Shown piece after piece: positions 1-64,000 of a DNA stretch of 64,000 nt. A program made the position numbers and the translations under genes. This DNA comes from an uncultured virus (IMG/VR IMGVR_UViG_3300044617_002354) (Duplodnaviria; Heunggongvirae; Uroviricota; Caudoviricetes): IMG/VR virus record IMGVR_UViG_3300044617_002354; one strand, given 5' to 3'. Positions within the stretch are counted from its first letter, which is position 1; each line of letters opens with the position of its first letter. The notes under the pieces were generated by a model, which saw only the letters and a program-made list of their open reading frames with translations, was not told the DNA's origin and ran no database searches.

Positions 1-943
1 CTTTACCTGGTATTGAAAGCACGGTTTCTGAGTGGGTTCCGGGTGGGATAATTAAATTATATACTTCGTTAATACCGCTTATATCTATTTCTCCGCCTAA
101 GGTTGCAGTAACAAAAGGCACATTTACATTGCATTTTAAATTTAAATTTTCTCTTGTGTAAAAAGCATGCTGTAAAACCGCGATATTACAATAAAGATCT
201 CCAGGTGGCCCTCCTCTCCTACCTATTGAGCCACCACCCGGCATACGCAGTTGTGTAGCAGTCTCTACCCCTATAGGTATCTTTATTCGAACAATATGAG
301 CTCCTTCTACTCTACCTTCTCCGTTACAATGCTCGCACGGGGTAATAATTATTACCCCACCGCCACCACAAGCCGGGCACGTCTGAGAAACGTGAAACGG
401 GCCATGAATAATATTTACCGAACCACGACCTTGGCAAGTAGTACAAGTTTGCGGTGAGTTTCCGTTTGCACTACCAGTCCCTGTACACTTAGGGCATTTA
501 CTGTGTTTTGTGTAATGTATTTCTTTTTCTGTTCCGTTATATACTTCTTCTAAAGTTATCGAAAGTGTGCACTGTAAATCTTCTCCTTGGGTGGGACCGG
601 TTCGGTTATTTGATCTAGCAGCTCGACCGCTACGAAAAAATTGTGCAAACGGATCAAACCCCATACCGCCAAACGGATCAAACCCCATACCGCCAAACGG
701 GTTATTATTTTGATTTGAAGCTCCAACCCCCGCGTGTCCAAAACGATCGTAAGCAGAGCGCTTGTCAGGGTCCATTAAAACTTCATAAGCTTCATTTATC
801 TCTTTAAACGTTTCTTCAGAATCCTTCTTACCTAAGTTTTTATCGGGATGATATACTTGAGCTAATTTTCTAAAGCTTTTTTTAATATCACTTTCTGTTG
901 CAGAACGCGGTACGTTTAATAATTCGTAGTAATCTTTTTTCAT
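1..943 (-). CDS. dnaJ: DnaJ chaperone, type I (truncated by the left window edge)
   Basis: Not in the ORF track because no stop falls in the window. Manual translation from ATG at 943: MKKDYYELLNVPRSATESDIKKSFRKLAQVYHPDKN (HPD), a G/F-rich region, four CxxCxGxG motifs (CPKCTGTG, CTTCQGRG, CPACGGGG, CEHCNGEG) and GGPPGDLY. Confidence 0.93.
   Translation of the reverse strand, partial: MKKDYYELLNVPRSATESDIKKSFRKLAQVYHPDKNLGKKDSEETFKEINEAYEVLMDPDKRSAYDRFGHAGVGASNQNNNPFGGMGFDPFGGMGFDPFAQFFRSGRAARSNNRTGPTQGEDLQCTLSITLEEVYNGTEKEIHYTKHSKCPKCTGTGSANGNSPQTCTTCQGRGSVNIIHGPFHVSQTCPACGGGGVIIITPCEHCNGEGRVEGAHIVRIKIPIGVETATQLRMPGGGSIGRRGGPPGDLYCNIAVLQHAFYTRENLNLKCNVNVPFVTATLGGEIDISGINEVYNLIIPPGTHSETVLSIPGK
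646..700. repeat. 24-bp direct tandem repeat (2 copies plus a partial) in the dnaJ G/F region
   Basis: caaacggatcaaaccccataccgc x2, encoding GGMGFDPF twice on the minus strand. Confidence 0.9.
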
Positions 944-982
944 TAAAGAGTTGTTTTATTATATAAGAGATTTTTTCAATAA

Positions 983-1711
983 CTACACTAAATTAACATC
1001 GCCTTGTTCGTGTAATATGCCACTTAAATCCACTAAACCTCTTACTTTTATGGAAATATAAAGATTTCCGTAAAAATTAGTTTCTAAATCCGGTAACCCC
1101 ATATTAGGGAGTGTAATTACGGGTGGGTGATTCGGGGTTATATGTAGTTTTCGCACCCCATCAAACCACGGAAAATTAACTGTACCGCCTGTAATGGTGT
1201 GTATGTATGGTATCGTAACTTCACAAAATAAATCTCTACCCTCTCGGGTAAAAATAGGGTGAGGTATTACTTTTATTTTTATAAAAAATCCCGGTACTTG
1301 AGAATTACCAGGCACTGTGAGTATTTGTCCGTGGTAAACACCTTTTGGAATTATAACAGGGCACATTATTGGTGCCTGTTTGTAACTTGTAATAAGAATT
1401 TGTTTTTTACACCCAAAGTAAACTTCCTCTAAAGTAATATCAATAGAAAAAACAGTATCAGATGTAGGTGGTGGTGGGGGAGCAGTAAATTTAGGAAAGG
1501 AGGTGTTTAGTGCGTCGTAAGAAGCTCTTTTTTGAGAGTCTGATAAACATTCATAGGCTTCATTGATCTCTTTTATTTTGTTGTTAAAATAATCTGTATC
1601 TTTATTTCGATCTGGATGGTACTTTACAACTAATTTTCTATAGCTTTTTTTTATTTCTAAAAATGTTGCAGTCTTTTTTACATTTAATATTTCATAAAAA
1701 CACTTTTTCAT
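983..1711 (-). CDS. DnaJ/CbpA-like co-chaperone (J domain plus C-terminal domain, no zinc finger)
   Basis: KYHPDRN J domain, FKEINEAY-like motif, C-terminal PHPIFTREGRDL and GNLYI. Confidence 0.88.
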   Translation of the reverse strand: MKKCFYEILNVKKTATFLEIKKSYRKLVVKYHPDRNKDTDYFNNKIKEINEAYECLSDSQKRASYDALNTSFPKFTAPPPPPTSDTVFSIDITLEEVYFGCKKQILITSYKQAPIMCPVIIPKGVYHGQILTVPGNSQVPGFFIKIKVIPHPIFTREGRDLFCEVTIPYIHTITGGTVNFPWFDGVRKLHITPNHPPVITLPNMGLPDLETNFYGNLYISIKVRGLVDLSGILHEQGDVNLV

Positions 1712-1766
1712 AAAAAAAATATTATTGTCTATTTATAAACAAACTTTAATAAATAAATACATTACA

Positions 1767-2309
1767 GTGAAAACTCTCGTCGTACACCCTAAAGATCATA
1801 CAACGGACTTTTTAAAGCCTATTTATAAAACAGTTATTAATCCGTATGTGATAACCGGTGGTGTAGATGATTTAAAAATTAAACAGTATTTAAAAGATAG
1901 TGACCGAGCTTTAATGATGGGTCACGGCAGCCCTGGTGGGTTATTTAGTATAGGTAAATTTAAAACAGGGACATACGCTATCGGTCCGTGGTGTGTGGAC
2001 GAGCTTCAACCTAAAACTGAAAATGTTTATATATGGTGTAACGCGGATAAATTTGTTAACCAATACAAATTAAAAGGGTTTTACTCTGGTATGTTTATTA
2101 GTGAAGTTTCTGAGGCAATTTTTTGTGGGTTAGATAATGTCTCTCAAGATGAAGTTACGGAATCAAATGAAGTTTTTTCAGTTTTGTTAGGAGAAGTAAT
2201 AAACTTACCAAAAGCTAAATTATATAAATCAATAAAAGATAGGTATGGTGAGCTTGCTAAAAAAAACCCAGTTGCTGCATATAACTGGAAGAGATTGTAC
2301 GTGGCTTAG
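1767..2309 (+). CDS. hypothetical protein, possible caspase/gingipain-like (clan CD) fold
   Basis: ORF track 1725..2309. The in-frame GTG at 1767 follows AATAAATA and is the likelier start. LMMGHGS and YIWCNA motifs. Confidence 0.45.
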   Translation: MKTLVVHPKDHTTDFLKPIYKTVINPYVITGGVDDLKIKQYLKDSDRALMMGHGSPGGLFSIGKFKTGTYAIGPWCVDELQPKTENVYIWCNADKFVNQYKLKGFYSGMFISEVSEAIFCGLDNVSQDEVTESNEVFSVLLGEVINLPKAKLYKSIKDRYGELAKKNPVAAYNWKRLYVA

Positions 2310-2653
2310 TGTTTTAAAAAAATAATATTCTTTTCGTTATCGGGTATCATATCGCTCGTTATAGTTTTTATATAAGGCGTTACATTTCGTAAATAACTAT
2401 GTATTTTTTTAGAAATATTTTCTTGAGAAGTTCCTTCTCTTTTTAACTGAGCAGCAGCAGCCCTATAAATAGCCCAATTATTTGAGGCAAGTGGTTTTGT
2501 TTCAATATACCACGTATTTTTTTTAGTTGTATCAGCTAAAATAACGCGTTTTATAACGTTTTTATAATTAAAGGGGTAACGAGGCGGTAAATCAAAACCC
2601 TCTAAACCTTCTCCTTCTTGCAAAACCTCTTTTACGGTTTTAATAAAGTCCAT
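2306..2653 (-). CDS. hypothetical late protein
   Basis: 115-aa ORF with CATAAGTA on the minus strand (2660-2667) just upstream. Confidence 0.6.
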   Translation of the reverse strand: MDFIKTVKEVLQEGEGLEGFDLPPRYPFNYKNVIKRVILADTTKKNTWYIETKPLASNNWAIYRAAAAQLKREGTSQENISKKIHSYLRNVTPYIKTITSDMIPDNEKNIIFLKH

Positions 2654-2693
2654 AAAATATACTTATGTGCTTGTAAAAAAAACCTTTAAGTAG

Positions 2694-2701
2694 CATAAAT
2701 A
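2694..2701 (+). promoter_or_regulatory. T4-like late promoter (representative of many)
   Basis: CATAAATA. NATAA(A/G)TA also at 3467, 5327, 7469, 8594, 13862, 14065, 20876, 23600, 23674 and 24935 (+), and 2660, 28128, 32004 and 33922 (-); gp55 is present. Confidence 0.75.
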
Positions 2702-2711
2702 ATATTACATT

Positions 2712-3077
2712 ATGGCTACTATTTTTACAAAAGATCTAACACATGTTACAGCTGTGCCTGGGCAAAACACAACGTTTAGTGTAAATGTTTCTTCAGATTT
2801 TGCGGCTAATTACACATATCAGTGGAAATTAGGTACAAATTTAATACCCAACTCTAACTCTAACTCGTATTTTATCGATCCTTTGTTAACAGATAACAGT
2901 AAGGTTTTTAGCGTTAGTGTATCTGCATTAAACGGTAGTACAGTAGTTGATATAATCGACTCTTTTGCTGCTACTCTTACAGTGCAGGAAGATGCCCCGC
3001 CTTTTGATAAGTTTGATCAAGGTAAAGAAACAGGTAGAGAGCGTTTTCGTAGATTAAGACTACTTGGTTACATTTAA
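2712..3077 (+). CDS. Ig-like domain protein, possible virion decoration
   Basis: GQNTTFSV..YTYQW..Y.I..L..D..FSVSV Ig-fold pattern; late promoter at 2694. Confidence 0.6.
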   Translation: MATIFTKDLTHVTAVPGQNTTFSVNVSSDFAANYTYQWKLGTNLIPNSNSNSYFIDPLLTDNSKVFSVSVSALNGSTVVDIIDSFAATLTVQEDAPPFDKFDQGKETGRERFRRLRLLGYI

Positions 3078-3386
3078 TTTTGTAGTTTCTTCGTATCTCT
3101 TAACTGTTTCAATTAGCGCACCGATATATGGTATTAAATCAATAGCTGTATCGTGTTTATATCCTCCCGCAAAACGAGAGTATTTTTGATCTATAAAACA
3201 AGCTAAAGCTATTGCTTTAACTGCTTCTTCTTGTACATCTTTATCAGTTATTTGCTTAATAATCGCTCTCGTGAGATGCCAACAACCTACTTTACCCCAA
3301 GTATCTGAATATTGTGATCCTCTTTCATGCATTGTCTTTGCTGCTTCTTTTAAAGAGGTTGATGCTTTTTCTATAAAATCGTTCAC
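3060..3386 (-). CDS. DUF1599/Nmad1-like (nucleotide-modification-associated) protein
   Basis: ERGSQYSDTW...DQKYSR...DTAIDLIPY pattern. Start moved to GTG 3386, downstream of a TTGAAA-N16-TATTAT promoter (track ORF starts at 3422). Confidence 0.5.
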   Translation of the reverse strand: MNDFIEKASTSLKEAAKTMHERGSQYSDTWGKVGCWHLTRAIIKQITDKDVQEEAVKAIALACFIDQKYSRFAGGYKHDTAIDLIPYIGALIETVKRYEETTKLNVTK

Positions 3387-3481
3387 AAGTTTATATAATA
3401 ATAAGAAAAAAAGTTTTTTCAATAAAAAACTTTAAATGCTTTATATTTGCGAAGACTAAAAAAAATAATAAGTAAAACAAT

Positions 3482-5320
3482 ATGACTGGTGATATTTTTG
3501 AATTTTTAAGTAGTACTTCTTCTACTATTTCACCGGACAAAAAAGCAAGAGTTGAAGCTTTATTACAATACGCAAAGTATATACGTGTTATTAATATTAA
3601 CACTGATAAAACCAACAAAGATTGTGATGTTGAATTTTATAACACAAACATAGAAGACTGGGAGGGTACCCCGTATTATAGTGTAATTGAAGAAATTTTA
3701 AGTTACGCTGATATATTCGATTATATACAACTCGATATACAGATAGATATAGGTAACTCAATACAACAAGAAAACAATAAATTTATTTTACAAGAAAACG
3801 GTTACTATATAGAGCTTGAACCAACAAGGACACCTGCGCCGACTAAAATAACACCAACCCCAACACCTACAAGAACGCCCACTGTCACCCCAACTATCAC
3901 ACGAACGACGACACCTACACCCACTCAAACCCCAACACCTACAAGCACTATACCGCCACCGTGCGATTTAACATACGAGCTTTTACCGACTCCAACACCA
4001 ACACCGCCGCCGGTTTTAAATGTTATTACAAGTATTGTAAACGCACCAGTAACTGAAATAACATTTGAAACGACTGACCCAGATAATGATAATGCTGTTG
4101 TCTCGTTACAACAATATATTGGCGGAGAAATTAATTTTGGCGCTCAAAACTTACCATATCGAATTATAGACCCTCAGTTTAGCTATGCAGGTACCTATAA
4201 ATTTGAATTTCCTAATAATCAAATACGCACTTCTACGGTGAGAGCTGAAAACCGTATTTTTGTTACCGCTCTCGTAAAACCAGGTTCTGTTATTGTAGAG
4301 TATACAGCTCAAGCAGATTACGCTGTACATACCCCAACAGTCATAAGCTTTTTACAAACATTTACAGATATTCATAACAATGTTGAAGTTTTAACTGCGA
4401 ATATTGTTATTCCGATTTCTAACACAATAGGTACACAGACTATTACCATACCGCATCTTAACTACCAAGACCTTTATCAAGTTGTGTTTATTGATAAAAT
4501 CTCCGTGACACCAGAACAAACATATTTTTTAAATAATTCCGTTAGTGTTGTTTCGTTTTTTACAACTCCAACACCTACACCCACTGTCACTTCAACCCGT
4601 ACAACGCCAACCCCCACACCCACCCAAGTAACTCCTACACCCACGCTTACCGTCACCCCGACACCCGAAACACCAACACCGACACCTACCCAAATAACCC
4701 CGACCCCTACACCTACTGTCACCTCAACACCACCGATAACCCCAACACCGACCCCTTCTACAACACCGTCCTGTACGCCTACTAGACCAGTAGTACAGTT
4801 ACGATACAATATCGGGGAACCAGAAGATGCATGTATTGCAGGGATAATATTAACTGATCCGTTATTACATGGTTCTGATACAATCTGCGATGCATTATAT
4901 GTGTTTGCTCCAGAGTTTGCGTCTCTCGATGTGTACGAAACTGTTACTATAACCGATGGTACATATAAAAGAGTAGCAGAAATTGTACAAGATATTCACA
5001 CCTACACGAAAAGAGCTTGGTTTATTAATACCTGTTCTTTATGCCCACCTCCTCCATCTCAAACTCCATCTCAAACCCCTACAATAACCCCTACAATAAC
5101 CCCGGTCCCGACCCAAACCCCGTCCCAAACCCCAAACACAACCCCAACTGTGACCCCAACGGTGATAGAGAAAGGTATTGTAACATTTACAGGGGAGCAA
5201 ATTTATACTTTTGATGGTATACCTATATACCCCTTCGGGTTACAAATAACTCAAAACATCGTAACCTTTACAAGTGAACAAATAATTACATTTGATATTA
5301 TTAATATTGTAAAAATATAA
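3482..5320 (+). CDS. Pro/Thr-rich (mucin-like) multidomain virion protein
   Basis: Three TP-repeat tracts; N-terminal domain paralogous to 14083..16995; AATAAGTA late promoter at 3467. Confidence 0.7.
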   Translation: MTGDIFEFLSSTSSTISPDKKARVEALLQYAKYIRVININTDKTNKDCDVEFYNTNIEDWEGTPYYSVIEEILSYADIFDYIQLDIQIDIGNSIQQENNKFILQENGYYIELEPTRTPAPTKITPTPTPTRTPTVTPTITRTTTPTPTQTPTPTSTIPPPCDLTYELLPTPTPTPPPVLNVITSIVNAPVTEITFETTDPDNDNAVVSLQQYIGGEINFGAQNLPYRIIDPQFSYAGTYKFEFPNNQIRTSTVRAENRIFVTALVKPGSVIVEYTAQADYAVHTPTVISFLQTFTDIHNNVEVLTANIVIPISNTIGTQTITIPHLNYQDLYQVVFIDKISVTPEQTYFLNNSVSVVSFFTTPTPTPTVTSTRTTPTPTPTQVTPTPTLTVTPTPETPTPTPTQITPTPTPTVTSTPPITPTPTPSTTPSCTPTRPVVQLRYNIGEPEDACIAGIILTDPLLHGSDTICDALYVFAPEFASLDVYETVTITDGTYKRVAEIVQDIHTYTKRAWFINTCSLCPPPPSQTPSQTPTITPTITPVPTQTPSQTPNTTPTVTPTVIEKGIVTFTGEQIYTFDGIPIYPFGLQITQNIVTFTSEQIITFDIINIVKI

Positions 5321-5339
5321 AAATAACATAAATAAATTT

Positions 5340-7070
5340 ATGCCTGTTAATTTTAGTGATTTTTCTTCAAGTCCAACGATTAGTGATACTGATCAAATAG
5401 TAGGATACGCTATACCGCACGCTGCGGGTGAGAGACGATGGTCTTTTAGCACGCTTTCGAATACTGTTAGAAATAATGTAATTACAACAATTAATAACAC
5501 ATTATCTCAATCTCTTACAGGTACAACCGGTATGTATCGAGTAAGAAAGCTTGCAGATAGTATAATGAATCAAAATTATGTTGGAGCTGCTGTGACTATC
5601 GATGAAGAAGTTATTATTTGGGGTAATTTAGATACATATCAAACCGGTCACTACTGGTATACGGTTGCTGCAACTCCAGACAACGCAATTGCTATACCTT
5701 TCTTAGATGGTCCTAATAATAGTAGTTTAGATTCTCGGACTAGAGTTGTAAACCTTAAAAGAGAAAATAAAACTATACTCCAACTTCATCATGCATGGTT
5801 ACAGACTATGGTTCTTGTAAGTGACGGTACAGTGTGGTCTCGAGCGTACACACAGACAGCATACGCTCCAGGGTGGAGTGCTGCAGAGCTTACTAATACA
5901 GTTATTAAATATCCAACAGCACTCTATAGAATAACCCAATGGGATTGGACAAACCCTGCAAGAGCTAACAAGATCGTGGATATACAGCTTTTACCGGTGG
6001 AAGGCGAGAACACGTTTGCAACTTGGGGAGCTTTAGACGACGCAGGAGATTTTCACTTATGGGGGTATATGAATCCTTTTTGGGGTGGTGCTGATCGGTA
6101 TGCTACCCCTCAAAATTTAACTAAAGGTACAGCTTTACAGGGTAGAATCGTGCAATTTCAAATTAGCGGTCTCAATGGCTATAGATCGGTACAAGTTGTT
6201 ACGAATACTAACGAAATTTGGAGCTTCGGTTACAATGGATATGGGCAGTTAGGCAATGATACTACAACTAATCAAACTACCTGGGTGAGAGCACAAGCCG
6301 CCGCCACCCCGACAAGTACCACAAAAGCCCCAATCAGTAATGTTTTAAAACTTGTAAAACAAAGAAACACAAATTACACAAACTTTGGTTATATTTCTCG
6401 GGTATCAGGTACTCAAAACACACTTTTTGTTAGTGGCTGGGAAAACGATACATATTCTGTAAAATCAACTGCTTCTACAAATAATGTTTACATTGCAGCT
6501 ACAAATGGTACTTCCCCTGTTAATGATTTAATTGAAGAAGCTGTAATGAACGGTAGAAGCGGTTACCCAGGTATAATTTATAGAACCGCGTCAGGTAGAG
6601 TATTTGCAGGCGGGACAAATAGTTGGGGAGAGTTAGGTGTTGCAAGCACGACACCAGGACCAACATTCACCGAGGTTGATGTTATACATCCTGTTACTGG
6701 TGCGAAAGTAAAATTTGGTTCTTCTTCCGGTCTTATCGCTACTCAAATAATAACCGGTGACGCAGATAATGCAAACGCAACCGGTATCCTTGCTACCGAT
6801 AGCGCGGGTTTAGCAGGGTTTAAATATCTATTTTTAACAGGGTATAGAACACTGGTTAATTTTGATGATTTCGCACAATCTTTATTTGTGTTTACCCCTA
6901 TAAGTCTTAAAGAGTCTGTTGAAGAAGTATTATTTGGTTTTGATAGACAAAATCATCAATTTACCTTTATACGTTGCGCGGGTGGTAGAGTGTATGGGTT
7001 AGGGTATAGTGCGTCTGGTAACATTCAAAACTATAATGGGTGGGTATCTCTACCTCAACCTATTTTTTAA
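5340..7070 (+). CDS. RCC1-like beta-propeller tail/adhesin protein
   Basis: WSFGYNGYGQLG and FAGGTNSWGELG RCC1 motifs; followed by a fibre assembly chaperone. Confidence 0.7.
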   Translation: MPVNFSDFSSSPTISDTDQIVGYAIPHAAGERRWSFSTLSNTVRNNVITTINNTLSQSLTGTTGMYRVRKLADSIMNQNYVGAAVTIDEEVIIWGNLDTYQTGHYWYTVAATPDNAIAIPFLDGPNNSSLDSRTRVVNLKRENKTILQLHHAWLQTMVLVSDGTVWSRAYTQTAYAPGWSAAELTNTVIKYPTALYRITQWDWTNPARANKIVDIQLLPVEGENTFATWGALDDAGDFHLWGYMNPFWGGADRYATPQNLTKGTALQGRIVQFQISGLNGYRSVQVVTNTNEIWSFGYNGYGQLGNDTTTNQTTWVRAQAAATPTSTTKAPISNVLKLVKQRNTNYTNFGYISRVSGTQNTLFVSGWENDTYSVKSTASTNNVYIAATNGTSPVNDLIEEAVMNGRSGYPGIIYRTASGRVFAGGTNSWGELGVASTTPGPTFTEVDVIHPVTGAKVKFGSSSGLIATQIITGDADNANATGILATDSAGLAGFKYLFLTGYRTLVNFDDFAQSLFVFTPISLKESVEEVLFGFDRQNHQFTFIRCAGGRVYGLGYSASGNIQNYNGWVSLPQPIF

Positions 7071-7074
7071 TTTT

Positions 7075-7467
7075 ATGAAAAACGCTTATATTATAGATAT
7101 AAACAGTAAACTCGTTGGAAAAACTGTGTTAAATGATGATGAAGAGATACCGCAAAATATAGTTTTACTACCTCCTCCTCGTCATGATATCGATAATGAA
7201 GTACCTGTTTGGAACGGTACAGAGTGGGTAATTGAATTAACGGAAGACGGTTTAAAGCATTTTTTTAATAACGCTCGAGAAAAAAGAAATAGACTACTAC
7301 AAAGCACTGATTGGACTCAGTTACCAGATACAAACTTGACAAATGAAAAAAAAGACATCTATAAAGGTTATAGACAGAGTTTAAGAGATATGTTTACGGG
7401 TGTTACTGAAGCAACAAAGCTTAAATGGCCTTCATTACCGTTTACAGATGAGACATCTGTAGAATGA
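7075..7467 (+). CDS. tail fibre assembly chaperone
   Basis: PVWNGTEW and REKRNRLLQSTDWTQLPD...YRQSLRD...WP; probable start ATG 7075. Confidence 0.85.
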   Translation: MKNAYIIDINSKLVGKTVLNDDEEIPQNIVLLPPPRHDIDNEVPVWNGTEWVIELTEDGLKHFFNNAREKRNRLLQSTDWTQLPDTNLTNEKKDIYKGYRQSLRDMFTGVTEATKLKWPSLPFTDETSVE

Positions 7468-7485
7468 GTATAAATATGTTAACAG

Positions 7486-8574
7486 ATGTCTCAAACAATA
7501 CGGTTTAATTCTTTTTTCCATGCAGGAGAAGTAGCAGAAGCTATTTTTTTACCAGCGGCTGGTGGTCCACCAACGCTTTTTGGAGAAGTTACTTTACCGT
7601 GGGATTATACACCAGTTACCCCCTTATATTCCGGAGAATATCGGTTTACGTTTCAGCGATATAATCGCGTATGCACTGTCAATATAACTGCTCCTACACC
7701 AACACCTACCCCTACACCCACCAGAACACCAGCACCTACCCCTACACCCACCAGAACACCAGCACCGACCCCAACTCCAACCCTCACTCATACCACTACA
7801 CCGACGCCTACTCTTACTAAAACCTCTACCACCACCCCGACTCCAACTCTTACAAGAACTGTAACCCCGACACCGACTCTTACAAGAACCGTAACGCCAA
7901 CTCCAACCCCTACCTTTGTATCTTTAATAGGTACTAACTCGACGTATATCGGTTTTGGCGCTTCAACTGGTCTTGCTACAGATACGCATCAAGTTCATGA
8001 TTTTTATTTTAATAGCCCGTACCAGACAATTGATTATAATACATTTTTAACAAATTTAACACTTAATGGCACAGCTCAAGTTTTCCCACCAACATTAAGG
8101 TTAACATCTAACAATACATTACTTGTAGGTAATGCTTGGTACACACAACCTATTAGATATATAGATAATTCCGGTAATTTATTAGACTGGTCTGTATATT
8201 TTTCATTTTTTATAGGTAATGGAACCGGGTCAGATGGGTTGACGTTTATACTACAAAGTAATAATTTAACTACTCTTGGTGGTGTCGGGGGTAGTATGGG
8301 TTATGGTAGTATTGCAAACAGCGTGGGTATTGGATATGATACATACTTCAACGCCGGGGCAGATAGTCAAAGCAATCAAATTGAAATAAACGCAAACGGT
8401 AATATGAATTCTCTTGTAAAAATTACTGAACCGTTATCGTTTAGAGGTACGCCTTATAAACACACATGGATCGATTATATCTCTGGTGTTTTTTATATAT
8501 ATTTTTCACATACAAATGTTAAGCCCGTAACGCCGAGCTTGACATACGCCCTCGATATTCGAAACTATGTTTAA
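7486..8574 (+). CDS. Pro/Thr-linker protein with C-terminal legume (L-type) lectin-like domain
   Basis: [39 protein letters not shown] and YIGFGASTG motifs. Confidence 0.78.
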
Positions 8575-8606
8575 ATAGAGGGTTTAAATAAGTAATAAGT
8601 ACAAAC

Positions 8607-11600
8607 ATGAATAAACGGATTAGTCAGTTTTTAGTTGCAGAAACTTTAACAGAAGGAGATGCAATACCTATAGTTAACGATTTAGTTACTAAAAAAGTAC
8701 TTTTATCTTCAATCACCGACATACCGATTTCGTTTACAAAAAATAATTTTTTACCAGTTTCTGGTGGAATAATAGCGAATAATCTTCAAATAAATGGAGA
8801 ATTAATTGTAAAAAATAATACAATTTTTGAAAAAAATTTAACTACAGTAACTCTTATCTCTACTAGAGATCATAAAACTTCTGCACATTGGAACGATACC
8901 AACACTATTGTAAGAGCAAATTCTGCAGCTTGGAGTACAGGTGGTACATTCGTGCAAAATAATTCAGCAAAATGGAATGATGTTTACACCACTGTTTATA
9001 CCAATTCGTCAAAATGGGAATCAGCATACGATATTTTAGAAGCTAATGCTTATGATTGGAGTAACGCACTAAAGGGTACAGGTATAGTTGGTTACATACC
9101 AAAATTTTTAGATACAAACGAAATAGGTAACAGTGTTATTTATGAAAGCATCGCGGGTAATGTAGGTATTAGTATAGCGAACCCGATTGATGATGCAAAA
9201 TTAACTGTAAACGGTAAAATAAAAGGGTTAAAAGATTTAGAAATTCTTGGATTTTCAACACTTTCTAGTGCGTGGTTTAAAGGAGGGGTTAGAATAGATG
9301 GAGCGTTAAGCGCTTTAGGTGGAACAGTAAATATTAATACCACGGTATCTGAAACATCTTCTTTAAATATCTATAATACAGGGGTAGGTCCAGCGCTTAG
9401 AGTTACTCAAATAGGTGCTTTTGATGTTGCTAATTTTTCTGATGAATATGGTACAATCTTATGTGTTACAGATAAGAGCAATGTCGGTATAGGTAGCTGT
9501 AATACGGACCCTACCGTAAAATTAGATGTTTTTGGACCTATAAAAGCCAGTAACACTGTAATAAGAGATTGGTTTAACCCAGGGAATACAGATATCAATA
9601 ACATAAAACCTGGAACAACCTCGTCTTCAACATTCGGTACAATAATAGAAGGATATCCGAACGGGCATTTTGTGTTAGGGTTAAGAAGTAACGACCAGCA
9701 AGACGGTTTTTGCGTTATTAGTAAGAGTGCTTTCGGTTTAACTTACGATAAAAACTGCTTTACAGTTCTTAATAACGGTAATGTAGGTATCGGGGAAAGA
9801 AACCCATCTCGTAATTTACACGTTGTTGGTTCGTATCTTCAGACCATTAACGCTAACGGTGATTATATAGTAAACATACAAGACGGTAGTGGTAGAGTGA
9901 ACCATTACTGGAATACAACAGGTACAACTACACCTACATTTAGAAAAGGGGGAGAGTCAGCTACTAGGTGGTTAATGGGTGGACAAGATCAAGATCCATT
10001 TGAAGTATATATCAGTCAAGATGGTATTTCAGCTGCAGCTGGTGATCTAATTACCTGGATAAAGCTTTTTACAATAAATAGAGCTACTCAATACGTTGGT
10101 ATAGGGGTTGATGTACCGTTACGTCATTTGCATGTTGTAAATAGAGTAGCTGGTTCTACGGAGTTAATACTCGAACAATCTGAAGCAAAATCAAATTATA
10201 AAAAATGGAATTTTGTAGTAGATGGGGGTAGTAGTACCTCAGGTTCAGGCGTTGGGTCGAGATTCTATATACGCCAGCTTAACGACCTTGGTACCGGTGG
10301 TAACATACCATTTTTTATAGCGTCTGATGGTAATATAGGTATTAATAATGAATTTCTTCCTGCTGTAGCTTTAGATGTTTCTGGTAATATAAAGCTTGGA
10401 CAGAGAATAACAATGGGGAAGAATATGTCGACAGAAGATGTACATATAGAGATAGGCTCTCATCGTACAGGTTCTGGTAATTCATACCTCGATTTGCACT
10501 CTACGAGCGGGGTTGATTTTAGTAGTCGGTTTTGGAGAGAAGCTGGGGTTAATGGAATGCTGCATTTAATTAACAAAGGCACAGGGGTATTAAACATAAC
10601 TCAAGAAAATTCAAGCTCTATTTATTTCAAAACACAAAACAATGTGCGTGTCGAGATAGATTCCCAGGGTAGAGTCGGTATCGGGACAGATGTTACAAAG
10701 ACAATAGCAGAAAAACTAGAAGTTAAAGGTAATATATTAGTCGGTGATAGTAATACGCTTAACTATATACGGTTTACCGGGGTTTCAGGAGATGGTGGAG
10801 ATGGAGGAGATAGTAATCATACGGTTATCGCTGAACGATTGTATAGTGGGGTCGATAAATCTGAGCTCTTATTAGCAAAAGGTAATGATCCCGGAACCGG
10901 GACCGTGGGACCGGATAGAATACGTTTGTTATCTGGTTCTATTGCTTTTGATACTATTACAAGCATACCCTGGGGGCCCAATGGCGAAGGTATATCTCTT
11001 TCAGATTTAATAGAATCTGGTGACACCAAAATGTATATACATAACAACGGCAACGTTGGTATAGGAGATGCATTTCCGACAAATAACCCAATTACACAAT
11101 TACATATCAATAAGAGCGGTTACGGGTCTATAATGTTAGGTAATAACGCCACAACAGGGTTTCATATTACAAAAGAAACAACAGATAATTCTTTTAATAT
11201 CTGGACCGGTGTTTTTTCAACAAGCACAAATAGGCTTAAAATTACAAATGCAGGGCTTGTTGGAATAGGTACAGGTGCAAATAACCCACAAACAAGATTA
11301 CACGTAAACTCCACTCAAAATTACCTAGCTAACGTACCTGCCGCTGGTGCAACTCCAGCTAATATCAACATGCTCGGTAATTACCCTCCTTTAGGGGAAG
11401 TAAATGCATTTAGTGCTATATTTCAAGGACCTGGCAGTGATACAGGCGGTATATTGATTATAACAGGCGATAATAATGATGATGAAAAGGCTATAGATGT
11501 ATGGAGTGAAGATGCAAATAAAACAATATTTAGAGTAAAAGCTAAATCTGGTAACACGATGATTGGTGGTTCAACTACCATGAATGGAGATTTAGATCTT

Positions 11601-11945
11601 ACAAATAACGATCTTAAAAGATATAAAGTAATCGTTCACAATAAAACTGTTACTGTACATACAGATGAATACACGTTACAAGATAGTGATACAGGGAGTG
11701 TGATTTACGTAAGACCTGGTGCAGCTTCAAACTATATTATCTACGTACCTGCAACTTTACCTATCGGTTTTAACGTTATGATTGTGAATGGTAGCACGAG
11801 AAGTGTTTCTATTCAACCAGTAGCGGGTAGCGGGGTATCTATTCTTAATGCTTATAATAAAATTTCAGTTGGCGTGCAAAACGGTATTTGTAATTTTATT
11901 ATGATTGATACTAACAAAGCTTTAATATCTGGAGATTTAAGTTAA
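8607..11945 (+). CDS. long tail fibre-like protein
   Basis: 1112 aa; NSAxW repeats; multiple GNVGIG..P...LxV repeats; late promoter upstream. Confidence 0.75.
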   Translation: MNKRISQFLVAETLTEGDAIPIVNDLVTKKVLLSSITDIPISFTKNNFLPVSGGIIANNLQINGELIVKNNTIFEKNLTTVTLISTRDHKTSAHWNDTNTIVRANSAAWSTGGTFVQNNSAKWNDVYTTVYTNSSKWESAYDILEANAYDWSNALKGTGIVGYIPKFLDTNEIGNSVIYESIAGNVGISIANPIDDAKLTVNGKIKGLKDLEILGFSTLSSAWFKGGVRIDGALSALGGTVNINTTVSETSSLNIYNTGVGPALRVTQIGAFDVANFSDEYGTILCVTDKSNVGIGSCNTDPTVKLDVFGPIKASNTVIRDWFNPGNTDINNIKPGTTSSSTFGTIIEGYPNGHFVLGLRSNDQQDGFCVISKSAFGLTYDKNCFTVLNNGNVGIGERNPSRNLHVVGSYLQTINANGDYIVNIQDGSGRVNHYWNTTGTTTPTFRKGGESATRWLMGGQDQDPFEVYISQDGISAAAGDLITWIKLFTINRATQYVGIGVDVPLRHLHVVNRVAGSTELILEQSEAKSNYKKWNFVVDGGSSTSGSGVGSRFYIRQLNDLGTGGNIPFFIASDGNIGINNEFLPAVALDVSGNIKLGQRITMGKNMSTEDVHIEIGSHRTGSGNSYLDLHSTSGVDFSSRFWREAGVNGMLHLINKGTGVLNITQENSSSIYFKTQNNVRVEIDSQGRVGIGTDVTKTIAEKLEVKGNILVGDSNTLNYIRFTGVSGDGGDGGDSNHTVIAERLYSGVDKSELLLAKGNDPGTGTVGPDRIRLLSGSIAFDTITSIPWGPNGEGISLSDLIESGDTKMYIHNNGNVGIGDAFPTNNPITQLHINKSGYGSIMLGNNATTGFHITKETTDNSFNIWTGVFSTSTNRLKITNAGLVGIGTGANNPQTRLHVNSTQNYLANVPAAGATPANINMLGNYPPLGEVNAFSAIFQGPGSDTGGILIITGDNNDDEKAIDVWSEDANKTIFRVKAKSGNTMIGGSTTMNGDLDLTNNDLKRYKVIVHNKTVTVHTDEYTLQDSDTGSVIYVRPGAASNYIIYVPATLPIGFNVMIVNGSTRSVSIQPVAGSGVSILNAYNKISVGVQNGICNFIMIDTNKALISGDLS

Positions 11946-11950
11946 AAGTT

Positions 11951-13837
11951 ATGTTTGGGTTACCGATTTTTAGATCTGGTACAAAAGTAGGCGCTGATAG
12001 ACCAGATGAATGCCCGGATGATAGCGGTTATGGTACAAAATGTAACCCGTACGTTAGACCGACTCTTAAATCAGCACTTCGATTAGCGCAGATGGTATTT
12101 AATCACTATAGTATAATAATTTCAGCTGACTGGAAGAATTTAAGAGCTTGGGGTGGGTGTTCAAGTGCTGGCAAAACAGCCACTGATGATACGAATGTCC
12201 CGCAGACTTCTTTAATACATTGGGATGTATCAACAAAGCCCGAATCTATAATAAAAATATTTTCTAATGGCAATAAAGGTGGGTGGGGTGACGGGTTCAC
12301 TATTTTCAGAACTGAAGAAAAAAATTTGTACGGTACTGGTAACTTATCAAACGGTATTTTAGGTCGCACGGATGTCGAGAAAGGGTATAGAGTAGTTGCA
12401 AGAAATGTTATTGATTTTTGTGTTGGTGGTGGAGAATTTTTACTCTATGTTACCGATGGCGGGAAAGTGTATGGTTTAGGTGAAAATTTAGTTGCAGGTT
12501 ACGGCTTTTCTGCAGCAAATAGAAGAGCTTTAACAGTAAATAATCAAACTACGGATACAAATTACTTAGGTATTAATAACGCTGTAAAAGTGTTTTGCAC
12601 AAACCCTGATGGTTTTAGTAAGTCTTTTGCTTTATTAAACGATGGTACCGTGAAAGCTTGTGGATATAACACCCATGGGTGTTTAGGGGTAGGGTCTGCG
12701 AGTAATATAGTTTATAATTGGGATTTCGTTAAAACTTACGACGGAGGGGGTAATTTAATTAATTTAACAAAAGTTAAAGATATTGTCACTACAAATTTTG
12801 TTGCTCCTTATGGCGCGAACTCTGAAACCGCTGAAACATGGGCAGGAGGTAATCCAAGTAGTGCTATGGCAACATATTTTTTAACTGAAGATGGAAATGT
12901 GTATACTTGTGGAAGTAATAACTGGGGTCAACTAGGTTTAGGTATTGCAACAAATCAAACTAGAAACGTTGCTACAAAGACTTCTATTACCGGAGGATCG
13001 CTTATGTGTACCACAGCAGGTGGTACAAGCATATTGGTTACAACACTATCCGATGAAGTATATACTTGGGGTAATAATCAATTTGGTCAACTCGGTCACG
13101 GGGATAAAGTATTTAAGACTACACCAACACGTGCAAATTTTCCGGCTAAAAAAATAAAAATGGTGCATGGAGGCGGAATGTATGGTTGTATAAATGGAGC
13201 GTTTTTAGTTGTATGTGAAGATGGTACATTATACGGTGCAGGGTTTAATCAAACGTTTGCATTAGGTGTAACAAATAATGGTACACCAAACCCGGGCCCG
13301 ATTACGACGTTTACCCGTAACGAGTATTTTGGAGAAAACCCGCCACAGCCAGATGACCCTCAGCGCTACCCTATAACCATTAGCGGGGGGTTTACAATAG
13401 TAAGCGGTAATCAAAGAGTTGATTATATAAACGACTTTCAAAATAAATCAGTTCGCACAAAGAGCGGTAATACTATTGAAAAAGTATATTTTAGAGAAGG
13501 AATGAGAGTTGAGGGACCCGGGATTCCACCACTAACATATATAGCTTACATTGATCGTACGAAAAAATATTTTATACTGACAAATCCAGCTACCGGCTCA
13601 CACACAAATGCAACTTTAACATTTGTTAATATTATTAAAGTCTATCAAGCTGATTTATGCGGTTACGGTACCGAAATGGCACAAAAAGTTGTCGCTGAGG
13701 ACGGCACGCTGTATATGAGTGGTTGGAATCAAAGACTTCACGTACACCCGGTACACGGTCGACTTTGGAATTTTAACTATTACTATGGTAGTCAAAATGT
13801 TGATAACCCAATATTTTTTGATGCAAATTTTGCATAG
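11951..13837 (+). CDS. RCC1-repeat protein, candidate fibre tip/adhesin
   Basis: ACGYNTHGCLG, TCGSNNWGQLG, TWGNNQFGQLG, GAGFNQTFALG. Confidence 0.8.
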   Translation: MFGLPIFRSGTKVGADRPDECPDDSGYGTKCNPYVRPTLKSALRLAQMVFNHYSIIISADWKNLRAWGGCSSAGKTATDDTNVPQTSLIHWDVSTKPESIIKIFSNGNKGGWGDGFTIFRTEEKNLYGTGNLSNGILGRTDVEKGYRVVARNVIDFCVGGGEFLLYVTDGGKVYGLGENLVAGYGFSAANRRALTVNNQTTDTNYLGINNAVKVFCTNPDGFSKSFALLNDGTVKACGYNTHGCLGVGSASNIVYNWDFVKTYDGGGNLINLTKVKDIVTTNFVAPYGANSETAETWAGGNPSSAMATYFLTEDGNVYTCGSNNWGQLGLGIATNQTRNVATKTSITGGSLMCTTAGGTSILVTTLSDEVYTWGNNQFGQLGHGDKVFKTTPTRANFPAKKIKMVHGGGMYGCINGAFLVVCEDGTLYGAGFNQTFALGVTNNGTPNPGPITTFTRNEYFGENPPQPDDPQRYPITISGGFTIVSGNQRVDYINDFQNKSVRTKSGNTIEKVYFREGMRVEGPGIPPLTYIAYIDRTKKYFILTNPATGSHTNATLTFVNIIKVYQADLCGYGTEMAQKVVAEDGTLYMSGWNQRLHVHPVHGRLWNFNYYYGSQNVDNPIFFDANFA

Positions 13838-13877
13838 GTGTTGCAAAATAAACACACTTTAAATAAATAAAAACATT

Positions 13878-14045
13878 ATGAATATTCAGTTAAATCTATC
13901 AGTCGATGAAGTCAATGCGGTTTTACAGGTTCTAGGCCAGTTACCAACGAGTAGTGGTGCTTTTCCGCTTTTAATGAAAATTAAAGGGCAAGCTGAGACT
14001 CAAGTACCACCTACAACCACAGAAACTTCTCAAGAACAAAAATAA
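13878..14045 (+). CDS. small hypothetical protein (55 aa)
   Basis: Manual ORF MNIQLNLSVDEVNAVLQVLGQLPTSSGAFPLLMKIKGQAE...; AATAAATA at 13862; fills the intergenic gap. Confidence 0.7.
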   Translation: MNIQLNLSVDEVNAVLQVLGQLPTSSGAFPLLMKIKGQAETQVPPTTTETSQEQK

Positions 14046-14082
14046 AAAAAAATTATTTTTTTAGCATAAGTATTAAAGTACT

Positions 14083-16995
14083 ATGCTAACACCGGAAAAA
14101 CAGGCTAGGCTTAATAGCTTTTTTACATACGCTTCGAGAATTGCCAATGTAAACGTAAATCTTGAAAAAACCCACGACCGCTACAATCTTGATATTGAAG
14201 TAGCTAATTCTATTAAGCCTCTGTCTATTGAGAGACTTAATCTTGTACAAGATATTCTTAGTTTTTCTGATATCTTTGATTTTATTAAGATTAAAGTACC
14301 TACAGAACCACTTCAATTCTTTATAAACACACCTGGTACTACAGTTACAGTAATACCTACTGAACAGTATACGTTTATTGTTAATGAAACAGTTCCTAAT
14401 TTTCTTTTAGAGGTCGGTAATTTACAGCCAATTACTTTAACTAATAACTTTAATGCTGGTAATTTTTCTGATTGTAACTTAGGAATAACTGTAAATTCAG
14501 ATGTTTCAGCTTCTAAATCCCAAGTTTATGTTACCGATAGCGTGGATCTATCTACTGTAAAAGGTGATTTATTTACTTTCTACTATCTGAATACAGGTTC
14601 TTTAATTCTAGGATTTTCACCAAAATCTAAACCATTAACAACCCCAGGGCCGGTGCAAACACCAACACCTACTTCAACAGAAGGAGCTACACCAACACCA
14701 ACACCAACACCTACTTCAACAGAAGGAGCTACACCAACACCAACACCTACTTCAACAGAAGGAGCTACACCAACACCAACACCAACACCTACTTCAACAG
14801 AAGGAGCTACACCAACACCAACACCAACACCTACTTCAACAGAAGGAGCTACACCAACACCAACACCAACACCTACTTCAACTTTAGTACCTATAAACTA
14901 CATACCTATTGCTTCAGATACCGCGGTTAATTACATATCATCTCCCTGGGTGAACGGGTCAAATCTTGGTTACGGGTTTAACTCGTGGAATTTTACTATA
15001 AACCAACCACCTGGTTCGTTTGTCGGTACATTTATTGGTAACCCAGCGGACGCAGGAATACAAGGGTTAGGTACTAGTGCATACGCTTTCGGGGTTTATG
15101 CAAACCCGAACAATACAAACGCTTCTGTTACTGTTGAAAGACCGTTTAAAGAAGTATTAAAAGTAGGGGATGTTTTTACCGTTAGTCTTGGGTTAAATTG
15201 GGATTCTAACTATCAAGATTCTTTTAGAGGTGTTGAATTATACAGTAACACGACACCAATACTAGAAATATACGGTTCAAATAATGATAATATTTATATT
15301 AATAACAATATAGGTACAGACATAGTAATGTTTGATAACTATGGTCCTAATGCAATGCATTTGGTGTTTAAGCTTATAAGCAGCACAACAATGCTAGTAT
15401 CCGGTGTCGGTAGAAATGGCGTTGAAGTTTTTAATCAAACAATTAGTATAACTGAACCTCCTAATAAAGTTTCATTTTATTTTCAAAAAACCGATAATGA
15501 AGTACGTAGACAGCTTTATTTCGATAATTTAAATATTACAAGTAATATAGCACCTTCCTGGAATCAAACAGTTTGTGTAAACACAAACAATACGTCTATT
15601 GCAGGAGAATATACGTATAATAACACTTTTGAAAACAGCAGACCGTACTGGGAGCAGGGAGCGGGGAAAGTTGTATACCAAGATCATTCAGGTGGTATGA
15701 GGTGGGTTGTTAGACGTGGAGACGGTTCCGTTGAAGCCTTTACCCCGATAACTAATGCATATTTACCATGGTATATGTCAGCCTGGTCTCCTGTGGGCAC
15801 GATAGTGAGTGAAGGTATCTGCCCGACACCTACACCTACTCCAACTCCAACAGAAACTCCTACAGAGACTCCAACACCAACACCAACCCCCGAAACACCT
15901 ACTCCAACTCCAACAGAAACTCCAACAGAGACACCTACTCCAACTCCAACAGAAACTCCTACAGAGACACCTACTCCAACTCCAACTCCCGAAACACCTA
16001 CACCAACTCCTACAGAGACACCTACAGAGACACCTACTCCAACTCCAACAGAAACTCCTACAGAGACACCTACTCCAACTCCTACAGAGACACCTACTCC
16101 AACTCCAACAGAAACTCCAACGGAAACTCCAACCCCTACACCGACTATAACGGAAAATATAGCTCCTACACCAACCCCTACAGAGACACCTACAGAGACT
16201 CCAACTCCAACTCCAACCCCAACCCCCGAAACACCTACTCCGACTCCAACAGAAACCCCTACAGAGACACCTACTCCAACTCCAACCCCAACCCCCGAAA
16301 CACCTACTCCGACTCCAACAGAAACCCCTACAGAGACACCTACTCCAACTCCAACCCCAGTGAGTAACACCGGTCAATTCGGAGAGGATAATGCTTCAAA
16401 TGCACCATACGATAATGGTAGTATTGATACAGGGGATAATGGCGGCACGGGGTTTGCAGCGTGGTCTGTTAGTGCCGGTGGTACAGCAGGAAGCTACATA
16501 AACAGTAGTACAAGTCAGGGATTTGGAGATATCAATACAAATAACGAATCTTGGGGCGCGTATGCTGTTAATGGAGCGAATGCCGTTTTTACTAGAAACC
16601 TTGCAAGCGCTTTAACACAAGGTAACGCACTTTCTGCAACAATAGCATCAGCTTGGAGGTCCGGTAATAAAGGTATTAATTTATTTGGCGGGCAAAACGG
16701 GGCTAATTTTTTAGTTAACTTTAAGATTGAAAACGATCAATATGTGTTTGACGGTAACTCGCTCGGGGGCGATATCGGGCAGTACTCCCAAGCTGCTATT
16801 TGGGATATTATTGCCAAACAAACTACCCCCACGAATGTTGAGATAACTCTTTTTAGACGAGATCGAAACTCTTCCACTACAACAAACAAAACAGGCTCGT
16901 TGCAGAGTTTAGGATTTTACATAGAAAACGCACCAAACAGTGGAAATGATCTTCAAAATCTTAGATTCAACAATATAAAAATTTATCAGTATTAA
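14083..16995 (+). CDS. large Pro/Thr/Glu-rich (mucin-like) virion protein with a duplicated beta-rich domain
   Basis: TSTEGA and TPTE repeat tracts separate globular domains; CATAAGTA at 14065. Confidence 0.72.
14659..14882 (+). repeat. near-identical coding tandem repeat, 42/36-bp units ([14 protein letters not shown] x5)
   Basis: acttcaacagaaggagctaca recurs at 14671, 14713, 14749, 14791 and 14833. Confidence 0.92.
15823..16360 (+). repeat. coding low-complexity TPTE/TPTP repeat tract (about 180 aa)
   Basis: Repeated acagagacacctactccaactcc-type units. Confidence 0.9.
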
Positions 16996-17001
16996 AATAA
17001 C

Positions 17002-17280
17002 ATGAAAAAAGTAGAAATATACGACCAATATCGCGCTGTTTACTCTGATCCGAATGATTCAACAACGTTAATTCATCCTCCAGAAGGATCTTCAATAACA
17101 GTCGGTGAAAATTTATTAGAAGAAGACGCTCTACAAATAGTCTCTCATTTTTATGAAACTTCCAAATTGCTAGGGACGTCGTATGTTGATGTAAATGTTG
17201 ATTTAGCAAAAGGTTATGCAGAGTTAAGAATTACATTTCTGGACGGTAAAATATTAACTCGTGTAATTTATATTGTTTAA
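17002..17280 (+). CDS. hypothetical protein
   Basis: 92-aa ORF in operon spacing after the mucin-like gene. Confidence 0.6.
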   Translation: MKKVEIYDQYRAVYSDPNDSTTLIHPPEGSSITVGENLLEEDALQIVSHFYETSKLLGTSYVDVNVDLAKGYAELRITFLDGKILTRVIYIV

Positions 17281-17288
17281 TTAAACTT

Positions 17289-17441
17289 ATGTCTAAGCGA
17301 CTTAATGCAAGTGAAAAGGATAAATTTGAGTTATGGCTCGGTCGTCATAATAGAAAACTTGAAATGGTTCGTACGGTTACTAATATTATCGGTTTATTTC
17401 TAACTGCTGGGGTTTTTTTAAAAGTTTTTAACATGATTTAA
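17289..17441 (+). CDS. small membrane protein (50 aa)
   Basis: Manual ORF MSKRLNASEKDKFELWLGRHNRKLEMVRTVTNIIGLFLTAGVFLKVFNMI with a hydrophobic C-terminus. Confidence 0.6.
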   Translation: MSKRLNASEKDKFELWLGRHNRKLEMVRTVTNIIGLFLTAGVFLKVFNMI

Positions 17442-17442
17442 G

Positions 17443-17470
17443 TTGAAATACTCTTTTAAAAGAGTATAAT
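17443..17470 (+). promoter_or_regulatory. sigma70-like promoter containing a perfect 20-bp palindrome
   Basis: TTGAAA-N16-TATAAT; atactcttttaaaagagtat at 17448-17467. Confidence 0.7.
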
Positions 17471-17477
17471 AATTTTC

Positions 17478-18359
17478 GTGAATGTGTTAATTCTTGGTAA
17501 AGGGTATATCGGTACGTACCTTTCGTCTTATTTACGTAATAGCGGGCATAAGGTGTTTCATTTTCCAAAGCATATTTTAGACTACACAAATCCAACTGTT
17601 TTCAAAAACTATCTTAAAAATACAGAGAAAGAAATTGATTGGGTTATTAATTGTTCTGGGTTTACCGGAACACCCAACGTAGATGGTTGTGAAGATTACA
17701 AAGAAGAGTGTTATTTTTACAATGTACTTGCTCCTCTGTATATGACTAAAGCAGCCAATGATGTAAACATTCCAATTATTCATATTGGTTCGGGATGTGT
17801 TTATTCTGGCTATGATAAAATTTATACGGAAAACGATGCTACTGATTTTGGAGTAGATAATCCAGATTCTTCATATTATTCTAAAACTAAAGATGCATTC
17901 GAAAAATTAAGCAAAGATATGAAAAGGTACATCTTTCGCATTAGAATTCCTTTTAACGGTGTTTATGAGCCAAAAAACTACCTTTATAAGATGCTGAAGT
18001 ATGACAATCTAATCACCAAACAAAATTCAATTACATGCGTTGACGATTTGCTTTTTTTTATTAAAAAGTTTATTATTAGTAAGCAAGATTCCATTTTTGA
18101 AAACACCGATGGAGTTTACAATGTGGTGAATAAAGGGTCGGTTGATGGTTGTGAAGTTGTTGACATGATGAGAGAGTATGGTATAGTGAACCCAAACTGG
18201 AAGTTTGTTACAAACAAAGAGATAAAATTTCGAGTAGCAAGAAGTAATTGTATTTTATCAACACAAAAAATTGAAAGTTTAGGGTTAGCCTTGCCTTCCG
18301 TAAAAGAGAGTTTAAATAAAGCTATACAGGAGTTTTCACAAAATATAGAAAGAAAATAA
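17478..18359 (+). CDS. NAD(P)-dependent sugar epimerase/reductase (RmlD-like, NDP-rhamnose synthesis)
   Basis: GKGYIG Rossmann motif, INCSGFTGTPNVDGCE, SGCVY, YSKTK (YxxxK). Confidence 0.85.
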   Translation: MNVLILGKGYIGTYLSSYLRNSGHKVFHFPKHILDYTNPTVFKNYLKNTEKEIDWVINCSGFTGTPNVDGCEDYKEECYFYNVLAPLYMTKAANDVNIPIIHIGSGCVYSGYDKIYTENDATDFGVDNPDSSYYSKTKDAFEKLSKDMKRYIFRIRIPFNGVYEPKNYLYKMLKYDNLITKQNSITCVDDLLFFIKKFIISKQDSIFENTDGVYNVVNKGSVDGCEVVDMMREYGIVNPNWKFVTNKEIKFRVARSNCILSTQKIESLGLALPSVKESLNKAIQEFSQNIERK

Positions 18360-18363
18360 AACA

Positions 18364-18966
18364 ATGGGCATGTTTGATAATATTATTGTAAAAAAGAAAT
18401 TACCTCTACCGAAAGAGCTTAAAGATTTAGATATTAATTGGAAAGAATATACGTTTCAAACTAAAAATTTAGAAAACTGCCTTTTAGATTATTATATTGA
18501 CCGCAATGGAGAATTATGGGAAAAGATAGTTGAAAGAAAATATATTTACTACACTGAAGAGGAAAAAAAGAAACTTAAACCAAAGAGTTGGGATTTATTT
18601 AAAGATGTAATAGAGACTGCAAAGGATCCAAAAAAAATTAATTACCACGGTACTATTAATTTTTATACGTACGAAGAATTAAATAAAGACGAGGATTTTT
18701 GGCTTGAGTATGAAGGTTATTTTATTTATGGAAAGTTAGATAAAGTTGAAATTAAAAAGTTTTATATCGAAGAAACACGAAAAAAATCTTTAAAAGAGTG
18801 GGAAGAATCTTATAAAAAGCAACAACAGCGCCCGTGGAATAGATTTAAACATTACGCATCTTATATAGGTTGGAGATGGTGTTGGAAAAAAATTAGTACC
18901 TGTCTTCATCGTTTATCTCGTGGTTTGTCTAATTTACAGATTTTAATAAGCAAATACATGCTTTAA
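18364..18966 (+). CDS. hypothetical phage protein
   Basis: MGMFD...FQTKNLENCL ORF, 200 aa. Confidence 0.6.
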   Translation: MGMFDNIIVKKKLPLPKELKDLDINWKEYTFQTKNLENCLLDYYIDRNGELWEKIVERKYIYYTEEEKKKLKPKSWDLFKDVIETAKDPKKINYHGTINFYTYEELNKDEDFWLEYEGYFIYGKLDKVEIKKFYIEETRKKSLKEWEESYKKQQQRPWNRFKHYASYIGWRWCWKKISTCLHRLSRGLSNLQILISKYML

Positions 18967-18971
18967 AACAG

Positions 18972-18999
18972 TTGAACAACTCTCATCTGTTACTATAAT
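18972..18999 (+). promoter_or_regulatory. sigma70-like promoter
   Basis: TTGAAC-N16-TATAAT, ending 7 nt before the ATG at 19007. Confidence 0.65.
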
Positions 19000-19006
19000 T
19001 TTTAAA

Positions 19007-19225
19007 ATGACAGGCAAATTGGAGTTTAATTTACCAGAAGAGCGAGATGAATTTGATCTAGCTATAAACGGTTGGAAATATAAATCTGTTCTTGCAGAAT
19101 TTGATAATTATCTTCGCAGTAAAGTAAAATATGCAGAATTATCTGAAGAGCAGTATCAAATCTTTGAAGAGATACGAACTGAACTTTGGAATATGCTAAA
19201 AGATGCAGAAATTACTCCTTTTTAA
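19007..19225 (+). CDS. hypothetical phage protein
   Basis: 72-aa ORF, LEFNLPEE motif, downstream of a promoter. Confidence 0.65.
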   Translation: MTGKLEFNLPEERDEFDLAINGWKYKSVLAEFDNYLRSKVKYAELSEEQYQIFEEIRTELWNMLKDAEITPF

Positions 19226-19228
19226 TAT

Positions 19229-19525
19229 ATGAAAAAAACGGTGTTCGAGAAGACATTAAAGCGCTCTAATGAGCTTTACATACAGTTCACAGAGGATGAA
19301 TTACAACAATTAAATCTTTCGGAAAACGATAAACTCTCTTGGGAAGTACAAGAAGATGGGTCTTGTTTACTTAAAAAGTTTGCAACGATAGATCTTGATA
19401 TGTCTGAGTGGGATAGATCTACGCTTGAGTTTCTTATAAAAGAATCTGTTGAGAAAGACATTAGCGTTAATCAGGTTATTACTGATGTGCTCGAGAAGTT
19501 CGTAGAAACCGATGGCGCAATTTGA
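19229..19525 (+). CDS. AbrB/MazE-like DNA-binding protein
   Basis: LYIQFTEDELQQLNLSENDKLSWEV..G..LLKK swapped-hairpin pattern; RHH-like C-terminus. Confidence 0.5.
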   Translation: MKKTVFEKTLKRSNELYIQFTEDELQQLNLSENDKLSWEVQEDGSCLLKKFATIDLDMSEWDRSTLEFLIKESVEKDISVNQVITDVLEKFVETDGAI

Positions 19526-19778
19526 AGGTTATATTCCTATATTTGAGTTAGGTGTCTGTGAAGAAGACCCGGCAGTTTTAGTTTTGGATGCTGGTGTTGT
19601 ACCCCCCGTATTGCTAGCAGCTCTTGTAACTGCTTTATTTGAAACAGTGATGACGTCTTTACCGGATGATGAGCAAATATCTTACGAACAGCAATTTAGA
19701 GATTCGTTTGATATATTAATGAAAGAACGCTTTGATTATAATGTTGAAAAAAAATTTTTAGAGGATGACAATGAGTAG
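19512..19778 (+). CDS. hypothetical protein
   Basis: 88-aa ORF overlapping both neighbours. Confidence 0.55.
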   Translation: MAQFEGYIPIFELGVCEEDPAVLVLDAGVVPPVLLAALVTALFETVMTSLPDDEQISYEQQFRDSFDILMKERFDYNVEKKFLEDDNE

Positions 19779-20184
19779 AATTTCTTGGGATTCGTACGCA
19801 TTAAAGATTGCAGAAATAGGAGCTTTACGCTCTGAAGATCCGTATAAAAAAGTAGGTGCTTGTGCGTTAGATTTCTCTCATCGTGTTATCGGGGTCGCGT
19901 ACAACGGTCTAGCGCCTGGCATGAAGGTAAAGAAAGATTTTTGGGCGGATAGAGATCGACGTCGTAAGTTCATGTTACATGCTGAAGCAAATCTTTTATC
20001 GCTTTTTAAGCGAGGGGAATGTATGTTACTAGCATGTACATTATTACCGTGTCGTACGTGTGCGTCATTAATAATTTCTCATAATATAAAAAGAGTGGTC
20101 TATAAAGAGCTGTATCAACGAGATGATTCAGCGATTGAATTGTTTAAGTTTTATGGTATCGAGTGTGTGCAGGTCGAGGTTTAA
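19765..20184 (+). CDS. dCMP deaminase
   Basis: RSEDP..KVGA, YNG, HAEAN, PCRTC. Confidence 0.9.
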   Translation: MTMSRISWDSYALKIAEIGALRSEDPYKKVGACALDFSHRVIGVAYNGLAPGMKVKKDFWADRDRRRKFMLHAEANLLSLFKRGECMLLACTLLPCRTCASLIISHNIKRVVYKELYQRDDSAIELFKFYGIECVQVEV

Positions 20185-20590
20185 GAGATTTGAAGACATC
20201 GCTATTTCGCTCATCGATAGCAATAAATATAAAAGATGTTATCATTTTTCGTTTATCATATATAAAAAAAGAATTGTATCTATAGGGACTAACATGTCGA
20301 AGACACATCCAACAAATTTAAAAAATAGAAAGTTTTCAAAGCGTACTGGAGAAGATATATCTGAACAAAAGCATACCTGTAGTGAGTTTTCAGCTATTAA
20401 AAAATTAAAAAGACTCACAAATATACAAACAGATAGATGCACTCTTATAAATTTAAGGTATGATAGAAACTGGAACATAGCTGTAGCTAAGCCGTGTATG
20501 AGTTGCGAAAATTTACTAAAATTTTTTAGTTTTAAAAAAATTTTTTGGTCTACGAATAATAATACATATGAATACATACAAGCAAAATGA
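20123..20590 (+). CDS. second zinc-dependent deaminase-fold protein (start uncertain)
   Basis: HFSFI..KKRIVSIGTN, CSEFSAI (CxE), KPCMSC. Confidence 0.7.
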   Translation: MIQRLNCLSFMVSSVCRSRFKRFEDIAISLIDSNKYKRCYHFSFIIYKKRIVSIGTNMSKTHPTNLKNRKFSKRTGEDISEQKHTCSEFSAIKKLKRLTNIQTDRCTLINLRYDRNWNIAVAKPCMSCENLLKFFSFKKIFWSTNNNTYEYIQAK

Positions 20591-20808
20591 GTGAAGAAAT
20601 ATCTAAACATGTTTATAAGGACACTGTAAGTGAGGCCTTTTTTGTGGATATAGAAGATTATACAGAAAACGGTTACAGATTACAAGGATATGAAGATGGA
20701 GATATTGTCAAATGGGAATGGGAGGGAATAAGGTATATAGGTACTCTTAGGCATTATGGTTGCTCTACAAACGGAATTTTTATAATAAAAGACGCAAAAA
20801 AACTATAA
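20587..20808 (+). CDS. hypothetical protein
   Basis: 73-aa ORF with 4-bp ATGA-type overlap. Confidence 0.55.
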   Translation: MSEEISKHVYKDTVSEAFFVDIEDYTENGYRLQGYEDGDIVKWEWEGIRYIGTLRHYGCSTNGIFIIKDAKKL

Positions 20809-20890
20809 TTGCGTAACTTAAACATTAACAAAGAGTTAGAGCTTAAAATAATATTAAGAGCTTAAGTTTTTTTTACATAAATATAAAAGT

Positions 20891-21862
20891 ATGATATTCG
20901 AAGAACAAGTCTCTCGTAAACCAAATTTATATCCGTGGACAGATAAGTTTATTGAAAGCATGCATAACGGTTTTTGGACTGATAAAGAGTTTTCTTTTAA
21001 ATCAGATATGCAGCAATTTAAAGTAAAGCTAACAGAACAAGAAAAAGAAATTATTATACGTACACTATCAGCTATTGGGCAGATTGAAGTAGCTGTAAAA
21101 ACGTTCTGGGCAAAGCTTGGAGAAAACTTACCACATCCATCGCTCGCTGATCTTGGTTATGTTATGGCAAATGTTGAAGTTATACATAATAACGCTTATG
21201 AGAGATTATTAACAACACTTGGTTTAGAAAAAGTCTTTGAAGAAAATTTAAAATTGGATTGGATACAAGGCCGTGTAAAATATCTTAAAAAATACACACA
21301 TAGATTTTATAAAGATTCAAAAAAGCAATATCTTTATGCTCTTATTCTTTTTACTTTATTTGTGGAAAACGTATCTTTGTTTTCACAATTTTATGTCATT
21401 AACTGGTTTGCAAGACATAAAAACGTTTTAAAAGACACTGATCAACAAGTAAAATACACGCGTAATGAAGAGAACATACACGCTTTAATTGGTATCAAAA
21501 TAATCAATACGATTCGAGAAGAATATCCGGAATTATTTGATGAAGAGTTAGTAGCTAAGGTGATTGAAGAAGCTAAGGAAGCGTATGAAGCTGAAGCAAA
21601 AATTATTGACTGGATGGTAAACGGTATACAAGAAGAAGGCTTGAGTGCTTCTATTTTAAAAGAATTTGTAAAAAACAGAATCAACGAATCTTTAAAACAA
21701 ATTAAATTTCCAAAGGCTTTTGATGTTGATAAAGAAGTAATTTCTTCAACGCTATGGTTTGAAGAAGAATTGCTAGGGAATAACATGACAGATTTTTTTC
21801 ATTCAAGACCAGTTGAGTACGCAAAAAAAAATCAATCATTTACTGAAGAAGATTTATTTTAA
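20891..21862 (+). CDS. nrdB: ribonucleotide reductase class I beta subunit
   Basis: QIEV, EVIHNNAY, ENVSLFSQF, EENIH and DFF motifs. Confidence 0.93.
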   Translation: MIFEEQVSRKPNLYPWTDKFIESMHNGFWTDKEFSFKSDMQQFKVKLTEQEKEIIIRTLSAIGQIEVAVKTFWAKLGENLPHPSLADLGYVMANVEVIHNNAYERLLTTLGLEKVFEENLKLDWIQGRVKYLKKYTHRFYKDSKKQYLYALILFTLFVENVSLFSQFYVINWFARHKNVLKDTDQQVKYTRNEENIHALIGIKIINTIREEYPELFDEELVAKVIEEAKEAYEAEAKIIDWMVNGIQEEGLSASILKEFVKNRINESLKQIKFPKAFDVDKEVISSTLWFEEELLGNNMTDFFHSRPVEYAKKNQSFTEEDLF

Positions 21863-21925
21863 AAACAGGTTATAATTTGCTTATTCTGTATTTTACTATA
21901 AATTTACAATAAGAAATATTGATAT

Positions 21926-23599
21926 ATGCAAAACAAAGAAGATTTTTATTGGTTGAATAAAGATTCTCGTAAGTTTCTAGAAAGAGGTTATTTACTCGAT
22001 AACGAAACACCCGAGCAGCGAATCCGAGATATAGCTGTAACAGCAGAAAAAATTTTAAAAATTGAGGGGTTTTCGGAAAAATTTATTACCTACATGGGTC
22101 GTGGTTTTTATAGTTTAGCGAGCCCAATCTGGAGCAATTTCGGTCGCAAAAGAGGTTTACCTATATCGTGCTTTGGTTCATACATATGCGATACACTAGA
22201 ATGTATTATGCATAAAATCGCTGAAGTAGGTATTATGACCGCGAATGGGGGTGGCACGTCAGCGTATTTTGGAGCTTTGAGAGGTAGAGGGTCGCCTATA
22301 TCCTCAGGAGGAGAGTCTACAGGCTCCGTGCATTTTATGGAGCTTTACAATAAATTAATGAATGTAGTATCTCAAGGTAATGTGCGAAGAGGGTCTTTTG
22401 CAGCTTATTTACCTATAGATCACCCGGATATTGAAGAATTTCTTAAAATAAGATCGGAAGGTAATGAAATACAAGATATTTCTATAGGGGTCTGTGTTCC
22501 TGATGAATGGATGAAAAAAATGCTCAACGGAGATAAAGAAGCTCGTAAAATTTGGGGTCTTGTAATTAAGAAACGTTTTGAATCTGGTTATCCGTATATT
22601 TTCTTTACCGATAACGCTAATAATCAAGCACCGCAAATTTATAAAGATAAAGGTTTGAAGATTAATAATTCTAATCTTTGTTCTGAAATTATGCTTTCAA
22701 ATTCGGAAGATGAATCATTTGTGTGTGATCTTTCTTCTTTAAATTTGGAAACATGGGAAGAATGGAAAGATACTGATGCAGTAGAAGTTCTGGTTTATTT
22801 CTTGGACGCTGTAATGTCTGAATTTATCGAAAAAACAGAAGGAATAAAATTCATGGAAGCTCCAAGAAAATTTGCTATTAGTCAAAGAGCATTAGGGGTG
22901 GGTATTCTTGGTTGGCATTCTTTATTGCAATCTAAAATGATCGGATTTGAATCCATGGAAGCGAAAATGTTAAACAATCAAATATGGAAAAGAATCAGAG
23001 AACGTGCTGATAATGCAACATGTGAATTGGCAAAACTTTTTGGACATGCTCCGATATTTTCCTTTTCTGACAACAAGCCAGAATACAATAAAAGAAACGC
23101 AACGACTCTGGCAGTTGCTCCTACAACATCATCGAGTTTTATTCTTGGACAAGTATCTCCTTCGATAGAACCCCTTAACAGTAATTACTTTGTGAAAGAT
23201 TTAGCCAAAGGTAAATTTACATATAAAAATCCTTATCTAAAAAAACTTCTAAAAGAAAAGGGTAAAGATGACGATGATACATGGAAGTCTATTCTTATTA
23301 AAGGTGGAAGCGTTCAACATTTAGAATTCTTGACACAAGAAGAAAAGGATGTGTTTAAAACATTTGGTGAAATTTCTCAAAAAGAAATCGTCATTCAGGC
23401 AGCACAAAGACAAAAATATATTGATCAAGGACAGAGTTTAAACCTAATGATACCACCTAATACAAAACCTAAAGAAGTAAATGAACTTATGATTTTTGCC
23501 TGGGAACAAGGAATTAAATCGCTTTATTATCAAAGAAGCGCAAACCCTGCTCAAGAGCTTGCAAGAAATATATTAACTTGCAAATCATGTGAAGCCTAA
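21926..23599 (+). CDS. nrdA: ribonucleotide reductase class I alpha subunit (no ATP cone)
   Basis: GLPISCF, SNLCSE, VCDLSS, APTTSSS, LYY and C-terminal CKSCEA. Confidence 0.93.
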   Translation: MQNKEDFYWLNKDSRKFLERGYLLDNETPEQRIRDIAVTAEKILKIEGFSEKFITYMGRGFYSLASPIWSNFGRKRGLPISCFGSYICDTLECIMHKIAEVGIMTANGGGTSAYFGALRGRGSPISSGGESTGSVHFMELYNKLMNVVSQGNVRRGSFAAYLPIDHPDIEEFLKIRSEGNEIQDISIGVCVPDEWMKKMLNGDKEARKIWGLVIKKRFESGYPYIFFTDNANNQAPQIYKDKGLKINNSNLCSEIMLSNSEDESFVCDLSSLNLETWEEWKDTDAVEVLVYFLDAVMSEFIEKTEGIKFMEAPRKFAISQRALGVGILGWHSLLQSKMIGFESMEAKMLNNQIWKRIRERADNATCELAKLFGHAPIFSFSDNKPEYNKRNATTLAVAPTTSSSFILGQVSPSIEPLNSNYFVKDLAKGKFTYKNPYLKKLLKEKGKDDDDTWKSILIKGGSVQHLEFLTQEEKDVFKTFGEISQKEIVIQAAQRQKYIDQGQSLNLMIPPNTKPKEVNELMIFAWEQGIKSLYYQRSANPAQELARNILTCKSCEA

Positions 23600-23624
23600 T
23601 ATAAGTATATAAGAGTCGAACCCG

Positions 23625-23663
23625 ACCCGCCTGCAGGCTACCAACCTAAAGGCGGGTTTTTTA
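23625..23663 (+). terminator. intrinsic terminator after nrdA
   Basis: acccgcct...aggcgggt stem followed by a T run. Confidence 0.75.
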
Positions 23664-23749
23664 TGCGTGATAGAATAAATAAATTTGTTCTAGTGCTCAA
23701 CAAGACTAGTAACAACAAATAACTCGCTTAACAAAAAAGGAGAAAAAAT

Positions 23750-24223
23750 ATGACAACACTAACAACAATGACACCTGGACATTTTTCGTCCACAGAGAGG
23801 GTTTTTCGCCAACTTCCCGCTCTGTTTAATGATAGTTGGCTTGAAAGTGCGTTCGATAAAATTGATCGAGCGTTTGACGTACCGGGAGCGGTTTATCCGT
23901 ATAACGTAATTACAACTCATGATAAAAATAATGAGCTTAAAAATTATATTATCGAGGTAGCTCTAGCGGGCATCGGTAAAGAAAACATCGATGTAAAAGT
24001 AAGAGAACAAAGATTGATTATTACCGTCAATAGGGATGATAGCAATCAGGAGCTTTCTTACGTAAAGAAAGGTATTAGCCAACGAAGCGGCCAAATGGCG
24101 TTTCGCTTAGGTGAAAATACCGATGTAAAAAATATAAATTCAAACTACAAGGACGGGCTATTGCGAGTAGTTGTCCCAGTAGTACAACCGGAGGTCAGCA
24201 ATATTGATATAATTGTTGACTGA
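23750..24223 (+). CDS. small heat shock protein Hsp20
   Basis: YPYN, IEVALAG, KGISQR, YKDGLL; strong AGGAG RBS. Confidence 0.9.
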   Translation: MTTLTTMTPGHFSSTERVFRQLPALFNDSWLESAFDKIDRAFDVPGAVYPYNVITTHDKNNELKNYIIEVALAGIGKENIDVKVREQRLIITVNRDDSNQELSYVKKGISQRSGQMAFRLGENTDVKNINSNYKDGLLRVVVPVVQPEVSNIDIIVD

Positions 24224-24291
24224 TAAATAGTTCTTGTTGAGCGCTAGGAACATTTATTGATTTTTTTAAAAAAATTGTATAATTCTTAAAC

Positions 24292-24930
24292 ATGAGAATA
24301 GCCTTTATGGGTGCCCAAGCAGTGGGTAAATCGACGTTAATTACTAATTTTTTAAAACAATGGCCTATGTATTCCCAGGCTACTGTAACTTATAGAGATA
24401 TAGTTCAAGAAAAAAAACTTAAAGTAAATAAAAAAGGGACAGAGGAAAGTCAAAAAATTATTTTAGATGCTTTAGTTGATGAAGTACAGGCCTGTGCTGC
24501 AAGAGAAGAAAAACACGTAGTGTTTGATCGTTGCGTTATTGATAATATTGCATACTCTTTATGGTTAAATGCAAACGGTAAGGTTGGAGATGATTTTATT
24601 CGTGTTTCTAAAACAATTGCAGCGGAGACATTGAAGCTGTATGATGTAATTTTTTACATACCTATACATGAAAGTATAAAAGTAACTTCTAAGAAATTGA
24701 GAGATAAAGATCTAGGGTATAGAGAAGAAATTGATAATATTATGGCAGCGTTAGTTTCATCTTATGAAAGAGGTACTGGGAAGTTTTTTCCGTTAGTAGA
24801 TTGTCCTGCTGTAATCACTCTTGATATGCATCCAGATGCGAGGTGCGAGCAAATTAAGCTTTATTTAAATGAAGATGGTAATGTATACGGTGAAAACACT
24901 CCAAGTCTTTTAACCCCTTTTTACGAGTAA
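24292..24930 (+). CDS. P-loop nucleotide kinase-like protein (AAA_28/dNMP kinase fold)
   Basis: GAQAVGKST Walker A; DRCVID. Confidence 0.75.
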   Translation: MRIAFMGAQAVGKSTLITNFLKQWPMYSQATVTYRDIVQEKKLKVNKKGTEESQKIILDALVDEVQACAAREEKHVVFDRCVIDNIAYSLWLNANGKVGDDFIRVSKTIAAETLKLYDVIFYIPIHESIKVTSKKLRDKDLGYREEIDNIMAALVSSYERGTGKFFPLVDCPAVITLDMHPDARCEQIKLYLNEDGNVYGENTPSLLTPFYE

Positions 24931-24948
24931 ATACTATAAATATATAGT

Positions 24949-26439
24949 ATGACGAAGGCTTTTGATAGTCTTATACAAAAAAGTGCTATTTTATTAGAAG
25001 ATACGCCAGATACCCCTGCGAGCTCTGGGAGTGATACTCTACCAACACCAGAAAACGCAAAGTGGTTAAAAGAGGTAAACACAAAATTACAGGGGTATTA
25101 TGACTATATTAACCCGAAGCTTATACAAAGTTTATACGGTGTTTCAATTGGTTATATCGGGCAAAAAAGTGTCGATCTAAACTACTATGCCATACAGGAT
25201 TTATTAAGACTTCTTTATGCATGCCCGTCAATTAACCCAACGCCTAATCAACGTAACCCTATACCGTGGGATAGATTTGTAGGGTTAGTAGAACAGAAGC
25301 AAGATTCCCCTGATGTTGATAATGTACTTACGCGTTGGAATGCACAGGTTGGGCAAGGTAAAGAGCCTGCAGAATATGTAATACAGGACCCGCTTTTAGC
25401 GAGAAATTATGAATTAAAGCGTAAGGATAAAGAAACTGCAATGAAGGCGTCTCTTTCCGTGTACTACAAAGATACACTCTATAACGGTATTATTGGAATG
25501 ATAGAAAAAAGAATATCGCCATTGCAGAGATTTGAAGGTGTTATTTCTAAAAAAATTGGTAATTTATCTCAATACGAGCAAATTCTTTTAGAAATATTAA
25601 GAAAACCTGCCAATGCATCGAGCTCTATAACTAAATTACCAAAAGAGTTTACAGATCAAGCCGATATAGAGCCGCGTACACTTATTTCTATAAGTCTCGC
25701 TTGTGAAATGTTTTTTAAAAGCGAAATACCTAGAATAATTAGTTTAGCAGTAGAACGTAAAGTCCGGGAAAATAAACCATGGAGTAATTTAACATTAACA
25801 CCTGGGCAAGATACTCAACCTGAACTCGGGGAACCAATGAGAAGTGTTGGCGGAAAAGAAGTGCAAGGAGAGTTAGATTTACAACCGTCTGGCGGGCCAA
25901 GGCAAACGGAATTAGATCTTTCAAGTCTACAAGGCTCCAAAGATGAATACTTATTTGATTTTATACCATTTGAAAAATTTGCTAAAACTAAAGATTATTT
26001 AGCAGAGTCTAACTTGTGGGGTAAAATTCAAACCTTTGTAAAAAACCAGGGTAAAAAAGCGGTACAGACAATATGGGTAGGCACAAAAAAATTTATACAA
26101 AGTAAAAAAATACCCTTTGATGTGCCAGAGTATGAAAACTTTTTAAAAACTGGAGCTATAAAAACAAAAGTTAAAATACCAAATAATTTATTAACACCGG
26201 ATATAACGCCTGTTTTTGACGTGGAAATTGAAATTGATAGTACAAAAGAGCGAATAAATAACGCCCCTGTAATTTATACGATAGGGTTAATAGAAAAATT
26301 AAGCGCTGCTGGCGGCGCTACAGAAGCTAAAAATTTAATATCATTACTTCAAAATTTTGCAGAGCACCCGATGTCTGAAACTAGTAAATCTACATATCTA
26401 GATAAAGCCGGGGCTTCATTTGCTGCAGCAACAACATAA
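24949..26439 (+). CDS. hypothetical late protein
   Basis: 496 aa; TATAAATA at 24935. Confidence 0.65.
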   Translation: MTKAFDSLIQKSAILLEDTPDTPASSGSDTLPTPENAKWLKEVNTKLQGYYDYINPKLIQSLYGVSIGYIGQKSVDLNYYAIQDLLRLLYACPSINPTPNQRNPIPWDRFVGLVEQKQDSPDVDNVLTRWNAQVGQGKEPAEYVIQDPLLARNYELKRKDKETAMKASLSVYYKDTLYNGIIGMIEKRISPLQRFEGVISKKIGNLSQYEQILLEILRKPANASSSITKLPKEFTDQADIEPRTLISISLACEMFFKSEIPRIISLAVERKVRENKPWSNLTLTPGQDTQPELGEPMRSVGGKEVQGELDLQPSGGPRQTELDLSSLQGSKDEYLFDFIPFEKFAKTKDYLAESNLWGKIQTFVKNQGKKAVQTIWVGTKKFIQSKKIPFDVPEYENFLKTGAIKTKVKIPNNLLTPDITPVFDVEIEIDSTKERINNAPVIYTIGLIEKLSAAGGATEAKNLISLLQNFAEHPMSETSKSTYLDKAGASFAAATT

Positions 26440-26659
26440 AGATGGTGTTATGGAAAAATCTATACCATCAACACTTAAAATAACAACACGGATTCGTTAT
26501 CCAAAGCAGATTAATTTTACATCTAAATTTTTAAAGAATCTTGAAAGAGAATATGTATCAAGATTTAGTTGTAATTGCGTAGGTGATGCATCAAAACCAG
26601 TACCAAAATATAAAGAAAAATTTATTAAAGCTATAAGTTTTTACTTATCTCAAATGTAA
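26420..26659 (+). CDS. hypothetical protein
   Basis: Short ORF filling the gap before the convergent primase; start uncertain. Confidence 0.45.
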   Translation: MLQQQHKDGVMEKSIPSTLKITTRIRYPKQINFTSKFLKNLEREYVSRFSCNCVGDASKPVPKYKEKFIKAISFYLSQM

Positions 26660-27687
26660 GAAAGAGATAGTTTATATTTTAGCATTGCCTCTACCCCGGA
26701 GTACGAATTTTTCAATAAAAACTCATTAGAAATAACGTCAACCCCTAAGTGACAGCAAACTTCATTAAGATCTTTAAACTTCTTAAATTCTTTAGGCCAT
26801 ATAAATATTTTTTTATTATCAGAAATGACTTTTATAATTGTTTTTTGCATTTCAGTGTTTTTTTTATCATTATCAAAAATATAAACAATTTCTTTGTCGA
26901 AGTGTTTTGCTAAAAATATCTTTTGATTATTTGTAATTTTTGCACCACCTGCACCGAGACAGTTTTTAACAAACATAGCGTCAATCGGTCCTTCTGTTAC
27001 AAACAAAACTGAAGAATCATTATCGATAGCGTTTTCTCCAAAAAAACATTTTTCTCCATATTTAGTTAGGTATTTAGGTGTTTGTGAACTATCAAGGGAC
27101 CTACTCTGGTAAGATTGTATTTTACCGTTTTCATTATAAAACGGTATTATAAGACGTTTAGCGTGTACAGGGTCTTTGTAAGAGACGTAAAGAGATTGCG
27201 GTTTATTGCATGCTGTTAAAATTCTTCTTTGTTTACAATACTCAAGAGCTTTACTGATTAATTTATTTTCATCTCTACCCTTATAATAACCTATCTGTTC
27301 ATCATCAAGTATATTAATAGAATCCGCAGGTACTGGTGGTTCTTCTACCTGTATAACAACATCTTCGATGTCACTTTCTTGCGTAAACTGTAAAGTCGAT
27401 GTTGGGGTTATATTTGTAATAAATTTTTTTGAACTTTTTATAACCTCAAGAGAATCTTGCCCGGTAACCGCCGCTATCCAGTCTATCTCAGACCATGAGC
27501 GAGCACAATTAAAACAATAAAAATAATGTTCGCTTGGGAAATAGAATAAACGTCTCTTTTTACCAGCTGATGTACCTTCTCTACACACACAACATTCCGC
27601 ATTATATATACCTTCTCCTTTTCTGTAAACTGGTCGCTTACAGTATGTGTATATGTTTTGTATTACAAAATCCGCGGACAATTCCAC
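26650..27687 (-). CDS. DNA primase (T4 gp61-like)
   Basis: Zinc-binding CCVC...CFNC, RLIIPF, YQSR, TOPRIM EGPIDAMF, FDND, KDLNE. Confidence 0.92.
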   Translation of the reverse strand: MELSADFVIQNIYTYCKRPVYRKGEGIYNAECCVCREGTSAGKKRRLFYFPSEHYFYCFNCARSWSEIDWIAAVTGQDSLEVIKSSKKFITNITPTSTLQFTQESDIEDVVIQVEEPPVPADSINILDDEQIGYYKGRDENKLISKALEYCKQRRILTACNKPQSLYVSYKDPVHAKRLIIPFYNENGKIQSYQSRSLDSSQTPKYLTKYGEKCFFGENAIDNDSSVLFVTEGPIDAMFVKNCLGAGGAKITNNQKIFLAKHFDKEIVYIFDNDKKNTEMQKTIIKVISDNKKIFIWPKEFKKFKDLNEVCCHLGVDVISNEFLLKNSYSGVEAMLKYKLSLSYI

Positions 27688-27708
27688 AGTATAAATATAT
27701 ACTACGTA

Positions 27709-28113
27709 TTAAAATTGTCCAGTAGTAGCTTGAAGTTGTTTTCTTCTAAGATCTGCTGTACTTACAAAGCCTTTAAGAGTTTGAACTAAAGTTGCGAGTT
27801 TACCAGCCATATCTGTAATGTCATCTCTTGTTTCATCAGCAATACCCTTTAGTAAGCTGTTTTGTCCTTCAGCTCCCACTACAAATCTTTGTAAAGAATC
27901 TGTAGATGTACCATTCAGCACTTCTAAAAACTCTTGTAATTTTGCAATATACTCTTCAAGCTTTGCAACTGAGCTGCCTGTTGTTTTAGGTACAGGGAGT
28001 GGGTCGACTTCATAATTATCAGGTGTCGGTGCCGTCGATCTATCAGTGCCTGGTAGCACGTCTTCGTCAGCTTCTGTTACAAATACACGAGAGTAGAGAT
28101 TTTCAAAATTCAT
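27709..28113 (-). CDS. hypothetical late protein (helical)
   Basis: 134 aa; CATAAATA on the minus strand at 28128-28135. Confidence 0.6.
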   Translation of the reverse strand: MNFENLYSRVFVTEADEDVLPGTDRSTAPTPDNYEVDPLPVPKTTGSSVAKLEEYIAKLQEFLEVLNGTSTDSLQRFVVGAEGQNSLLKGIADETRDDITDMAGKLATLVQTLKGFVSTADLRRKQLQATTGQF

Positions 28114-28132
28114 GGTAAATATATGTATATTT

Positions 28133-28498
28133 ATGGCTAATAGTTATTTTTTTATAGCGGTTTTCTTAAATACTATGTTACTTTTTATATGGTTTAATAC
28201 TACCGCATTTTACGATTACTTAAAACTTATAGGGATTAAGAAGCTTTTTATTGAATACGAAAAAACCCCACCTACAGTCACATATCCGCAATTTTTATTC
28301 TCTAACAAAGAAGCTCTCTCTAATAAAAATAGAGTCATTCTCTTTTTAATAAAACTAATAACATGCGTCTTTTGTTTAAACTTTTGGACGACTTTAACGG
28401 TATGCGGGATATTTGACTTTTTAATGTATTTTCCGGTGCTCTATGTAGCCACTTTACTTCTTTACGGTTGCCTTAAGAAACTCTATAATTTTGATTGA
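28133..28498 (+). CDS. predicted membrane protein
   Basis: Hydrophobic segments and a CVFCLNFW motif; probable start ATG 28133. Confidence 0.55.
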   Translation: MANSYFFIAVFLNTMLLFIWFNTTAFYDYLKLIGIKKLFIEYEKTPPTVTYPQFLFSNKEALSNKNRVILFLIKLITCVFCLNFWTTLTVCGIFDFLMYFPVLYVATLLLYGCLKKLYNFD

Positions 28499-29274
28499 TT
28501 TAAAATTAATTCAGCGTATTTAGTAATTTTCTTACAAGGAATAATTTTATATGTAGTGTTCTGCGTGTTGAACCAGACAATATTTAACTCACTGATTTTT
28601 AAATTGGTATATTTTTCTAAAATATATTGGTAGATTGAAAGCTGTAAACTATAGGTATTATACTCACAAACTTCTAAATTATTGAGAGGTGGAAGAAAAA
28701 AATCTCCGTACTGACTGCTGTATGAAATAGCTTTATTTGTTTTAAAATCGTATATTTCGTACGTGTTTGTTTTTTTGTTAAAAGCAAGCATATCTAAAGT
28801 ACCGCAAATCATAGATTGCTGTATATCACCTATAATTAATTCGTTTGAAACTGGAATTAAATATTCTCTTGTACTTTCAAAAAAAGAAACAAACTGCTTT
28901 GTAAGTTCAAAAATTTCTTTTTTAAAAGTTGTATATGCGTTTTCACCGAGTTTTTTAAAAGCGTCAGTGGTGTTAAGGTTATAAGGCTGTTTTGTGTATG
29001 TATTTTCAATAATTTGGTGTAAAGCGGTACCTAAAGTTGTAGAGTATAGGTTTTTTTCTGACCAAATAAACTTCATCTCATCAACTGATATACCTAATTT
29101 CTTAGCCTTTAATCTCGCCCACTTATCTTCATCAAATTTTGGTTTATATTTACTTATTAAACCAGTAACCGAATATTTCGCAGACAGCTGTCCATTGATA
29201 AGGTATTTGTGTTCTGATTCTTCAAATACGATACTATTAAAAACTTTTAAATCTTGTAATGCTTGTTCCAGCAT
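28483..29274 (-). CDS. PD-(D/E)XK exonuclease-like protein
   Basis: SVT, GTALH, E..., CGTLD, IYDFKT, YSLQLSIY. Confidence 0.85.
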   Translation of the reverse strand: MLEQALQDLKVFNSIVFEESEHKYLINGQLSAKYSVTGLISKYKPKFDEDKWARLKAKKLGISVDEMKFIWSEKNLYSTTLGTALHQIIENTYTKQPYNLNTTDAFKKLGENAYTTFKKEIFELTKQFVSFFESTREYLIPVSNELIIGDIQQSMICGTLDMLAFNKKTNTYEIYDFKTNKAISYSSQYGDFFLPPLNNLEVCEYNTYSLQLSIYQYILEKYTNLKISELNIVWFNTQNTTYKIIPCKKITKYAELILNQSKL

Positions 29275-29850
29275 TTATTTTTTTCTTTTCCCACGTCTTT
29301 CCGATGGATCGTCCCAATGTTTTATAGGGCATTTACAGAGCTGATAAATGTGACACAAATTACAAGAACGGTCGTTATTTAAAAAAATATCTGGCCTAAG
29401 ACAGGAAGATTTTGTAAGCTCAGCTACTTGCTTTTCGTTTGTAAGATCTATATATTGTGGCGCCCGAGGCTTCACAATATACGCACTATTTTTATCTTGC
29501 ATAAATTTTAGCACTTCTTTACGTTTCTCAATCTTCTCAATCTTTTCTCTATTTTTAAATTTTTTTACATAATGTCTTAAAATGTTAAACGGTACCTGGA
29601 CACCGTTTTCAATATTATGTTTTTTTTGTATTTGTTTTTCTGTAAAACCTTGCCGTAATTCTTTTATACAATCTTTTGTTATATAATACTTTGTATATTC
29701 TTCAATATTATCAAATTTAAATTTAGCAGCTTGTTTTATAAGTTTTGTCTGGCTTATTCTTTCACATTTACCAGAAAGTATACAAGTAACCTCTACTGTT
29801 CCGCGAGGTTTTGTCTGTACGGTTTTAACTGTATTTCTCTTAACCACCAT
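29275..29850 (-). CDS. basic hypothetical protein with C-terminal Cys cluster
   Basis: CLRPDIFLNNDRSCNLCHIYQLCKC. Confidence 0.55.
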   Translation of the reverse strand: MVVKRNTVKTVQTKPRGTVEVTCILSGKCERISQTKLIKQAAKFKFDNIEEYTKYYITKDCIKELRQGFTEKQIQKKHNIENGVQVPFNILRHYVKKFKNREKIEKIEKRKEVLKFMQDKNSAYIVKPRAPQYIDLTNEKQVAELTKSSCLRPDIFLNNDRSCNLCHIYQLCKCPIKHWDDPSERRGKRKK

Positions 29851-29858
29851 CCTCTTAT

Positions 29859-30137
29859 TTATTTTAACTGTTTAAATTTATTTTCTGCATCCTCTAAATC
29901 TACATATGTCCACCCCAAAACCCCCCATTGGGTGGTACTAGGGTAAACTTCTCCTGGAGGTATTTTATTACCCGCAATTTCATAGCCGTCGTGGGACTTA
30001 ATAACAATCACTTCGTAGTGAGGTTTTGCTTCTTGTATCTCTTCGTGAACTTGCTTGTAAATAGCTTTATTACCAACTCTTTTAATTTCGGTATACGCAA
30101 ATCCTTTTTTGGTAAAAAATTTTTCTAATTTCTTCAT
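29859..30137 (-). CDS. hypothetical phage protein
   Basis: YEVI...EVYPS..QWG..GWT motif; probable start ATG 30137, overlapping the queE stop. Confidence 0.6.
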   Translation of the reverse strand: MKKLEKFFTKKGFAYTEIKRVGNKAIYKQVHEEIQEAKPHYEVIVIKSHDGYEIAGNKIPPGEVYPSTTQWGVLGWTYVDLEDAENKFKQLK

Positions 30138-30898
30138 ACACGTAAAGCCATATTCCAAAGTAATAGATGCAGGCGAGGGCTAAAATTAACGTGCATAGCT
30201 TTAGCATACTCTGCTACAGCGGGGGCACGCTCGATATGCTCGTTACGAGACCCACAACACGGCATAAACCAAATGCGGCTTAATGCTACGTTTATACCGT
30301 TATTGTCATTAACATATTTTTTCCAGATTTCTTCAATATCTCTGTCTGAGGTGATTACGAACTTAAACCCAGAGTTATGCTCTTTGTGCCACTTCAAAAC
30401 ATCAGGTTTATAGGTTTTTTCCTCTGGATCGCCGTTTGTAGTTAATTTCGGGGATGTAGTAAACGTCGCGTTATACATAGTAACCCATCTCTCATCGGGG
30501 GTTAGTGTCGCATTTGTTTCAAAGTCAATTCTAGGTATGAAGTTATATCGTTCGCTGAATGCTTGAATAAATTTTAATAATTGTTTTTCTTGTATAAACG
30601 GTTCTCCACCGGTTAATTTTAATATAGCGCCGTTTTTTAAATGAAGATCGTATTGCTTTTGATCCATAAGAGTGAAGATCTCAGCAAATGACATTTTGTT
30701 TTTTACAGACCAAGAGATATAAGAATCACACCCATTGGGTGAGTCTACAGATGCAAACCCCTTACATGTTAAATTGCACATCGACATTCTCATAAAAACA
30801 GAAGGCTTACCGATATACTCTCCTTCTCCTTCTAGAGTGTAAAAAACCTTATCGTCAGATAAAAATAAATGCTCTTTGTCAATATCTATTGTATCCAT
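30134..30898 (-). CDS. queE: 7-carboxy-7-deazaguanine synthase (radical SAM)
   Basis: FYTLEGEG..G.PSVF.R, CNLTC...CDS, LTGGEP, ETN, SPK, SPRLH. Confidence 0.9.
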   Translation of the reverse strand: MDTIDIDKEHLFLSDDKVFYTLEGEGEYIGKPSVFMRMSMCNLTCKGFASVDSPNGCDSYISWSVKNKMSFAEIFTLMDQKQYDLHLKNGAILKLTGGEPFIQEKQLLKFIQAFSERYNFIPRIDFETNATLTPDERWVTMYNATFTTSPKLTTNGDPEEKTYKPDVLKWHKEHNSGFKFVITSDRDIEEIWKKYVNDNNGINVALSRIWFMPCCGSRNEHIERAPAVAEYAKAMHVNFSPRLHLLLWNMALRV

Positions 30899-30903
30899 AT
30901 TTT

Positions 30904-31335
30904 TTATTCCATGTAGAGTGCACTATTTTGGTCGTGCTCCCAAACTTCAACCTTTACAACCCTACACCTCCCCTGTGTTAGCTCGTTAATATGCTTTGAT
31001 GCAACCTGAAAACAGTATTCTGCTGTCTTTTCAATACCTACTTCATCCATTATTTTTAATTTACACCCTCCATTACCATGTAATTGTTGAAATAAATGTA
31101 ATAAAGGGTCTGTTTTCGCGATACAGAGAGTATGATCAAATTGTTCTTGTAGTTCTTTTTTAAGTTCTTTTAAACCTCCGAAGTTTACAACCCAGTTTCT
31201 TTCATCAAGTTCGCCTTCAAACCAAAACTTAGCTATCAAACGATACCCGTGTACATATTTACAATGTGTGTCCTCAGCGCGCCATTGACGAAACGCGCAA
31301 GACCCAAGCTCAATAATTTTAGTGGACTGATACAT
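30904..31335 (-). CDS. queD: 6-carboxy-5,6,7,8-tetrahydropterin synthase
   Basis: CAFRQWRA..HCKYVHGY, WVVNFGGLK, FDH, VWEH..NSA. Confidence 0.9.
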   Translation of the reverse strand: MYQSTKIIELGSCAFRQWRAEDTHCKYVHGYRLIAKFWFEGELDERNWVVNFGGLKELKKELQEQFDHTLCIAKTDPLLHLFQQLHGNGGCKLKIMDEVGIEKTAEYCFQVASKHINELTQGRCRVVKVEVWEHDQNSALYME

Positions 31336-31646
31336 TAGCTTTTTAGAGTCTCAACATTGAAACAGTCAACACAAAAATTTTGTTGTATTTTCTGTGTCCA
31401 GCTTTCCTGAAGATCGGCATCATCGTAGTATGTAATATTTTTAAGCGAAAGATTAGATGCAGGAATTTTATTTTTTAAATTAATAGCGAGATCGACAAAA
31501 TCTTCACTTTGTTTTGTTTCCCAATCAGCGCATATATTTACTGAACTAGCAAATAATAGGGCCTCAATAACGCTATTAAGTTCAGAGCACGTAAGCTCAA
31601 CGTTTATTTTTTTTTCTTTTTTCTTTAAAATAGATTTAACATTCAT
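31335..31646 (-). CDS. hypothetical protein heading the queD-queE unit
   Basis: 103 aa, 1-bp overlap with queD; TTGATA-N16-TAAAAT upstream. Confidence 0.6.
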   Translation of the reverse strand: MNVKSILKKKEKKINVELTCSELNSVIEALLFASSVNICADWETKQSEDFVDLAINLKNKIPASNLSLKNITYYDDADLQESWTQKIQQNFCVDCFNVETLKS

Positions 31647-31692
31647 TTCTATAAAATTTTATTATAGAAATGAAATTTATCAAGCAAACGTA

Positions 31693-31998
31693 TTAACTAA
31701 CAGTCATGCCGTACTTTTTAAGATCTTGTATATTATTAATTTTAATATTAGGGTCGTTAAAATCTTTCATTAATTGATTGTAATTTGGCTTTACCGCGTT
31801 ATTTGTAGCAGGTGGTGGTGGCGTCGTGGTAGTAGTAGTGGTTTTTGGCTGATTTGTTGACGCAGCTTGATTGGTATTTGGCTGATTTACTACGTTTTTC
31901 TGTTGTGCGTTAGTCGGCATTGGCGCAGCTGGTTGCCCGGGTGTACTAATATTATTACCTTCATATAAATCTGTAATTAGAGAATCAAACTTTGTCAT
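31693..31998 (-). CDS. hypothetical late protein with Q/N/P/T low-complexity centre
   Basis: Probable ATG 31998 after AATAAATA (32004-32011, minus strand). Confidence 0.6.
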   Translation of the reverse strand: MTKFDSLITDLYEGNNISTPGQPAAPMPTNAQQKNVVNQPNTNQAASTNQPKTTTTTTTPPPPATNNAVKPNYNQLMKDFNDPNIKINNIQDLKKYGMTVS

Positions 31999-32117
31999 AT
32001 CTTTATTTATTCCGGGAAAGCGAAAATTTCTTAAAAAGTTAAGCAATTTAGAGTCTACATAGAACTTTCTGAAACAGAAAAAACATGGTAGCGGGGGCTT
32101 TAAAAGCTTTAAAGCAC

Positions 32118-32639
32118 TTAATTTTGCACCCCAGAAAAATCAACTAAAATATTTGAATAAATGCGATTTTTTTGTATTTTATTCTTTAATGCTTTTAAAT
32201 TATGTGTTTCAGCAAATTTAAAGAGTTTTGAATAACTAACATTGCTTTTCTCCGCGCTTATTGCAGCTTTTGTAAACAGCTCTTCGTCTTTCATAGACGA
32301 AGCATAACACCATTTCACAGGGCATACTTTCAAGATATGCTTGATATTACTACTAAAAAAACTAGAAACTGCGGAATCTTGGATAGGGTATACAGCAACA
32401 ACTTTACGATATTTTGTTTTTGTTGTTTCATATGTTTTGCAAAGATTGTTAAGTAAAAAGTAATAAAACACATTAATAGTGTCTTTTTTATTCTGTAAGA
32501 AAAATGTTGATGGAACGTTAAGCTCTGTAAAGAACTTAAAAGTCTCGATAATAGATTGCTTTACAGACGGAAGAAAGTCTATTACGCAGACTCTATTTTC
32601 AGGAGACTCCTTAATGTGTTTTACGTTGTAGGAGTTCAT
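32118..32639 (-). CDS. hypothetical protein
   Basis: 173-aa ORF overlapping the upstream gene. Confidence 0.55.
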   Translation of the reverse strand: MNSYNVKHIKESPENRVCVIDFLPSVKQSIIETFKFFTELNVPSTFFLQNKKDTINVFYYFLLNNLCKTYETTKTKYRKVVAVYPIQDSAVSSFFSSNIKHILKVCPVKWCYASSMKDEELFTKAAISAEKSNVSYSKLFKFAETHNLKALKNKIQKNRIYSNILVDFSGVQN

Positions 32640-33246
32640 CTATCTCTTCAAAAGTTACACCATTATTAGAGGCTTCTTCTATTATTTCAAACACTTCATC
32701 TATTTTTTGTTTTATTTTACTTTCATAGTTAAGAATTTTTTCATGATGCTCTTTATCGTAGTTAATGTGTACAATGTCTTCATACAACTCTGTACCAGAT
32801 ATGAGATCAAGCTTACTACCGAGATATCGTTTTATTCTAATCAGTGTTCGTGTAAGAGGAGAATACGCTCTACATTCTTCTTCAGTTAATGGAGATTTTA
32901 TCTTATTACCACTACTATCAATAATGCCTAGTTCATAAGCTTTATAGTCTGTAATAGGTTTATTGAGATGATTGAGTAGGTTTTTTTTTCGCATTTTTTC
33001 AAAAATTTGTTCGGTAAACATACTGTTATATTGTATACCATGTACATGAAGATCGTCAATTGGGTTTAATCTACAACCTCTGCCATAATTAAGAGACCCG
33101 CAATACACGCATTTTTTAGGATCACCGCCGTGAAAATGTACACCACCAGGCGCGTACCTGCACCCTTTACCGTAACTTACAGATCCACAGTATGTACACC
33201 GGCTTACAGGTTTTAGAGTTGTAGTTTTTTCGCAAATAAAATTCAT
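32611..33246 (-). CDS. protein with tandem CxxC-C-H zinc-finger repeats fused to a T4-like conserved domain
   Basis: CxYCGSxxYGxGC..P...HxH twice; AYELGIID..G motif. Confidence 0.6.
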   Translation of the reverse strand: MNFICEKTTTLKPVSRCTYCGSVSYGKGCRYAPGGVHFHGGDPKKCVYCGSLNYGRGCRLNPIDDLHVHGIQYNSMFTEQIFEKMRKKNLLNHLNKPITDYKAYELGIIDSSGNKIKSPLTEEECRAYSPLTRTLIRIKRYLGSKLDLISGTELYEDIVHINYDKEHHEKILNYESKIKQKIDEVFEIIEEASNNGVTFEEIDELLQRKTH

Positions 33247-33698
33247 AGAATAAACTTACTTTTATATTTATTTGTATATTCTTCTACTATCTCTGCAGGT
33301 GGAGTGCCTATTCTTACGTTTATGATACCGTTATAGTATTCGTCTGTAAGAAGTACATCCCTACGTAACTGCTCTTTTATCTCTTCATAAGCAAGCTCCC
33401 ATTTTGAACGACAGGTTTTTAAAATAGTAAACTTAAATTTATCTTCTCCAAACCTTATAATATCTTTATTGAGCTCGACTGATGAACCTGTATACGTTTT
33501 CCAATCAGTTTCAATAATTTCTATTCTTTTGCGAGTCTTACCCTTTAGAGGTTTTCGTTTAAGTTTAGTTTTACATTGCTTTTTACCTATATATTTTTTA
33601 TTAGTTGGTATACAGCAAATCTCATATATAAATCCAAACGTGTTATTATCTAAAACAACTCCTTCAGATAATAGCCAGTGGCCAGTGTCTTGTTCCAT
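33243..33698 (-). CDS. GIY-YIG family endonuclease
   Basis: FGFIY...KYIGKK, WKTYTGSS, YYN. Confidence 0.85.
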   Translation of the reverse strand: MEQDTGHWLLSEGVVLDNNTFGFIYEICCIPTNKKYIGKKQCKTKLKRKPLKGKTRKRIEIIETDWKTYTGSSVELNKDIIRFGEDKFKFTILKTCRSKWELAYEEIKEQLRRDVLLTDEYYNGIINVRIGTPPAEIVEEYTNKYKSKFIL

Positions 33699-33702
33699 AT
33701 CT

Positions 33703-33915
33703 TTACTTTCGTTTTTTTCTCTTCTTTTTAGTGCCTGTCTTGTTTATGTTTCTTCGATATATATATGGGAACGGGTATGGAAGTCTAGCATCTTGTGGGT
33801 TATAGTCAATTGTATTAAGTTCTCCGCCTTGGGAGCCTGTACCTAAAGCCCCTCCAGGACTTGCAATGTTTTCTTCTTTTAAAACACTTTCAATTATTTC
33901 ATTTATATGTAACAT
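33703..33915 (-). CDS. small late protein with basic C-terminus
   Basis: CATAAGTA at 33922-33929; ends KKKRKKRK. Confidence 0.6.
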   Translation of the reverse strand: MLHINEIIESVLKEENIASPGGALGTGSQGGELNTIDYNPQDARLPYPFPYIYRRNINKTGTKKKRKKRK

Positions 33916-33944
33916 TATAATTACTTATGATAAATATAAAAAGT

Positions 33945-33972
33945 TTGCTTTTTAAAAGAAAGTTTTTATAAT
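33945..33972 (+). promoter_or_regulatory. sigma70-like promoter of the uvsY-uvsW unit
   Basis: TTGCTT-N16-TATAAT. Confidence 0.65.
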
Positions 33973-33998
33973 ATTTTGTATTTATTTTTTATAAAAAT

Positions 33999-34421
33999 AT
34001 GGAAACTGAAGAAAAGTCATCATTCGCAAATGTATTCGAACAATATCAAAACGATATACGTAAGCATATAGAAGTAAATGAGCTTAATATGAAAGAAATT
34101 CAACTAGGGCTACCTTCAGCAAGACATTATTGGGTTTCAAGACTTATACATCACAAGCAAGAGATTTTTAAACTTAAAAAATTAAGAAAACAAGCCAAAC
34201 AAAAGTTACTGGAAAGAATGTCTCAAACATCCCCAGTGAAGCTTACAGATAAAGCTGCTGAGGCTACAACAGATGAGCACCCAATAGTGCAAAAGATAGA
34301 TGAACAAATAGCTGAAAATGAGTTACTCGTGGAGTATTTAACAAAGATTGAATCTAACTTTCGCAGTGTCTCGTACGATATTGGTAATCTTATTAAAATT
34401 ATACAGTTAGAGACAACTTAA
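33999..34421 (+). CDS. uvsY: recombination mediator, UvsY-like
   Basis: Helical 140 aa, LP..HYW, ends IGNLIKIIQLE; directly upstream of uvsW. Confidence 0.7.
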   Translation: METEEKSSFANVFEQYQNDIRKHIEVNELNMKEIQLGLPSARHYWVSRLIHHKQEIFKLKKLRKQAKQKLLERMSQTSPVKLTDKAAEATTDEHPIVQKIDEQIAENELLVEYLTKIESNFRSVSYDIGNLIKIIQLETT

Positions 34422-35875
34422 TGAACAAAGTAATTATAGATTACGATCCTTCAAAGAAGAAAGGGATTATTATTTCTGAATATTTAAATAATATTAGAGA
34501 ATATTTTTCAGTAGAAGATAAACAACAGGTCTTTAAAAGACGTTACGCGGTAGGATATAGACCATCGACAAGAAAATACATTATAACACCTCAGGGAAGA
34601 TTTGAACCTCGATTTGTTTTTGAGATTATTAATTATATAAAAACATTAAAATCAACCGGTGTAAGTGTAAGTTTGGATATTACAGATAACTTTAAAAAAA
34701 ACACTTTAACACCCTCTTTAAGCACAGAAATAAAAAAACTCAATAAAACATTAAGAGATTATCAACAAGAAGCAGTCACGGAGTGTTTAAGTAATAGGTC
34801 TGGAGTTGTTGTTTTACCGACATCTGCCGGTAAAACGCTTGTAATAGCGACTTTGTGTCAAAGTATAATTGAACAAATTCGTAAAAAAATATTAATATTA
34901 GTACCCGATATACAGCTCGTACAACAAACATATGGAGATTTTTTAGAGTATGGTATTAGTGCGGATAAAATTACAAAATGGACAGGAAGTTGCGAGCTTA
35001 ATCCCAATAAGCAAATTATAATAGCAAATAGTCAAATTTTGCTCTCTAAAAAACAAGACTTATCTGTATTAAGTGACTGCGAAGTCCTTATAATAGATGA
35101 AGTACATAAATGTAAGCAAGGGAACAGTATAGTAAAAATTTTAAAAAAAATTCCGGCTCAGTATCGCTTTGGGTTTACTGGAACCCTCCCGGTAGATCAA
35201 ATAGATCAATGGGGTCTTTGCGGGGAAATCGGAAGAACAATTTATCATAAAAAATCAATAGAACTTCGTGAACAAAAATACATCACACAGGTTAATGTTG
35301 GAGTAGTTTGCTTACATCACAAAGAACAACCACAATTTACTCAAGCTTCTATTTTAACACCAACCGCAGAATATGAGGAAGAAATTACTTTTCTACAGCA
35401 AAACGAATTTAGGAACGACGTTATTTTAAAACTTATTTCTAAAGTTGAAAAAAATTCTTTAATCATGGTAGATCGTATTGCTCACGGTGAAATTTTACTT
35501 GAAAAATTAAAATCTCTAAGTGACCGACAAGTGTTCTTTGTGCAAGGATCTGTTGAAGTAGAAGAAAGAGAAAAGATTAGAAGTATTATGGAAAACAACG
35601 ACAATGTTGTTTGTGTAGCTATTTCAAAAATCTTTAGTACAGGTATTAACATACGTAATTTACATTATGTTGTCTTCGCGTCTATAGGTAAAGCAAAAAA
35701 TAAAATTATACAATCTATTGGTCGAAGTTTAAGGCTGCATGCAAATAAAAAAGCAGCGTATATATTAGATATTGCAGATAATTTAAAGTATAGTACAGCA
35801 CATATGAATGAAAGAATACAGTTATATAAATCTGAATCTATCAACTATACAATTAAAGATGTATATCAAGCTTGA
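34421..35875 (+). CDS. uvsW: SF2 DNA helicase UvsW
   Basis: LRDYQ, PTSAGKT, DEVH, FTGT, FSTGINI, QSIGRSLR. Confidence 0.92.
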   Translation: MNKVIIDYDPSKKKGIIISEYLNNIREYFSVEDKQQVFKRRYAVGYRPSTRKYIITPQGRFEPRFVFEIINYIKTLKSTGVSVSLDITDNFKKNTLTPSLSTEIKKLNKTLRDYQQEAVTECLSNRSGVVVLPTSAGKTLVIATLCQSIIEQIRKKILILVPDIQLVQQTYGDFLEYGISADKITKWTGSCELNPNKQIIIANSQILLSKKQDLSVLSDCEVLIIDEVHKCKQGNSIVKILKKIPAQYRFGFTGTLPVDQIDQWGLCGEIGRTIYHKKSIELREQKYITQVNVGVVCLHHKEQPQFTQASILTPTAEYEEEITFLQQNEFRNDVILKLISKVEKNSLIMVDRIAHGEILLEKLKSLSDRQVFFVQGSVEVEEREKIRSIMENNDNVVCVAISKIFSTGINIRNLHYVVFASIGKAKNKIIQSIGRSLRLHANKKAAYILDIADNLKYSTAHMNERIQLYKSESINYTIKDVYQA

Positions 35876-35913
35876 TTTTTTTTTGTAATAAAATATCATA
35901 AACCTATGTTCTT

Positions 35914-36516
35914 ATGGCTGTAATAAAAAGAAAATCAAATATTAGTTCGACGATTAAAACTAAGCTTGTCGATAAAACACCAGTAAAACCCATATTAAAA
36001 AAAATTAATAATAAAAATTCTTTTTTAGAACCACCTAAAAAAAGAGTAAGACGCACGAAAGAGCAGTTAAAAGAAAATTATGTTGATCCTATTGAGATGG
36101 AGAGACTTATTGGTGTTTATTATCAAACCGGGTATTTAAGTAATGATCTTGCTGATATGGTGCAAAAAATTGCTACTAGATTAGGGTACGCGCAGAATTT
36201 TATTAACTACTCATTTAAAACAGAAATGATTGGAGATGCTGTTATAAAAATGATCACGGCTTTAACAAGAAAAAGGTTTAAGTGTGATAACGGATATAAC
36301 CCTTTTTCTTATTTCACGAAAGTAGCATATAGAGCTTTTCAAAATCGAATAAAAAAAGAAAAAAAAGAACACGACACGCTTCATAGATATCAAGAAGAAG
36401 TTTTTAGTTTATTAACAGAAAACAATCAAATACCTGCAAGAAAAAATACAAAAAACAGTACAGAAGAAGACGGCTATGATATCGAGAAAGAGCTACTTAA
36501 TGATGATTACGAGTAA
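35914..36516 (+). CDS. late transcription sigma factor (T4 gp55-like)
   Basis: KIATRL...NFINYSFK.EMIGDA...NPFSYFT..AYRAF.NRIKKEKK. Confidence 0.9.
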   Translation: MAVIKRKSNISSTIKTKLVDKTPVKPILKKINNKNSFLEPPKKRVRRTKEQLKENYVDPIEMERLIGVYYQTGYLSNDLADMVQKIATRLGYAQNFINYSFKTEMIGDAVIKMITALTRKRFKCDNGYNPFSYFTKVAYRAFQNRIKKEKKEHDTLHRYQEEVFSLLTENNQIPARKNTKNSTEEDGYDIEKELLNDDYE

Positions 36517-37556
36517 TGTTTAAAAATACAAAAATTGCTTTATTTTCAGATTTACATATAGGGGTTCATAAAAATCATCCGGACTGGCATAAGGTGTCTT
36601 TGCAGTTTGGAGAGTGGTTTGTGAAAGATTTAACAGACCGCGGAATAAGAGATATTGTTTTTTGTGGAGATTACTTTCACACAAGACATGAAATAGAGCA
36701 GACAACTCTTCGGTGTGGTATAGAGTTTTTATCTTTATTTAAAAATTTTAATATAATTATGTTGCCTGGTAATCACTGCTGTTATTTTAAAAGTAATGCA
36801 GCGATACACTCTTTAGAAATTTTTAAACCTTGGGATAACGTAACAGTTTTAGATAATTTTACCTGTATTGAATATAAAGATAAAAGATATGCTTTTTGCC
36901 CGTGGGGGGCAGAAGATAAGATTGAGGAAAATTGCGATATTATTTTCGGACATTTTGAATTAGCGAATTTTAAAATGAATACGTTTAAAATTTGCGAACA
37001 TGGTTACGAGTCAAAGCAAATTTTAAAATTTTGTAAAAAAATAGTTACAGGACACTTTCATTTAAGAGATCATAGAATCTATGATAACGGTAAAGAAATT
37101 TTATACTTAGGTTCACCGTTTCAAATGGATTTTGGTGAAAGAGAACAAGTTAAAGGATATACGATACTAGATACAGATACATTAGAGTTCGAGTTTGTTG
37201 AAAACACTGTTTCACCTAAACATATAAAAATTAAATTAAGCGAACTCATTAATATTAATGCAATTAATCTTAAAAATGCTATAAAAAATAATATTTTACA
37301 ATTTTATGTAGATAAAAATATTGATCAAAGTAAAATTCAAAAAGTTATTACAACTTTAACAAGCATGGCACCATTGCAGTTTCGTGTTGAATATAACACT
37401 CATGAAGAGTTTATTAATCAAGAGCAAGCAATTGAGTTAGTTGGTGTAGACGTACAAAATTCTATAAATGAATTTATAGAAAATATAACAGTGGATATAG
37501 ATAAAAAAGAAATTTTAAAATATATAGACGAGGTATATAAAAAATGTTTAGTTTAA
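36516..37556 (+). CDS. recombination nuclease subunit (T4 gp47/Mre11/SbcD-like)
   Basis: SDLH, GDYF, GNH, GHFE, GHFH, YLGSP metallophosphoesterase motifs. Confidence 0.92.
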   Translation: MFKNTKIALFSDLHIGVHKNHPDWHKVSLQFGEWFVKDLTDRGIRDIVFCGDYFHTRHEIEQTTLRCGIEFLSLFKNFNIIMLPGNHCCYFKSNAAIHSLEIFKPWDNVTVLDNFTCIEYKDKRYAFCPWGAEDKIEENCDIIFGHFELANFKMNTFKICEHGYESKQILKFCKKIVTGHFHLRDHRIYDNGKEILYLGSPFQMDFGEREQVKGYTILDTDTLEFEFVENTVSPKHIKIKLSELININAINLKNAIKNNILQFYVDKNIDQSKIQKVITTLTSMAPLQFRVEYNTHEEFINQEQAIELVGVDVQNSINEFIENITVDIDKKEILKYIDEVYKKCLV

Positions 37557-37565
37557 AATAATATT

Positions 37566-38177
37566 ATGAGCACAGTTGTAACAAAAATAGAAGAAACGAT
37601 GACAAGAGTTAGCACACAGGTAAATAGAGCGCTTAGAGAGTTTTTTCACAATTCTAAAGCGGAGCAAATTATTGTATACTTTACAAAAACCGAATTACCT
37701 ACTCTGCAAGAGAGCGATATACAGAAGTTGATTGATGCATACACAGATTTCTATCATAAAACACATTTACCGATGTTTGTTAATCGTCTTTTAAGTAAGC
37801 AAATTTTAGACTGCGGTAATAATACACTACTAAGCGCTGGTAGTTTTCCAGAACAAAAAATAAATTTACTTTTTTTACAAAAAAACGCCATTAAAGCTAT
37901 AGGGTATTTTGATGAGCGTTATACCGATAGTTGTGCGTTTGGAGATTACGCACACAGATTGAGTACAGTTAATTTATATCCAAAACTTACAAAAAAACAC
38001 CTACCGTGGCTTTTTGACATCAATCACTCTCAACAAACAACAAAAAGTATACTTGATGAGCTTTCTAGCGGCTGGTACAACTACAAATACGAACAGTTCC
38101 CGCAAAACTTAACGTATGAAAATTTTGAAGAGTTAAAAAAATCTCTTAAAGAATATATCTTATCAAATAAAAAATGA
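37566..38177 (+). CDS. divergent GT2-like protein
   Basis: IGYFDERY...DYAHR resembles the C-halves of the next two GT2 genes; no clear DxD. Confidence 0.45.
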   Translation: MSTVVTKIEETMTRVSTQVNRALREFFHNSKAEQIIVYFTKTELPTLQESDIQKLIDAYTDFYHKTHLPMFVNRLLSKQILDCGNNTLLSAGSFPEQKINLLFLQKNAIKAIGYFDERYTDSCAFGDYAHRLSTVNLYPKLTKKHLPWLFDINHSQQTTKSILDELSSGWYNYKYEQFPQNLTYENFEELKKSLKEYILSNKK

Positions 38178-38977
38178 ATAATAACTTTGAAATAGGAATT
38201 ATTACATGTGACCGGCCTCATTATGTAAAAAATTTATTAAAATCTGTAAGTGAACTAAAATCTCAGTGTTTTATTGTTAATGATGGCACGGAAAACATCT
38301 CTCACTTATTTACAGAATATAGGTACATACAAACAAAGCAGCCAAAAAGCGGAGTTGGAGCAGCAAAAAATATTGCTTTATTGTGGATGATACAAAATAC
38401 AACATCTGATTATTTTTTCCTTTTAGAAGATGATATTGTTATTAAAGATCAAAGTGTTTTTGACCGATACATACAAGCTTCTAAATTATCTGGTATTCAG
38501 CATTTTAATTTTGCTTTTCATGGAGATGATAACTACACTTTAGATGGAAAACCTTCTATAAAATTAAAAATAGAGTATTCTCCTGAATGCGCGATTTGTT
38601 TGTACCCAAACGTATATGGGGCGTTTTCATTTTATACGAGGAAGTGTATTGAAGAATGTGGTATCATGGATAATCATTATTATAACGCACTTGAACACGT
38701 AGATCATACATATAAAATAATTCAAAAACACATGCACCCACCGTTTAGATGGTTTGCTGATATTGCAAATAGTGATAGCTATATTTCAGAGCAAGATAAA
38801 TCTCATTCCGGTTCTACAATACGAAAAGATCAATCTTGGGTTCAAAACTTTCATAATATGGCAGATTATTTTGCTAAACAGAATGGTTTTGATGTAAGAG
38901 ACCCTTACGCCAAAGTAGCTACAAAAGAAGTAGTAATTGAAAGTTTAAAGAATATTAAAGCTTTATGGAAAAAATAG
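38174..38977 (+). CDS. glycosyltransferase, GT2 (GT-A fold)
   Basis: IITCDR, VNDG, GVGAAKN, LEDD, EHVD. Confidence 0.85.
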   Translation: MNNNFEIGIITCDRPHYVKNLLKSVSELKSQCFIVNDGTENISHLFTEYRYIQTKQPKSGVGAAKNIALLWMIQNTTSDYFFLLEDDIVIKDQSVFDRYIQASKLSGIQHFNFAFHGDDNYTLDGKPSIKLKIEYSPECAICLYPNVYGAFSFYTRKCIEECGIMDNHYYNALEHVDHTYKIIQKHMHPPFRWFADIANSDSYISEQDKSHSGSTIRKDQSWVQNFHNMADYFAKQNGFDVRDPYAKVATKEVVIESLKNIKALWKK

Positions 38978-39735
38978 GGGTTGGTATCGTAACTTATAAT
39001 TCTGAAAATTACTTTAAGGAATTATACAATAGTGTTGACCAGACAAAAATCGATCATCTGGTAGTCGTTAACGGAGGCAATACCTACGACGGTGTTTATA
39101 ACTGTCAATGGATACAGCATACAGAAAATAAATACCCTGCAGCTTGTCGTAACGATGCTATAACATCTCTATTAAAAGCAAATTGCGAACATATTTTTAT
39201 TATTGAAGATGATATGTTAATTAAGAATAATGATATTTTTAGTAAATATATCGAAGCATCTAAACTTTCAGGTTTAAAATACTTTTCTTATGTTTCTACT
39301 TCTTGGGAATCCGGAACACCTGAAAAAAGAACCCCCCGGTTAGTAGTACAATATAGCAACGATGTGAGTGTTTCGTTTTACAAAAATATGTGTAACGAGT
39401 TCACATATCACCACAGTTCATGCTACGAAAAGGTCGGTCTATATGATACGCAGTTTAGAGATCCTTTTGACATTGATATGGCTTATAGAGAATCACAAGA
39501 GCTATACTCTGCCCCATTTTGGTGGTTTGCAGATATTACAAATTCTGATCAATATATTAAAAACAACCCGGTTGCAGTTAGTAGGTTGCAAGGAGATAGA
39601 CCAGATGGTAATAGAGAACAAAGAATTCAAGAACAGTGGAGTTTGTTCTTTAAAAAGCATAAACTAATGGTTAATCAAATCCCTCAAGTTAGTAGAGAAG
39701 AAATTATTAAAAAACTCAAACAAATAAAACCATGA
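38965..39735 (+). CDS. glycosyltransferase, GT2, paralog of the preceding gene
   Basis: IVTYN, VNGG, CRN, IEDD; shares YIxASKLSG and PFxWFADI. Confidence 0.85.
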   Translation: MEKIGVGIVTYNSENYFKELYNSVDQTKIDHLVVVNGGNTYDGVYNCQWIQHTENKYPAACRNDAITSLLKANCEHIFIIEDDMLIKNNDIFSKYIEASKLSGLKYFSYVSTSWESGTPEKRTPRLVVQYSNDVSVSFYKNMCNEFTYHHSSCYEKVGLYDTQFRDPFDIDMAYRESQELYSAPFWWFADITNSDQYIKNNPVAVSRLQGDRPDGNREQRIQEQWSLFFKKHKLMVNQIPQVSREEIIKKLKQIKP

Positions 39736-41384
39736 AAATTTCTATAGGTATAAACGGGTATAAAGATTTTAAAAATCTTGAAAAAAGAGAAAAATTTTGT
39801 TTAGAGAGTTTGCAGAAATTAGTAAACGATAGGGTGAGTATATATAATGTTTGTTATACAGATGAACATGTTGAGTACCCAGGGGTTAAAACTCTTAATA
39901 AGTTAACAAAAAAATCCAATGAGATTATTTTAAAGTACTTTCAGCATGAAGGGCTTGTTAAAGAGTATAATACAAGAAAAAACGAAATTGATAACAATCA
40001 AAAAGTTTTACCTTCAGTTAAAGAAATATTTGATGTTCTAGCAGAAACAGACTGTGATTATTTTTTGTTTTTAAATAACGATATAATTTTTTCAAATCGC
40101 TTTTTTAAAAAAATTAAAACAGAAATAGACTGCTACGCTATTTCTAGAATGCATATTTACGATATTGATTCCTTAAACGATACGCCGAAGCTTGAATCAT
40201 ACTCTGTTCATGGTTTTGATGCTTTTTTTATAAAAAAAGAAGTCTGGAAAAAAATAAGAAACAATTTTCCAGATTTAATTTTAGGTAGATTTTACTGGGA
40301 TACGTTTTACGCTACAAGATTTCAGCTACTCTGCAATACAGAATTTGTAAACGATTTACCACCGGTTTGTTTTCATATAGAACATAAAAGCAAGTCTTCA
40401 GAAAACACAATAGAAAATTATTACTGCGAAGAAGTGTTTAAAAGAGATTTAATATCAGGGCCAATGTGGTTTAATTACGTACAGAATATTCTCTTAAAAC
40501 GCCAAACTGTTAACGACTGTAAGTGGTATTTACCGTTTGAAAATGAAAAAGAAATTGAAAAAAGACACTTTAAACAATTTGATCAAACTTCTTTAACAAT
40601 CCAAACACCAGAAATAAAAATTACATCTAAAAAAGACTGTGATCTTTTTATACCTGTTGCTCCAAAAGATGAAAAAAAACTCAAGTTTGTTATTGAATAC
40701 GCCAAAGAGTATACAGAGATTAAAGATATTTTTATTTGTTCTCCGCACACAATAACTAACAAAATACAAGATTCCTGTATAAACTATATTAATGATAAAG
40801 ATGTTTTAGATATACCCGACAAAAGCTTTATAGGCTTTAGACCTAACTGGACATATCAACAGTTTTTAAAACTCTTCTTTTCACAATCAAATTCTGATTA
40901 CTACTTCGCTTTAGATGCAGACACAATTATAGTTAATAAGTTAAACTTATTTGATAGTGCTGGTAAACCGATTTGGTATTATGGTTGGGAACAAAATAAT
41001 TTTCCGTATTTTCTCTTTAATAAAAAATTTTTTAATTTAGACAAAACGCTTCAACACACCGGAATAGGAGACCTCGGTTTGTTTAATAGAAACATAACTA
41101 AAGCGTTTTTAGACACTACTGGGTTTAAAACTCCAGAAAGTTTATTAAGACATATTGGACCAAAAACTAATGTATTATTTCACTTTTCTGAGTACGAAAC
41201 GTACGCAAATTTTGTAGACACATATTTTAATAAACTTTATACATTTAAATTTTTAAATCAAAAAAACTTAGGAAGAGATTTAAATCAAGGACAAGATTGG
41301 ACTGTTGAAGATATTAAGAATACTATTCAAATGTATAAAGAAAACAAATTTGATACACTTTCTCTACATTCATGGAAGATTTAA
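39732..41384 (+). CDS. two-domain glycosyltransferase-like protein
   Basis: N-half FLNNDI, GFDAF, WD; C-half WTYQQFLKL, LDADT, FSEYETYA. Confidence 0.7.
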   Translation: MKISIGINGYKDFKNLEKREKFCLESLQKLVNDRVSIYNVCYTDEHVEYPGVKTLNKLTKKSNEIILKYFQHEGLVKEYNTRKNEIDNNQKVLPSVKEIFDVLAETDCDYFLFLNNDIIFSNRFFKKIKTEIDCYAISRMHIYDIDSLNDTPKLESYSVHGFDAFFIKKEVWKKIRNNFPDLILGRFYWDTFYATRFQLLCNTEFVNDLPPVCFHIEHKSKSSENTIENYYCEEVFKRDLISGPMWFNYVQNILLKRQTVNDCKWYLPFENEKEIEKRHFKQFDQTSLTIQTPEIKITSKKDCDLFIPVAPKDEKKLKFVIEYAKEYTEIKDIFICSPHTITNKIQDSCINYINDKDVLDIPDKSFIGFRPNWTYQQFLKLFFSQSNSDYYFALDADTIIVNKLNLFDSAGKPIWYYGWEQNNFPYFLFNKKFFNLDKTLQHTGIGDLGLFNRNITKAFLDTTGFKTPESLLRHIGPKTNVLFHFSEYETYANFVDTYFNKLYTFKFLNQKNLGRDLNQGQDWTVEDIKNTIQMYKENKFDTLSLHSWKI

Positions 41385-42256
41385 CCCCTATTTACGTACA
41401 CTTAAACCCGAAAGAATTTTCTTTTTCAGAAGAACTTCATCACTCTCATTTTGTTTTTAACAAACTACCGGATTATGCAATATATTCTGTTAAACAAACT
41501 GAATATTTTTTAGAAACCACCCCTCATATCGTAGACAATCAAATTGTAAATAGTTACTTTAAATCAGATATTGAAGATTTTTTTCAACTTTGCAAGAAGA
41601 ATTTTCCATCATTTTATAATGATCCTTTTTGGTTGTTAACTTTACTGAGATTATATGTCGTTTTTTTATATTGTAAAAAAGAAAACTTACAAAAAATTTT
41701 ACATTTAGAGTACGATAATCTTATATACAGCAATCTTGAAGAGTTGCAGCAATTACAAAATTCAATATATTTTACTCGCTTAGGCCCGTATTGCAGTTCA
41801 GCAGGTATAATGTATTGTAATTCACTACCTCATTTTGAAGTTTTTATTAATAGACTTTTGCAAATTATACAGAAAGGTGAAAGTGTTGTAAGACGTTTTA
41901 CGCGTTACGATCAGTTATCCGAAATGATTTTAATTGATCTAATATCAATGCATAAGAAAGATGCTTTAGATTATTTACCAATTTTACCCGAAGGTTATGG
42001 TAGTGAAAATTTTGATAAACTTAAAGTACTTTTCGATTGTGCTTCTTATGGACAATATTTAGGTGGTACTAACAACGGTAATAATAAAGGGTGGTTTGGA
42101 ACCCATCAATATATTGGTCAGCAAATTGCAAATAAAACTATAGAAGTTTATTTTGAAAATAAATTACCTTATATCGTTTTTAATAATAGAAAAATATCAA
42201 TTTTAAATTTACATATACATTCCAAAAACTTAAAAGAATTTATAAGTTATGAGTGA
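41372..42256 (+). CDS. glycosyltransferase-like protein
   Basis: FW..T..R, HLEYDNLIY, FDCASYGQYLGG, NLHIHSK. Confidence 0.6.
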   Translation: MEDLTPIYVHLNPKEFSFSEELHHSHFVFNKLPDYAIYSVKQTEYFLETTPHIVDNQIVNSYFKSDIEDFFQLCKKNFPSFYNDPFWLLTLLRLYVVFLYCKKENLQKILHLEYDNLIYSNLEELQQLQNSIYFTRLGPYCSSAGIMYCNSLPHFEVFINRLLQIIQKGESVVRRFTRYDQLSEMILIDLISMHKKDALDYLPILPEGYGSENFDKLKVLFDCASYGQYLGGTNNGNNKGWFGTHQYIGQQIANKTIEVYFENKLPYIVFNNRKISILNLHIHSKNLKEFISYE

Positions 42257-43046
42257 AAGTATAGGGATTGTTACATTTACAAATAAAAAATACATTGATA
42301 TTTGCGAGCAACTCGTTAATTCAGTATTATACTTTACAAACTTACCAATTACCGTGTTTTGTGTAGATTGTGAGATGCATGTATCATCTGAACGAGTTAA
42401 TCTCGTTAATATTTCAAATGAGCATAACGATGAAAAAAACTGGTTTAATTCTTTAGCATCAAAACCCTATGTTTGTTCGCAAACTCCTTACGATATTACT
42501 TTTTATTTAGACAGTGATATCATAGTAACAAAGCTTTTTCAAGCATGGGTTGAAAGTAACATAGAAAAAATTTCTAAACTAGAAACACTCTTTTGCGCAG
42601 CTCATCCCCATAAACCGAGCACTAACGAAGCACCTACAAAGTACTATATTAATCAGTTTTTTAATCTTTTTAATGTAAAGGAAATACCGGGTTATATTTT
42701 TGCATCAGCATTTGCATTTAATAAAAAATTAATACCACATTTTGAAAATATATATAAAAAAATAGATGTATTAATAAAAAATAATATTTTTCTTCCTACT
42801 GGAGATGAATGTGTTATGAATTTATACTTTTATAAAAAAAATATGATGTTTGATTGTGGTTATGATTTTATGCCAAATCCAACAGAAGGTTTATTTGAAG
42901 CGTATATAGATGGAGGTTTAGAAAAAAGTTCAAAGTATATTAAAGATTATAAAAACTGGGGTAGAGAAGTAAAACCTGTGCTGTTTCATGGTAATAAAAA
43001 CGTTGAATACGCAAAGCTTATGATTGAACAGCTCGCAAAAAAATAA
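42249..43046 (+). CDS. GT8-like/GT-A glycosyltransferase
   Basis: SKP...YLDSD, GDECVMN, FHG.K. Confidence 0.7.
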   Translation: MSESIGIVTFTNKKYIDICEQLVNSVLYFTNLPITVFCVDCEMHVSSERVNLVNISNEHNDEKNWFNSLASKPYVCSQTPYDITFYLDSDIIVTKLFQAWVESNIEKISKLETLFCAAHPHKPSTNEAPTKYYINQFFNLFNVKEIPGYIFASAFAFNKKLIPHFENIYKKIDVLIKNNIFLPTGDECVMNLYFYKKNMMFDCGYDFMPNPTEGLFEAYIDGGLEKSSKYIKDYKNWGREVKPVLFHGNKNVEYAKLMIEQLAKK

Positions 43047-43092
43047 TATTTAAAATATTGAATTATTTTTGTAAACCAATAATATAATATTT

Positions 43093-43824
43093 ATGTCAGA
43101 AGTTACTGTTTTATTAAATTGTTATAGACGTTATTGGGCCTTTGATGAACAATACGATAGCTTATTAAATCAAAGTGTTGCTCCAAAAGAAATTCTAGTG
43201 TGGCAAAACTATTATCCAGATACTTTTGATAAATTTAATCAAAATATTTTTTCTAAAACAAAAACAGCTATCTGTAATCAAAACCTTGGTGTATGGGCTA
43301 GGTTTGCGTACGCATTAAACGCAAAAACAAAATACGTTTGTATTTTTGATGATGATACAATACCAGGAAAGAGATGGTTAGAAAATTGTCTGGAAACAAT
43401 AAAGCAAGTCGACGGGCTTTTAGGTGTTAGAGGTCTTATATACAGAAACCAACATACAACAGATGGGCAATTCGACGTTTCTCCATGGTGTTTCACCACT
43501 GAGCAAACAACTCAAGTTGATATCGTAGGCCACGGGTGGTTTTTTGAAAGAGAATGGCTTCAAGCTTACTGGAGAGAGCTACCACCACCACAGTTTTTTT
43601 CTGCTGGAGAGGATATACATTTTTCGTATACAATACAAAAATTTTTAAATAAAAACACCTATGTGCCCGCCCAACCTAAAAATACTCCAGAGTTATGGGG
43701 ATCTTTAAAAGCCAGAGAATATGGATGTGGCGCCGAAGCAGCGTCTCTTTATTGTTGTACTGAAATACAGCAATATTTAGGCCATGTTGTATCTAAAGGG
43801 TTTAAAACAATAAATTATATATGA
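43093..43824 (+). CDS. GT-A fold glycosyltransferase
   Basis: LNCYRR, IFDDDTIPG, GEDIHFS. Confidence 0.75.
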   Translation: MSEVTVLLNCYRRYWAFDEQYDSLLNQSVAPKEILVWQNYYPDTFDKFNQNIFSKTKTAICNQNLGVWARFAYALNAKTKYVCIFDDDTIPGKRWLENCLETIKQVDGLLGVRGLIYRNQHTTDGQFDVSPWCFTTEQTTQVDIVGHGWFFEREWLQAYWRELPPPQFFSAGEDIHFSYTIQKFLNKNTYVPAQPKNTPELWGSLKAREYGCGAEAASLYCCTEIQQYLGHVVSKGFKTINYI

Positions 43825-44522
43825 GTAAAATATTTTCCGAAGAAATAATACGTTTTTACAACAAATTAATAAATGGTAAAAAATTTGCGTTTAGTAAATA
43901 TGCTGATGGAGAATGGATAGCACTTAAAGGTCAAAAAGGTACAAATAACGAATGGACTATGAATGATGGTACTAATGCCTATGATTTTTCTAGAGACCTA
44001 CTTTGGCAATCTTTTACGTATAAAGATGAAGGTTATTATATAGGTATATCGTGCCCGTGCTGTCAAGGGCAACATCACTATGATATGCTAGAACAATGTA
44101 AGCAAGATAGCGAGCATGTTACGTATGCTAATTTATTTGTTAATTCAAATTATACTTTTTTTATAGAAAAAATTATACCGTTTTTTAAGGATAAACCAAT
44201 ACATTTAGTTGCTAATAAATGTGCAAATATTGATCATCTACCTTTTTCTGTTGAGCGCTTTTACCCTATACAGTATAACGCTTGGTTGCATAACCTTGAT
44301 TTGATTAATGAAATTAGTACACAAAATTTAAACGATAAATATGTTTTGTTTTCAGCTGGCCCGTTAGGTAACATTCTCTGTCATCAGCTTTGGAATAAAA
44401 ATAAAAATAATACATATATTGACATAGGATCTACAATCGACCCGTGGACAAAAGCAAATCAGTTCGGTAGATACTATACCGATGATTCTCCGTATAAGAA
44501 TAAAGTTTGTATATGGAGTTAA
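43821..44522 (+). CDS. GT-D fold (DUF1792-like) glycosyltransferase
   Basis: FSKYADGE, FSAGP, IDIGS..D. Confidence 0.6.
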   Translation: MSKIFSEEIIRFYNKLINGKKFAFSKYADGEWIALKGQKGTNNEWTMNDGTNAYDFSRDLLWQSFTYKDEGYYIGISCPCCQGQHHYDMLEQCKQDSEHVTYANLFVNSNYTFFIEKIIPFFKDKPIHLVANKCANIDHLPFSVERFYPIQYNAWLHNLDLINEISTQNLNDKYVLFSAGPLGNILCHQLWNKNKNNTYIDIGSTIDPWTKANQFGRYYTDDSPYKNKVCIWS

Positions 44523-45148
44523 ATAGAAAATATAACGTTGAAGTGTTGAGAGAAAATTTTGGTACATACATAGTACCGGAAAATTGTAAAGGTGGTATAG
44601 CGGTAGATATAGGGTGTAATAACGGTTGCTTCTTGACAAGATATAGTAATTATTTTAGAGAGATACACGCATATGAACCTAACATCTATTTGTTTAATCT
44701 TCTAAAAAAAAAATATAGTAATCAACAACATATTTATTTTTACAATGAAGCTATATATCATACTTTAAATGAGGTATTAAGTTTAGTTAAGTACAACCAT
44801 AATGATGAAGATGGTTCATTCGCGGTGTTTACGGATAATAGCAAAGAGCATTGGTCGTTAGAAAATGAAATATGTAAAGTAAAAACCGTAGATATTGACA
44901 CAGTTGTACAACGCTGCTCACAGCGCAACATAGAGTATTTAAAGATGGATTGCGAGACAGGAGAGTATTATGGTCTCATTAATAAAGACTTAACACCATT
45001 TAAGTTTATAGGTATAGAGTTACACGGTCAGTTAAGCGCTGCGCGATATAGAGAATTGTATGAATATATAACTTCTACACATACGTGTAATATACAGTGT
45101 ATACCAGGTACAAACCAGGAAATGCTTTTCTCTAAAAAAAATGAATAA
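44507..45148 (+). CDS. FkbM-family SAM methyltransferase
   Basis: DIGCNNG, AYEP, LKMDCETGE. Confidence 0.85.
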   Translation: MYMELNRKYNVEVLRENFGTYIVPENCKGGIAVDIGCNNGCFLTRYSNYFREIHAYEPNIYLFNLLKKKYSNQQHIYFYNEAIYHTLNEVLSLVKYNHNDEDGSFAVFTDNSKEHWSLENEICKVKTVDIDTVVQRCSQRNIEYLKMDCETGEYYGLINKDLTPFKFIGIELHGQLSAARYRELYEYITSTHTCNIQCIPGTNQEMLFSKKNE

Positions 45149-45842
45149 CCTTACGCTACTCACATATACAAATTCAAATGCACAAGATATACATTCACTA
45201 TATTTTAATAGAGTTAAAAAATACTTTTCAAGTATAAAGAATGTTGTTGCAGCTTCAGATGAAGATATATCAGGGATAAACACAATTTTATATAAAAACG
45301 ATCAACCGTACTTTGAACAAATATGCAACACTTTAGATAAAATAACAACAGAATATATTCTATATAATCAAGAGGATTATATCTTATTTGATTATGTAGA
45401 TACTGAAAAGATACAAGAAACGATTGGAACATTAGCAAAAAACAATAATGTTGCCTTTGTACGTTTAATCCAGAGCGCTACACAAAATAGTGTACAAGTA
45501 AATGAAAATTACCTACAGTTAGATAAGAACCATCAGTATTTTTATAGCGCGCAAGCAGCTGTCTGGCGAAAGACTGATCTTAAGGATATGTTTTTAGCTT
45601 CAAAAGCGCAAAGCATTCGAGACGAACCTCAAAACTCTTCTTTTTTGAAAAGACTAAATAAGTATGGTTTGTGCGTGACAGGTAGAGGAAGAAAAATAGG
45701 AGATCATTTTAATTCATTAGTGTATCCGTATATAGCAACAGCCGTCGTTGGTGGTAAATGGAATTGTAGTGAGTATGAAGAAGAGTTAAGCGAGTTGTTT
45801 GAAGAATACTCAATTAATAAGAATATAAGAGGAACGAGATAA
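45141..45842 (+). CDS. glycosyltransferase-like protein
   Basis: YILYNQEDY, FVRL, QAAVWR, GKW. Confidence 0.55.
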   Translation: MNNLTLLTYTNSNAQDIHSLYFNRVKKYFSSIKNVVAASDEDISGINTILYKNDQPYFEQICNTLDKITTEYILYNQEDYILFDYVDTEKIQETIGTLAKNNNVAFVRLIQSATQNSVQVNENYLQLDKNHQYFYSAQAAVWRKTDLKDMFLASKAQSIRDEPQNSSFLKRLNKYGLCVTGRGRKIGDHFNSLVYPYIATAVVGGKWNCSEYEEELSELFEEYSINKNIRGTR

Positions 45843-45843
45843 T

Positions 45844-46842
45844 ATGATTTTAATTTGTTACGGTACAAGACCTGAATGGTTAAAAATTAAACCACTTATT
45901 TGCGAATTTAATAAGTGTGGTATAAAATATAAAACTTTATTTACCGGTCAGCATGTAGATATAGTGACTAGTAGAGCAGATTTTACGTGTAGCGTGAACA
46001 ACGACAGCTGTAAAAACAGATTAAATGCGGTAATGGTATCCACCCTCTCAATACCTGATAATATCTTTGAAGATGTTACACATGTACTTGTACAAGGAGA
46101 TACAACCTCTGCTTTGGGATTAGCGTTAAACGCATTTAATCGCGGCATTAAAATTATTCACCTTGAAGCTGGTTTAAGAACATACGATCAAAAAAACCCG
46201 TACCCTGAAGAGGCTAACAGACAAATTATTTCAAGAATAACAGATCTACATTTTTGTCCAACTAAAGATAATAAAGCGAATTTGGTTAACGAACTATGTA
46301 CAGGTAAAATATATGTTGTAGGTAATACATCCTTAGATAACATTAAGAATATTAAAACAGATTATAAAGATACTGTATTAGTAACATTACACCGTAGAGA
46401 AAATCATAACATAATAAAGGACTGGTTTATGGAGATATCTAAACTAGCTTTGAAATATAAAAAAATAAAGTTTATACTACCTATTCATCCGAACCCGAAC
46501 GTTATGAAACATAAGCACTTATTAGAGGGTGTAGAAGTAGTACCTCCTTTACCTCATTGTGATTTATTAGATATACTTGCGAACTGTAAGACAGCAATTA
46601 CAGACAGTGGGGGCATACAGGAGGAAGCAAGTTTTTTTAATAAAAAAATTATTGTATGCAGAAAGGTTACAGAGAGAGTCGAATCAATAAACACACACAG
46701 TTTTATATGTCCGACGCCTAGTAAGCTTAACAGTATATTTAGGCGAATTATTAATAATTATAAAACAAAAAAGAGTTGCCCGTATGGTGACGGTAGGACT
46801 TCTCAGAGAATATCTTCTATTTTAAAAAAATGCATAAACTAG
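45844..46842 (+). CDS. wecB: UDP-N-acetylglucosamine 2-epimerase (non-hydrolysing)
   Basis: GTRPE, TGQH, VQGDT, HLEAGLR, PEE.NR, TLHRRE, TDSGGIQEE, YGDG. Confidence 0.93.
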   Translation: MILICYGTRPEWLKIKPLICEFNKCGIKYKTLFTGQHVDIVTSRADFTCSVNNDSCKNRLNAVMVSTLSIPDNIFEDVTHVLVQGDTTSALGLALNAFNRGIKIIHLEAGLRTYDQKNPYPEEANRQIISRITDLHFCPTKDNKANLVNELCTGKIYVVGNTSLDNIKNIKTDYKDTVLVTLHRRENHNIIKDWFMEISKLALKYKKIKFILPIHPNPNVMKHKHLLEGVEVVPPLPHCDLLDILANCKTAITDSGGIQEEASFFNKKIIVCRKVTERVESINTHSFICPTPSKLNSIFRRIINNYKTKKSCPYGDGRTSQRISSILKKCIN

Positions 46843-47504
46843 CTATATTAATACAAGGTCCGAGTATGTATGTAAACGATATTAAAGCGTCGTTAAGTGG
46901 GGTTAGCGAATTATTTTTTTCAACATGGAGGGGTAGCGAAAACGCATACACAGATAGCGATGAGGTTTTCTTTAACGAGTTGCCACCCACCCCTGGACCA
47001 GCAAATATCTGCCTACAACAAACAACCACTTTAAACGGTTTGGTAGAACTTAAAAAAAGAAACTACACTCATGTATTAAAAGTCCGCAGCGATATGATTT
47101 TAACAAACCCAAGAGTATTTTTTGATAATATTAAAAACGATTCGTTAAACTTTTTATGTTGGCACCATCACGAAGTTTACCCTAATTGCCCGGGTTATTT
47201 TGTCGATTTTTTAATGTCTGGTCCTATCGACAATATGATTGAATTATGGTCATTTAATGATTATAGCTGGTGTACTGTACCAGAGATTTTTTTAACATGG
47301 AACTATATTAATAAATTAAGTTTAATAAACGACGTAGAATATTTTCTTAACACCCTAGATACCGATAATGACGTTCTCTGGATAAAGAATAACTATATGC
47401 TGTCTACGTACAAACAAGACAGAAAAGATCTTTTTAAAAAATACACTTACAGTCACAGTAAGGAGTTTTTAACTAAAGAATATAGAAATTTTTTAATAAA
47501 ATGA
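46830..47504 (+). CDS. WavE-like polysaccharide synthesis protein
   Basis: IQGP, STW, N..LQ..TT..GL, KVRSD, PE. Confidence 0.6.
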   Translation: MHKLAILIQGPSMYVNDIKASLSGVSELFFSTWRGSENAYTDSDEVFFNELPPTPGPANICLQQTTTLNGLVELKKRNYTHVLKVRSDMILTNPRVFFDNIKNDSLNFLCWHHHEVYPNCPGYFVDFLMSGPIDNMIELWSFNDYSWCTVPEIFLTWNYINKLSLINDVEYFLNTLDTDNDVLWIKNNYMLSTYKQDRKDLFKKYTYSHSKEFLTKEYRNFLIK

Positions 47505-48247
47505 ATATCGGTTTTTTAATTACAGCGTATAAACTCTTACATATTGTTGAAAATAATATTCAAGTAATTCAGCAATATAGTAAACTTTATAACTCTCATA
47601 TAGTTGTAGTAACAACTGCAGAAGAAGATGTTGGTTTTTCTGTATTGGAGGCAAAATACAAGAATGTGCATGTAATACATTTTACAGATGCACCAAAATA
47701 TGAAGCAAAAAGTTTTAGACAAACACCACCTCTTCATGGTGTTAGTTTAGCGCAACGTATTTTTCTAAGTATCGAAAAAGGTCTTAAAGAGCACGAAAAG
47801 TTAAATACAGATATTTGCGTTCATGTTCACAGTGAGAGTTACTGGGTAAAAGAAGCAGAAGACATCTTATTACGGTATTGTAAAGAAGTGCATGATGAGC
47901 ATTTACTATTTTCTGGAGATTTATGTGAGGAGGATAACCACACGCCTATAGCTGCATATACTCACTTTCACCCAGAAGGTTTAATTATAAATATTAAAAA
48001 AGCAAAAGATTTAGGTTTTATAGAGCTTAATCGAATTTGGACAGATTTAAATTTTAACAGTCATAATTTTGGTTCTATAGAAGCATTGATAGGTCAATTT
48101 GCACTGTATTGCGTTACAGGTCAGCTGATCTTAAATAAAGAACCGTTAAATGAATTATATTTTAAAAACGTAAAAGCGAGACAAATAAGACCGTATCATG
48201 GCGTATTTAAAGACGGGTTTGTTAATGTAGAAATAAAACAAAGGTAA
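47501..48247 (+). CDS. glycosyltransferase-like hypothetical protein
   Basis: N-terminal FLITAYK and VHVHSE at the DxD position; island context. Confidence 0.45.
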   Translation: MNIGFLITAYKLLHIVENNIQVIQQYSKLYNSHIVVVTTAEEDVGFSVLEAKYKNVHVIHFTDAPKYEAKSFRQTPPLHGVSLAQRIFLSIEKGLKEHEKLNTDICVHVHSESYWVKEAEDILLRYCKEVHDEHLLFSGDLCEEDNHTPIAAYTHFHPEGLIINIKKAKDLGFIELNRIWTDLNFNSHNFGSIEALIGQFALYCVTGQLILNKEPLNELYFKNVKARQIRPYHGVFKDGFVNVEIKQR

Positions 48248-48262
48248 TTATAATTACATTTT

Positions 48263-48871
48263 ATGTATAAAAAAACAGTTATTGAAATTGGTGCGAACAA
48301 TGGTAACGACACCGAGAGGTTATTGAATATGCACCCAGATGCTATTATATACGCTTTTGAACCAACACAAGAATTACTTATTAACAACTTATGGCCAAAA
48401 TTTAAAGACAACAAACGTGTACGCGTACTACCGTTTGCTGTAGATGTAGTAAATAGTTTTAAAGAATTTAAAATAGCAGGGTGGTATGATTGGGGATGTA
48501 GTAGCTTGCATGATTTTGCGGATAATGCAAGAGAGGAGTGGCCTGGCAATGTAGATTTTAAGGTAACTCACAAATATTTCGTACCAACAATAACTATGCA
48601 AGATTTTTGTATAATGTACGGTATAACTAATATAGATTATTTACACATTGACACTCAAGGGAACGATTTCAATTGTTTATTGTCTTTTAAAGACCAGATT
48701 AAAATTGTACAAGGTGGTAGATGTGAAGTTGAAGCAAAAGTAAAATTGTATAAAGGAGTCGATAATTCTCTTAATAGCGTTAAAAGCTGGCTTATTGAAA
48801 ATGGTTTTCATGTAAATTGTTCGAATAATTTAGAAATAAGCCCTGAAGCAGATTTAGATTTTTATAGATAA
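48263..48871 (+). CDS. FkbM-family SAM methyltransferase
   Basis: EIGANNG, AFEP, LHIDTQGND. Confidence 0.85.
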   Translation: MYKKTVIEIGANNGNDTERLLNMHPDAIIYAFEPTQELLINNLWPKFKDNKRVRVLPFAVDVVNSFKEFKIAGWYDWGCSSLHDFADNAREEWPGNVDFKVTHKYFVPTITMQDFCIMYGITNIDYLHIDTQGNDFNCLLSFKDQIKIVQGGRCEVEAKVKLYKGVDNSLNSVKSWLIENGFHVNCSNNLEISPEADLDFYR

Positions 48872-48917
48872 ATAGTATGTTTATGTATACATACAATATT
48901 GTATAAAATACCTTATT

Positions 48918-49847
48918 ATGTATTATTTTTTAAATAAACATCTTTTAACTGTTGAGGATATTAAAACAGCTGCAAATTACGGCGGACAAGATATTTTTCT
49001 CGTGATACCGCTTCTTTCAGAGAGTCTGTACTATGAACATCTTGTACCAGGTCTCTGTAATCACAATGAATCTTTATACACAAAAATGTTCTTTTCAGGA
49101 CAAAACAGCATTCGTTACACAGACAAACTTGAGAGTTGCGATTTTTCAATTGTACCGTTTAAATTTAAAAAAGACGATACACGGATAAAAAATATATGTG
49201 ATGCAGCAAAAAAATATAAAAAAACGGTTATTGCGTTTTTTACCGATGACGATGTAGAGAGTTACGTATTACCTGAAAACTTATTTTTGTATAGAACCTC
49301 TGTGAATAAAAACTCTCAACAAGTCAACGAAAGAGTCATGCCGGCGCTGCACTCAGATCACTTTTTTGGTTTTACGGATTATAGTAATTCAATAAGTTTT
49401 TGCGGGCAGCTTACAGAGTTAAGATACAGGGTTATTCAAGAAATACAACAAACAGACATTAAAACTGACTTTATTATAAGGCGAGGTTTTTGGGCCCCAG
49501 AAGTAGGCTCTAAAATTAAAGCGCGTAAACAATATTATGAAAATTTATTAAAAAATCGTTATGCATTATGTGTTAGAGGTTCTGGTAACTTTTCATTTCG
49601 ATTTTATGAAGCTTTGTGTTTTGGAAGAATACCGATACTTATAGATACTGATATTTCGCTTCCGTTTTCTCATATTATAGATTGGGATAAACATATAATT
49701 TGTATAAAAGAGAGTGAAATTAGTGCACTTCCAGAATTAATAAAAACAGACAACAGAGATATGTTTGAAAATAGAAAATTATGGGAAGAATATTTTTCTA
49801 TTGAAGGCTACACTAAAAATTTTATAAAAGAAATAAACCTAAGTTGA
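48918..49847 (+). CDS. exostosin/GT47-like glycosyltransferase
   Basis: FCG, YALCVRGSGNFSFRFYEAL..GRIPI...LPF..IIDW. Confidence 0.8.
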   Translation: MYYFLNKHLLTVEDIKTAANYGGQDIFLVIPLLSESLYYEHLVPGLCNHNESLYTKMFFSGQNSIRYTDKLESCDFSIVPFKFKKDDTRIKNICDAAKKYKKTVIAFFTDDDVESYVLPENLFLYRTSVNKNSQQVNERVMPALHSDHFFGFTDYSNSISFCGQLTELRYRVIQEIQQTDIKTDFIIRRGFWAPEVGSKIKARKQYYENLLKNRYALCVRGSGNFSFRFYEALCFGRIPILIDTDISLPFSHIIDWDKHIICIKESEISALPELIKTDNRDMFENRKLWEEYFSIEGYTKNFIKEINLS

Positions 49848-49871
49848 AATATATAAAGTTTCTGGTATAAT
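49844..49871 (+). promoter_or_regulatory. sigma70-like promoter
   Basis: TTGAAA-N16-TATAAT. Confidence 0.65.
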
Positions 49872-49882
49872 AAAATATATAT

Positions 49883-50449
49883 ATGGAACATTTTTTTTAT
49901 AAAATACAAGGGTGGTTTACGTATCCTAATTTCTACAGGAGCGCAGTTTTACAAGCTAAAGACGGTTTTCATTTTGTTGAGATTGGTTCGTGGAAAGGTT
50001 CGTCAGCGGCGTTTATGGGGGTCGAAATTTTAAACTCCGGTAAAAAGATTCAATTTGATTGTGTAGACACCTGGGAAGGTAGTGTTGAGCATAAAACCGA
50101 TAAAACATCTCAGTTTTATGAGCCTTTACTTGAAACAAAAGATGCTTTATATGAAGTTTTTTTAAAGAATATTGAACCTCTTAAAGATATTATTACACCT
50201 AAACGAGCACCATCTGTTGAAGGAGCTAAACTATACGCGGATGACACTTTAAATTTTGTTTTCATTGATGCTGCACATGATTACGAAAATGTTTTTAAGG
50301 ATGTTAAAGCATGGTTACCAAAAGTAAAACAAGGCGGGGTGCTAGCAGGGCATGATATACACGATGAAGGTATACAAAAAGCTGTAGCTGATGTTTTAGG
50401 AGACTTTAAAACTACAGAAGAGGATGTTTGGTATTATAAAAAGAAATAA
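49883..50449 (+). CDS. class I SAM methyltransferase (Methyltransf_24-like)
   Basis: VEIGSWKGSS, VDTW, FIDAAHDY, GGVLAGHD. Confidence 0.85.
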   Translation: MEHFFYKIQGWFTYPNFYRSAVLQAKDGFHFVEIGSWKGSSAAFMGVEILNSGKKIQFDCVDTWEGSVEHKTDKTSQFYEPLLETKDALYEVFLKNIEPLKDIITPKRAPSVEGAKLYADDTLNFVFIDAAHDYENVFKDVKAWLPKVKQGGVLAGHDIHDEGIQKAVADVLGDFKTTEEDVWYYKKK

Positions 50450-50454
50450 AGTGC

Positions 50455-52254
50455 GTGCGCTCAGTTAATTTCGTTACATTAGCGGTAAAAAATTTTTTGT
50501 CTATTGGGCAAACACCTGTTACAATAAACTTTCAAAATGGTGTTAACGTTATTACAGGTATAAATTACGATAAGGAAGACTCTAAAAATGGAGTCGGAAA
50601 ATCCACAATTATAGATGCAATACATTTTGCACTATTTGGTACAACCACTAGAGGCTTAAATAAGGATTTAATTCCTAATTCATACACAAACGAAAAATGT
50701 GAAGTTATTTTAGATTTCGAGATTATACAAAACAATTCTTTAGATGTTTATAGAATTGTTAGAACGATTAATCCAACGAAATGTTTTTTATATAAAAATA
50801 AAGAAGACATCACACTTTCGACAATTGTAAAAACAAATGAATATATACAGGAGTTACTCCGGTCTTCAGAAAGTGTATTTCAAAATTCAGTTGTTATGTC
50901 TATGGGTACAGCTGTACCTTTTATGGCACAATCAAAAATTGATAAAAGAAAGTTTATTGAGAATATTTTAAATCTCGAAATTTTTTCAAAAATGCTTAGT
51001 TATATAAGAGACGAGCATAATGAAAATAAAAAAGAATATGAGATAGCGTATAATAAGAAAGAAAATTTATTTAAAACACTACAAAACTACACAGATCAAA
51101 TTAAAGAATTTGAAAACAATAAACAAATAAAGCTTCAAGAAATTAAAAAGAAACTTACAAACAATTTACAAGAAATACAAAAATTAAAACAAAATTTTAA
51201 CAAAATAGATTCTAACAACATTGAGAGTTTCGATTTACAAGAAGAGCAGCTTCGACAAGAATTAAAAAACAGAGACGCCCTCCTTAAAAAATTTGAAGAA
51301 AAAAAAGTTGAGATTACCACTTTACTTAAAAATCATAAAGACAGTATTATAAAAATACAAGAAAAAGGAAATATTTGCGCTCTTTGTAAAAGACCGTACA
51401 CAGAAAGTGAAACAGAAATTGCTAAAAACCATGTCGAAGAACATATACATGAGATAAACCTTTTACAAAATAAAAAACAAACCGTACTACAAGGAATTGA
51501 TCAAATTAATACAGCTAATAACATAACTAATAAAAAAATAAAAGAGATTAATGAAAAGAAAAGTAAATTAGAAACTGTTAGTAGAAACAATATTGTTTTA
51601 GAAAACAAAGTACTACTACTTGAAGGTCTTAATAATCAACTCAATGAGAACATTCTTGACATACAGCAAGAAACAAACAAACATTTAGAGAAGGCATTTC
51701 AACAGACAACCGATGAATATAATGCGTGTACAACCTTAGTAGACGGGTTAAATGAAAAATTAAAAGTTTTTGAGTGCGCAAAGTTTATAGTATCAGAGGA
51801 AGGGGTTAAAGCGTACATAGTTAAAAAAATGCTTACATTATTAAATGCGCGTATAGCTTTTTACCTTCAAAAAATGAACGCTAACTGTATGTGCACGTTT
51901 AATGAGTTTTTTGAAGATGAAGTACGCAGCGAAGATGGTATCGCGCGTTCGTATTTTAATTTTTCAGGGGGAGAGAGAAAACGTATTGATTTAGCCTGTT
52001 TATTTGCGTTTTTAGATATTAGAAGATTACAAGGTAATATTCATTACAGTACTATTTTTTATGATGAATTATTTGATTCTGCGTTAGATAATGCTGGAAC
52101 TGAATGTGTTTTTAAAATTTTAAGAGATAGACAAGAACTTTACGGAGAAAATAGTTATATTATCACACATAGAGGTGAGGAATTAATAAATCGAGCAGAT
52201 AACATTATTATGCTTGAAAAAAGAAACAATATTACATATTTAATAAAACAATGA
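50455..52254 (+). CDS. recombination ATPase subunit (T4 gp46/Rad50/SbcC-like)
   Basis: KNFLSIG, NGVGKST, CALC zinc hook, FSGGE, DE. Confidence 0.93.
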   Translation: MRSVNFVTLAVKNFLSIGQTPVTINFQNGVNVITGINYDKEDSKNGVGKSTIIDAIHFALFGTTTRGLNKDLIPNSYTNEKCEVILDFEIIQNNSLDVYRIVRTINPTKCFLYKNKEDITLSTIVKTNEYIQELLRSSESVFQNSVVMSMGTAVPFMAQSKIDKRKFIENILNLEIFSKMLSYIRDEHNENKKEYEIAYNKKENLFKTLQNYTDQIKEFENNKQIKLQEIKKKLTNNLQEIQKLKQNFNKIDSNNIESFDLQEEQLRQELKNRDALLKKFEEKKVEITTLLKNHKDSIIKIQEKGNICALCKRPYTESETEIAKNHVEEHIHEINLLQNKKQTVLQGIDQINTANNITNKKIKEINEKKSKLETVSRNNIVLENKVLLLEGLNNQLNENILDIQQETNKHLEKAFQQTTDEYNACTTLVDGLNEKLKVFECAKFIVSEEGVKAYIVKKMLTLLNARIAFYLQKMNANCMCTFNEFFEDEVRSEDGIARSYFNFSGGERKRIDLACLFAFLDIRRLQGNIHYSTIFYDELFDSALDNAGTECVFKILRDRQELYGENSYIITHRGEELINRADNIIMLEKRNNITYLIKQ

Positions 52255-53489
52255 CAAATTACGCTTTAACACAATCAGGTTTAAATTCAATCATTGGTAG
52301 ACCTATCGGGTTACCACCTTTTATACCAGGGGGTATACACGCTACCCCGCAAAGAGAGGCAGCTTTACCTCCACCTGAAATGCCTGGTCAAGGTTTGCCA
52401 AGAGCTGTTAATTATTTAGCTGATTATGGTGGGTGTAGTTTTTACAGGTGTATGTCACCAAATTTACTTTTAAATTTGTACCAAAAAGCAGTTGTTATTG
52501 AGTCAACAGCTATGGTGCTAGATCCTAGATTTTACCAGGAAGTAAAAGCTGTAAAAGTGCAAAGACAAGCAACTCCTATACAGAAAGAGTTTATACGCGT
52601 ACTAAAAGGCCTATCTCGTCAGATTGGTTTTAAAATAATTTATGAAGTAGATGATATAGTTTTTAGAGAAGACATTCCAGATTATAATCGAAATAAAGAA
52701 GCGTTTGTTTCAGATGAAATTAGAAACTCAATCATTGATATTATTGAAATGTGTGATGAGGTCACTGTTACGTGTGATTTCATGAAAGATTATTTTAAGA
52801 GCAAAACAAATAATCAAAACGTTACAGTTATTCCGAACTATCTCTTGAGATGGTGGTTTGATCGATATTACGATTTTAACAAGCTTATAAAGAATTACGA
52901 AAAAAATAAAAAGAAACCAGTTGTATCTATTTTTGCTTCAGGTACTCACGTTGATGTTATCAACCGCACTAACCAACGAGATGATTTTACAGCAGTTATC
53001 GGGGCAATTATTAAATCGAGAAAAGATTTTAAGTGGCAATTTTTTGGAAGTTACCCGCTACCGTTAAAACCGTTTATAGATTCCGGTGAAATGATATACA
53101 GCCCTTGGGCTCAATTACCTGATTTTCCTGGTGTTGTTGCTAACTCTGGGTCACAATTAACATTTGCAGCTTTAGAAGATAATAACTTTAATCGCGCTAA
53201 GAGCAACATTAAGTTGTTAGAAGCTGGTGCAATAGGATTACCGTGTGTTTGTCCGGATATGGTTACATATAAAGACGCGTTTTTGAAATATAAAACAGGC
53301 GATGAATTTATTGATCAAATTAAGTATGCACTAAAAGATCAAACTCGTTACGGTCAGCTTTGTAAGAAGTCAAGAGAGTATACAGAGAAGTTTTGGCTTG
53401 AAAGTGAAAACAACATCGGCAAACACCATGAAGCCTATTTTACTCAGTACGGCTCTTCTGAAAGAAAGTTTTTAAAAGAAGTAAATTAA
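52251..53489 (+). CDS. GT-B-like phage glycosyltransferase
   Basis: ADYGGCSFYR, YEVDD, VTVIPN, FNRAKSNIKLLE.GA.G.P. Confidence 0.75.
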   Translation: MTNYALTQSGLNSIIGRPIGLPPFIPGGIHATPQREAALPPPEMPGQGLPRAVNYLADYGGCSFYRCMSPNLLLNLYQKAVVIESTAMVLDPRFYQEVKAVKVQRQATPIQKEFIRVLKGLSRQIGFKIIYEVDDIVFREDIPDYNRNKEAFVSDEIRNSIIDIIEMCDEVTVTCDFMKDYFKSKTNNQNVTVIPNYLLRWWFDRYYDFNKLIKNYEKNKKKPVVSIFASGTHVDVINRTNQRDDFTAVIGAIIKSRKDFKWQFFGSYPLPLKPFIDSGEMIYSPWAQLPDFPGVVANSGSQLTFAALEDNNFNRAKSNIKLLEAGAIGLPCVCPDMVTYKDAFLKYKTGDEFIDQIKYALKDQTRYGQLCKKSREYTEKFWLESENNIGKHHEAYFTQYGSSERKFLKEVN

Positions 53490-53497
53490 AGTTAATT

Positions 53498-53525
53498 TTG
53501 ATAATGATTAAAAATACGCTATAAT
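53498..53525 (+). promoter_or_regulatory. sigma70-like promoter of the DNA polymerase gene
   Basis: TTGATA-N16-TATAAT. Confidence 0.65.
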
Positions 53526-53538
53526 TTATGGTGTATTT

Positions 53539-56091
53539 ATGTATCGAAATTGTTATTATAATAGCTACACAAGTAGTGTATTTCTTCGTACCTGGTCTGA
53601 AGAAGGTGTGCGAATTGATACAGAGATGCCATTTTCACCATATCTTTACGTAGAGGACGAAAAAGGTAATTGCGCAACATCTATATTTAAGACACCACTT
53701 AAAAGAAAAAACTTTCAGAATAGCTTTGAAAGAAACAAGTTTGTAAAAGAATCAGGTAAAAAACGCTTTTTTGGTAACCTGCCTCCAGAGCAACAATTTC
53801 TTATTGATATGTATCATGAGAGTGTTCATGATAAAGATTTTAGTAAATTTCCTTTAAAAGTATATTATTTTGATATTGAAACATACTCACCAGATAGCTT
53901 TCCTTTACCTAAGGAAGCAAAGGACCCTGTTATTTTAATTACAGTATACAATTCACTCAACGGTCAAATAGATACATGGGGTGTAGAGAAAGAATACACT
54001 CCAAAACAAAAAAACGTAAAATATCATTGCTGTGATTCTGAAGTTGAGCTGTTTGATAGGTTTATGAAGTTCTGGAAAGCTGACCCACCAGATTTATGGG
54101 TCGGATGGAACAGTGAACAGTTCGATATACCGTATATTATTAACAGAGGTCGAAAGCTACTTAATGATGATTTTATCAATCAGCTTTCTCCGTTAAAAAG
54201 CTTAAGGTATAGAGAGTTTCGTAATGACTTTGGTCAAGAGACAGGTAAATGGATTATAAACGGTATAAGCTGTATTGATTATATGGACTTATATAAGAAG
54301 TTTTCAAAAGGAGATAGAGAGTCTTATTCTTTGAACTATATAGCTGAGTATGAATTAGAGGAAGGAAAGCTCGCTATTAATGCAACTAATCTTTCAAGCC
54401 TCGCTGAAACTAATTGGGAGAATTTTGTTGATTATAATATACAGGATGTTAACCTGCTAATTAAGCTTGATAAGAAACTAAATTTTTTGAATATTGTGAG
54501 GCTTTTAGCTTATAAAGGTTGTACAAATTTCGAAGCAGCTTTAGGTAAAATTGCAATTGTTACTGGCGCTATGTCACTACAAGCTCGAGAGCAAGGCTAT
54601 GTTATACCTACATTTGTAAATGATGAGATACGAGATTCGCTTGCAGGAGGGTTTGTAAAAGACCCAGTACGAGGGTTACACGATGGTATAGTTAGTTTTG
54701 ACGTAAACTCTCTATACCCAAACACAATCATTACGTTAAATATATCTTCAGAAACAAAGCTTGGTAAAATTATTACAGGAGACATTGAGAAAGATCCGCG
54801 TATACAAATAAAACTTGTTAATGGTGCAGTTTCTTCAATAGAAACGGAAAAATTTAAAAAATTTATAAAAGATGAAAAAGTAGCAGTGTCAAAGGCTGGG
54901 GTGTTATACTCTCAGAAATTTAAAGGGGTTTGCCCTAATTTAATCAATAAGATCTACACAGAAAGAGTTGAAGCAAAAAAGAAAATGAAAGAACTTCAAC
55001 TTAGTAAAAAGCACGATAAAAGCACAAAAGACTCTATTGTATATTATGATACATTACAGTATACGTTAAAAATCTTACTTAATAGTATATATGGAGTTTT
55101 CGCAAATAAACACTCTCCATTTATGGATATTGATAATGCTTCATCAATTACGCTTACAGGTCAGGCTGTTGCTAAAGCAGGTTCAGATATCATAAGAAAT
55201 TTTGTAACTCAGAAGTACGGCATCACAGATGATGTGGTTATTTATAATGACACTGATTCTTGTTATATTACGATAAAACCAATTTTGCAAAAATATAACA
55301 TACGTTTAGTTGATGATTCGAACCATATAACGCAAGAAGCGCATGTCGTTGTTAACGAGATAGATAAAATTGTAAACACGGAAATTCTTGCTTGGGCGAG
55401 AACTGAACTCAATTCCATGGACCCGCGTTACGAGTTTAAGAGAGAAGCTATTGCAGATGTTGGTACGTTTTTACAAAAAAAGAGATATATTATTAGAGTT
55501 TTAGACGATGAAGGTATACCAACAAATAAGTTTAAATATGTCGGGGTTGAAATTGCAAGATCAACGACCCCTAAAAAAGTAAAAGATCTTATTAAAAAGA
55601 CAGTAGAAACAGCATTTTTAACAAAGGATGTTAAAAAGACAAATGATACGTTTAGAGAAGTTTATGAAGAGTTTAAAAAACTCGATGAACAAGAAGCTTC
55701 TTTTAGAAAAGCTGTAAAGGATTACGAAAAATATAGTAAGACTACAGATTTAAGCAAGTTTGAAAAAGGTACACCGTGTCATGTTAAAGCGGCTATTGCA
55801 TATAATTTATTACTTAAAGCTTTTAAAATTGAAAACAAATACGAAAAAATAAACTCTGGTCAAAAAATAAAATATTTCTATGCAGCAAAAAACCGTTACA
55901 ATCTCGATGCGGTTGCATTTGTGGCAAAGTTTCCAGATGAATTTAAAGAATATATAAAAATTGACTACAATAAAATGTTTGATAAAATAGTCGCAGCACC
56001 AATTGAAAGCGTGTATGAGGCTATTAATTGGAGAGTACCAAATTTTTCTAAAGAAATACAAACAGATTTATTTGATTTATTGGATGAATAA
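53539..56091 (+). CDS. family B DNA polymerase (T4 gp43-like)
   Basis: Exonuclease DIET, FDIPY, YNIQD; polymerase DVNSLYP, KILLNSIYG, YNDTDS, KKRY. Confidence 0.95.
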   Translation: MYRNCYYNSYTSSVFLRTWSEEGVRIDTEMPFSPYLYVEDEKGNCATSIFKTPLKRKNFQNSFERNKFVKESGKKRFFGNLPPEQQFLIDMYHESVHDKDFSKFPLKVYYFDIETYSPDSFPLPKEAKDPVILITVYNSLNGQIDTWGVEKEYTPKQKNVKYHCCDSEVELFDRFMKFWKADPPDLWVGWNSEQFDIPYIINRGRKLLNDDFINQLSPLKSLRYREFRNDFGQETGKWIINGISCIDYMDLYKKFSKGDRESYSLNYIAEYELEEGKLAINATNLSSLAETNWENFVDYNIQDVNLLIKLDKKLNFLNIVRLLAYKGCTNFEAALGKIAIVTGAMSLQAREQGYVIPTFVNDEIRDSLAGGFVKDPVRGLHDGIVSFDVNSLYPNTIITLNISSETKLGKIITGDIEKDPRIQIKLVNGAVSSIETEKFKKFIKDEKVAVSKAGVLYSQKFKGVCPNLINKIYTERVEAKKKMKELQLSKKHDKSTKDSIVYYDTLQYTLKILLNSIYGVFANKHSPFMDIDNASSITLTGQAVAKAGSDIIRNFVTQKYGITDDVVIYNDTDSCYITIKPILQKYNIRLVDDSNHITQEAHVVVNEIDKIVNTEILAWARTELNSMDPRYEFKREAIADVGTFLQKKRYIIRVLDDEGIPTNKFKYVGVEIARSTTPKKVKDLIKKTVETAFLTKDVKKTNDTFREVYEEFKKLDEQEASFRKAVKDYEKYSKTTDLSKFEKGTPCHVKAAIAYNLLLKAFKIENKYEKINSGQKIKYFYAAKNRYNLDAVAFVAKFPDEFKEYIKIDYNKMFDKIVAAPIESVYEAINWRVPNFSKEIQTDLFDLLDE

Positions 56092-56108
56092 GTTAAAATA
56101 CTAGCACC

Positions 56109-56939
56109 GTGAAAATATCTCATGAAGTACCTATTGACTTGTTAGATGTCTCTCATTCTTTTAATGATTACTGTTATTGTTTAGTACATTTACTTCCACA
56201 GTTCTCTAAATACAGAGAACACTACTTTAATAGCGTTAAAGTGGGTAGGCATGTATTACTCGATAATAGTATTTTTGAGTTAGGAGAAGCTTATGACTCA
56301 GCTGAATTTGCAAAATGGGTTAAAGACTTATCTCCTACAGAATATATTGTGCCGGATGTTTTAGAGAATTCAGCGCTCACAAAACAAAAGTATTTAGAGT
56401 TTTTTGATACGTACCCTAACCTACCCGGTAAAGTTATTACAGTTGTTCAGGGACAGACATATGAGGAAATAAAAGAGCTATATTTGTTTTTCTTAAATGA
56501 AGAAAGAGTGAATAAAATAGCTATATCTTTTGATTATAGCTATTACTTGTCAGAGGAGTGTAAACAGTATGCTGCACGTCTTAATTTTAATGCAAAGAAC
56601 GGTAAATGGTGGGAATACACACTAGGCAGAGCTGCAACACTTTTTAGGTTAAAAGAAGAAAATATACTATCAAGTAAAAAGAAGCTACATTTACTTGGAT
56701 GCTCATTACCTATTGAATTTAGTTTTTATAAATATCTTGACCTCGATTCGTATATTGATACTATTGATACATCAAACCCTGTCGTGGCTGGTATGTTAGG
56801 TAAAAGATATTCTACAGAGGGACTGGATGAAAAATGGTCATATAAGTTAGTTGATTTTATAGAAGCAAAACTCACCACCAAGCAGGTAAAAGATGCATGG
56901 TATAATGTTAATAAATTTAAAAGGTTTTTACATAAGTGA
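56109..56939 (+). CDS. divergent TGT-fold protein, DpdA (DpdA3-like) 7-deazaguanine insertion enzyme
   Basis: LLDNSIFELG, PDV, VVQG, HLLG, IDTSNP TGT-barrel motifs; next to queF. Confidence 0.65.
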   Translation: MKISHEVPIDLLDVSHSFNDYCYCLVHLLPQFSKYREHYFNSVKVGRHVLLDNSIFELGEAYDSAEFAKWVKDLSPTEYIVPDVLENSALTKQKYLEFFDTYPNLPGKVITVVQGQTYEEIKELYLFFLNEERVNKIAISFDYSYYLSEECKQYAARLNFNAKNGKWWEYTLGRAATLFRLKEENILSSKKKLHLLGCSLPIEFSFYKYLDLDSYIDTIDTSNPVVAGMLGKRYSTEGLDEKWSYKLVDFIEAKLTTKQVKDAWYNVNKFKRFLHK

Positions 56940-57469
56940 AAAAGTGGGTAGCATTGTTTTCTCAAACAGGTAGTGAAATCTATAATCTTTCAAAAGATTT
57001 AAAAAGATCTCCAGATGTTATTGTTACAAATAAATCGTTTCAAGACATAGAATTGATTAATTTTAATCTCGTTAACACGCACTGGTCTAAATTTCTTTGG
57101 TTACCAAAGAAACCCACGGTGGATGAATACATCCTAGCTTTAGAAGGAGCAGATATAGTCACCTTACATGGTTATTTACGTATAATACCTAAAGAAGTGT
57201 GTGATATGTTTAATATATACAATCTTCATCCAGCACCTTTAACGAGATACCCGTTTTTAAAAGGTAAAGATCCGCAAAAAAAGATTTTTGAGCAAAAATT
57301 AGATTATGGCGGGAACACTATACATAAGTGTACCGCTGAATTAGATAGCGGGGAAATTATTTTAGAAGAAGATTTTTTTATAAAAGACTATAGACTCGAT
57401 ATAATTATCGGTTTGACGCATAAAAGAGCATCAGCTTTATGGTATAAATTTTTAAAAAATAATTTATGA
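56936..57469 (+). CDS. PurN-like formyltransferase, DpdN-like
   Basis: FSQTGSE, GYLRI, NLHP, G.TIH, LDSG. Confidence 0.8.
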   Translation: MKKWVALFSQTGSEIYNLSKDLKRSPDVIVTNKSFQDIELINFNLVNTHWSKFLWLPKKPTVDEYILALEGADIVTLHGYLRIIPKEVCDMFNIYNLHPAPLTRYPFLKGKDPQKKIFEQKLDYGGNTIHKCTAELDSGEIILEEDFFIKDYRLDIIIGLTHKRASALWYKFLKNNL

Positions 57470-57984
57470 AAATAGCAATATCTGGTGGAGCAAGTCAAGG
57501 AAAAAGTACTATAGTTAATATGCTTAAAGAAGATAGCATGTTTCAAGAGTATAATTTTTGCACTAACTTAACAAGAAATTTATCTCAGCAAGGTATACCA
57601 ATTAATGAAGGAGGTACCGCGATAACACAACTTCACGTTATGCTCAAACATTTCGAGAGACTATATATGTATGAGAATGCTGTATTAGATCGTTGTGCAC
57701 TAGATGGGTTAGCATACAGCATGTATTTTTTTGACAAAATTGAAAAACCTGTACGAGAAGCAATTATAAAGCTTTTTGAAGCTATGATTGTAAAGTATGA
57801 TAAAATTTTTTATATACCACCTGAGTTACCACTAATAGAAGACGGTGAGCGTTCAGTGGATAGAAATTTTTTTAACGGAGTAAACAAGAATTTTGAAGCA
57901 GTAATTAGGGATTATAGTGTAGATGTTATTCGTATTAGCGGCACAGTTACTGAGAGAATAAAGCAGATTAAATCAAATTTATGA
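57466..57984 (+). CDS. P-loop nucleotide kinase-like protein (AAA_28/dNMP kinase fold)
   Basis: GGASQGKST, DRCALD, DGER. Confidence 0.75.
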   Translation: MKIAISGGASQGKSTIVNMLKEDSMFQEYNFCTNLTRNLSQQGIPINEGGTAITQLHVMLKHFERLYMYENAVLDRCALDGLAYSMYFFDKIEKPVREAIIKLFEAMIVKYDKIFYIPPELPLIEDGERSVDRNFFNGVNKNFEAVIRDYSVDVIRISGTVTERIKQIKSNL

Positions 57985-58889
57985 ATACAAAATTAGATAA
58001 TACAGAAATAAGTAAAGTTTTAGGGCAAAGAGTTGATGCCCCGAAACAGTACAGTAAGGATATCTTGGTTCGAGAGAAAAGATCTAATAATCGAGAATAT
58101 CTAAATATTAAAGAAGAAGAGCTACCGTTTTTCGGTGTCGATATTTGGAATAACTGGGAAATAAGCGCCCTTACCGAGGGTGGGTTACCGGTTACAGGTG
58201 TAGCAAAAATTACATACCCGTGTAATAGCCCGTATATTGTTGAGTCAAAATCGGCAAAACTTTATTTTAACTCATTCAATATGACAAAATTTGGAAAAAC
58301 ACCAGAAGAAGTAATTAGCAATATCGAGAGAGTAGCAAGTTTGGATTTATCCGAATTCTTAGAGACAAAAGTAGAAGTACATATTTTTTCTTCTGCAAAT
58401 AATCCATACACTTCAGATGCGGAAGGCTATTTTAATACATTTAAACTTATAGATAGAGTTAACCCGCACCTTGTTACAGATGTATATAGTGAGAGTAAAG
58501 AGTTATTAAGTTGGGAAGCCGGTGACACTCTTGCACCGATACCACAGCGATTTTCGAGCACTCTGTTAAGATCTAATTGCCGTGTAACCAATCAACCAGA
58601 TGCGGGAGATGTTTTTATAAGTATAACGTCATCTAAAATAATTGATCAAGAGAGTTTATTAAAATATATTATAAGTTTTAGAAATGAATGTCATTTTCAC
58701 GAAGAAGTTTGTGAGTGTATATACACGAGACTTAATGAGGTGTACGCTCCCACTGAACTTCTCGTTATGTGTTTTTACGTAAGACGAGGTAGTTTAGATA
58801 TTAACCCAATACGGGCAAGTAAAATGGAAGTAATACCTGGTTTTTTATTAGAACCTAAAGCCCCGTACGCAAAATTTCGCAGACAGTGA
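57981..58889 (+). CDS. queF: NADPH-dependent preQ0 reductase (long bimodular type)
   Basis: DIWNNWEISAL, VESKSAKLYFNS, LLRSNCRVTNQPD (catalytic Cys), FHEE, RRGSLDINP.R. Confidence 0.92.
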   Translation: MNTKLDNTEISKVLGQRVDAPKQYSKDILVREKRSNNREYLNIKEEELPFFGVDIWNNWEISALTEGGLPVTGVAKITYPCNSPYIVESKSAKLYFNSFNMTKFGKTPEEVISNIERVASLDLSEFLETKVEVHIFSSANNPYTSDAEGYFNTFKLIDRVNPHLVTDVYSESKELLSWEAGDTLAPIPQRFSSTLLRSNCRVTNQPDAGDVFISITSSKIIDQESLLKYIISFRNECHFHEEVCECIYTRLNEVYAPTELLVMCFYVRRGSLDINPIRASKMEVIPGFLLEPKAPYAKFRRQ

Positions 58890-58927
58890 GTTGATTTTTA
58901 AAACCATAATATTAAAATATATTCGAT

Positions 58928-59290
58928 ATGAAACAAGAAAATACGTTAATTACATTTTTAGACTCAGTCGGTAGAACTGTACTGGGTGAAAAAGTTGAAG
59001 AAAAAACTACAGACAAAATTTTAGCGGTTAAAAACCCTGCAGTTGTCGCTATCTCCCCTCAACCACAGGGTGGTTTGCAACTTCAAATTCTTCCTTTATT
59101 TTTTAAAGAGTTTTTAGCAGATAAAAATGAGTCTACAGTTTGGTTGTATCAAAAGAACACTCTTACAATGTGTGAACAAATTCTTTTTGATTTTAAGCTT
59201 AACGCTCAATATCAACAGCTATTTGCACCGATACCTGTCCAGCCTCAAGGACAATCTCCCGAAGTCGTTAAACTTTTTGACGACGAATAA
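58928..59290 (+). CDS. hypothetical protein, possible Sm-like fold
   Basis: G.TVLG....L.VKNPAV pattern; own promoter at 58891. Confidence 0.55.
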   Translation: MKQENTLITFLDSVGRTVLGEKVEEKTTDKILAVKNPAVVAISPQPQGGLQLQILPLFFKEFLADKNESTVWLYQKNTLTMCEQILFDFKLNAQYQQLFAPIPVQPQGQSPEVVKLFDDE

Positions 59291-59313
59291 AAAAATACAA
59301 CATAACAAAGAAA

Positions 59314-59349
59314 ATGCTTCACAGTAAAATCGTGAGGCATTTTTTTTTA
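59314..59349 (+). terminator. intrinsic terminator
   Basis: atgcttcac/gtgaggcat stem followed by a long T run. Confidence 0.75.
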
Positions 59350-59352
59350 TTC

Positions 59353-59380
59353 TTGAATACCTGTAAAAAGAGTTTATAAT
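59353..59380 (+). promoter_or_regulatory. sigma70-like promoter of uvsX
   Basis: TTGAAT-N16-TATAAT. Confidence 0.65.
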
Positions 59381-59382
59381 TA

Positions 59383-60495
59383 GTGGTAAATATGAAAAAC
59401 AAAAACGAAGACTCTTCTTTAAAAGATATTTTTAAAAGTGTTGATGATTTAAATCCAGATGCTGCGATACTTGACACCGCGACCCTTTCAACAGCAGAAG
59501 ACTGGATAGATACTGGTTCATACGCTTTAAACGCTATTATTTCCGGGTCTCTTTATAAAGGAGTTCCTGCAGGTAGAATCACGGGCTTTGCTGGCCCGTC
59601 TATGGCAGGTAAAACACTCATAATGAATAAAATCATGGCAAACGCTCAGAAGAAAGGATATATGCCAGTGATTTGGGATTCTGAAGTAGCTGTAGATCGT
59701 AAGAGTGCAGAAAACGCCGGGATGGATACTTCTAAAGTGAAATATTACCCTGTGGAGACAATCGAAGATTGTAGAAATCAAATGTGTCTTTTTTTAGATA
59801 ATGTTATAAAAGCTGATAACCCAAATTTAAAGTTTATAGTTGCAATAGATTCTTTAGGTAATTTAGCGAGCGCTAAAGAAGTTAGAGATACAGCAGCTGG
59901 AAAAGAAGCAAGCGATGTCGGTCAGAGAGCAAAAGCGATAAAATCTATGATGAGAACACTCACATATAAAGCCGCTAAAGCTCGTGTTCCGATTCTTTTT
60001 AGCAATCACATATACGAAGGTATGGAGATGTTCCCAACTCTTGTAAAAACACAAAGTGGTGGGAAAGGACCAATTTATTTAGCATCTGTTCTTGTGCAGT
60101 TGAGCACAAGAAACGAAAAAACATCTGACAACCCTGAAGAAGAGTCTATTGCAATTTCTCATAATATTTCAGGGGTCACGTTAGGCGCTTTAACTGTGAA
60201 AAATAGGTTCGTACCATCTTATCTTAAGACTGAATTATATTTAAATTTTAAAACCGGTCTGGATAAATATGCAGGCTTATTTGAGATAGCAGAAGCATTC
60301 GGGGTTATAGAAAAACCAGGTCGCACGGTTATGTATAAAGGTGAAAGCCTCGGGTACAGGAAAGATGTTGAAAAATCAGCTGGGTTTTGGGAAAAGATAA
60401 TGCCAGAGCTAGAAGAAACATTACAGAAAAAATTATGCTATGGTACATCTGGAAAAATTACTGAAGAAATTGAAAACGACGTAAAGTCTATTTAA
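59383..60495 (+). CDS. uvsX: RecA-like recombinase UvsX
   Basis: IDTGSYALN, GPSMAGKT, DSE, IDSLGNL, SGG.G..Y, KNRF. Confidence 0.92.
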   Translation: MVNMKNKNEDSSLKDIFKSVDDLNPDAAILDTATLSTAEDWIDTGSYALNAIISGSLYKGVPAGRITGFAGPSMAGKTLIMNKIMANAQKKGYMPVIWDSEVAVDRKSAENAGMDTSKVKYYPVETIEDCRNQMCLFLDNVIKADNPNLKFIVAIDSLGNLASAKEVRDTAAGKEASDVGQRAKAIKSMMRTLTYKAAKARVPILFSNHIYEGMEMFPTLVKTQSGGKGPIYLASVLVQLSTRNEKTSDNPEEESIAISHNISGVTLGALTVKNRFVPSYLKTELYLNFKTGLDKYAGLFEIAEAFGVIEKPGRTVMYKGESLGYRKDVEKSAGFWEKIMPELEETLQKKLCYGTSGKITEEIENDVKSI

Positions 60496-60496
60496 A

Positions 60497-61843
60497 ATGT
60501 CCCAACAAGAGCAAAGTAAGCTCGATTTTGACTACTACGAGGGAGTTATTCTTTTTAACGCACTACTTAATAAAGAATATCTTGCATCAATAGTTGAACA
60601 TATTGAGCCTGAGTTTTTTAACGACAAAAATATTGGTCTTATCTTTAAATCAATTATTTCATTCTTTAATGAAAGAGGTATATCGCCGACTTTAACTGAA
60701 ATTAAAGCAAGACTTACCACAGATAATGAAAAAAAAGCCTTTAATGAAACAAGCGTAAAATTAAAGCAATTAGACCCAAAATTTAACAGAGACGAACTTA
60801 TATATAATACAGAGAGATTTTTAAAAGAAAAATGTTTACTAAAAACAATTAGTGAAACTGTCGAAAACTATACTTCAGGTAAAGTCGATATACAAGACAC
60901 GCTTAACCGGTTTGAAAAAGTTCACAATATCACGCTTATTGAGGATTTAGGGCATTGGTATTTTGAAGAAATTGATGAACACGTAAAAGAGTTAACCACA
61001 ATCTATAACCCGATTCCGACAGGTTGGAAGTTTTTAGATGAGAGATTAGAAGGTGGTTTATTTCCTAAAACATTAACATGTCTTGTAGGTCAAGTTAATG
61101 TTGGTAAGAGTATTTTTCTTGGTAATATAGCTGCGAATTTAGTATTGGAAAACAGAAATGTGTTATTAATTTCTCTTGAAATGTCTGAGTTTATGTACGC
61201 AAAAAGAATTAGCGCACAGGTTACTCAAATACCACATAATCAACTCGGTGTGTATACCGATGAGCTTAAAGAGCAAATTAAACACCTACAAAAAAAATTA
61301 GAGAGTAAATTAGTTATAAAGGAATACCCTCCAAAGACAGTTACTGTAAGACATATCGACGCGTATATTACAAAGCTTGGGCATAAAGGTTTTAAACCTG
61401 AAGTAGTTGTAATCGATTATATTAATCTTTTAAAACCTACTACAAAAAATGTAAATTCATACGAATCAGTGAAAGAAATTGCTGAACAGTTACGAGCTCT
61501 TTCCTTTAAATACAACATACCTTTTGTTACAGCAAGCCAATTGAACAGAGGTGCTTTTAATACTGCAAGCCCGGGTATGGAAGGTATCTCAGAAAGTATA
61601 GGTCTTGCTGCTACCTGCGATGTTATTTGTTCTTTATGGCAAGAACAAGAAGAAAAAGAGTTAGGTATTATTAATCTCGGTATGCAAAAAAATCGATTTG
61701 GCGCTAACCACGGCCATTGTGCGTTTAAAGTTAAGTATGAAACATTAACATTATCTGAAACGAACCCGGACTATTTTGCAACTGATTCAGCAGATTCAGT
61801 AGTTAATTCAGCAGATTCAGCTTTAAAGGTACTTGCAGAATAA
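60497..61843 (+). CDS. replicative DnaB-like helicase (T4 gp41-like)
   Basis: IPTGW, GQVNVGKS, SLEM, IDYINL, TASQLNR, SES, KNRFG. Confidence 0.93.
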   Translation: MSQQEQSKLDFDYYEGVILFNALLNKEYLASIVEHIEPEFFNDKNIGLIFKSIISFFNERGISPTLTEIKARLTTDNEKKAFNETSVKLKQLDPKFNRDELIYNTERFLKEKCLLKTISETVENYTSGKVDIQDTLNRFEKVHNITLIEDLGHWYFEEIDEHVKELTTIYNPIPTGWKFLDERLEGGLFPKTLTCLVGQVNVGKSIFLGNIAANLVLENRNVLLISLEMSEFMYAKRISAQVTQIPHNQLGVYTDELKEQIKHLQKKLESKLVIKEYPPKTVTVRHIDAYITKLGHKGFKPEVVVIDYINLLKPTTKNVNSYESVKEIAEQLRALSFKYNIPFVTASQLNRGAFNTASPGMEGISESIGLAATCDVICSLWQEQEEKELGIINLGMQKNRFGANHGHCAFKVKYETLTLSETNPDYFATDSADSVVNSADSALKVLAE

Positions 61844-61886
61844 CTACGAGTTGAAATATCATGTTCACTGAGTAAATACTTAGTGA

Positions 61887-62225
61887 ATGTTAAACGATAG
61901 AACTTTACAAAAATATATATTTCAAAGCAATCCGTTAGAGCTTATATGCACTAAAGAGTACATAACGGGGGTTCTGTTATTTGGCGCTTACGTATCAATG
62001 GTATATAATAAAAAAATTAACGCTTCTGGTCTTTTTACGGCGGTACTTCAAGATAAAGATTTAAGAGAAGCTTTTATTTATGTAACAGGTTCCCAGGATA
62101 CACATGAAGCTTTATTAGGGCTGTTGCAACTTTACCCAAATCTTATAAAATCAAAAAATACTAAAAAACTTTTCAACTCGTCTTTTAAAAGAAAAAAGAA
62201 CAGAAAAAATAATGACAGAATTTGA
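61887..62225 (+). CDS. hypothetical protein
   Basis: 112-aa ORF. Confidence 0.55.
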   Translation: MLNDRTLQKYIFQSNPLELICTKEYITGVLLFGAYVSMVYNKKINASGLFTAVLQDKDLREAFIYVTGSQDTHEALLGLLQLYPNLIKSKNTKKLFNSSFKRKKNRKNNDRI

Positions 62226-62883
62226 GAAAAGAATCTATAATACGCATTTAGCTGTTTCTAGATCTTTACGCAATAAGCCGTTTAAAAAAAGAGAAAATTT
62301 TAATAATTTTGAAACAGATTCAAAATTCTTTTTTATAAAACGTTTAGCTATTTTTTTTCAAAAATACCCTGACATTGATATGGGTATGTATTTTACAGCG
62401 CCTTATAAACTTTATAACGATGTAGAGTATTTTGATTTAAATTATTTTGCGTCCCCGCGAGCTATTAAAAGTTATTCTATTTTTAAGCAGGAGCTTTTAG
62501 GTAAATCTCCTGACCATCATAAGCAAAGTGTACTTGATTCATTACAGCAAATAGCAAAGTTTTGTCTTGAAAAACGTATTCAACTTGATGATTATATTAC
62601 ATATAAAGAGACAAGCATTGAACCTGAATGGCTTTACCATGTTAAAAAATTTAATTTAAATTTTTACGTTTTTATGGAGTTTCCAAATGTTTTTGATATA
62701 ATATCAAAATTGCCAGTTGATGAAAAAGAGCTTTTATTAGGTGATTTCGGAGTAAATTATATCACATATAAAACCCGATATAATACATCAAAATATTTAA
62801 AACAAGCTTTACAGCAGGCATACATAAAAATAAAGTTTTTTATAGATAAAGAACTTTTATCAAAAAAATCCAATAAAAAATAA
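62212..62883 (+). CDS. hypothetical protein, possible gp59-like helicase loader
   Basis: Size, position just upstream of gp32, and F....K.FF..RL..FF.KY pattern. Confidence 0.4.
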   Translation: MTEFEKRIYNTHLAVSRSLRNKPFKKRENFNNFETDSKFFFIKRLAIFFQKYPDIDMGMYFTAPYKLYNDVEYFDLNYFASPRAIKSYSIFKQELLGKSPDHHKQSVLDSLQQIAKFCLEKRIQLDDYITYKETSIEPEWLYHVKKFNLNFYVFMEFPNVFDIISKLPVDEKELLLGDFGVNYITYKTRYNTSKYLKQALQQAYIKIKFFIDKELLSKKSNKK

Positions 62884-62927
62884 TTGCATACTGTAAACAA
62901 TATACTACAATTACAAGGAATAAAATT

Positions 62928-63857
62928 ATGACATTAACTAAAAACCTATTCAGTGAAATTAAAGCAGCTCTCTCTACAAAAAAAGATGACAGCCCGTACA
63001 AAGAAATTATGAAGTTTGAACCGGGTAAAACCTATGTTGTTCGGTTAATACCGAATATTGTAGAGCCTAGAAATTCAATATATCATTACTGGCATCATAG
63101 CTGGAATAGTTTAGCTACCGGGCAGTTTGTCACCACGCTTTGCCCGTCAACGTATAATGAAAATTGCCCGATTGATAACTACGTAATGAAGACTTATCGA
63201 ACAGGTACCACGGAAGAAAAAGAAAAAATGAAACCCATTACTAGAAAAGAAGCCTGGCTGGTTAATGCTTACATTATTTCAGATCCTTCGAATCCAGAAA
63301 ACGAAGGAAAAGTAAAAATTATTAGATATGGTAAGGAGCTTGCTAAAATTATTACAAACGCCATTGAAGGGGATGATGCTGAAGAGTTTGGTGCAGAAAA
63401 AGTTTTTGATCTCGCAAATGGCAGTAGTCTTCGTATTAAATGTGAGTCTCGTGCGGGTAGTACCGGAAACGCTCGCAATTTCGTAACATATGCGTCTTCT
63501 AAGTTTATAAGCCCGTCAAGACTTGAAGGTGTTAATGAAGATCGAATTGAAGCTATTCACAACGGGGTTTTTGATTTAACTAAAATCTTTAAACCTAAAA
63601 CTCAAGCAGAATTACAAAGAATGCTTGATCAACATTTCTTTTGTATACAAGACACAGATATGGAGGACGGTAATGACGCTGAAGAAGTATCAGTGTCTAA
63701 GAAGCACTCTTTAGAGAGCGCATCAGCACCTACCCGCTCTGTAAAAGAAAAGAGTGATATGGAAGAAATTTTCAAAGGTATAGAAAACGCTCCGGAGGTT
63801 ACACCTGAACAAGATGATACAGATGAAAAACTTAAAGAACTTCTAAAAGGACTCTAA
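62928..63857 (+). CDS. single-stranded DNA-binding protein (T4 gp32-like)
   Basis: VRLIP, H...CP.T..E.CP, DPSNPENEGKV, YGK, Y.SSKF, acidic tail. Confidence 0.9.
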   Translation: MTLTKNLFSEIKAALSTKKDDSPYKEIMKFEPGKTYVVRLIPNIVEPRNSIYHYWHHSWNSLATGQFVTTLCPSTYNENCPIDNYVMKTYRTGTTEEKEKMKPITRKEAWLVNAYIISDPSNPENEGKVKIIRYGKELAKIITNAIEGDDAEEFGAEKVFDLANGSSLRIKCESRAGSTGNARNFVTYASSKFISPSRLEGVNEDRIEAIHNGVFDLTKIFKPKTQAELQRMLDQHFFCIQDTDMEDGNDAEEVSVSKKHSLESASAPTRSVKEKSDMEEIFKGIENAPEVTPEQDDTDEKLKELLKGL

Positions 63858-63869
63858 TCTTCTGTTGAT

Positions 63870-64000
63870 ATGAAAAAATTACGTTACGCAAATCACAATC
63901 ACCCTCATACTCAAGAGGAGATAAATGATTTAATCGAGAAAGGTGCAAAAGCATATGAGACATATCTCGACGCTCTTGGTTTTGATTGGAGAAATGATCC
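63870..64000 (+). CDS. folE: GTP cyclohydrolase I, N-terminal fragment (cut by the right window edge)
   Basis: MKKLRYANHNHPHTQEEINDLIEKGAKAYETYLDALGFDWRND matches the FolE N-terminus that precedes the TP.RVAK motif; queD/E/F are in the window. Confidence 0.7.
   Translation, partial: MKKLRYANHNHPHTQEEINDLIEKGAKAYETYLDALGFDWRND

Follow-up and report, generated by a model that had tools for sequence, protein, structure and literature searches.

In a 64-kb stretch of DNA from an uncultured T4-like phage (the window, about one third of a genome whose size, judged from the CheckV values of relatives, would be ~210 kb), four plus-strand ORFs downstream of polB encode a TGT-fold protein, a PurN-like formyltransferase, a P-loop kinase and QueF, and sequence comparison identifies this cassette as a further member of the published DpdA3/DpdN formyl-preQ1 system of Flavobacterium phage immuto_2-6A. 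In the DpdA3 sub-family that we surveyed, the kinase was the tightest partner of DpdA3, ahead of both QueF and the formyltransferase. This linkage, together with NTP hydrolases that flank DpdA3 in other phages and the published 100% replacement of G, speaks for a pathway that runs through free nucleosides or nucleotides, and we give even chances to the reading that the cassette works on this pool rather than on finished DNA. The first-pass annotation of this DNA had described four overlapping ORFs after polB with these four identities, and both the layout and the identities were borne out by Pfam, fold and orthology results (Table 1). The cassette occupies the polB-uvsX slot, right after PolB and ahead of uvsX, and its three inner junctions are 4-nt overlaps (GTGA/ATGA), through which the kinase may be translationally coupled to its neighbours.

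Table 1. Predicted features of the deazaguanine cassette and of related genes in the window.
Feature	Coordinates	Strand	Basis
QueE-like radical SAM enzyme (CDG synthase, predicted)	30134..30898	-	phrog_2076 5e-42; Fer4_12
QueD-like 6-carboxytetrahydropterin synthase (predicted)	30904..31335	-	PTPS 3.7e-17; phrog_2389 5e-33
Second AAA_28 kinase paralog, 212 aa	24292..24930	+	AAA_28 3.2e-12; adjoins ribonucleotide reductase genes
Family-B DNA polymerase (T4 gp43-like)	53539..56091	+	Pfam DNA_pol_B 1.9e-28; exonuclease domain 1.7e-24
Promoter-like TTGATT-N16-TAAAAT	56072..56099	+	ends 10 nt ahead of DpdA3 GTG start
DpdA3-type TGT-fold transglycosylase (predicted), 276 aa, no zinc site	56109..56939	+	homology and fold
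DpdN-type formyltransferase (predicted), 177 aa	56936..57469	+	Pfam Formyl_trans_N (PF00551) 2.4e-12
NadR-RNK/dNK/TMPK-superfamily P-loop kinase (predicted), 172 aa	57466..57984	+	AAA_28 4.1e-14
QueF, two-domain type (predicted preQ0 to preQ1 reductase)	57981..58889	+	QueF_N 3.1e-32; QueF 5.7e-19

The first cassette protein matched no Pfam family, Pfam TGT included, and a weak DUF6610 match was found in 5 of 38 members of its family. By tblastn it was 40% identical to both the immuto_2-6A 'DpdA' gp206 and CP220 gp056 (94-99% coverage), and hhalign against CGPG_00065 of Cellulophaga phage phiST, a founding DpdA3 member, returned a probability of 98.1% (E = 8e-14, 235 columns). With its AF2 model (pLDDT 94.5), all Foldseek matches listed were TGT/ArcTGT (best E = 4e-7), and VIA-align gave ArcTGT (Z 17.4, rmsd 3.1, 233 residues), the DNA preQ0 insertase DpdA (7ui4; Z 17.1, rmsd 3.3, 231 residues) and TGT (Z 15.4), all three above generic TIM barrels. 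The modelled protein thus has a TGT-type (beta/alpha)8 barrel fold, and its sequence relationships place it in the DpdA3 subfamily of DpdA/TGT, so that the first-pass suggestion of a DpdA-like TGT barrel held in both the HMM and the structure comparison. D52 (LLDNS), D83 (PDV) and D220 (IDTS) were invariant across 38 DpdA3 sequences and retained in phiST, and these strand-end motifs may correspond to the TGT catalytic motifs that they resemble. Bacterial DpdA/TGT proteins share the barrel (Z 15-17), whereas the window DpdA3 is ~100-140 residues shorter (276 aa vs chains of 373-413 aa) and lacks the zinc-site cysteines as well as the Pfam TGT match; no invariant Cys for a TGT zinc site was found among the 38 sequences, and the family is acidic (median pI 5.5).

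PurN provided the top PDB matches of the second protein (E = 1e-6), whose NLHP at residue 96 (N96, H98) and ELDSG at residue 135 (D137) align with PurN motifs (HMMER) and comprise what we take to be the PurN catalytic Asn-His-Asp triad. Its score on the PurN equivalog (36.9 bits) lies far under the cut-off of 150.1, and PurN itself was therefore ruled out. Across 176 of its 177 residues the protein shared 44% identity (E = 3e-48) with immuto_2-6A gp204 (YP_010114479.1), which carries the name DpdN in Cui et al. (2023). In the DpdN-versus-PurN comparison that the first-pass annotation had called for, it thus sides with DpdN. In the fourth protein both QueF Pfam domains scored over their cut-offs, and TIGR03138 matched at 1.4e-70 with 238 bits, under its cut-off of 293.45; ESKSAKLY at residue 88 and Cys200 within NCRVTNQPD are, we assume, the QueF motifs. 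Further deazaguanine synthesis genes are co-encoded with DpdA3, since besides the adjacent QueF the window carries QueD and QueE (30134-31335), the latter with a TIGR03963 match (4e-12) under the cut-off.

The block gp206/gp204/gp203/gp202 of immuto_2-6A is orthologous to the window cassette (DpdA3 40%, DpdN 44%, kinase 33% and QueF 44% identity) and has the order DpdA3-(small ORF)-DpdN-kinase-QueF; QueD and QueE are common to both phages, the QueD proteins being 44% identical. In immuto_2-6A DNA, fdPreQ1 takes the place of dG, and no dG peak was seen (Cui et al., 2023); the link to fdPreQ1 drawn in the first-pass annotation is thus strengthened by an orthologous and syntenic block. The two phages differ in that the immuto_2-6A cassette lies upstream of PolA and the window cassette after PolB, and in that the 64-kb window shows no MazG-like gene, phosphoribosyltransferase, FolE or QueC. 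Of five related fragments, none carried QueC and one carried FolE. The window PolB matched phrog_262 (5e-200) and was at most about 31% identical to PolBs of cultured phages. A polymerase adapted to the modified nucleotide, as had been suggested, found no support, because the same cassette adjoins PolA in immuto_2-6A and in Bacillus phage BSTP12, in which a P-loop ORF adjoins the DpdA3-like gene.

The third protein is confirmed as a P-loop kinase by its AAA_28 match, and it also matched phrog_2107 'thymidylate kinase' (1e-23). The fold ranking of its AF2 model (pLDDT 90.4) was led by NadR ribosylnicotinamide kinase (Z 17.5/15.8), followed by human dGK (Z 15.0), Dm-dNK (14.9), Giardia dAK (14.5) and vaccinia TMPK (14.4), while profile searches gave deoxynucleoside kinase (2e-6), NadR (1e-4) and TMPK (8e-3). 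The modelled fold therefore resembles nucleoside kinases most (NadR RNK, dGK) and thymidylate kinases almost as much, and does not separate a nucleoside from a dNMP acceptor. The dNMP level at which the original proposal placed the modification is not established, because dNMP kinases resemble the fold no more closely than nucleoside kinases do. The immuto_2-6A ortholog gp203 is annotated 'thymidylate kinase'; in the main text and supplement of Cui et al. (2023) the word 'kinase' does not occur and gp203 is not discussed. The second AAA_28 paralog of the window shares 30% identity with the cassette kinase across 134 aa and may possibly act in the deazaguanine pathway too; two of three T4-like relative fragments also had such a second gene, and the complete record G006 did not.

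The supposition that the kinase belongs with DpdA3 was then followed across phages and found to hold. Our locus survey took the best 80 of 561 DpdA3 loci, at 44-74% identity, and its counts therefore cover one sub-family. In the testable loci of this set (n = 62; viral, DpdA3 followed by 1800 nt or more of sequence), the kinase accompanied DpdA3 in 61, QueF in 58 and the formyltransferase in 50, and the locus that had no kinase at all (L052) consisted of DpdA3 and QueF. At 10 loci the kinase followed DpdA3 directly (gap 0-27 nt), and the formyltransferase was absent there. Among cultured phages, DpdA3 matched at full length in 18 records, and in all 18 the kinase likewise lay just downstream. 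When 50,697 phage records were searched with the kinase (tblastn), matches were confined to Streptomyces, Campylobacter and Flavobacterium phages, and no 9g-, CAjan- or phiSM-type phage (DpdA1/DpdA2 types) was named. AAA_28 kinases were also found in Streptomyces phages without DpdA3, and the family is therefore not specific to the deazaguanine pathway.

Two other DpdA3 phages resemble the window in part. Campylobacter phage CP220 and its relatives (Firehammervirus) have a DpdA3 homolog (40%) with an AAA_28 kinase (34%) immediately after it. CP220 has neither DpdN nor QueF beside DpdA3 and an HD+AAA_33 fusion gene upstream of it; its DNA carries dADG (Cui et al., 2023). In phiST a P-loop protein also adjoins DpdA3, in a cluster near polymerase genes, but this neighbour (CGPG_00066; AAA_18, 9.4e-7) is not orthologous to the window kinase, and the product is 7-deazaguanine (dDG), made with DpdL in a cluster that has a MazG-like gene and no QueF or DpdN. 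NTP hydrolases thus lie beside DpdA3 in three lineages, as MazG in phiST, PRA-PH/MazG-like in immuto_2-6A (PRA-PH in 2 of 2 near-complete immuto-like records) and the HD+AAA_33 fusion in CP220. Among the window ORFs no MazG, HD, PRA-PH or Nudix family that might clear dGTP was found, and MazG, HD and PRA-PH were absent from 5 of 5 related T4-like fragments (28-53% complete).

In the route that we propose, QueD and QueE from the window, with FolE and QueC encoded elsewhere in the genome or by the host, would supply preQ0, which QueF, assigned here by orthology, would convert to the free base preQ1, the established QueF reaction. The zinc-less DpdA3 would act on a nucleoside or nucleotide of 2'-deoxyguanosine, replacing its guanine with the deazaguanine base, DpdN would formylate the aminomethyl group, the cassette kinase would phosphorylate the modified product, and host or phage kinases would complete the dNTP for incorporation by the replicative polymerase. 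The working logic parallels that of T4 hydroxymethyl-dC, in which the gp56 dCTPase clears the dNTP, gp42 modifies dCMP, gp1 serves as dNMP kinase and the polymerase incorporates the product; gene 42 (dCMP hydroxymethylase) even sits in the same polB-uvsX slot. The enzymes of the two systems are not homologous, however, and the nucleotide-level step is proven in T4 and inferred for the window phage. A dedicated kinase tied to the enzyme that changes the base, one mark of pre-replicative pathways, was found in 61 of 62 testable loci (among the best 80 of 561) and in 18 of 18 cultured records; an enzyme clearing the canonical dNTP, as in the T4 hmC and S-2L Z types, was not found in the window. 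The pre-replicative proposal of the first-pass annotation thus gains from the kinase linkage and from the hydrolases of three lineages, and lacks a dGTP-clearing enzyme. In our tally the small, acidic DpdA3 without zinc Cys, the 4-nt overlaps, the T4 gene 42 slot, the P-loop neighbours of DpdA3 in phiST and BSTP12 and the tblastn result that named no DpdA1/DpdA2-type phage were entered on its side. Entered on the other were the polynucleotide substrates of the ArcTGT, DpdA and TGT fold matches, the missing clearing enzyme and QueC/FolE, L052 without a kinase, and AAA_28 kinases without DpdA3.

With slightly less than even confidence, we suggest that DpdA3 is the first TGT-fold enzyme to exchange guanine for a 7-deazaguanine on free 2'-deoxyguanosine nucleosides or nucleotides, not a DNA transglycosylase, and that the kinase (with a MazG or HD hydrolase where there is one) carries the product towards the dNTP. 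If so, the modified bases of fully G-replaced phage genomes (dDG, dADG, fdPreQ1) would arise ahead of replication, unlike in the published model, in which deazaguanine insertion by DpdA3 is post-replicative (Cui et al., 2023). On that account, which we consider a serious if somewhat doubtful possibility, DpdA3 would be a highly efficient DNA transglycosylase turning every G of replicated DNA into preQ1 or formyl-preQ1, DpdN would formylate the free base or dPreQ1 in DNA, and the kinase would serve general dNTP supply, being tied to the cassette only through early expression shared with replication genes. The match of the fold to the DNA preQ0 insertase DpdA (Z 17.1) agrees with this, as do the same-family kinases in phages without DpdA3, the kinase-free locus L052 and a clade (the window and five related fragments) in which no dGTP-clearing enzyme was found. 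A supply kinase would not, however, be expected to track DpdA3 (61 of 62 testable loci, among the best 80 of 561) more closely than QueF (58) or DpdN (50) do, nor to be swapped for an unrelated P-loop protein in that position in phiST, and the MazG/HD neighbours of DpdA3 in three lineages are left without a role. Also at odds with DNA transglycosylation are the complete replacement of G in cultured DpdA3 phages, vs at most 30% with other, DNA-acting DpdA types, and the inactivity of DpdA3 alone in E. coli (Cui et al., 2023). The ADG nucleoside observed in CP220-infected cells (Cui et al., 2023) also counts for the pre-replicative reading.

A ribonucleotide route appears improbable. There, a phosphoribosyltransferase would join the deazaguanine base to PRPP, the product would pass through the kinase and ribonucleotide reductase to the polymerase, and DpdA3 would be left with an accessory task, for example recycling or the proofreading of G that remains in DNA. 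The que cluster of immuto_2-6A does contain a small phosphoribosyltransferase (gp211; Pribosyltran 1e-8), and the window encodes class I ribonucleotide reductase subunits that adjoin the second kinase paralog, but no phosphoribosyltransferase and no match to gp211 was found among the window ORFs, and the universal element of these cassettes is DpdA3, not the transferase. It is very improbable that the cassette modifies tRNA, for although TGT-fold enzymes and QueF are members of the tRNA queuosine pathway, the orthologous immuto_2-6A cassette goes with fdPreQ1 in virion DNA (Cui et al., 2023), the zinc-site cysteines are missing, and DpdA3 of the window is nearer to that of phiST (98.1%) than to E. 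coli TGT, with which hhalign of the DpdA3 family gave a weak match of 25 aligned columns.

The cassette had also been credited with a promoter of its own. The sequence and position of the element were as described, with a score of 9/12 in a generic sigma-70-like scan and a first (-35-like) hexamer overlapping conserved polB codons, but the site taken alone does not stand above chance, as 45 sigma-70-like sites were counted in 8 kb vs 35.8 ± 6.0 in shuffles. A stricter pattern, TTGAnn-N16-TAnAAT, had 12 matches in the window, of which 8 sit 3-14 nt before an ORF start, and so has the look of a promoter-like signal that recurs in the phage; the ORFs with this pattern just upstream include polB, the DpdA3 cassette, the ORF that follows it and uvsX.

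Behind polB, in a window of ~32% G+C, lie four ORFs chained through 4-nt GTGA/ATGA overlaps (table), an arrangement typical of translational coupling; coordinates, overlaps and Pfam assignments all confirm the cassette that the first-pass annotation had described there. A megablast search of 50,697 phage records gave no nucleotide match to it, and the gene order DpdA3-DpdN-kinase-QueF is identical in Flavobacterium phage immuto_2-6A. The cassette is very probably of the DpdA3/DpdN fdPreQ1 kind, a known system that now extends into a deep-branching uncultured T4-like lineage.

Coordinates of polB, the cassette genes and the promoter-like sites
Feature	Position	Strand	Remark
polB	53539-56091	+	Pfam DNA_pol_B
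DpdA3 ORF, 276 aa	56109-56939	+	17 nt after polB; no Pfam match
Formyltransferase (DpdN) ORF, 177 aa	56936-57469	+	Formyl_trans_N, 2.4e-12
Kinase ORF, 172 aa	57466-57984	+	AAA_28, 4.1e-14
QueF ORF, 302 aa	57981-58889	+	QueF_N + QueF (Pfam)
TTGAnn-N16-TAnAAT sites near ORF starts	17443, 18972, 31683(-), 49844, 53498, 56072, 58891, 59353		

The first protein of the cassette is DpdA3. Its sequence matched only phrog_19058, a family with function unassigned in PHROG, and phmmer and profile searches of PDB sequences yielded no TGT (best E 0.13, an unrelated protein), so that a fold search was needed. With an AlphaFold2 model built from 38 homologs (pLDDT 94.5), all matches listed by Foldseek were tRNA-guanine or archaeosine transglycosylases (E from 4e-7), and a Foldseek-independent ranking was headed by ArcTGT (Z 17.4) and the DNA preQ0 insertase DpdA (7ui4, Z 17.1), followed by TGT (15.4), QTRT2 (15.1), PdxJ (14.8) and Cap10 (14.1), the remaining TIM barrels scoring Z ≤13.5. 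By tblastn, the protein is 40% identical both to the product of the immuto_2-6A gene annotated as "DNA guanine transglycosylase DpdA" and to a hypothetical protein that Campylobacter phage CP220 shares with its relatives, and hhalign matched its family to the Cellulophaga phage phiST protein CGPG_00065 (probability 98.1%, E 8e-14); the immuto_2-6A, CP220-type and phiST proteins are the members named DpdA3 by Cui, Hutinet et al. (NAR 2023, PMC10516641). The TGT barrel proposed from the sequence is borne out by the fold searches, and homology to these three members identifies the protein as DpdA3.

The DpdA3 family comprises 3343 proteins at E ≤ 1e-3. In the alignment of 38 sequences D52, D83 and D220 are invariant and by their motifs may correspond to the catalytic residues of TGT, while the lack of any invariant Cys presumably reflects loss of the TGT zinc site; the hhalign match of the family to E. 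coli TGT, 25 columns at low probability, is too weak for residue mapping. The window protein is also short against the 373-413 aa of TGT and DpdA chains, and of the 38 members 5 matched DUF6610 of Pfam weakly and none matched another family. Among longer proteins three fused forms were found (P0241, P0243 and P0242), two being DpdA3-QueF fusions (531 and 566 aa) and the third (586 aa) joining a 317-aa N-terminal part without assigned family to the DpdA3 domain; none was a DpdA3-kinase fusion, an observation of little evidential weight. Complex prediction for DpdA3 and the kinase scored 0.00 in two runs without controls and bears neither way.

The formyltransferase aligns along its whole length, at 44% identity (E 3e-48), with immuto gp204 (YP_010114479.1), predicted as DpdN by Cui et al. 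2023 (PMC10516641). Its nearest solved structures are PurN enzymes (E 1e-6), to which it aligns at the NLHP and ELDSG motifs, and it falls far under the PurN equivalog cut-off; it is PurN-like, as had been claimed, and of DpdN type, not PurN itself. QueF has both domains and shares 44% identity with its immuto counterpart. QueD and QueE lie 25 kb upstream of the cassette on the opposite strand, FolE and QueC were not found within the window, and among five related T4-like fragments FolE occurred in one and QueC in none. The completeness of these fragments (28-53%) suggests a genome of ~210 kb for the clade, and the absence of FolE and QueC from the window therefore means little. DNA of immuto_2-6A contains fdPreQ1 at 345,000 per 10^6 nucleotides with no dG peak (Cui et al. 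2023, PMC10516641). Because the cassette is orthologous to that of this phage and in the same order, the window's phage is predicted, on well-founded orthology, to carry fdPreQ1 replacing dG, which at the sequence level supports the fdPreQ1 link first drawn for the cassette. Between QueF and uvsX lies a 120-aa ORF (58928-59290), conserved in 27 of 80 related loci, among them loci without DpdN and QueF; its ESM Atlas matches are unnamed viral clusters only.

The tightest partner of DpdA3 is the kinase. Of 561 confirmed DpdA3 loci in viral contigs, the best 80 (44-74% identity) were searched with the window's proteins, and the 62 having at least 1800 nt downstream of DpdA3 were counted, the 18 others being contig ends; the counted loci belong to one sub-family. 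The kinase was present in 61 of the 62, compared with 50 for the formyltransferase and 58 for QueF, the exception being locus L052, which reads DpdA3-QueF. Eleven loci have DpdA3 and the kinase without the formyltransferase, four of them also without QueF, and in 10 of these 11 a gap of 0-27 nt separates DpdA3 from the start of the kinase downstream (in locus L078 the kinase lies upstream). In cultured phages, coordinate comparison placed the kinase just downstream of full-length DpdA3 on the same strand in 18/18 records (14 Campylobacter, 4 Flavobacterium), so the co-occurrence that the first-pass annotation had singled out as a check is found in viral contigs and cultured phages alike. When all phage records were searched with the kinase by tblastn, matches came only from Streptomyces (86), Campylobacter (17) and Flavobacterium (4) phages, and no further phage group among those records matched. 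The Streptomyces homologs, which have no DpdA3 context, were rejected as part of the system, and the kinase is accordingly not DpdA3-specific.

Other P-loop genes adjoin DpdA3 or a DpdA3-like gene in two further phages. In phiST the neighbour of DpdA3 is CGPG_00066 (8382-8861, minus strand), a kinase-like P-loop protein of the AAA_18 family (9.4e-7; 29.8 bits, the cut-off being 29.4) and no ortholog of the window kinase; it is listed as without homologs in other deazaguanine phages by Cui et al. 2023 (PMC10516641), whose main text and one supplementary file contain no occurrence of the word "kinase". Bacillus phage BSTP12 has a DpdA3-like gene (26% identity), misannotated as NadR, with a P-loop ORF upstream of it; the two (4336-5684) lie between a Gat-QueC/QueD/QueE/FolE cluster and PolA. 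Bacillus and Weizmannia matches amount to seven records, and BSTP12-type genes may form a further DpdA3-like lineage.

The kinase model (pLDDT 90.4) is nearest in fold to the NadR ribosylnicotinamide kinase domain (Z 17.5 and 15.8), then to human deoxyguanosine kinase (15.0), Drosophila dNK (14.9), Giardia deoxyadenosine kinase (14.5) and vaccinia thymidylate kinase (14.4), and the family profile matched deoxynucleoside kinase (2e-6), NadR (1e-4) and thymidylate kinase (8e-3). Fold ranking and profile matches therefore place the kinase in the dNK/TMPK/NadR-RNK superfamily, with a predicted nucleoside or nucleoside monophosphate acceptor. Action at the dNMP level, as first proposed, stands as one of two options, a nucleoside acceptor fitting fold and profile at least as well. 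A second kinase paralog (24292-24930, 30% identity) adjoins the ribonucleotide reductase genes; two of three T4-like relative fragments have it too, and it is absent from a complete immuto-like record (G006).

Among the mechanisms by which phages might replace 100% of their G by 7-deazaguanines, a pre-replicative route via free nucleosides or nucleotides has the better support, and we infer it with about an even chance of being right. Three lineages have NTP hydrolases beside DpdA3: MazG (4.8e-6) in phiST, a PRA-PH/MazG-like gene (3e-10) two genes upstream in immuto_2-6A, with PRA-PH in both near-complete immuto-like records, and an HD+AAA_33 fusion gene directly upstream in CP220. Consistent with such a route, Cui et al. 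2023 (PMC10516641) report complete modification in DpdA3 phages against ≤30% for other DpdA types, DpdA3 alone that could not be made to work in E. coli, and ADG nucleoside in CP220-infected cells. The cassette further occupies the polB-uvsX slot that in T4 houses gene 42 (dCMP hydroxymethylase) and b-gt. Base exchange on finished DNA, the published post-replicative model, is possible but rather less probable; the tRNA/DNA transglycosylases topping the DpdA3 fold list, which act on polynucleotides, speak for it and against the pool-level route. Also against that route, MazG, HD, PRA-PH and phosphoribosyltransferase were not found in the window's ORFs (the first three were likewise found in 0/5 T4-like relative fragments, each only 28-53% complete and hence uninformative), the kinase is missing from one locus, and the pairing was counted within a single sub-family. 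The suggestion of an adapted PolB is unsupported, since the same cassette adjoins PolA in immuto and BSTP12; a position beside either polymerase is better explained by co-expression with replication genes than by a specialised polymerase. The window PolB is at most ~31% identical to that of any cultured phage, and no adaptation can therefore be read from it.

A literature search outside subscription journals found no paper that puts forward or tests a DpdA3 route at the nucleotide level, and "DpdA3" and "fdPreQ1" each led to one relevant work, Cui et al. 2023 (PMC10516641) with its preprint. The near-obligate DpdA3-kinase pairing makes the mechanism directly testable, and such a test could overturn the post-replicative model; if the pool-level route is true, the TGT superfamily could gain a new class of substrates, and enzymatic access to 7-deaza-dGTP analogues could follow.

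A promoter of the cassette's own is plausible on sequence grounds. The proposed TTGATT-N16-TAAAAT is present as described (56072-56099), but a generic promoter scan of 8 kb gave 45 sites against 35.8 ± 6.0 expected, and TTGATT belongs to conserved polB C-terminal codons in relatives. For TTGAnn-N16-TAnAAT, 8 of 12 matches in the window end 3-14 nt before ORF starts, a spacing that would leave the mRNAs with very short leaders or none. The strict pattern occurs within 60 nt before dpdA3 in 10 of 78 related loci, some without polB upstream.

Elsewhere in the window, a ~12-kb island of glycosyl- and methyl-transferase-like genes (38174-50449) is flanked by the recombination nuclease genes gp47-like (36516-37556) and gp46-like (50455-52254) and holds two GT2 genes, a UDP-GlcNAc 2-epimerase (4.8e-67), two FkbM methyltransferases, a GT47 exostosin-like gene, a Methyltransf_24 gene and many family-less ORFs, with DNA, the virion or a host glycan as possible targets; a further GT-like gene (52251-53489) stands just before polB. 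Two adjacent, out-of-frame overlapping ORFs (19765-20184 and 20123-20590) both match the zinc-binding family of dCMP/cytidine deaminases (5.4e-13 and 1.5e-4); they may represent one deaminase that is split or frameshifted, or two separate small ones. Tandem DnaJ homologs (2-943 and 983-1711, both minus strand), an Hsp20 small heat-shock protein gene (23750-24223) and a SegE-like GIY-YIG homing endonuclease gene (33243-33698, minus strand, 3.8e-29) were also observed. Large structural-region proteins at 5340-13837 carry RCC1-repeat propeller domains and a legume-lectin domain and are probably host-recognition fibres.
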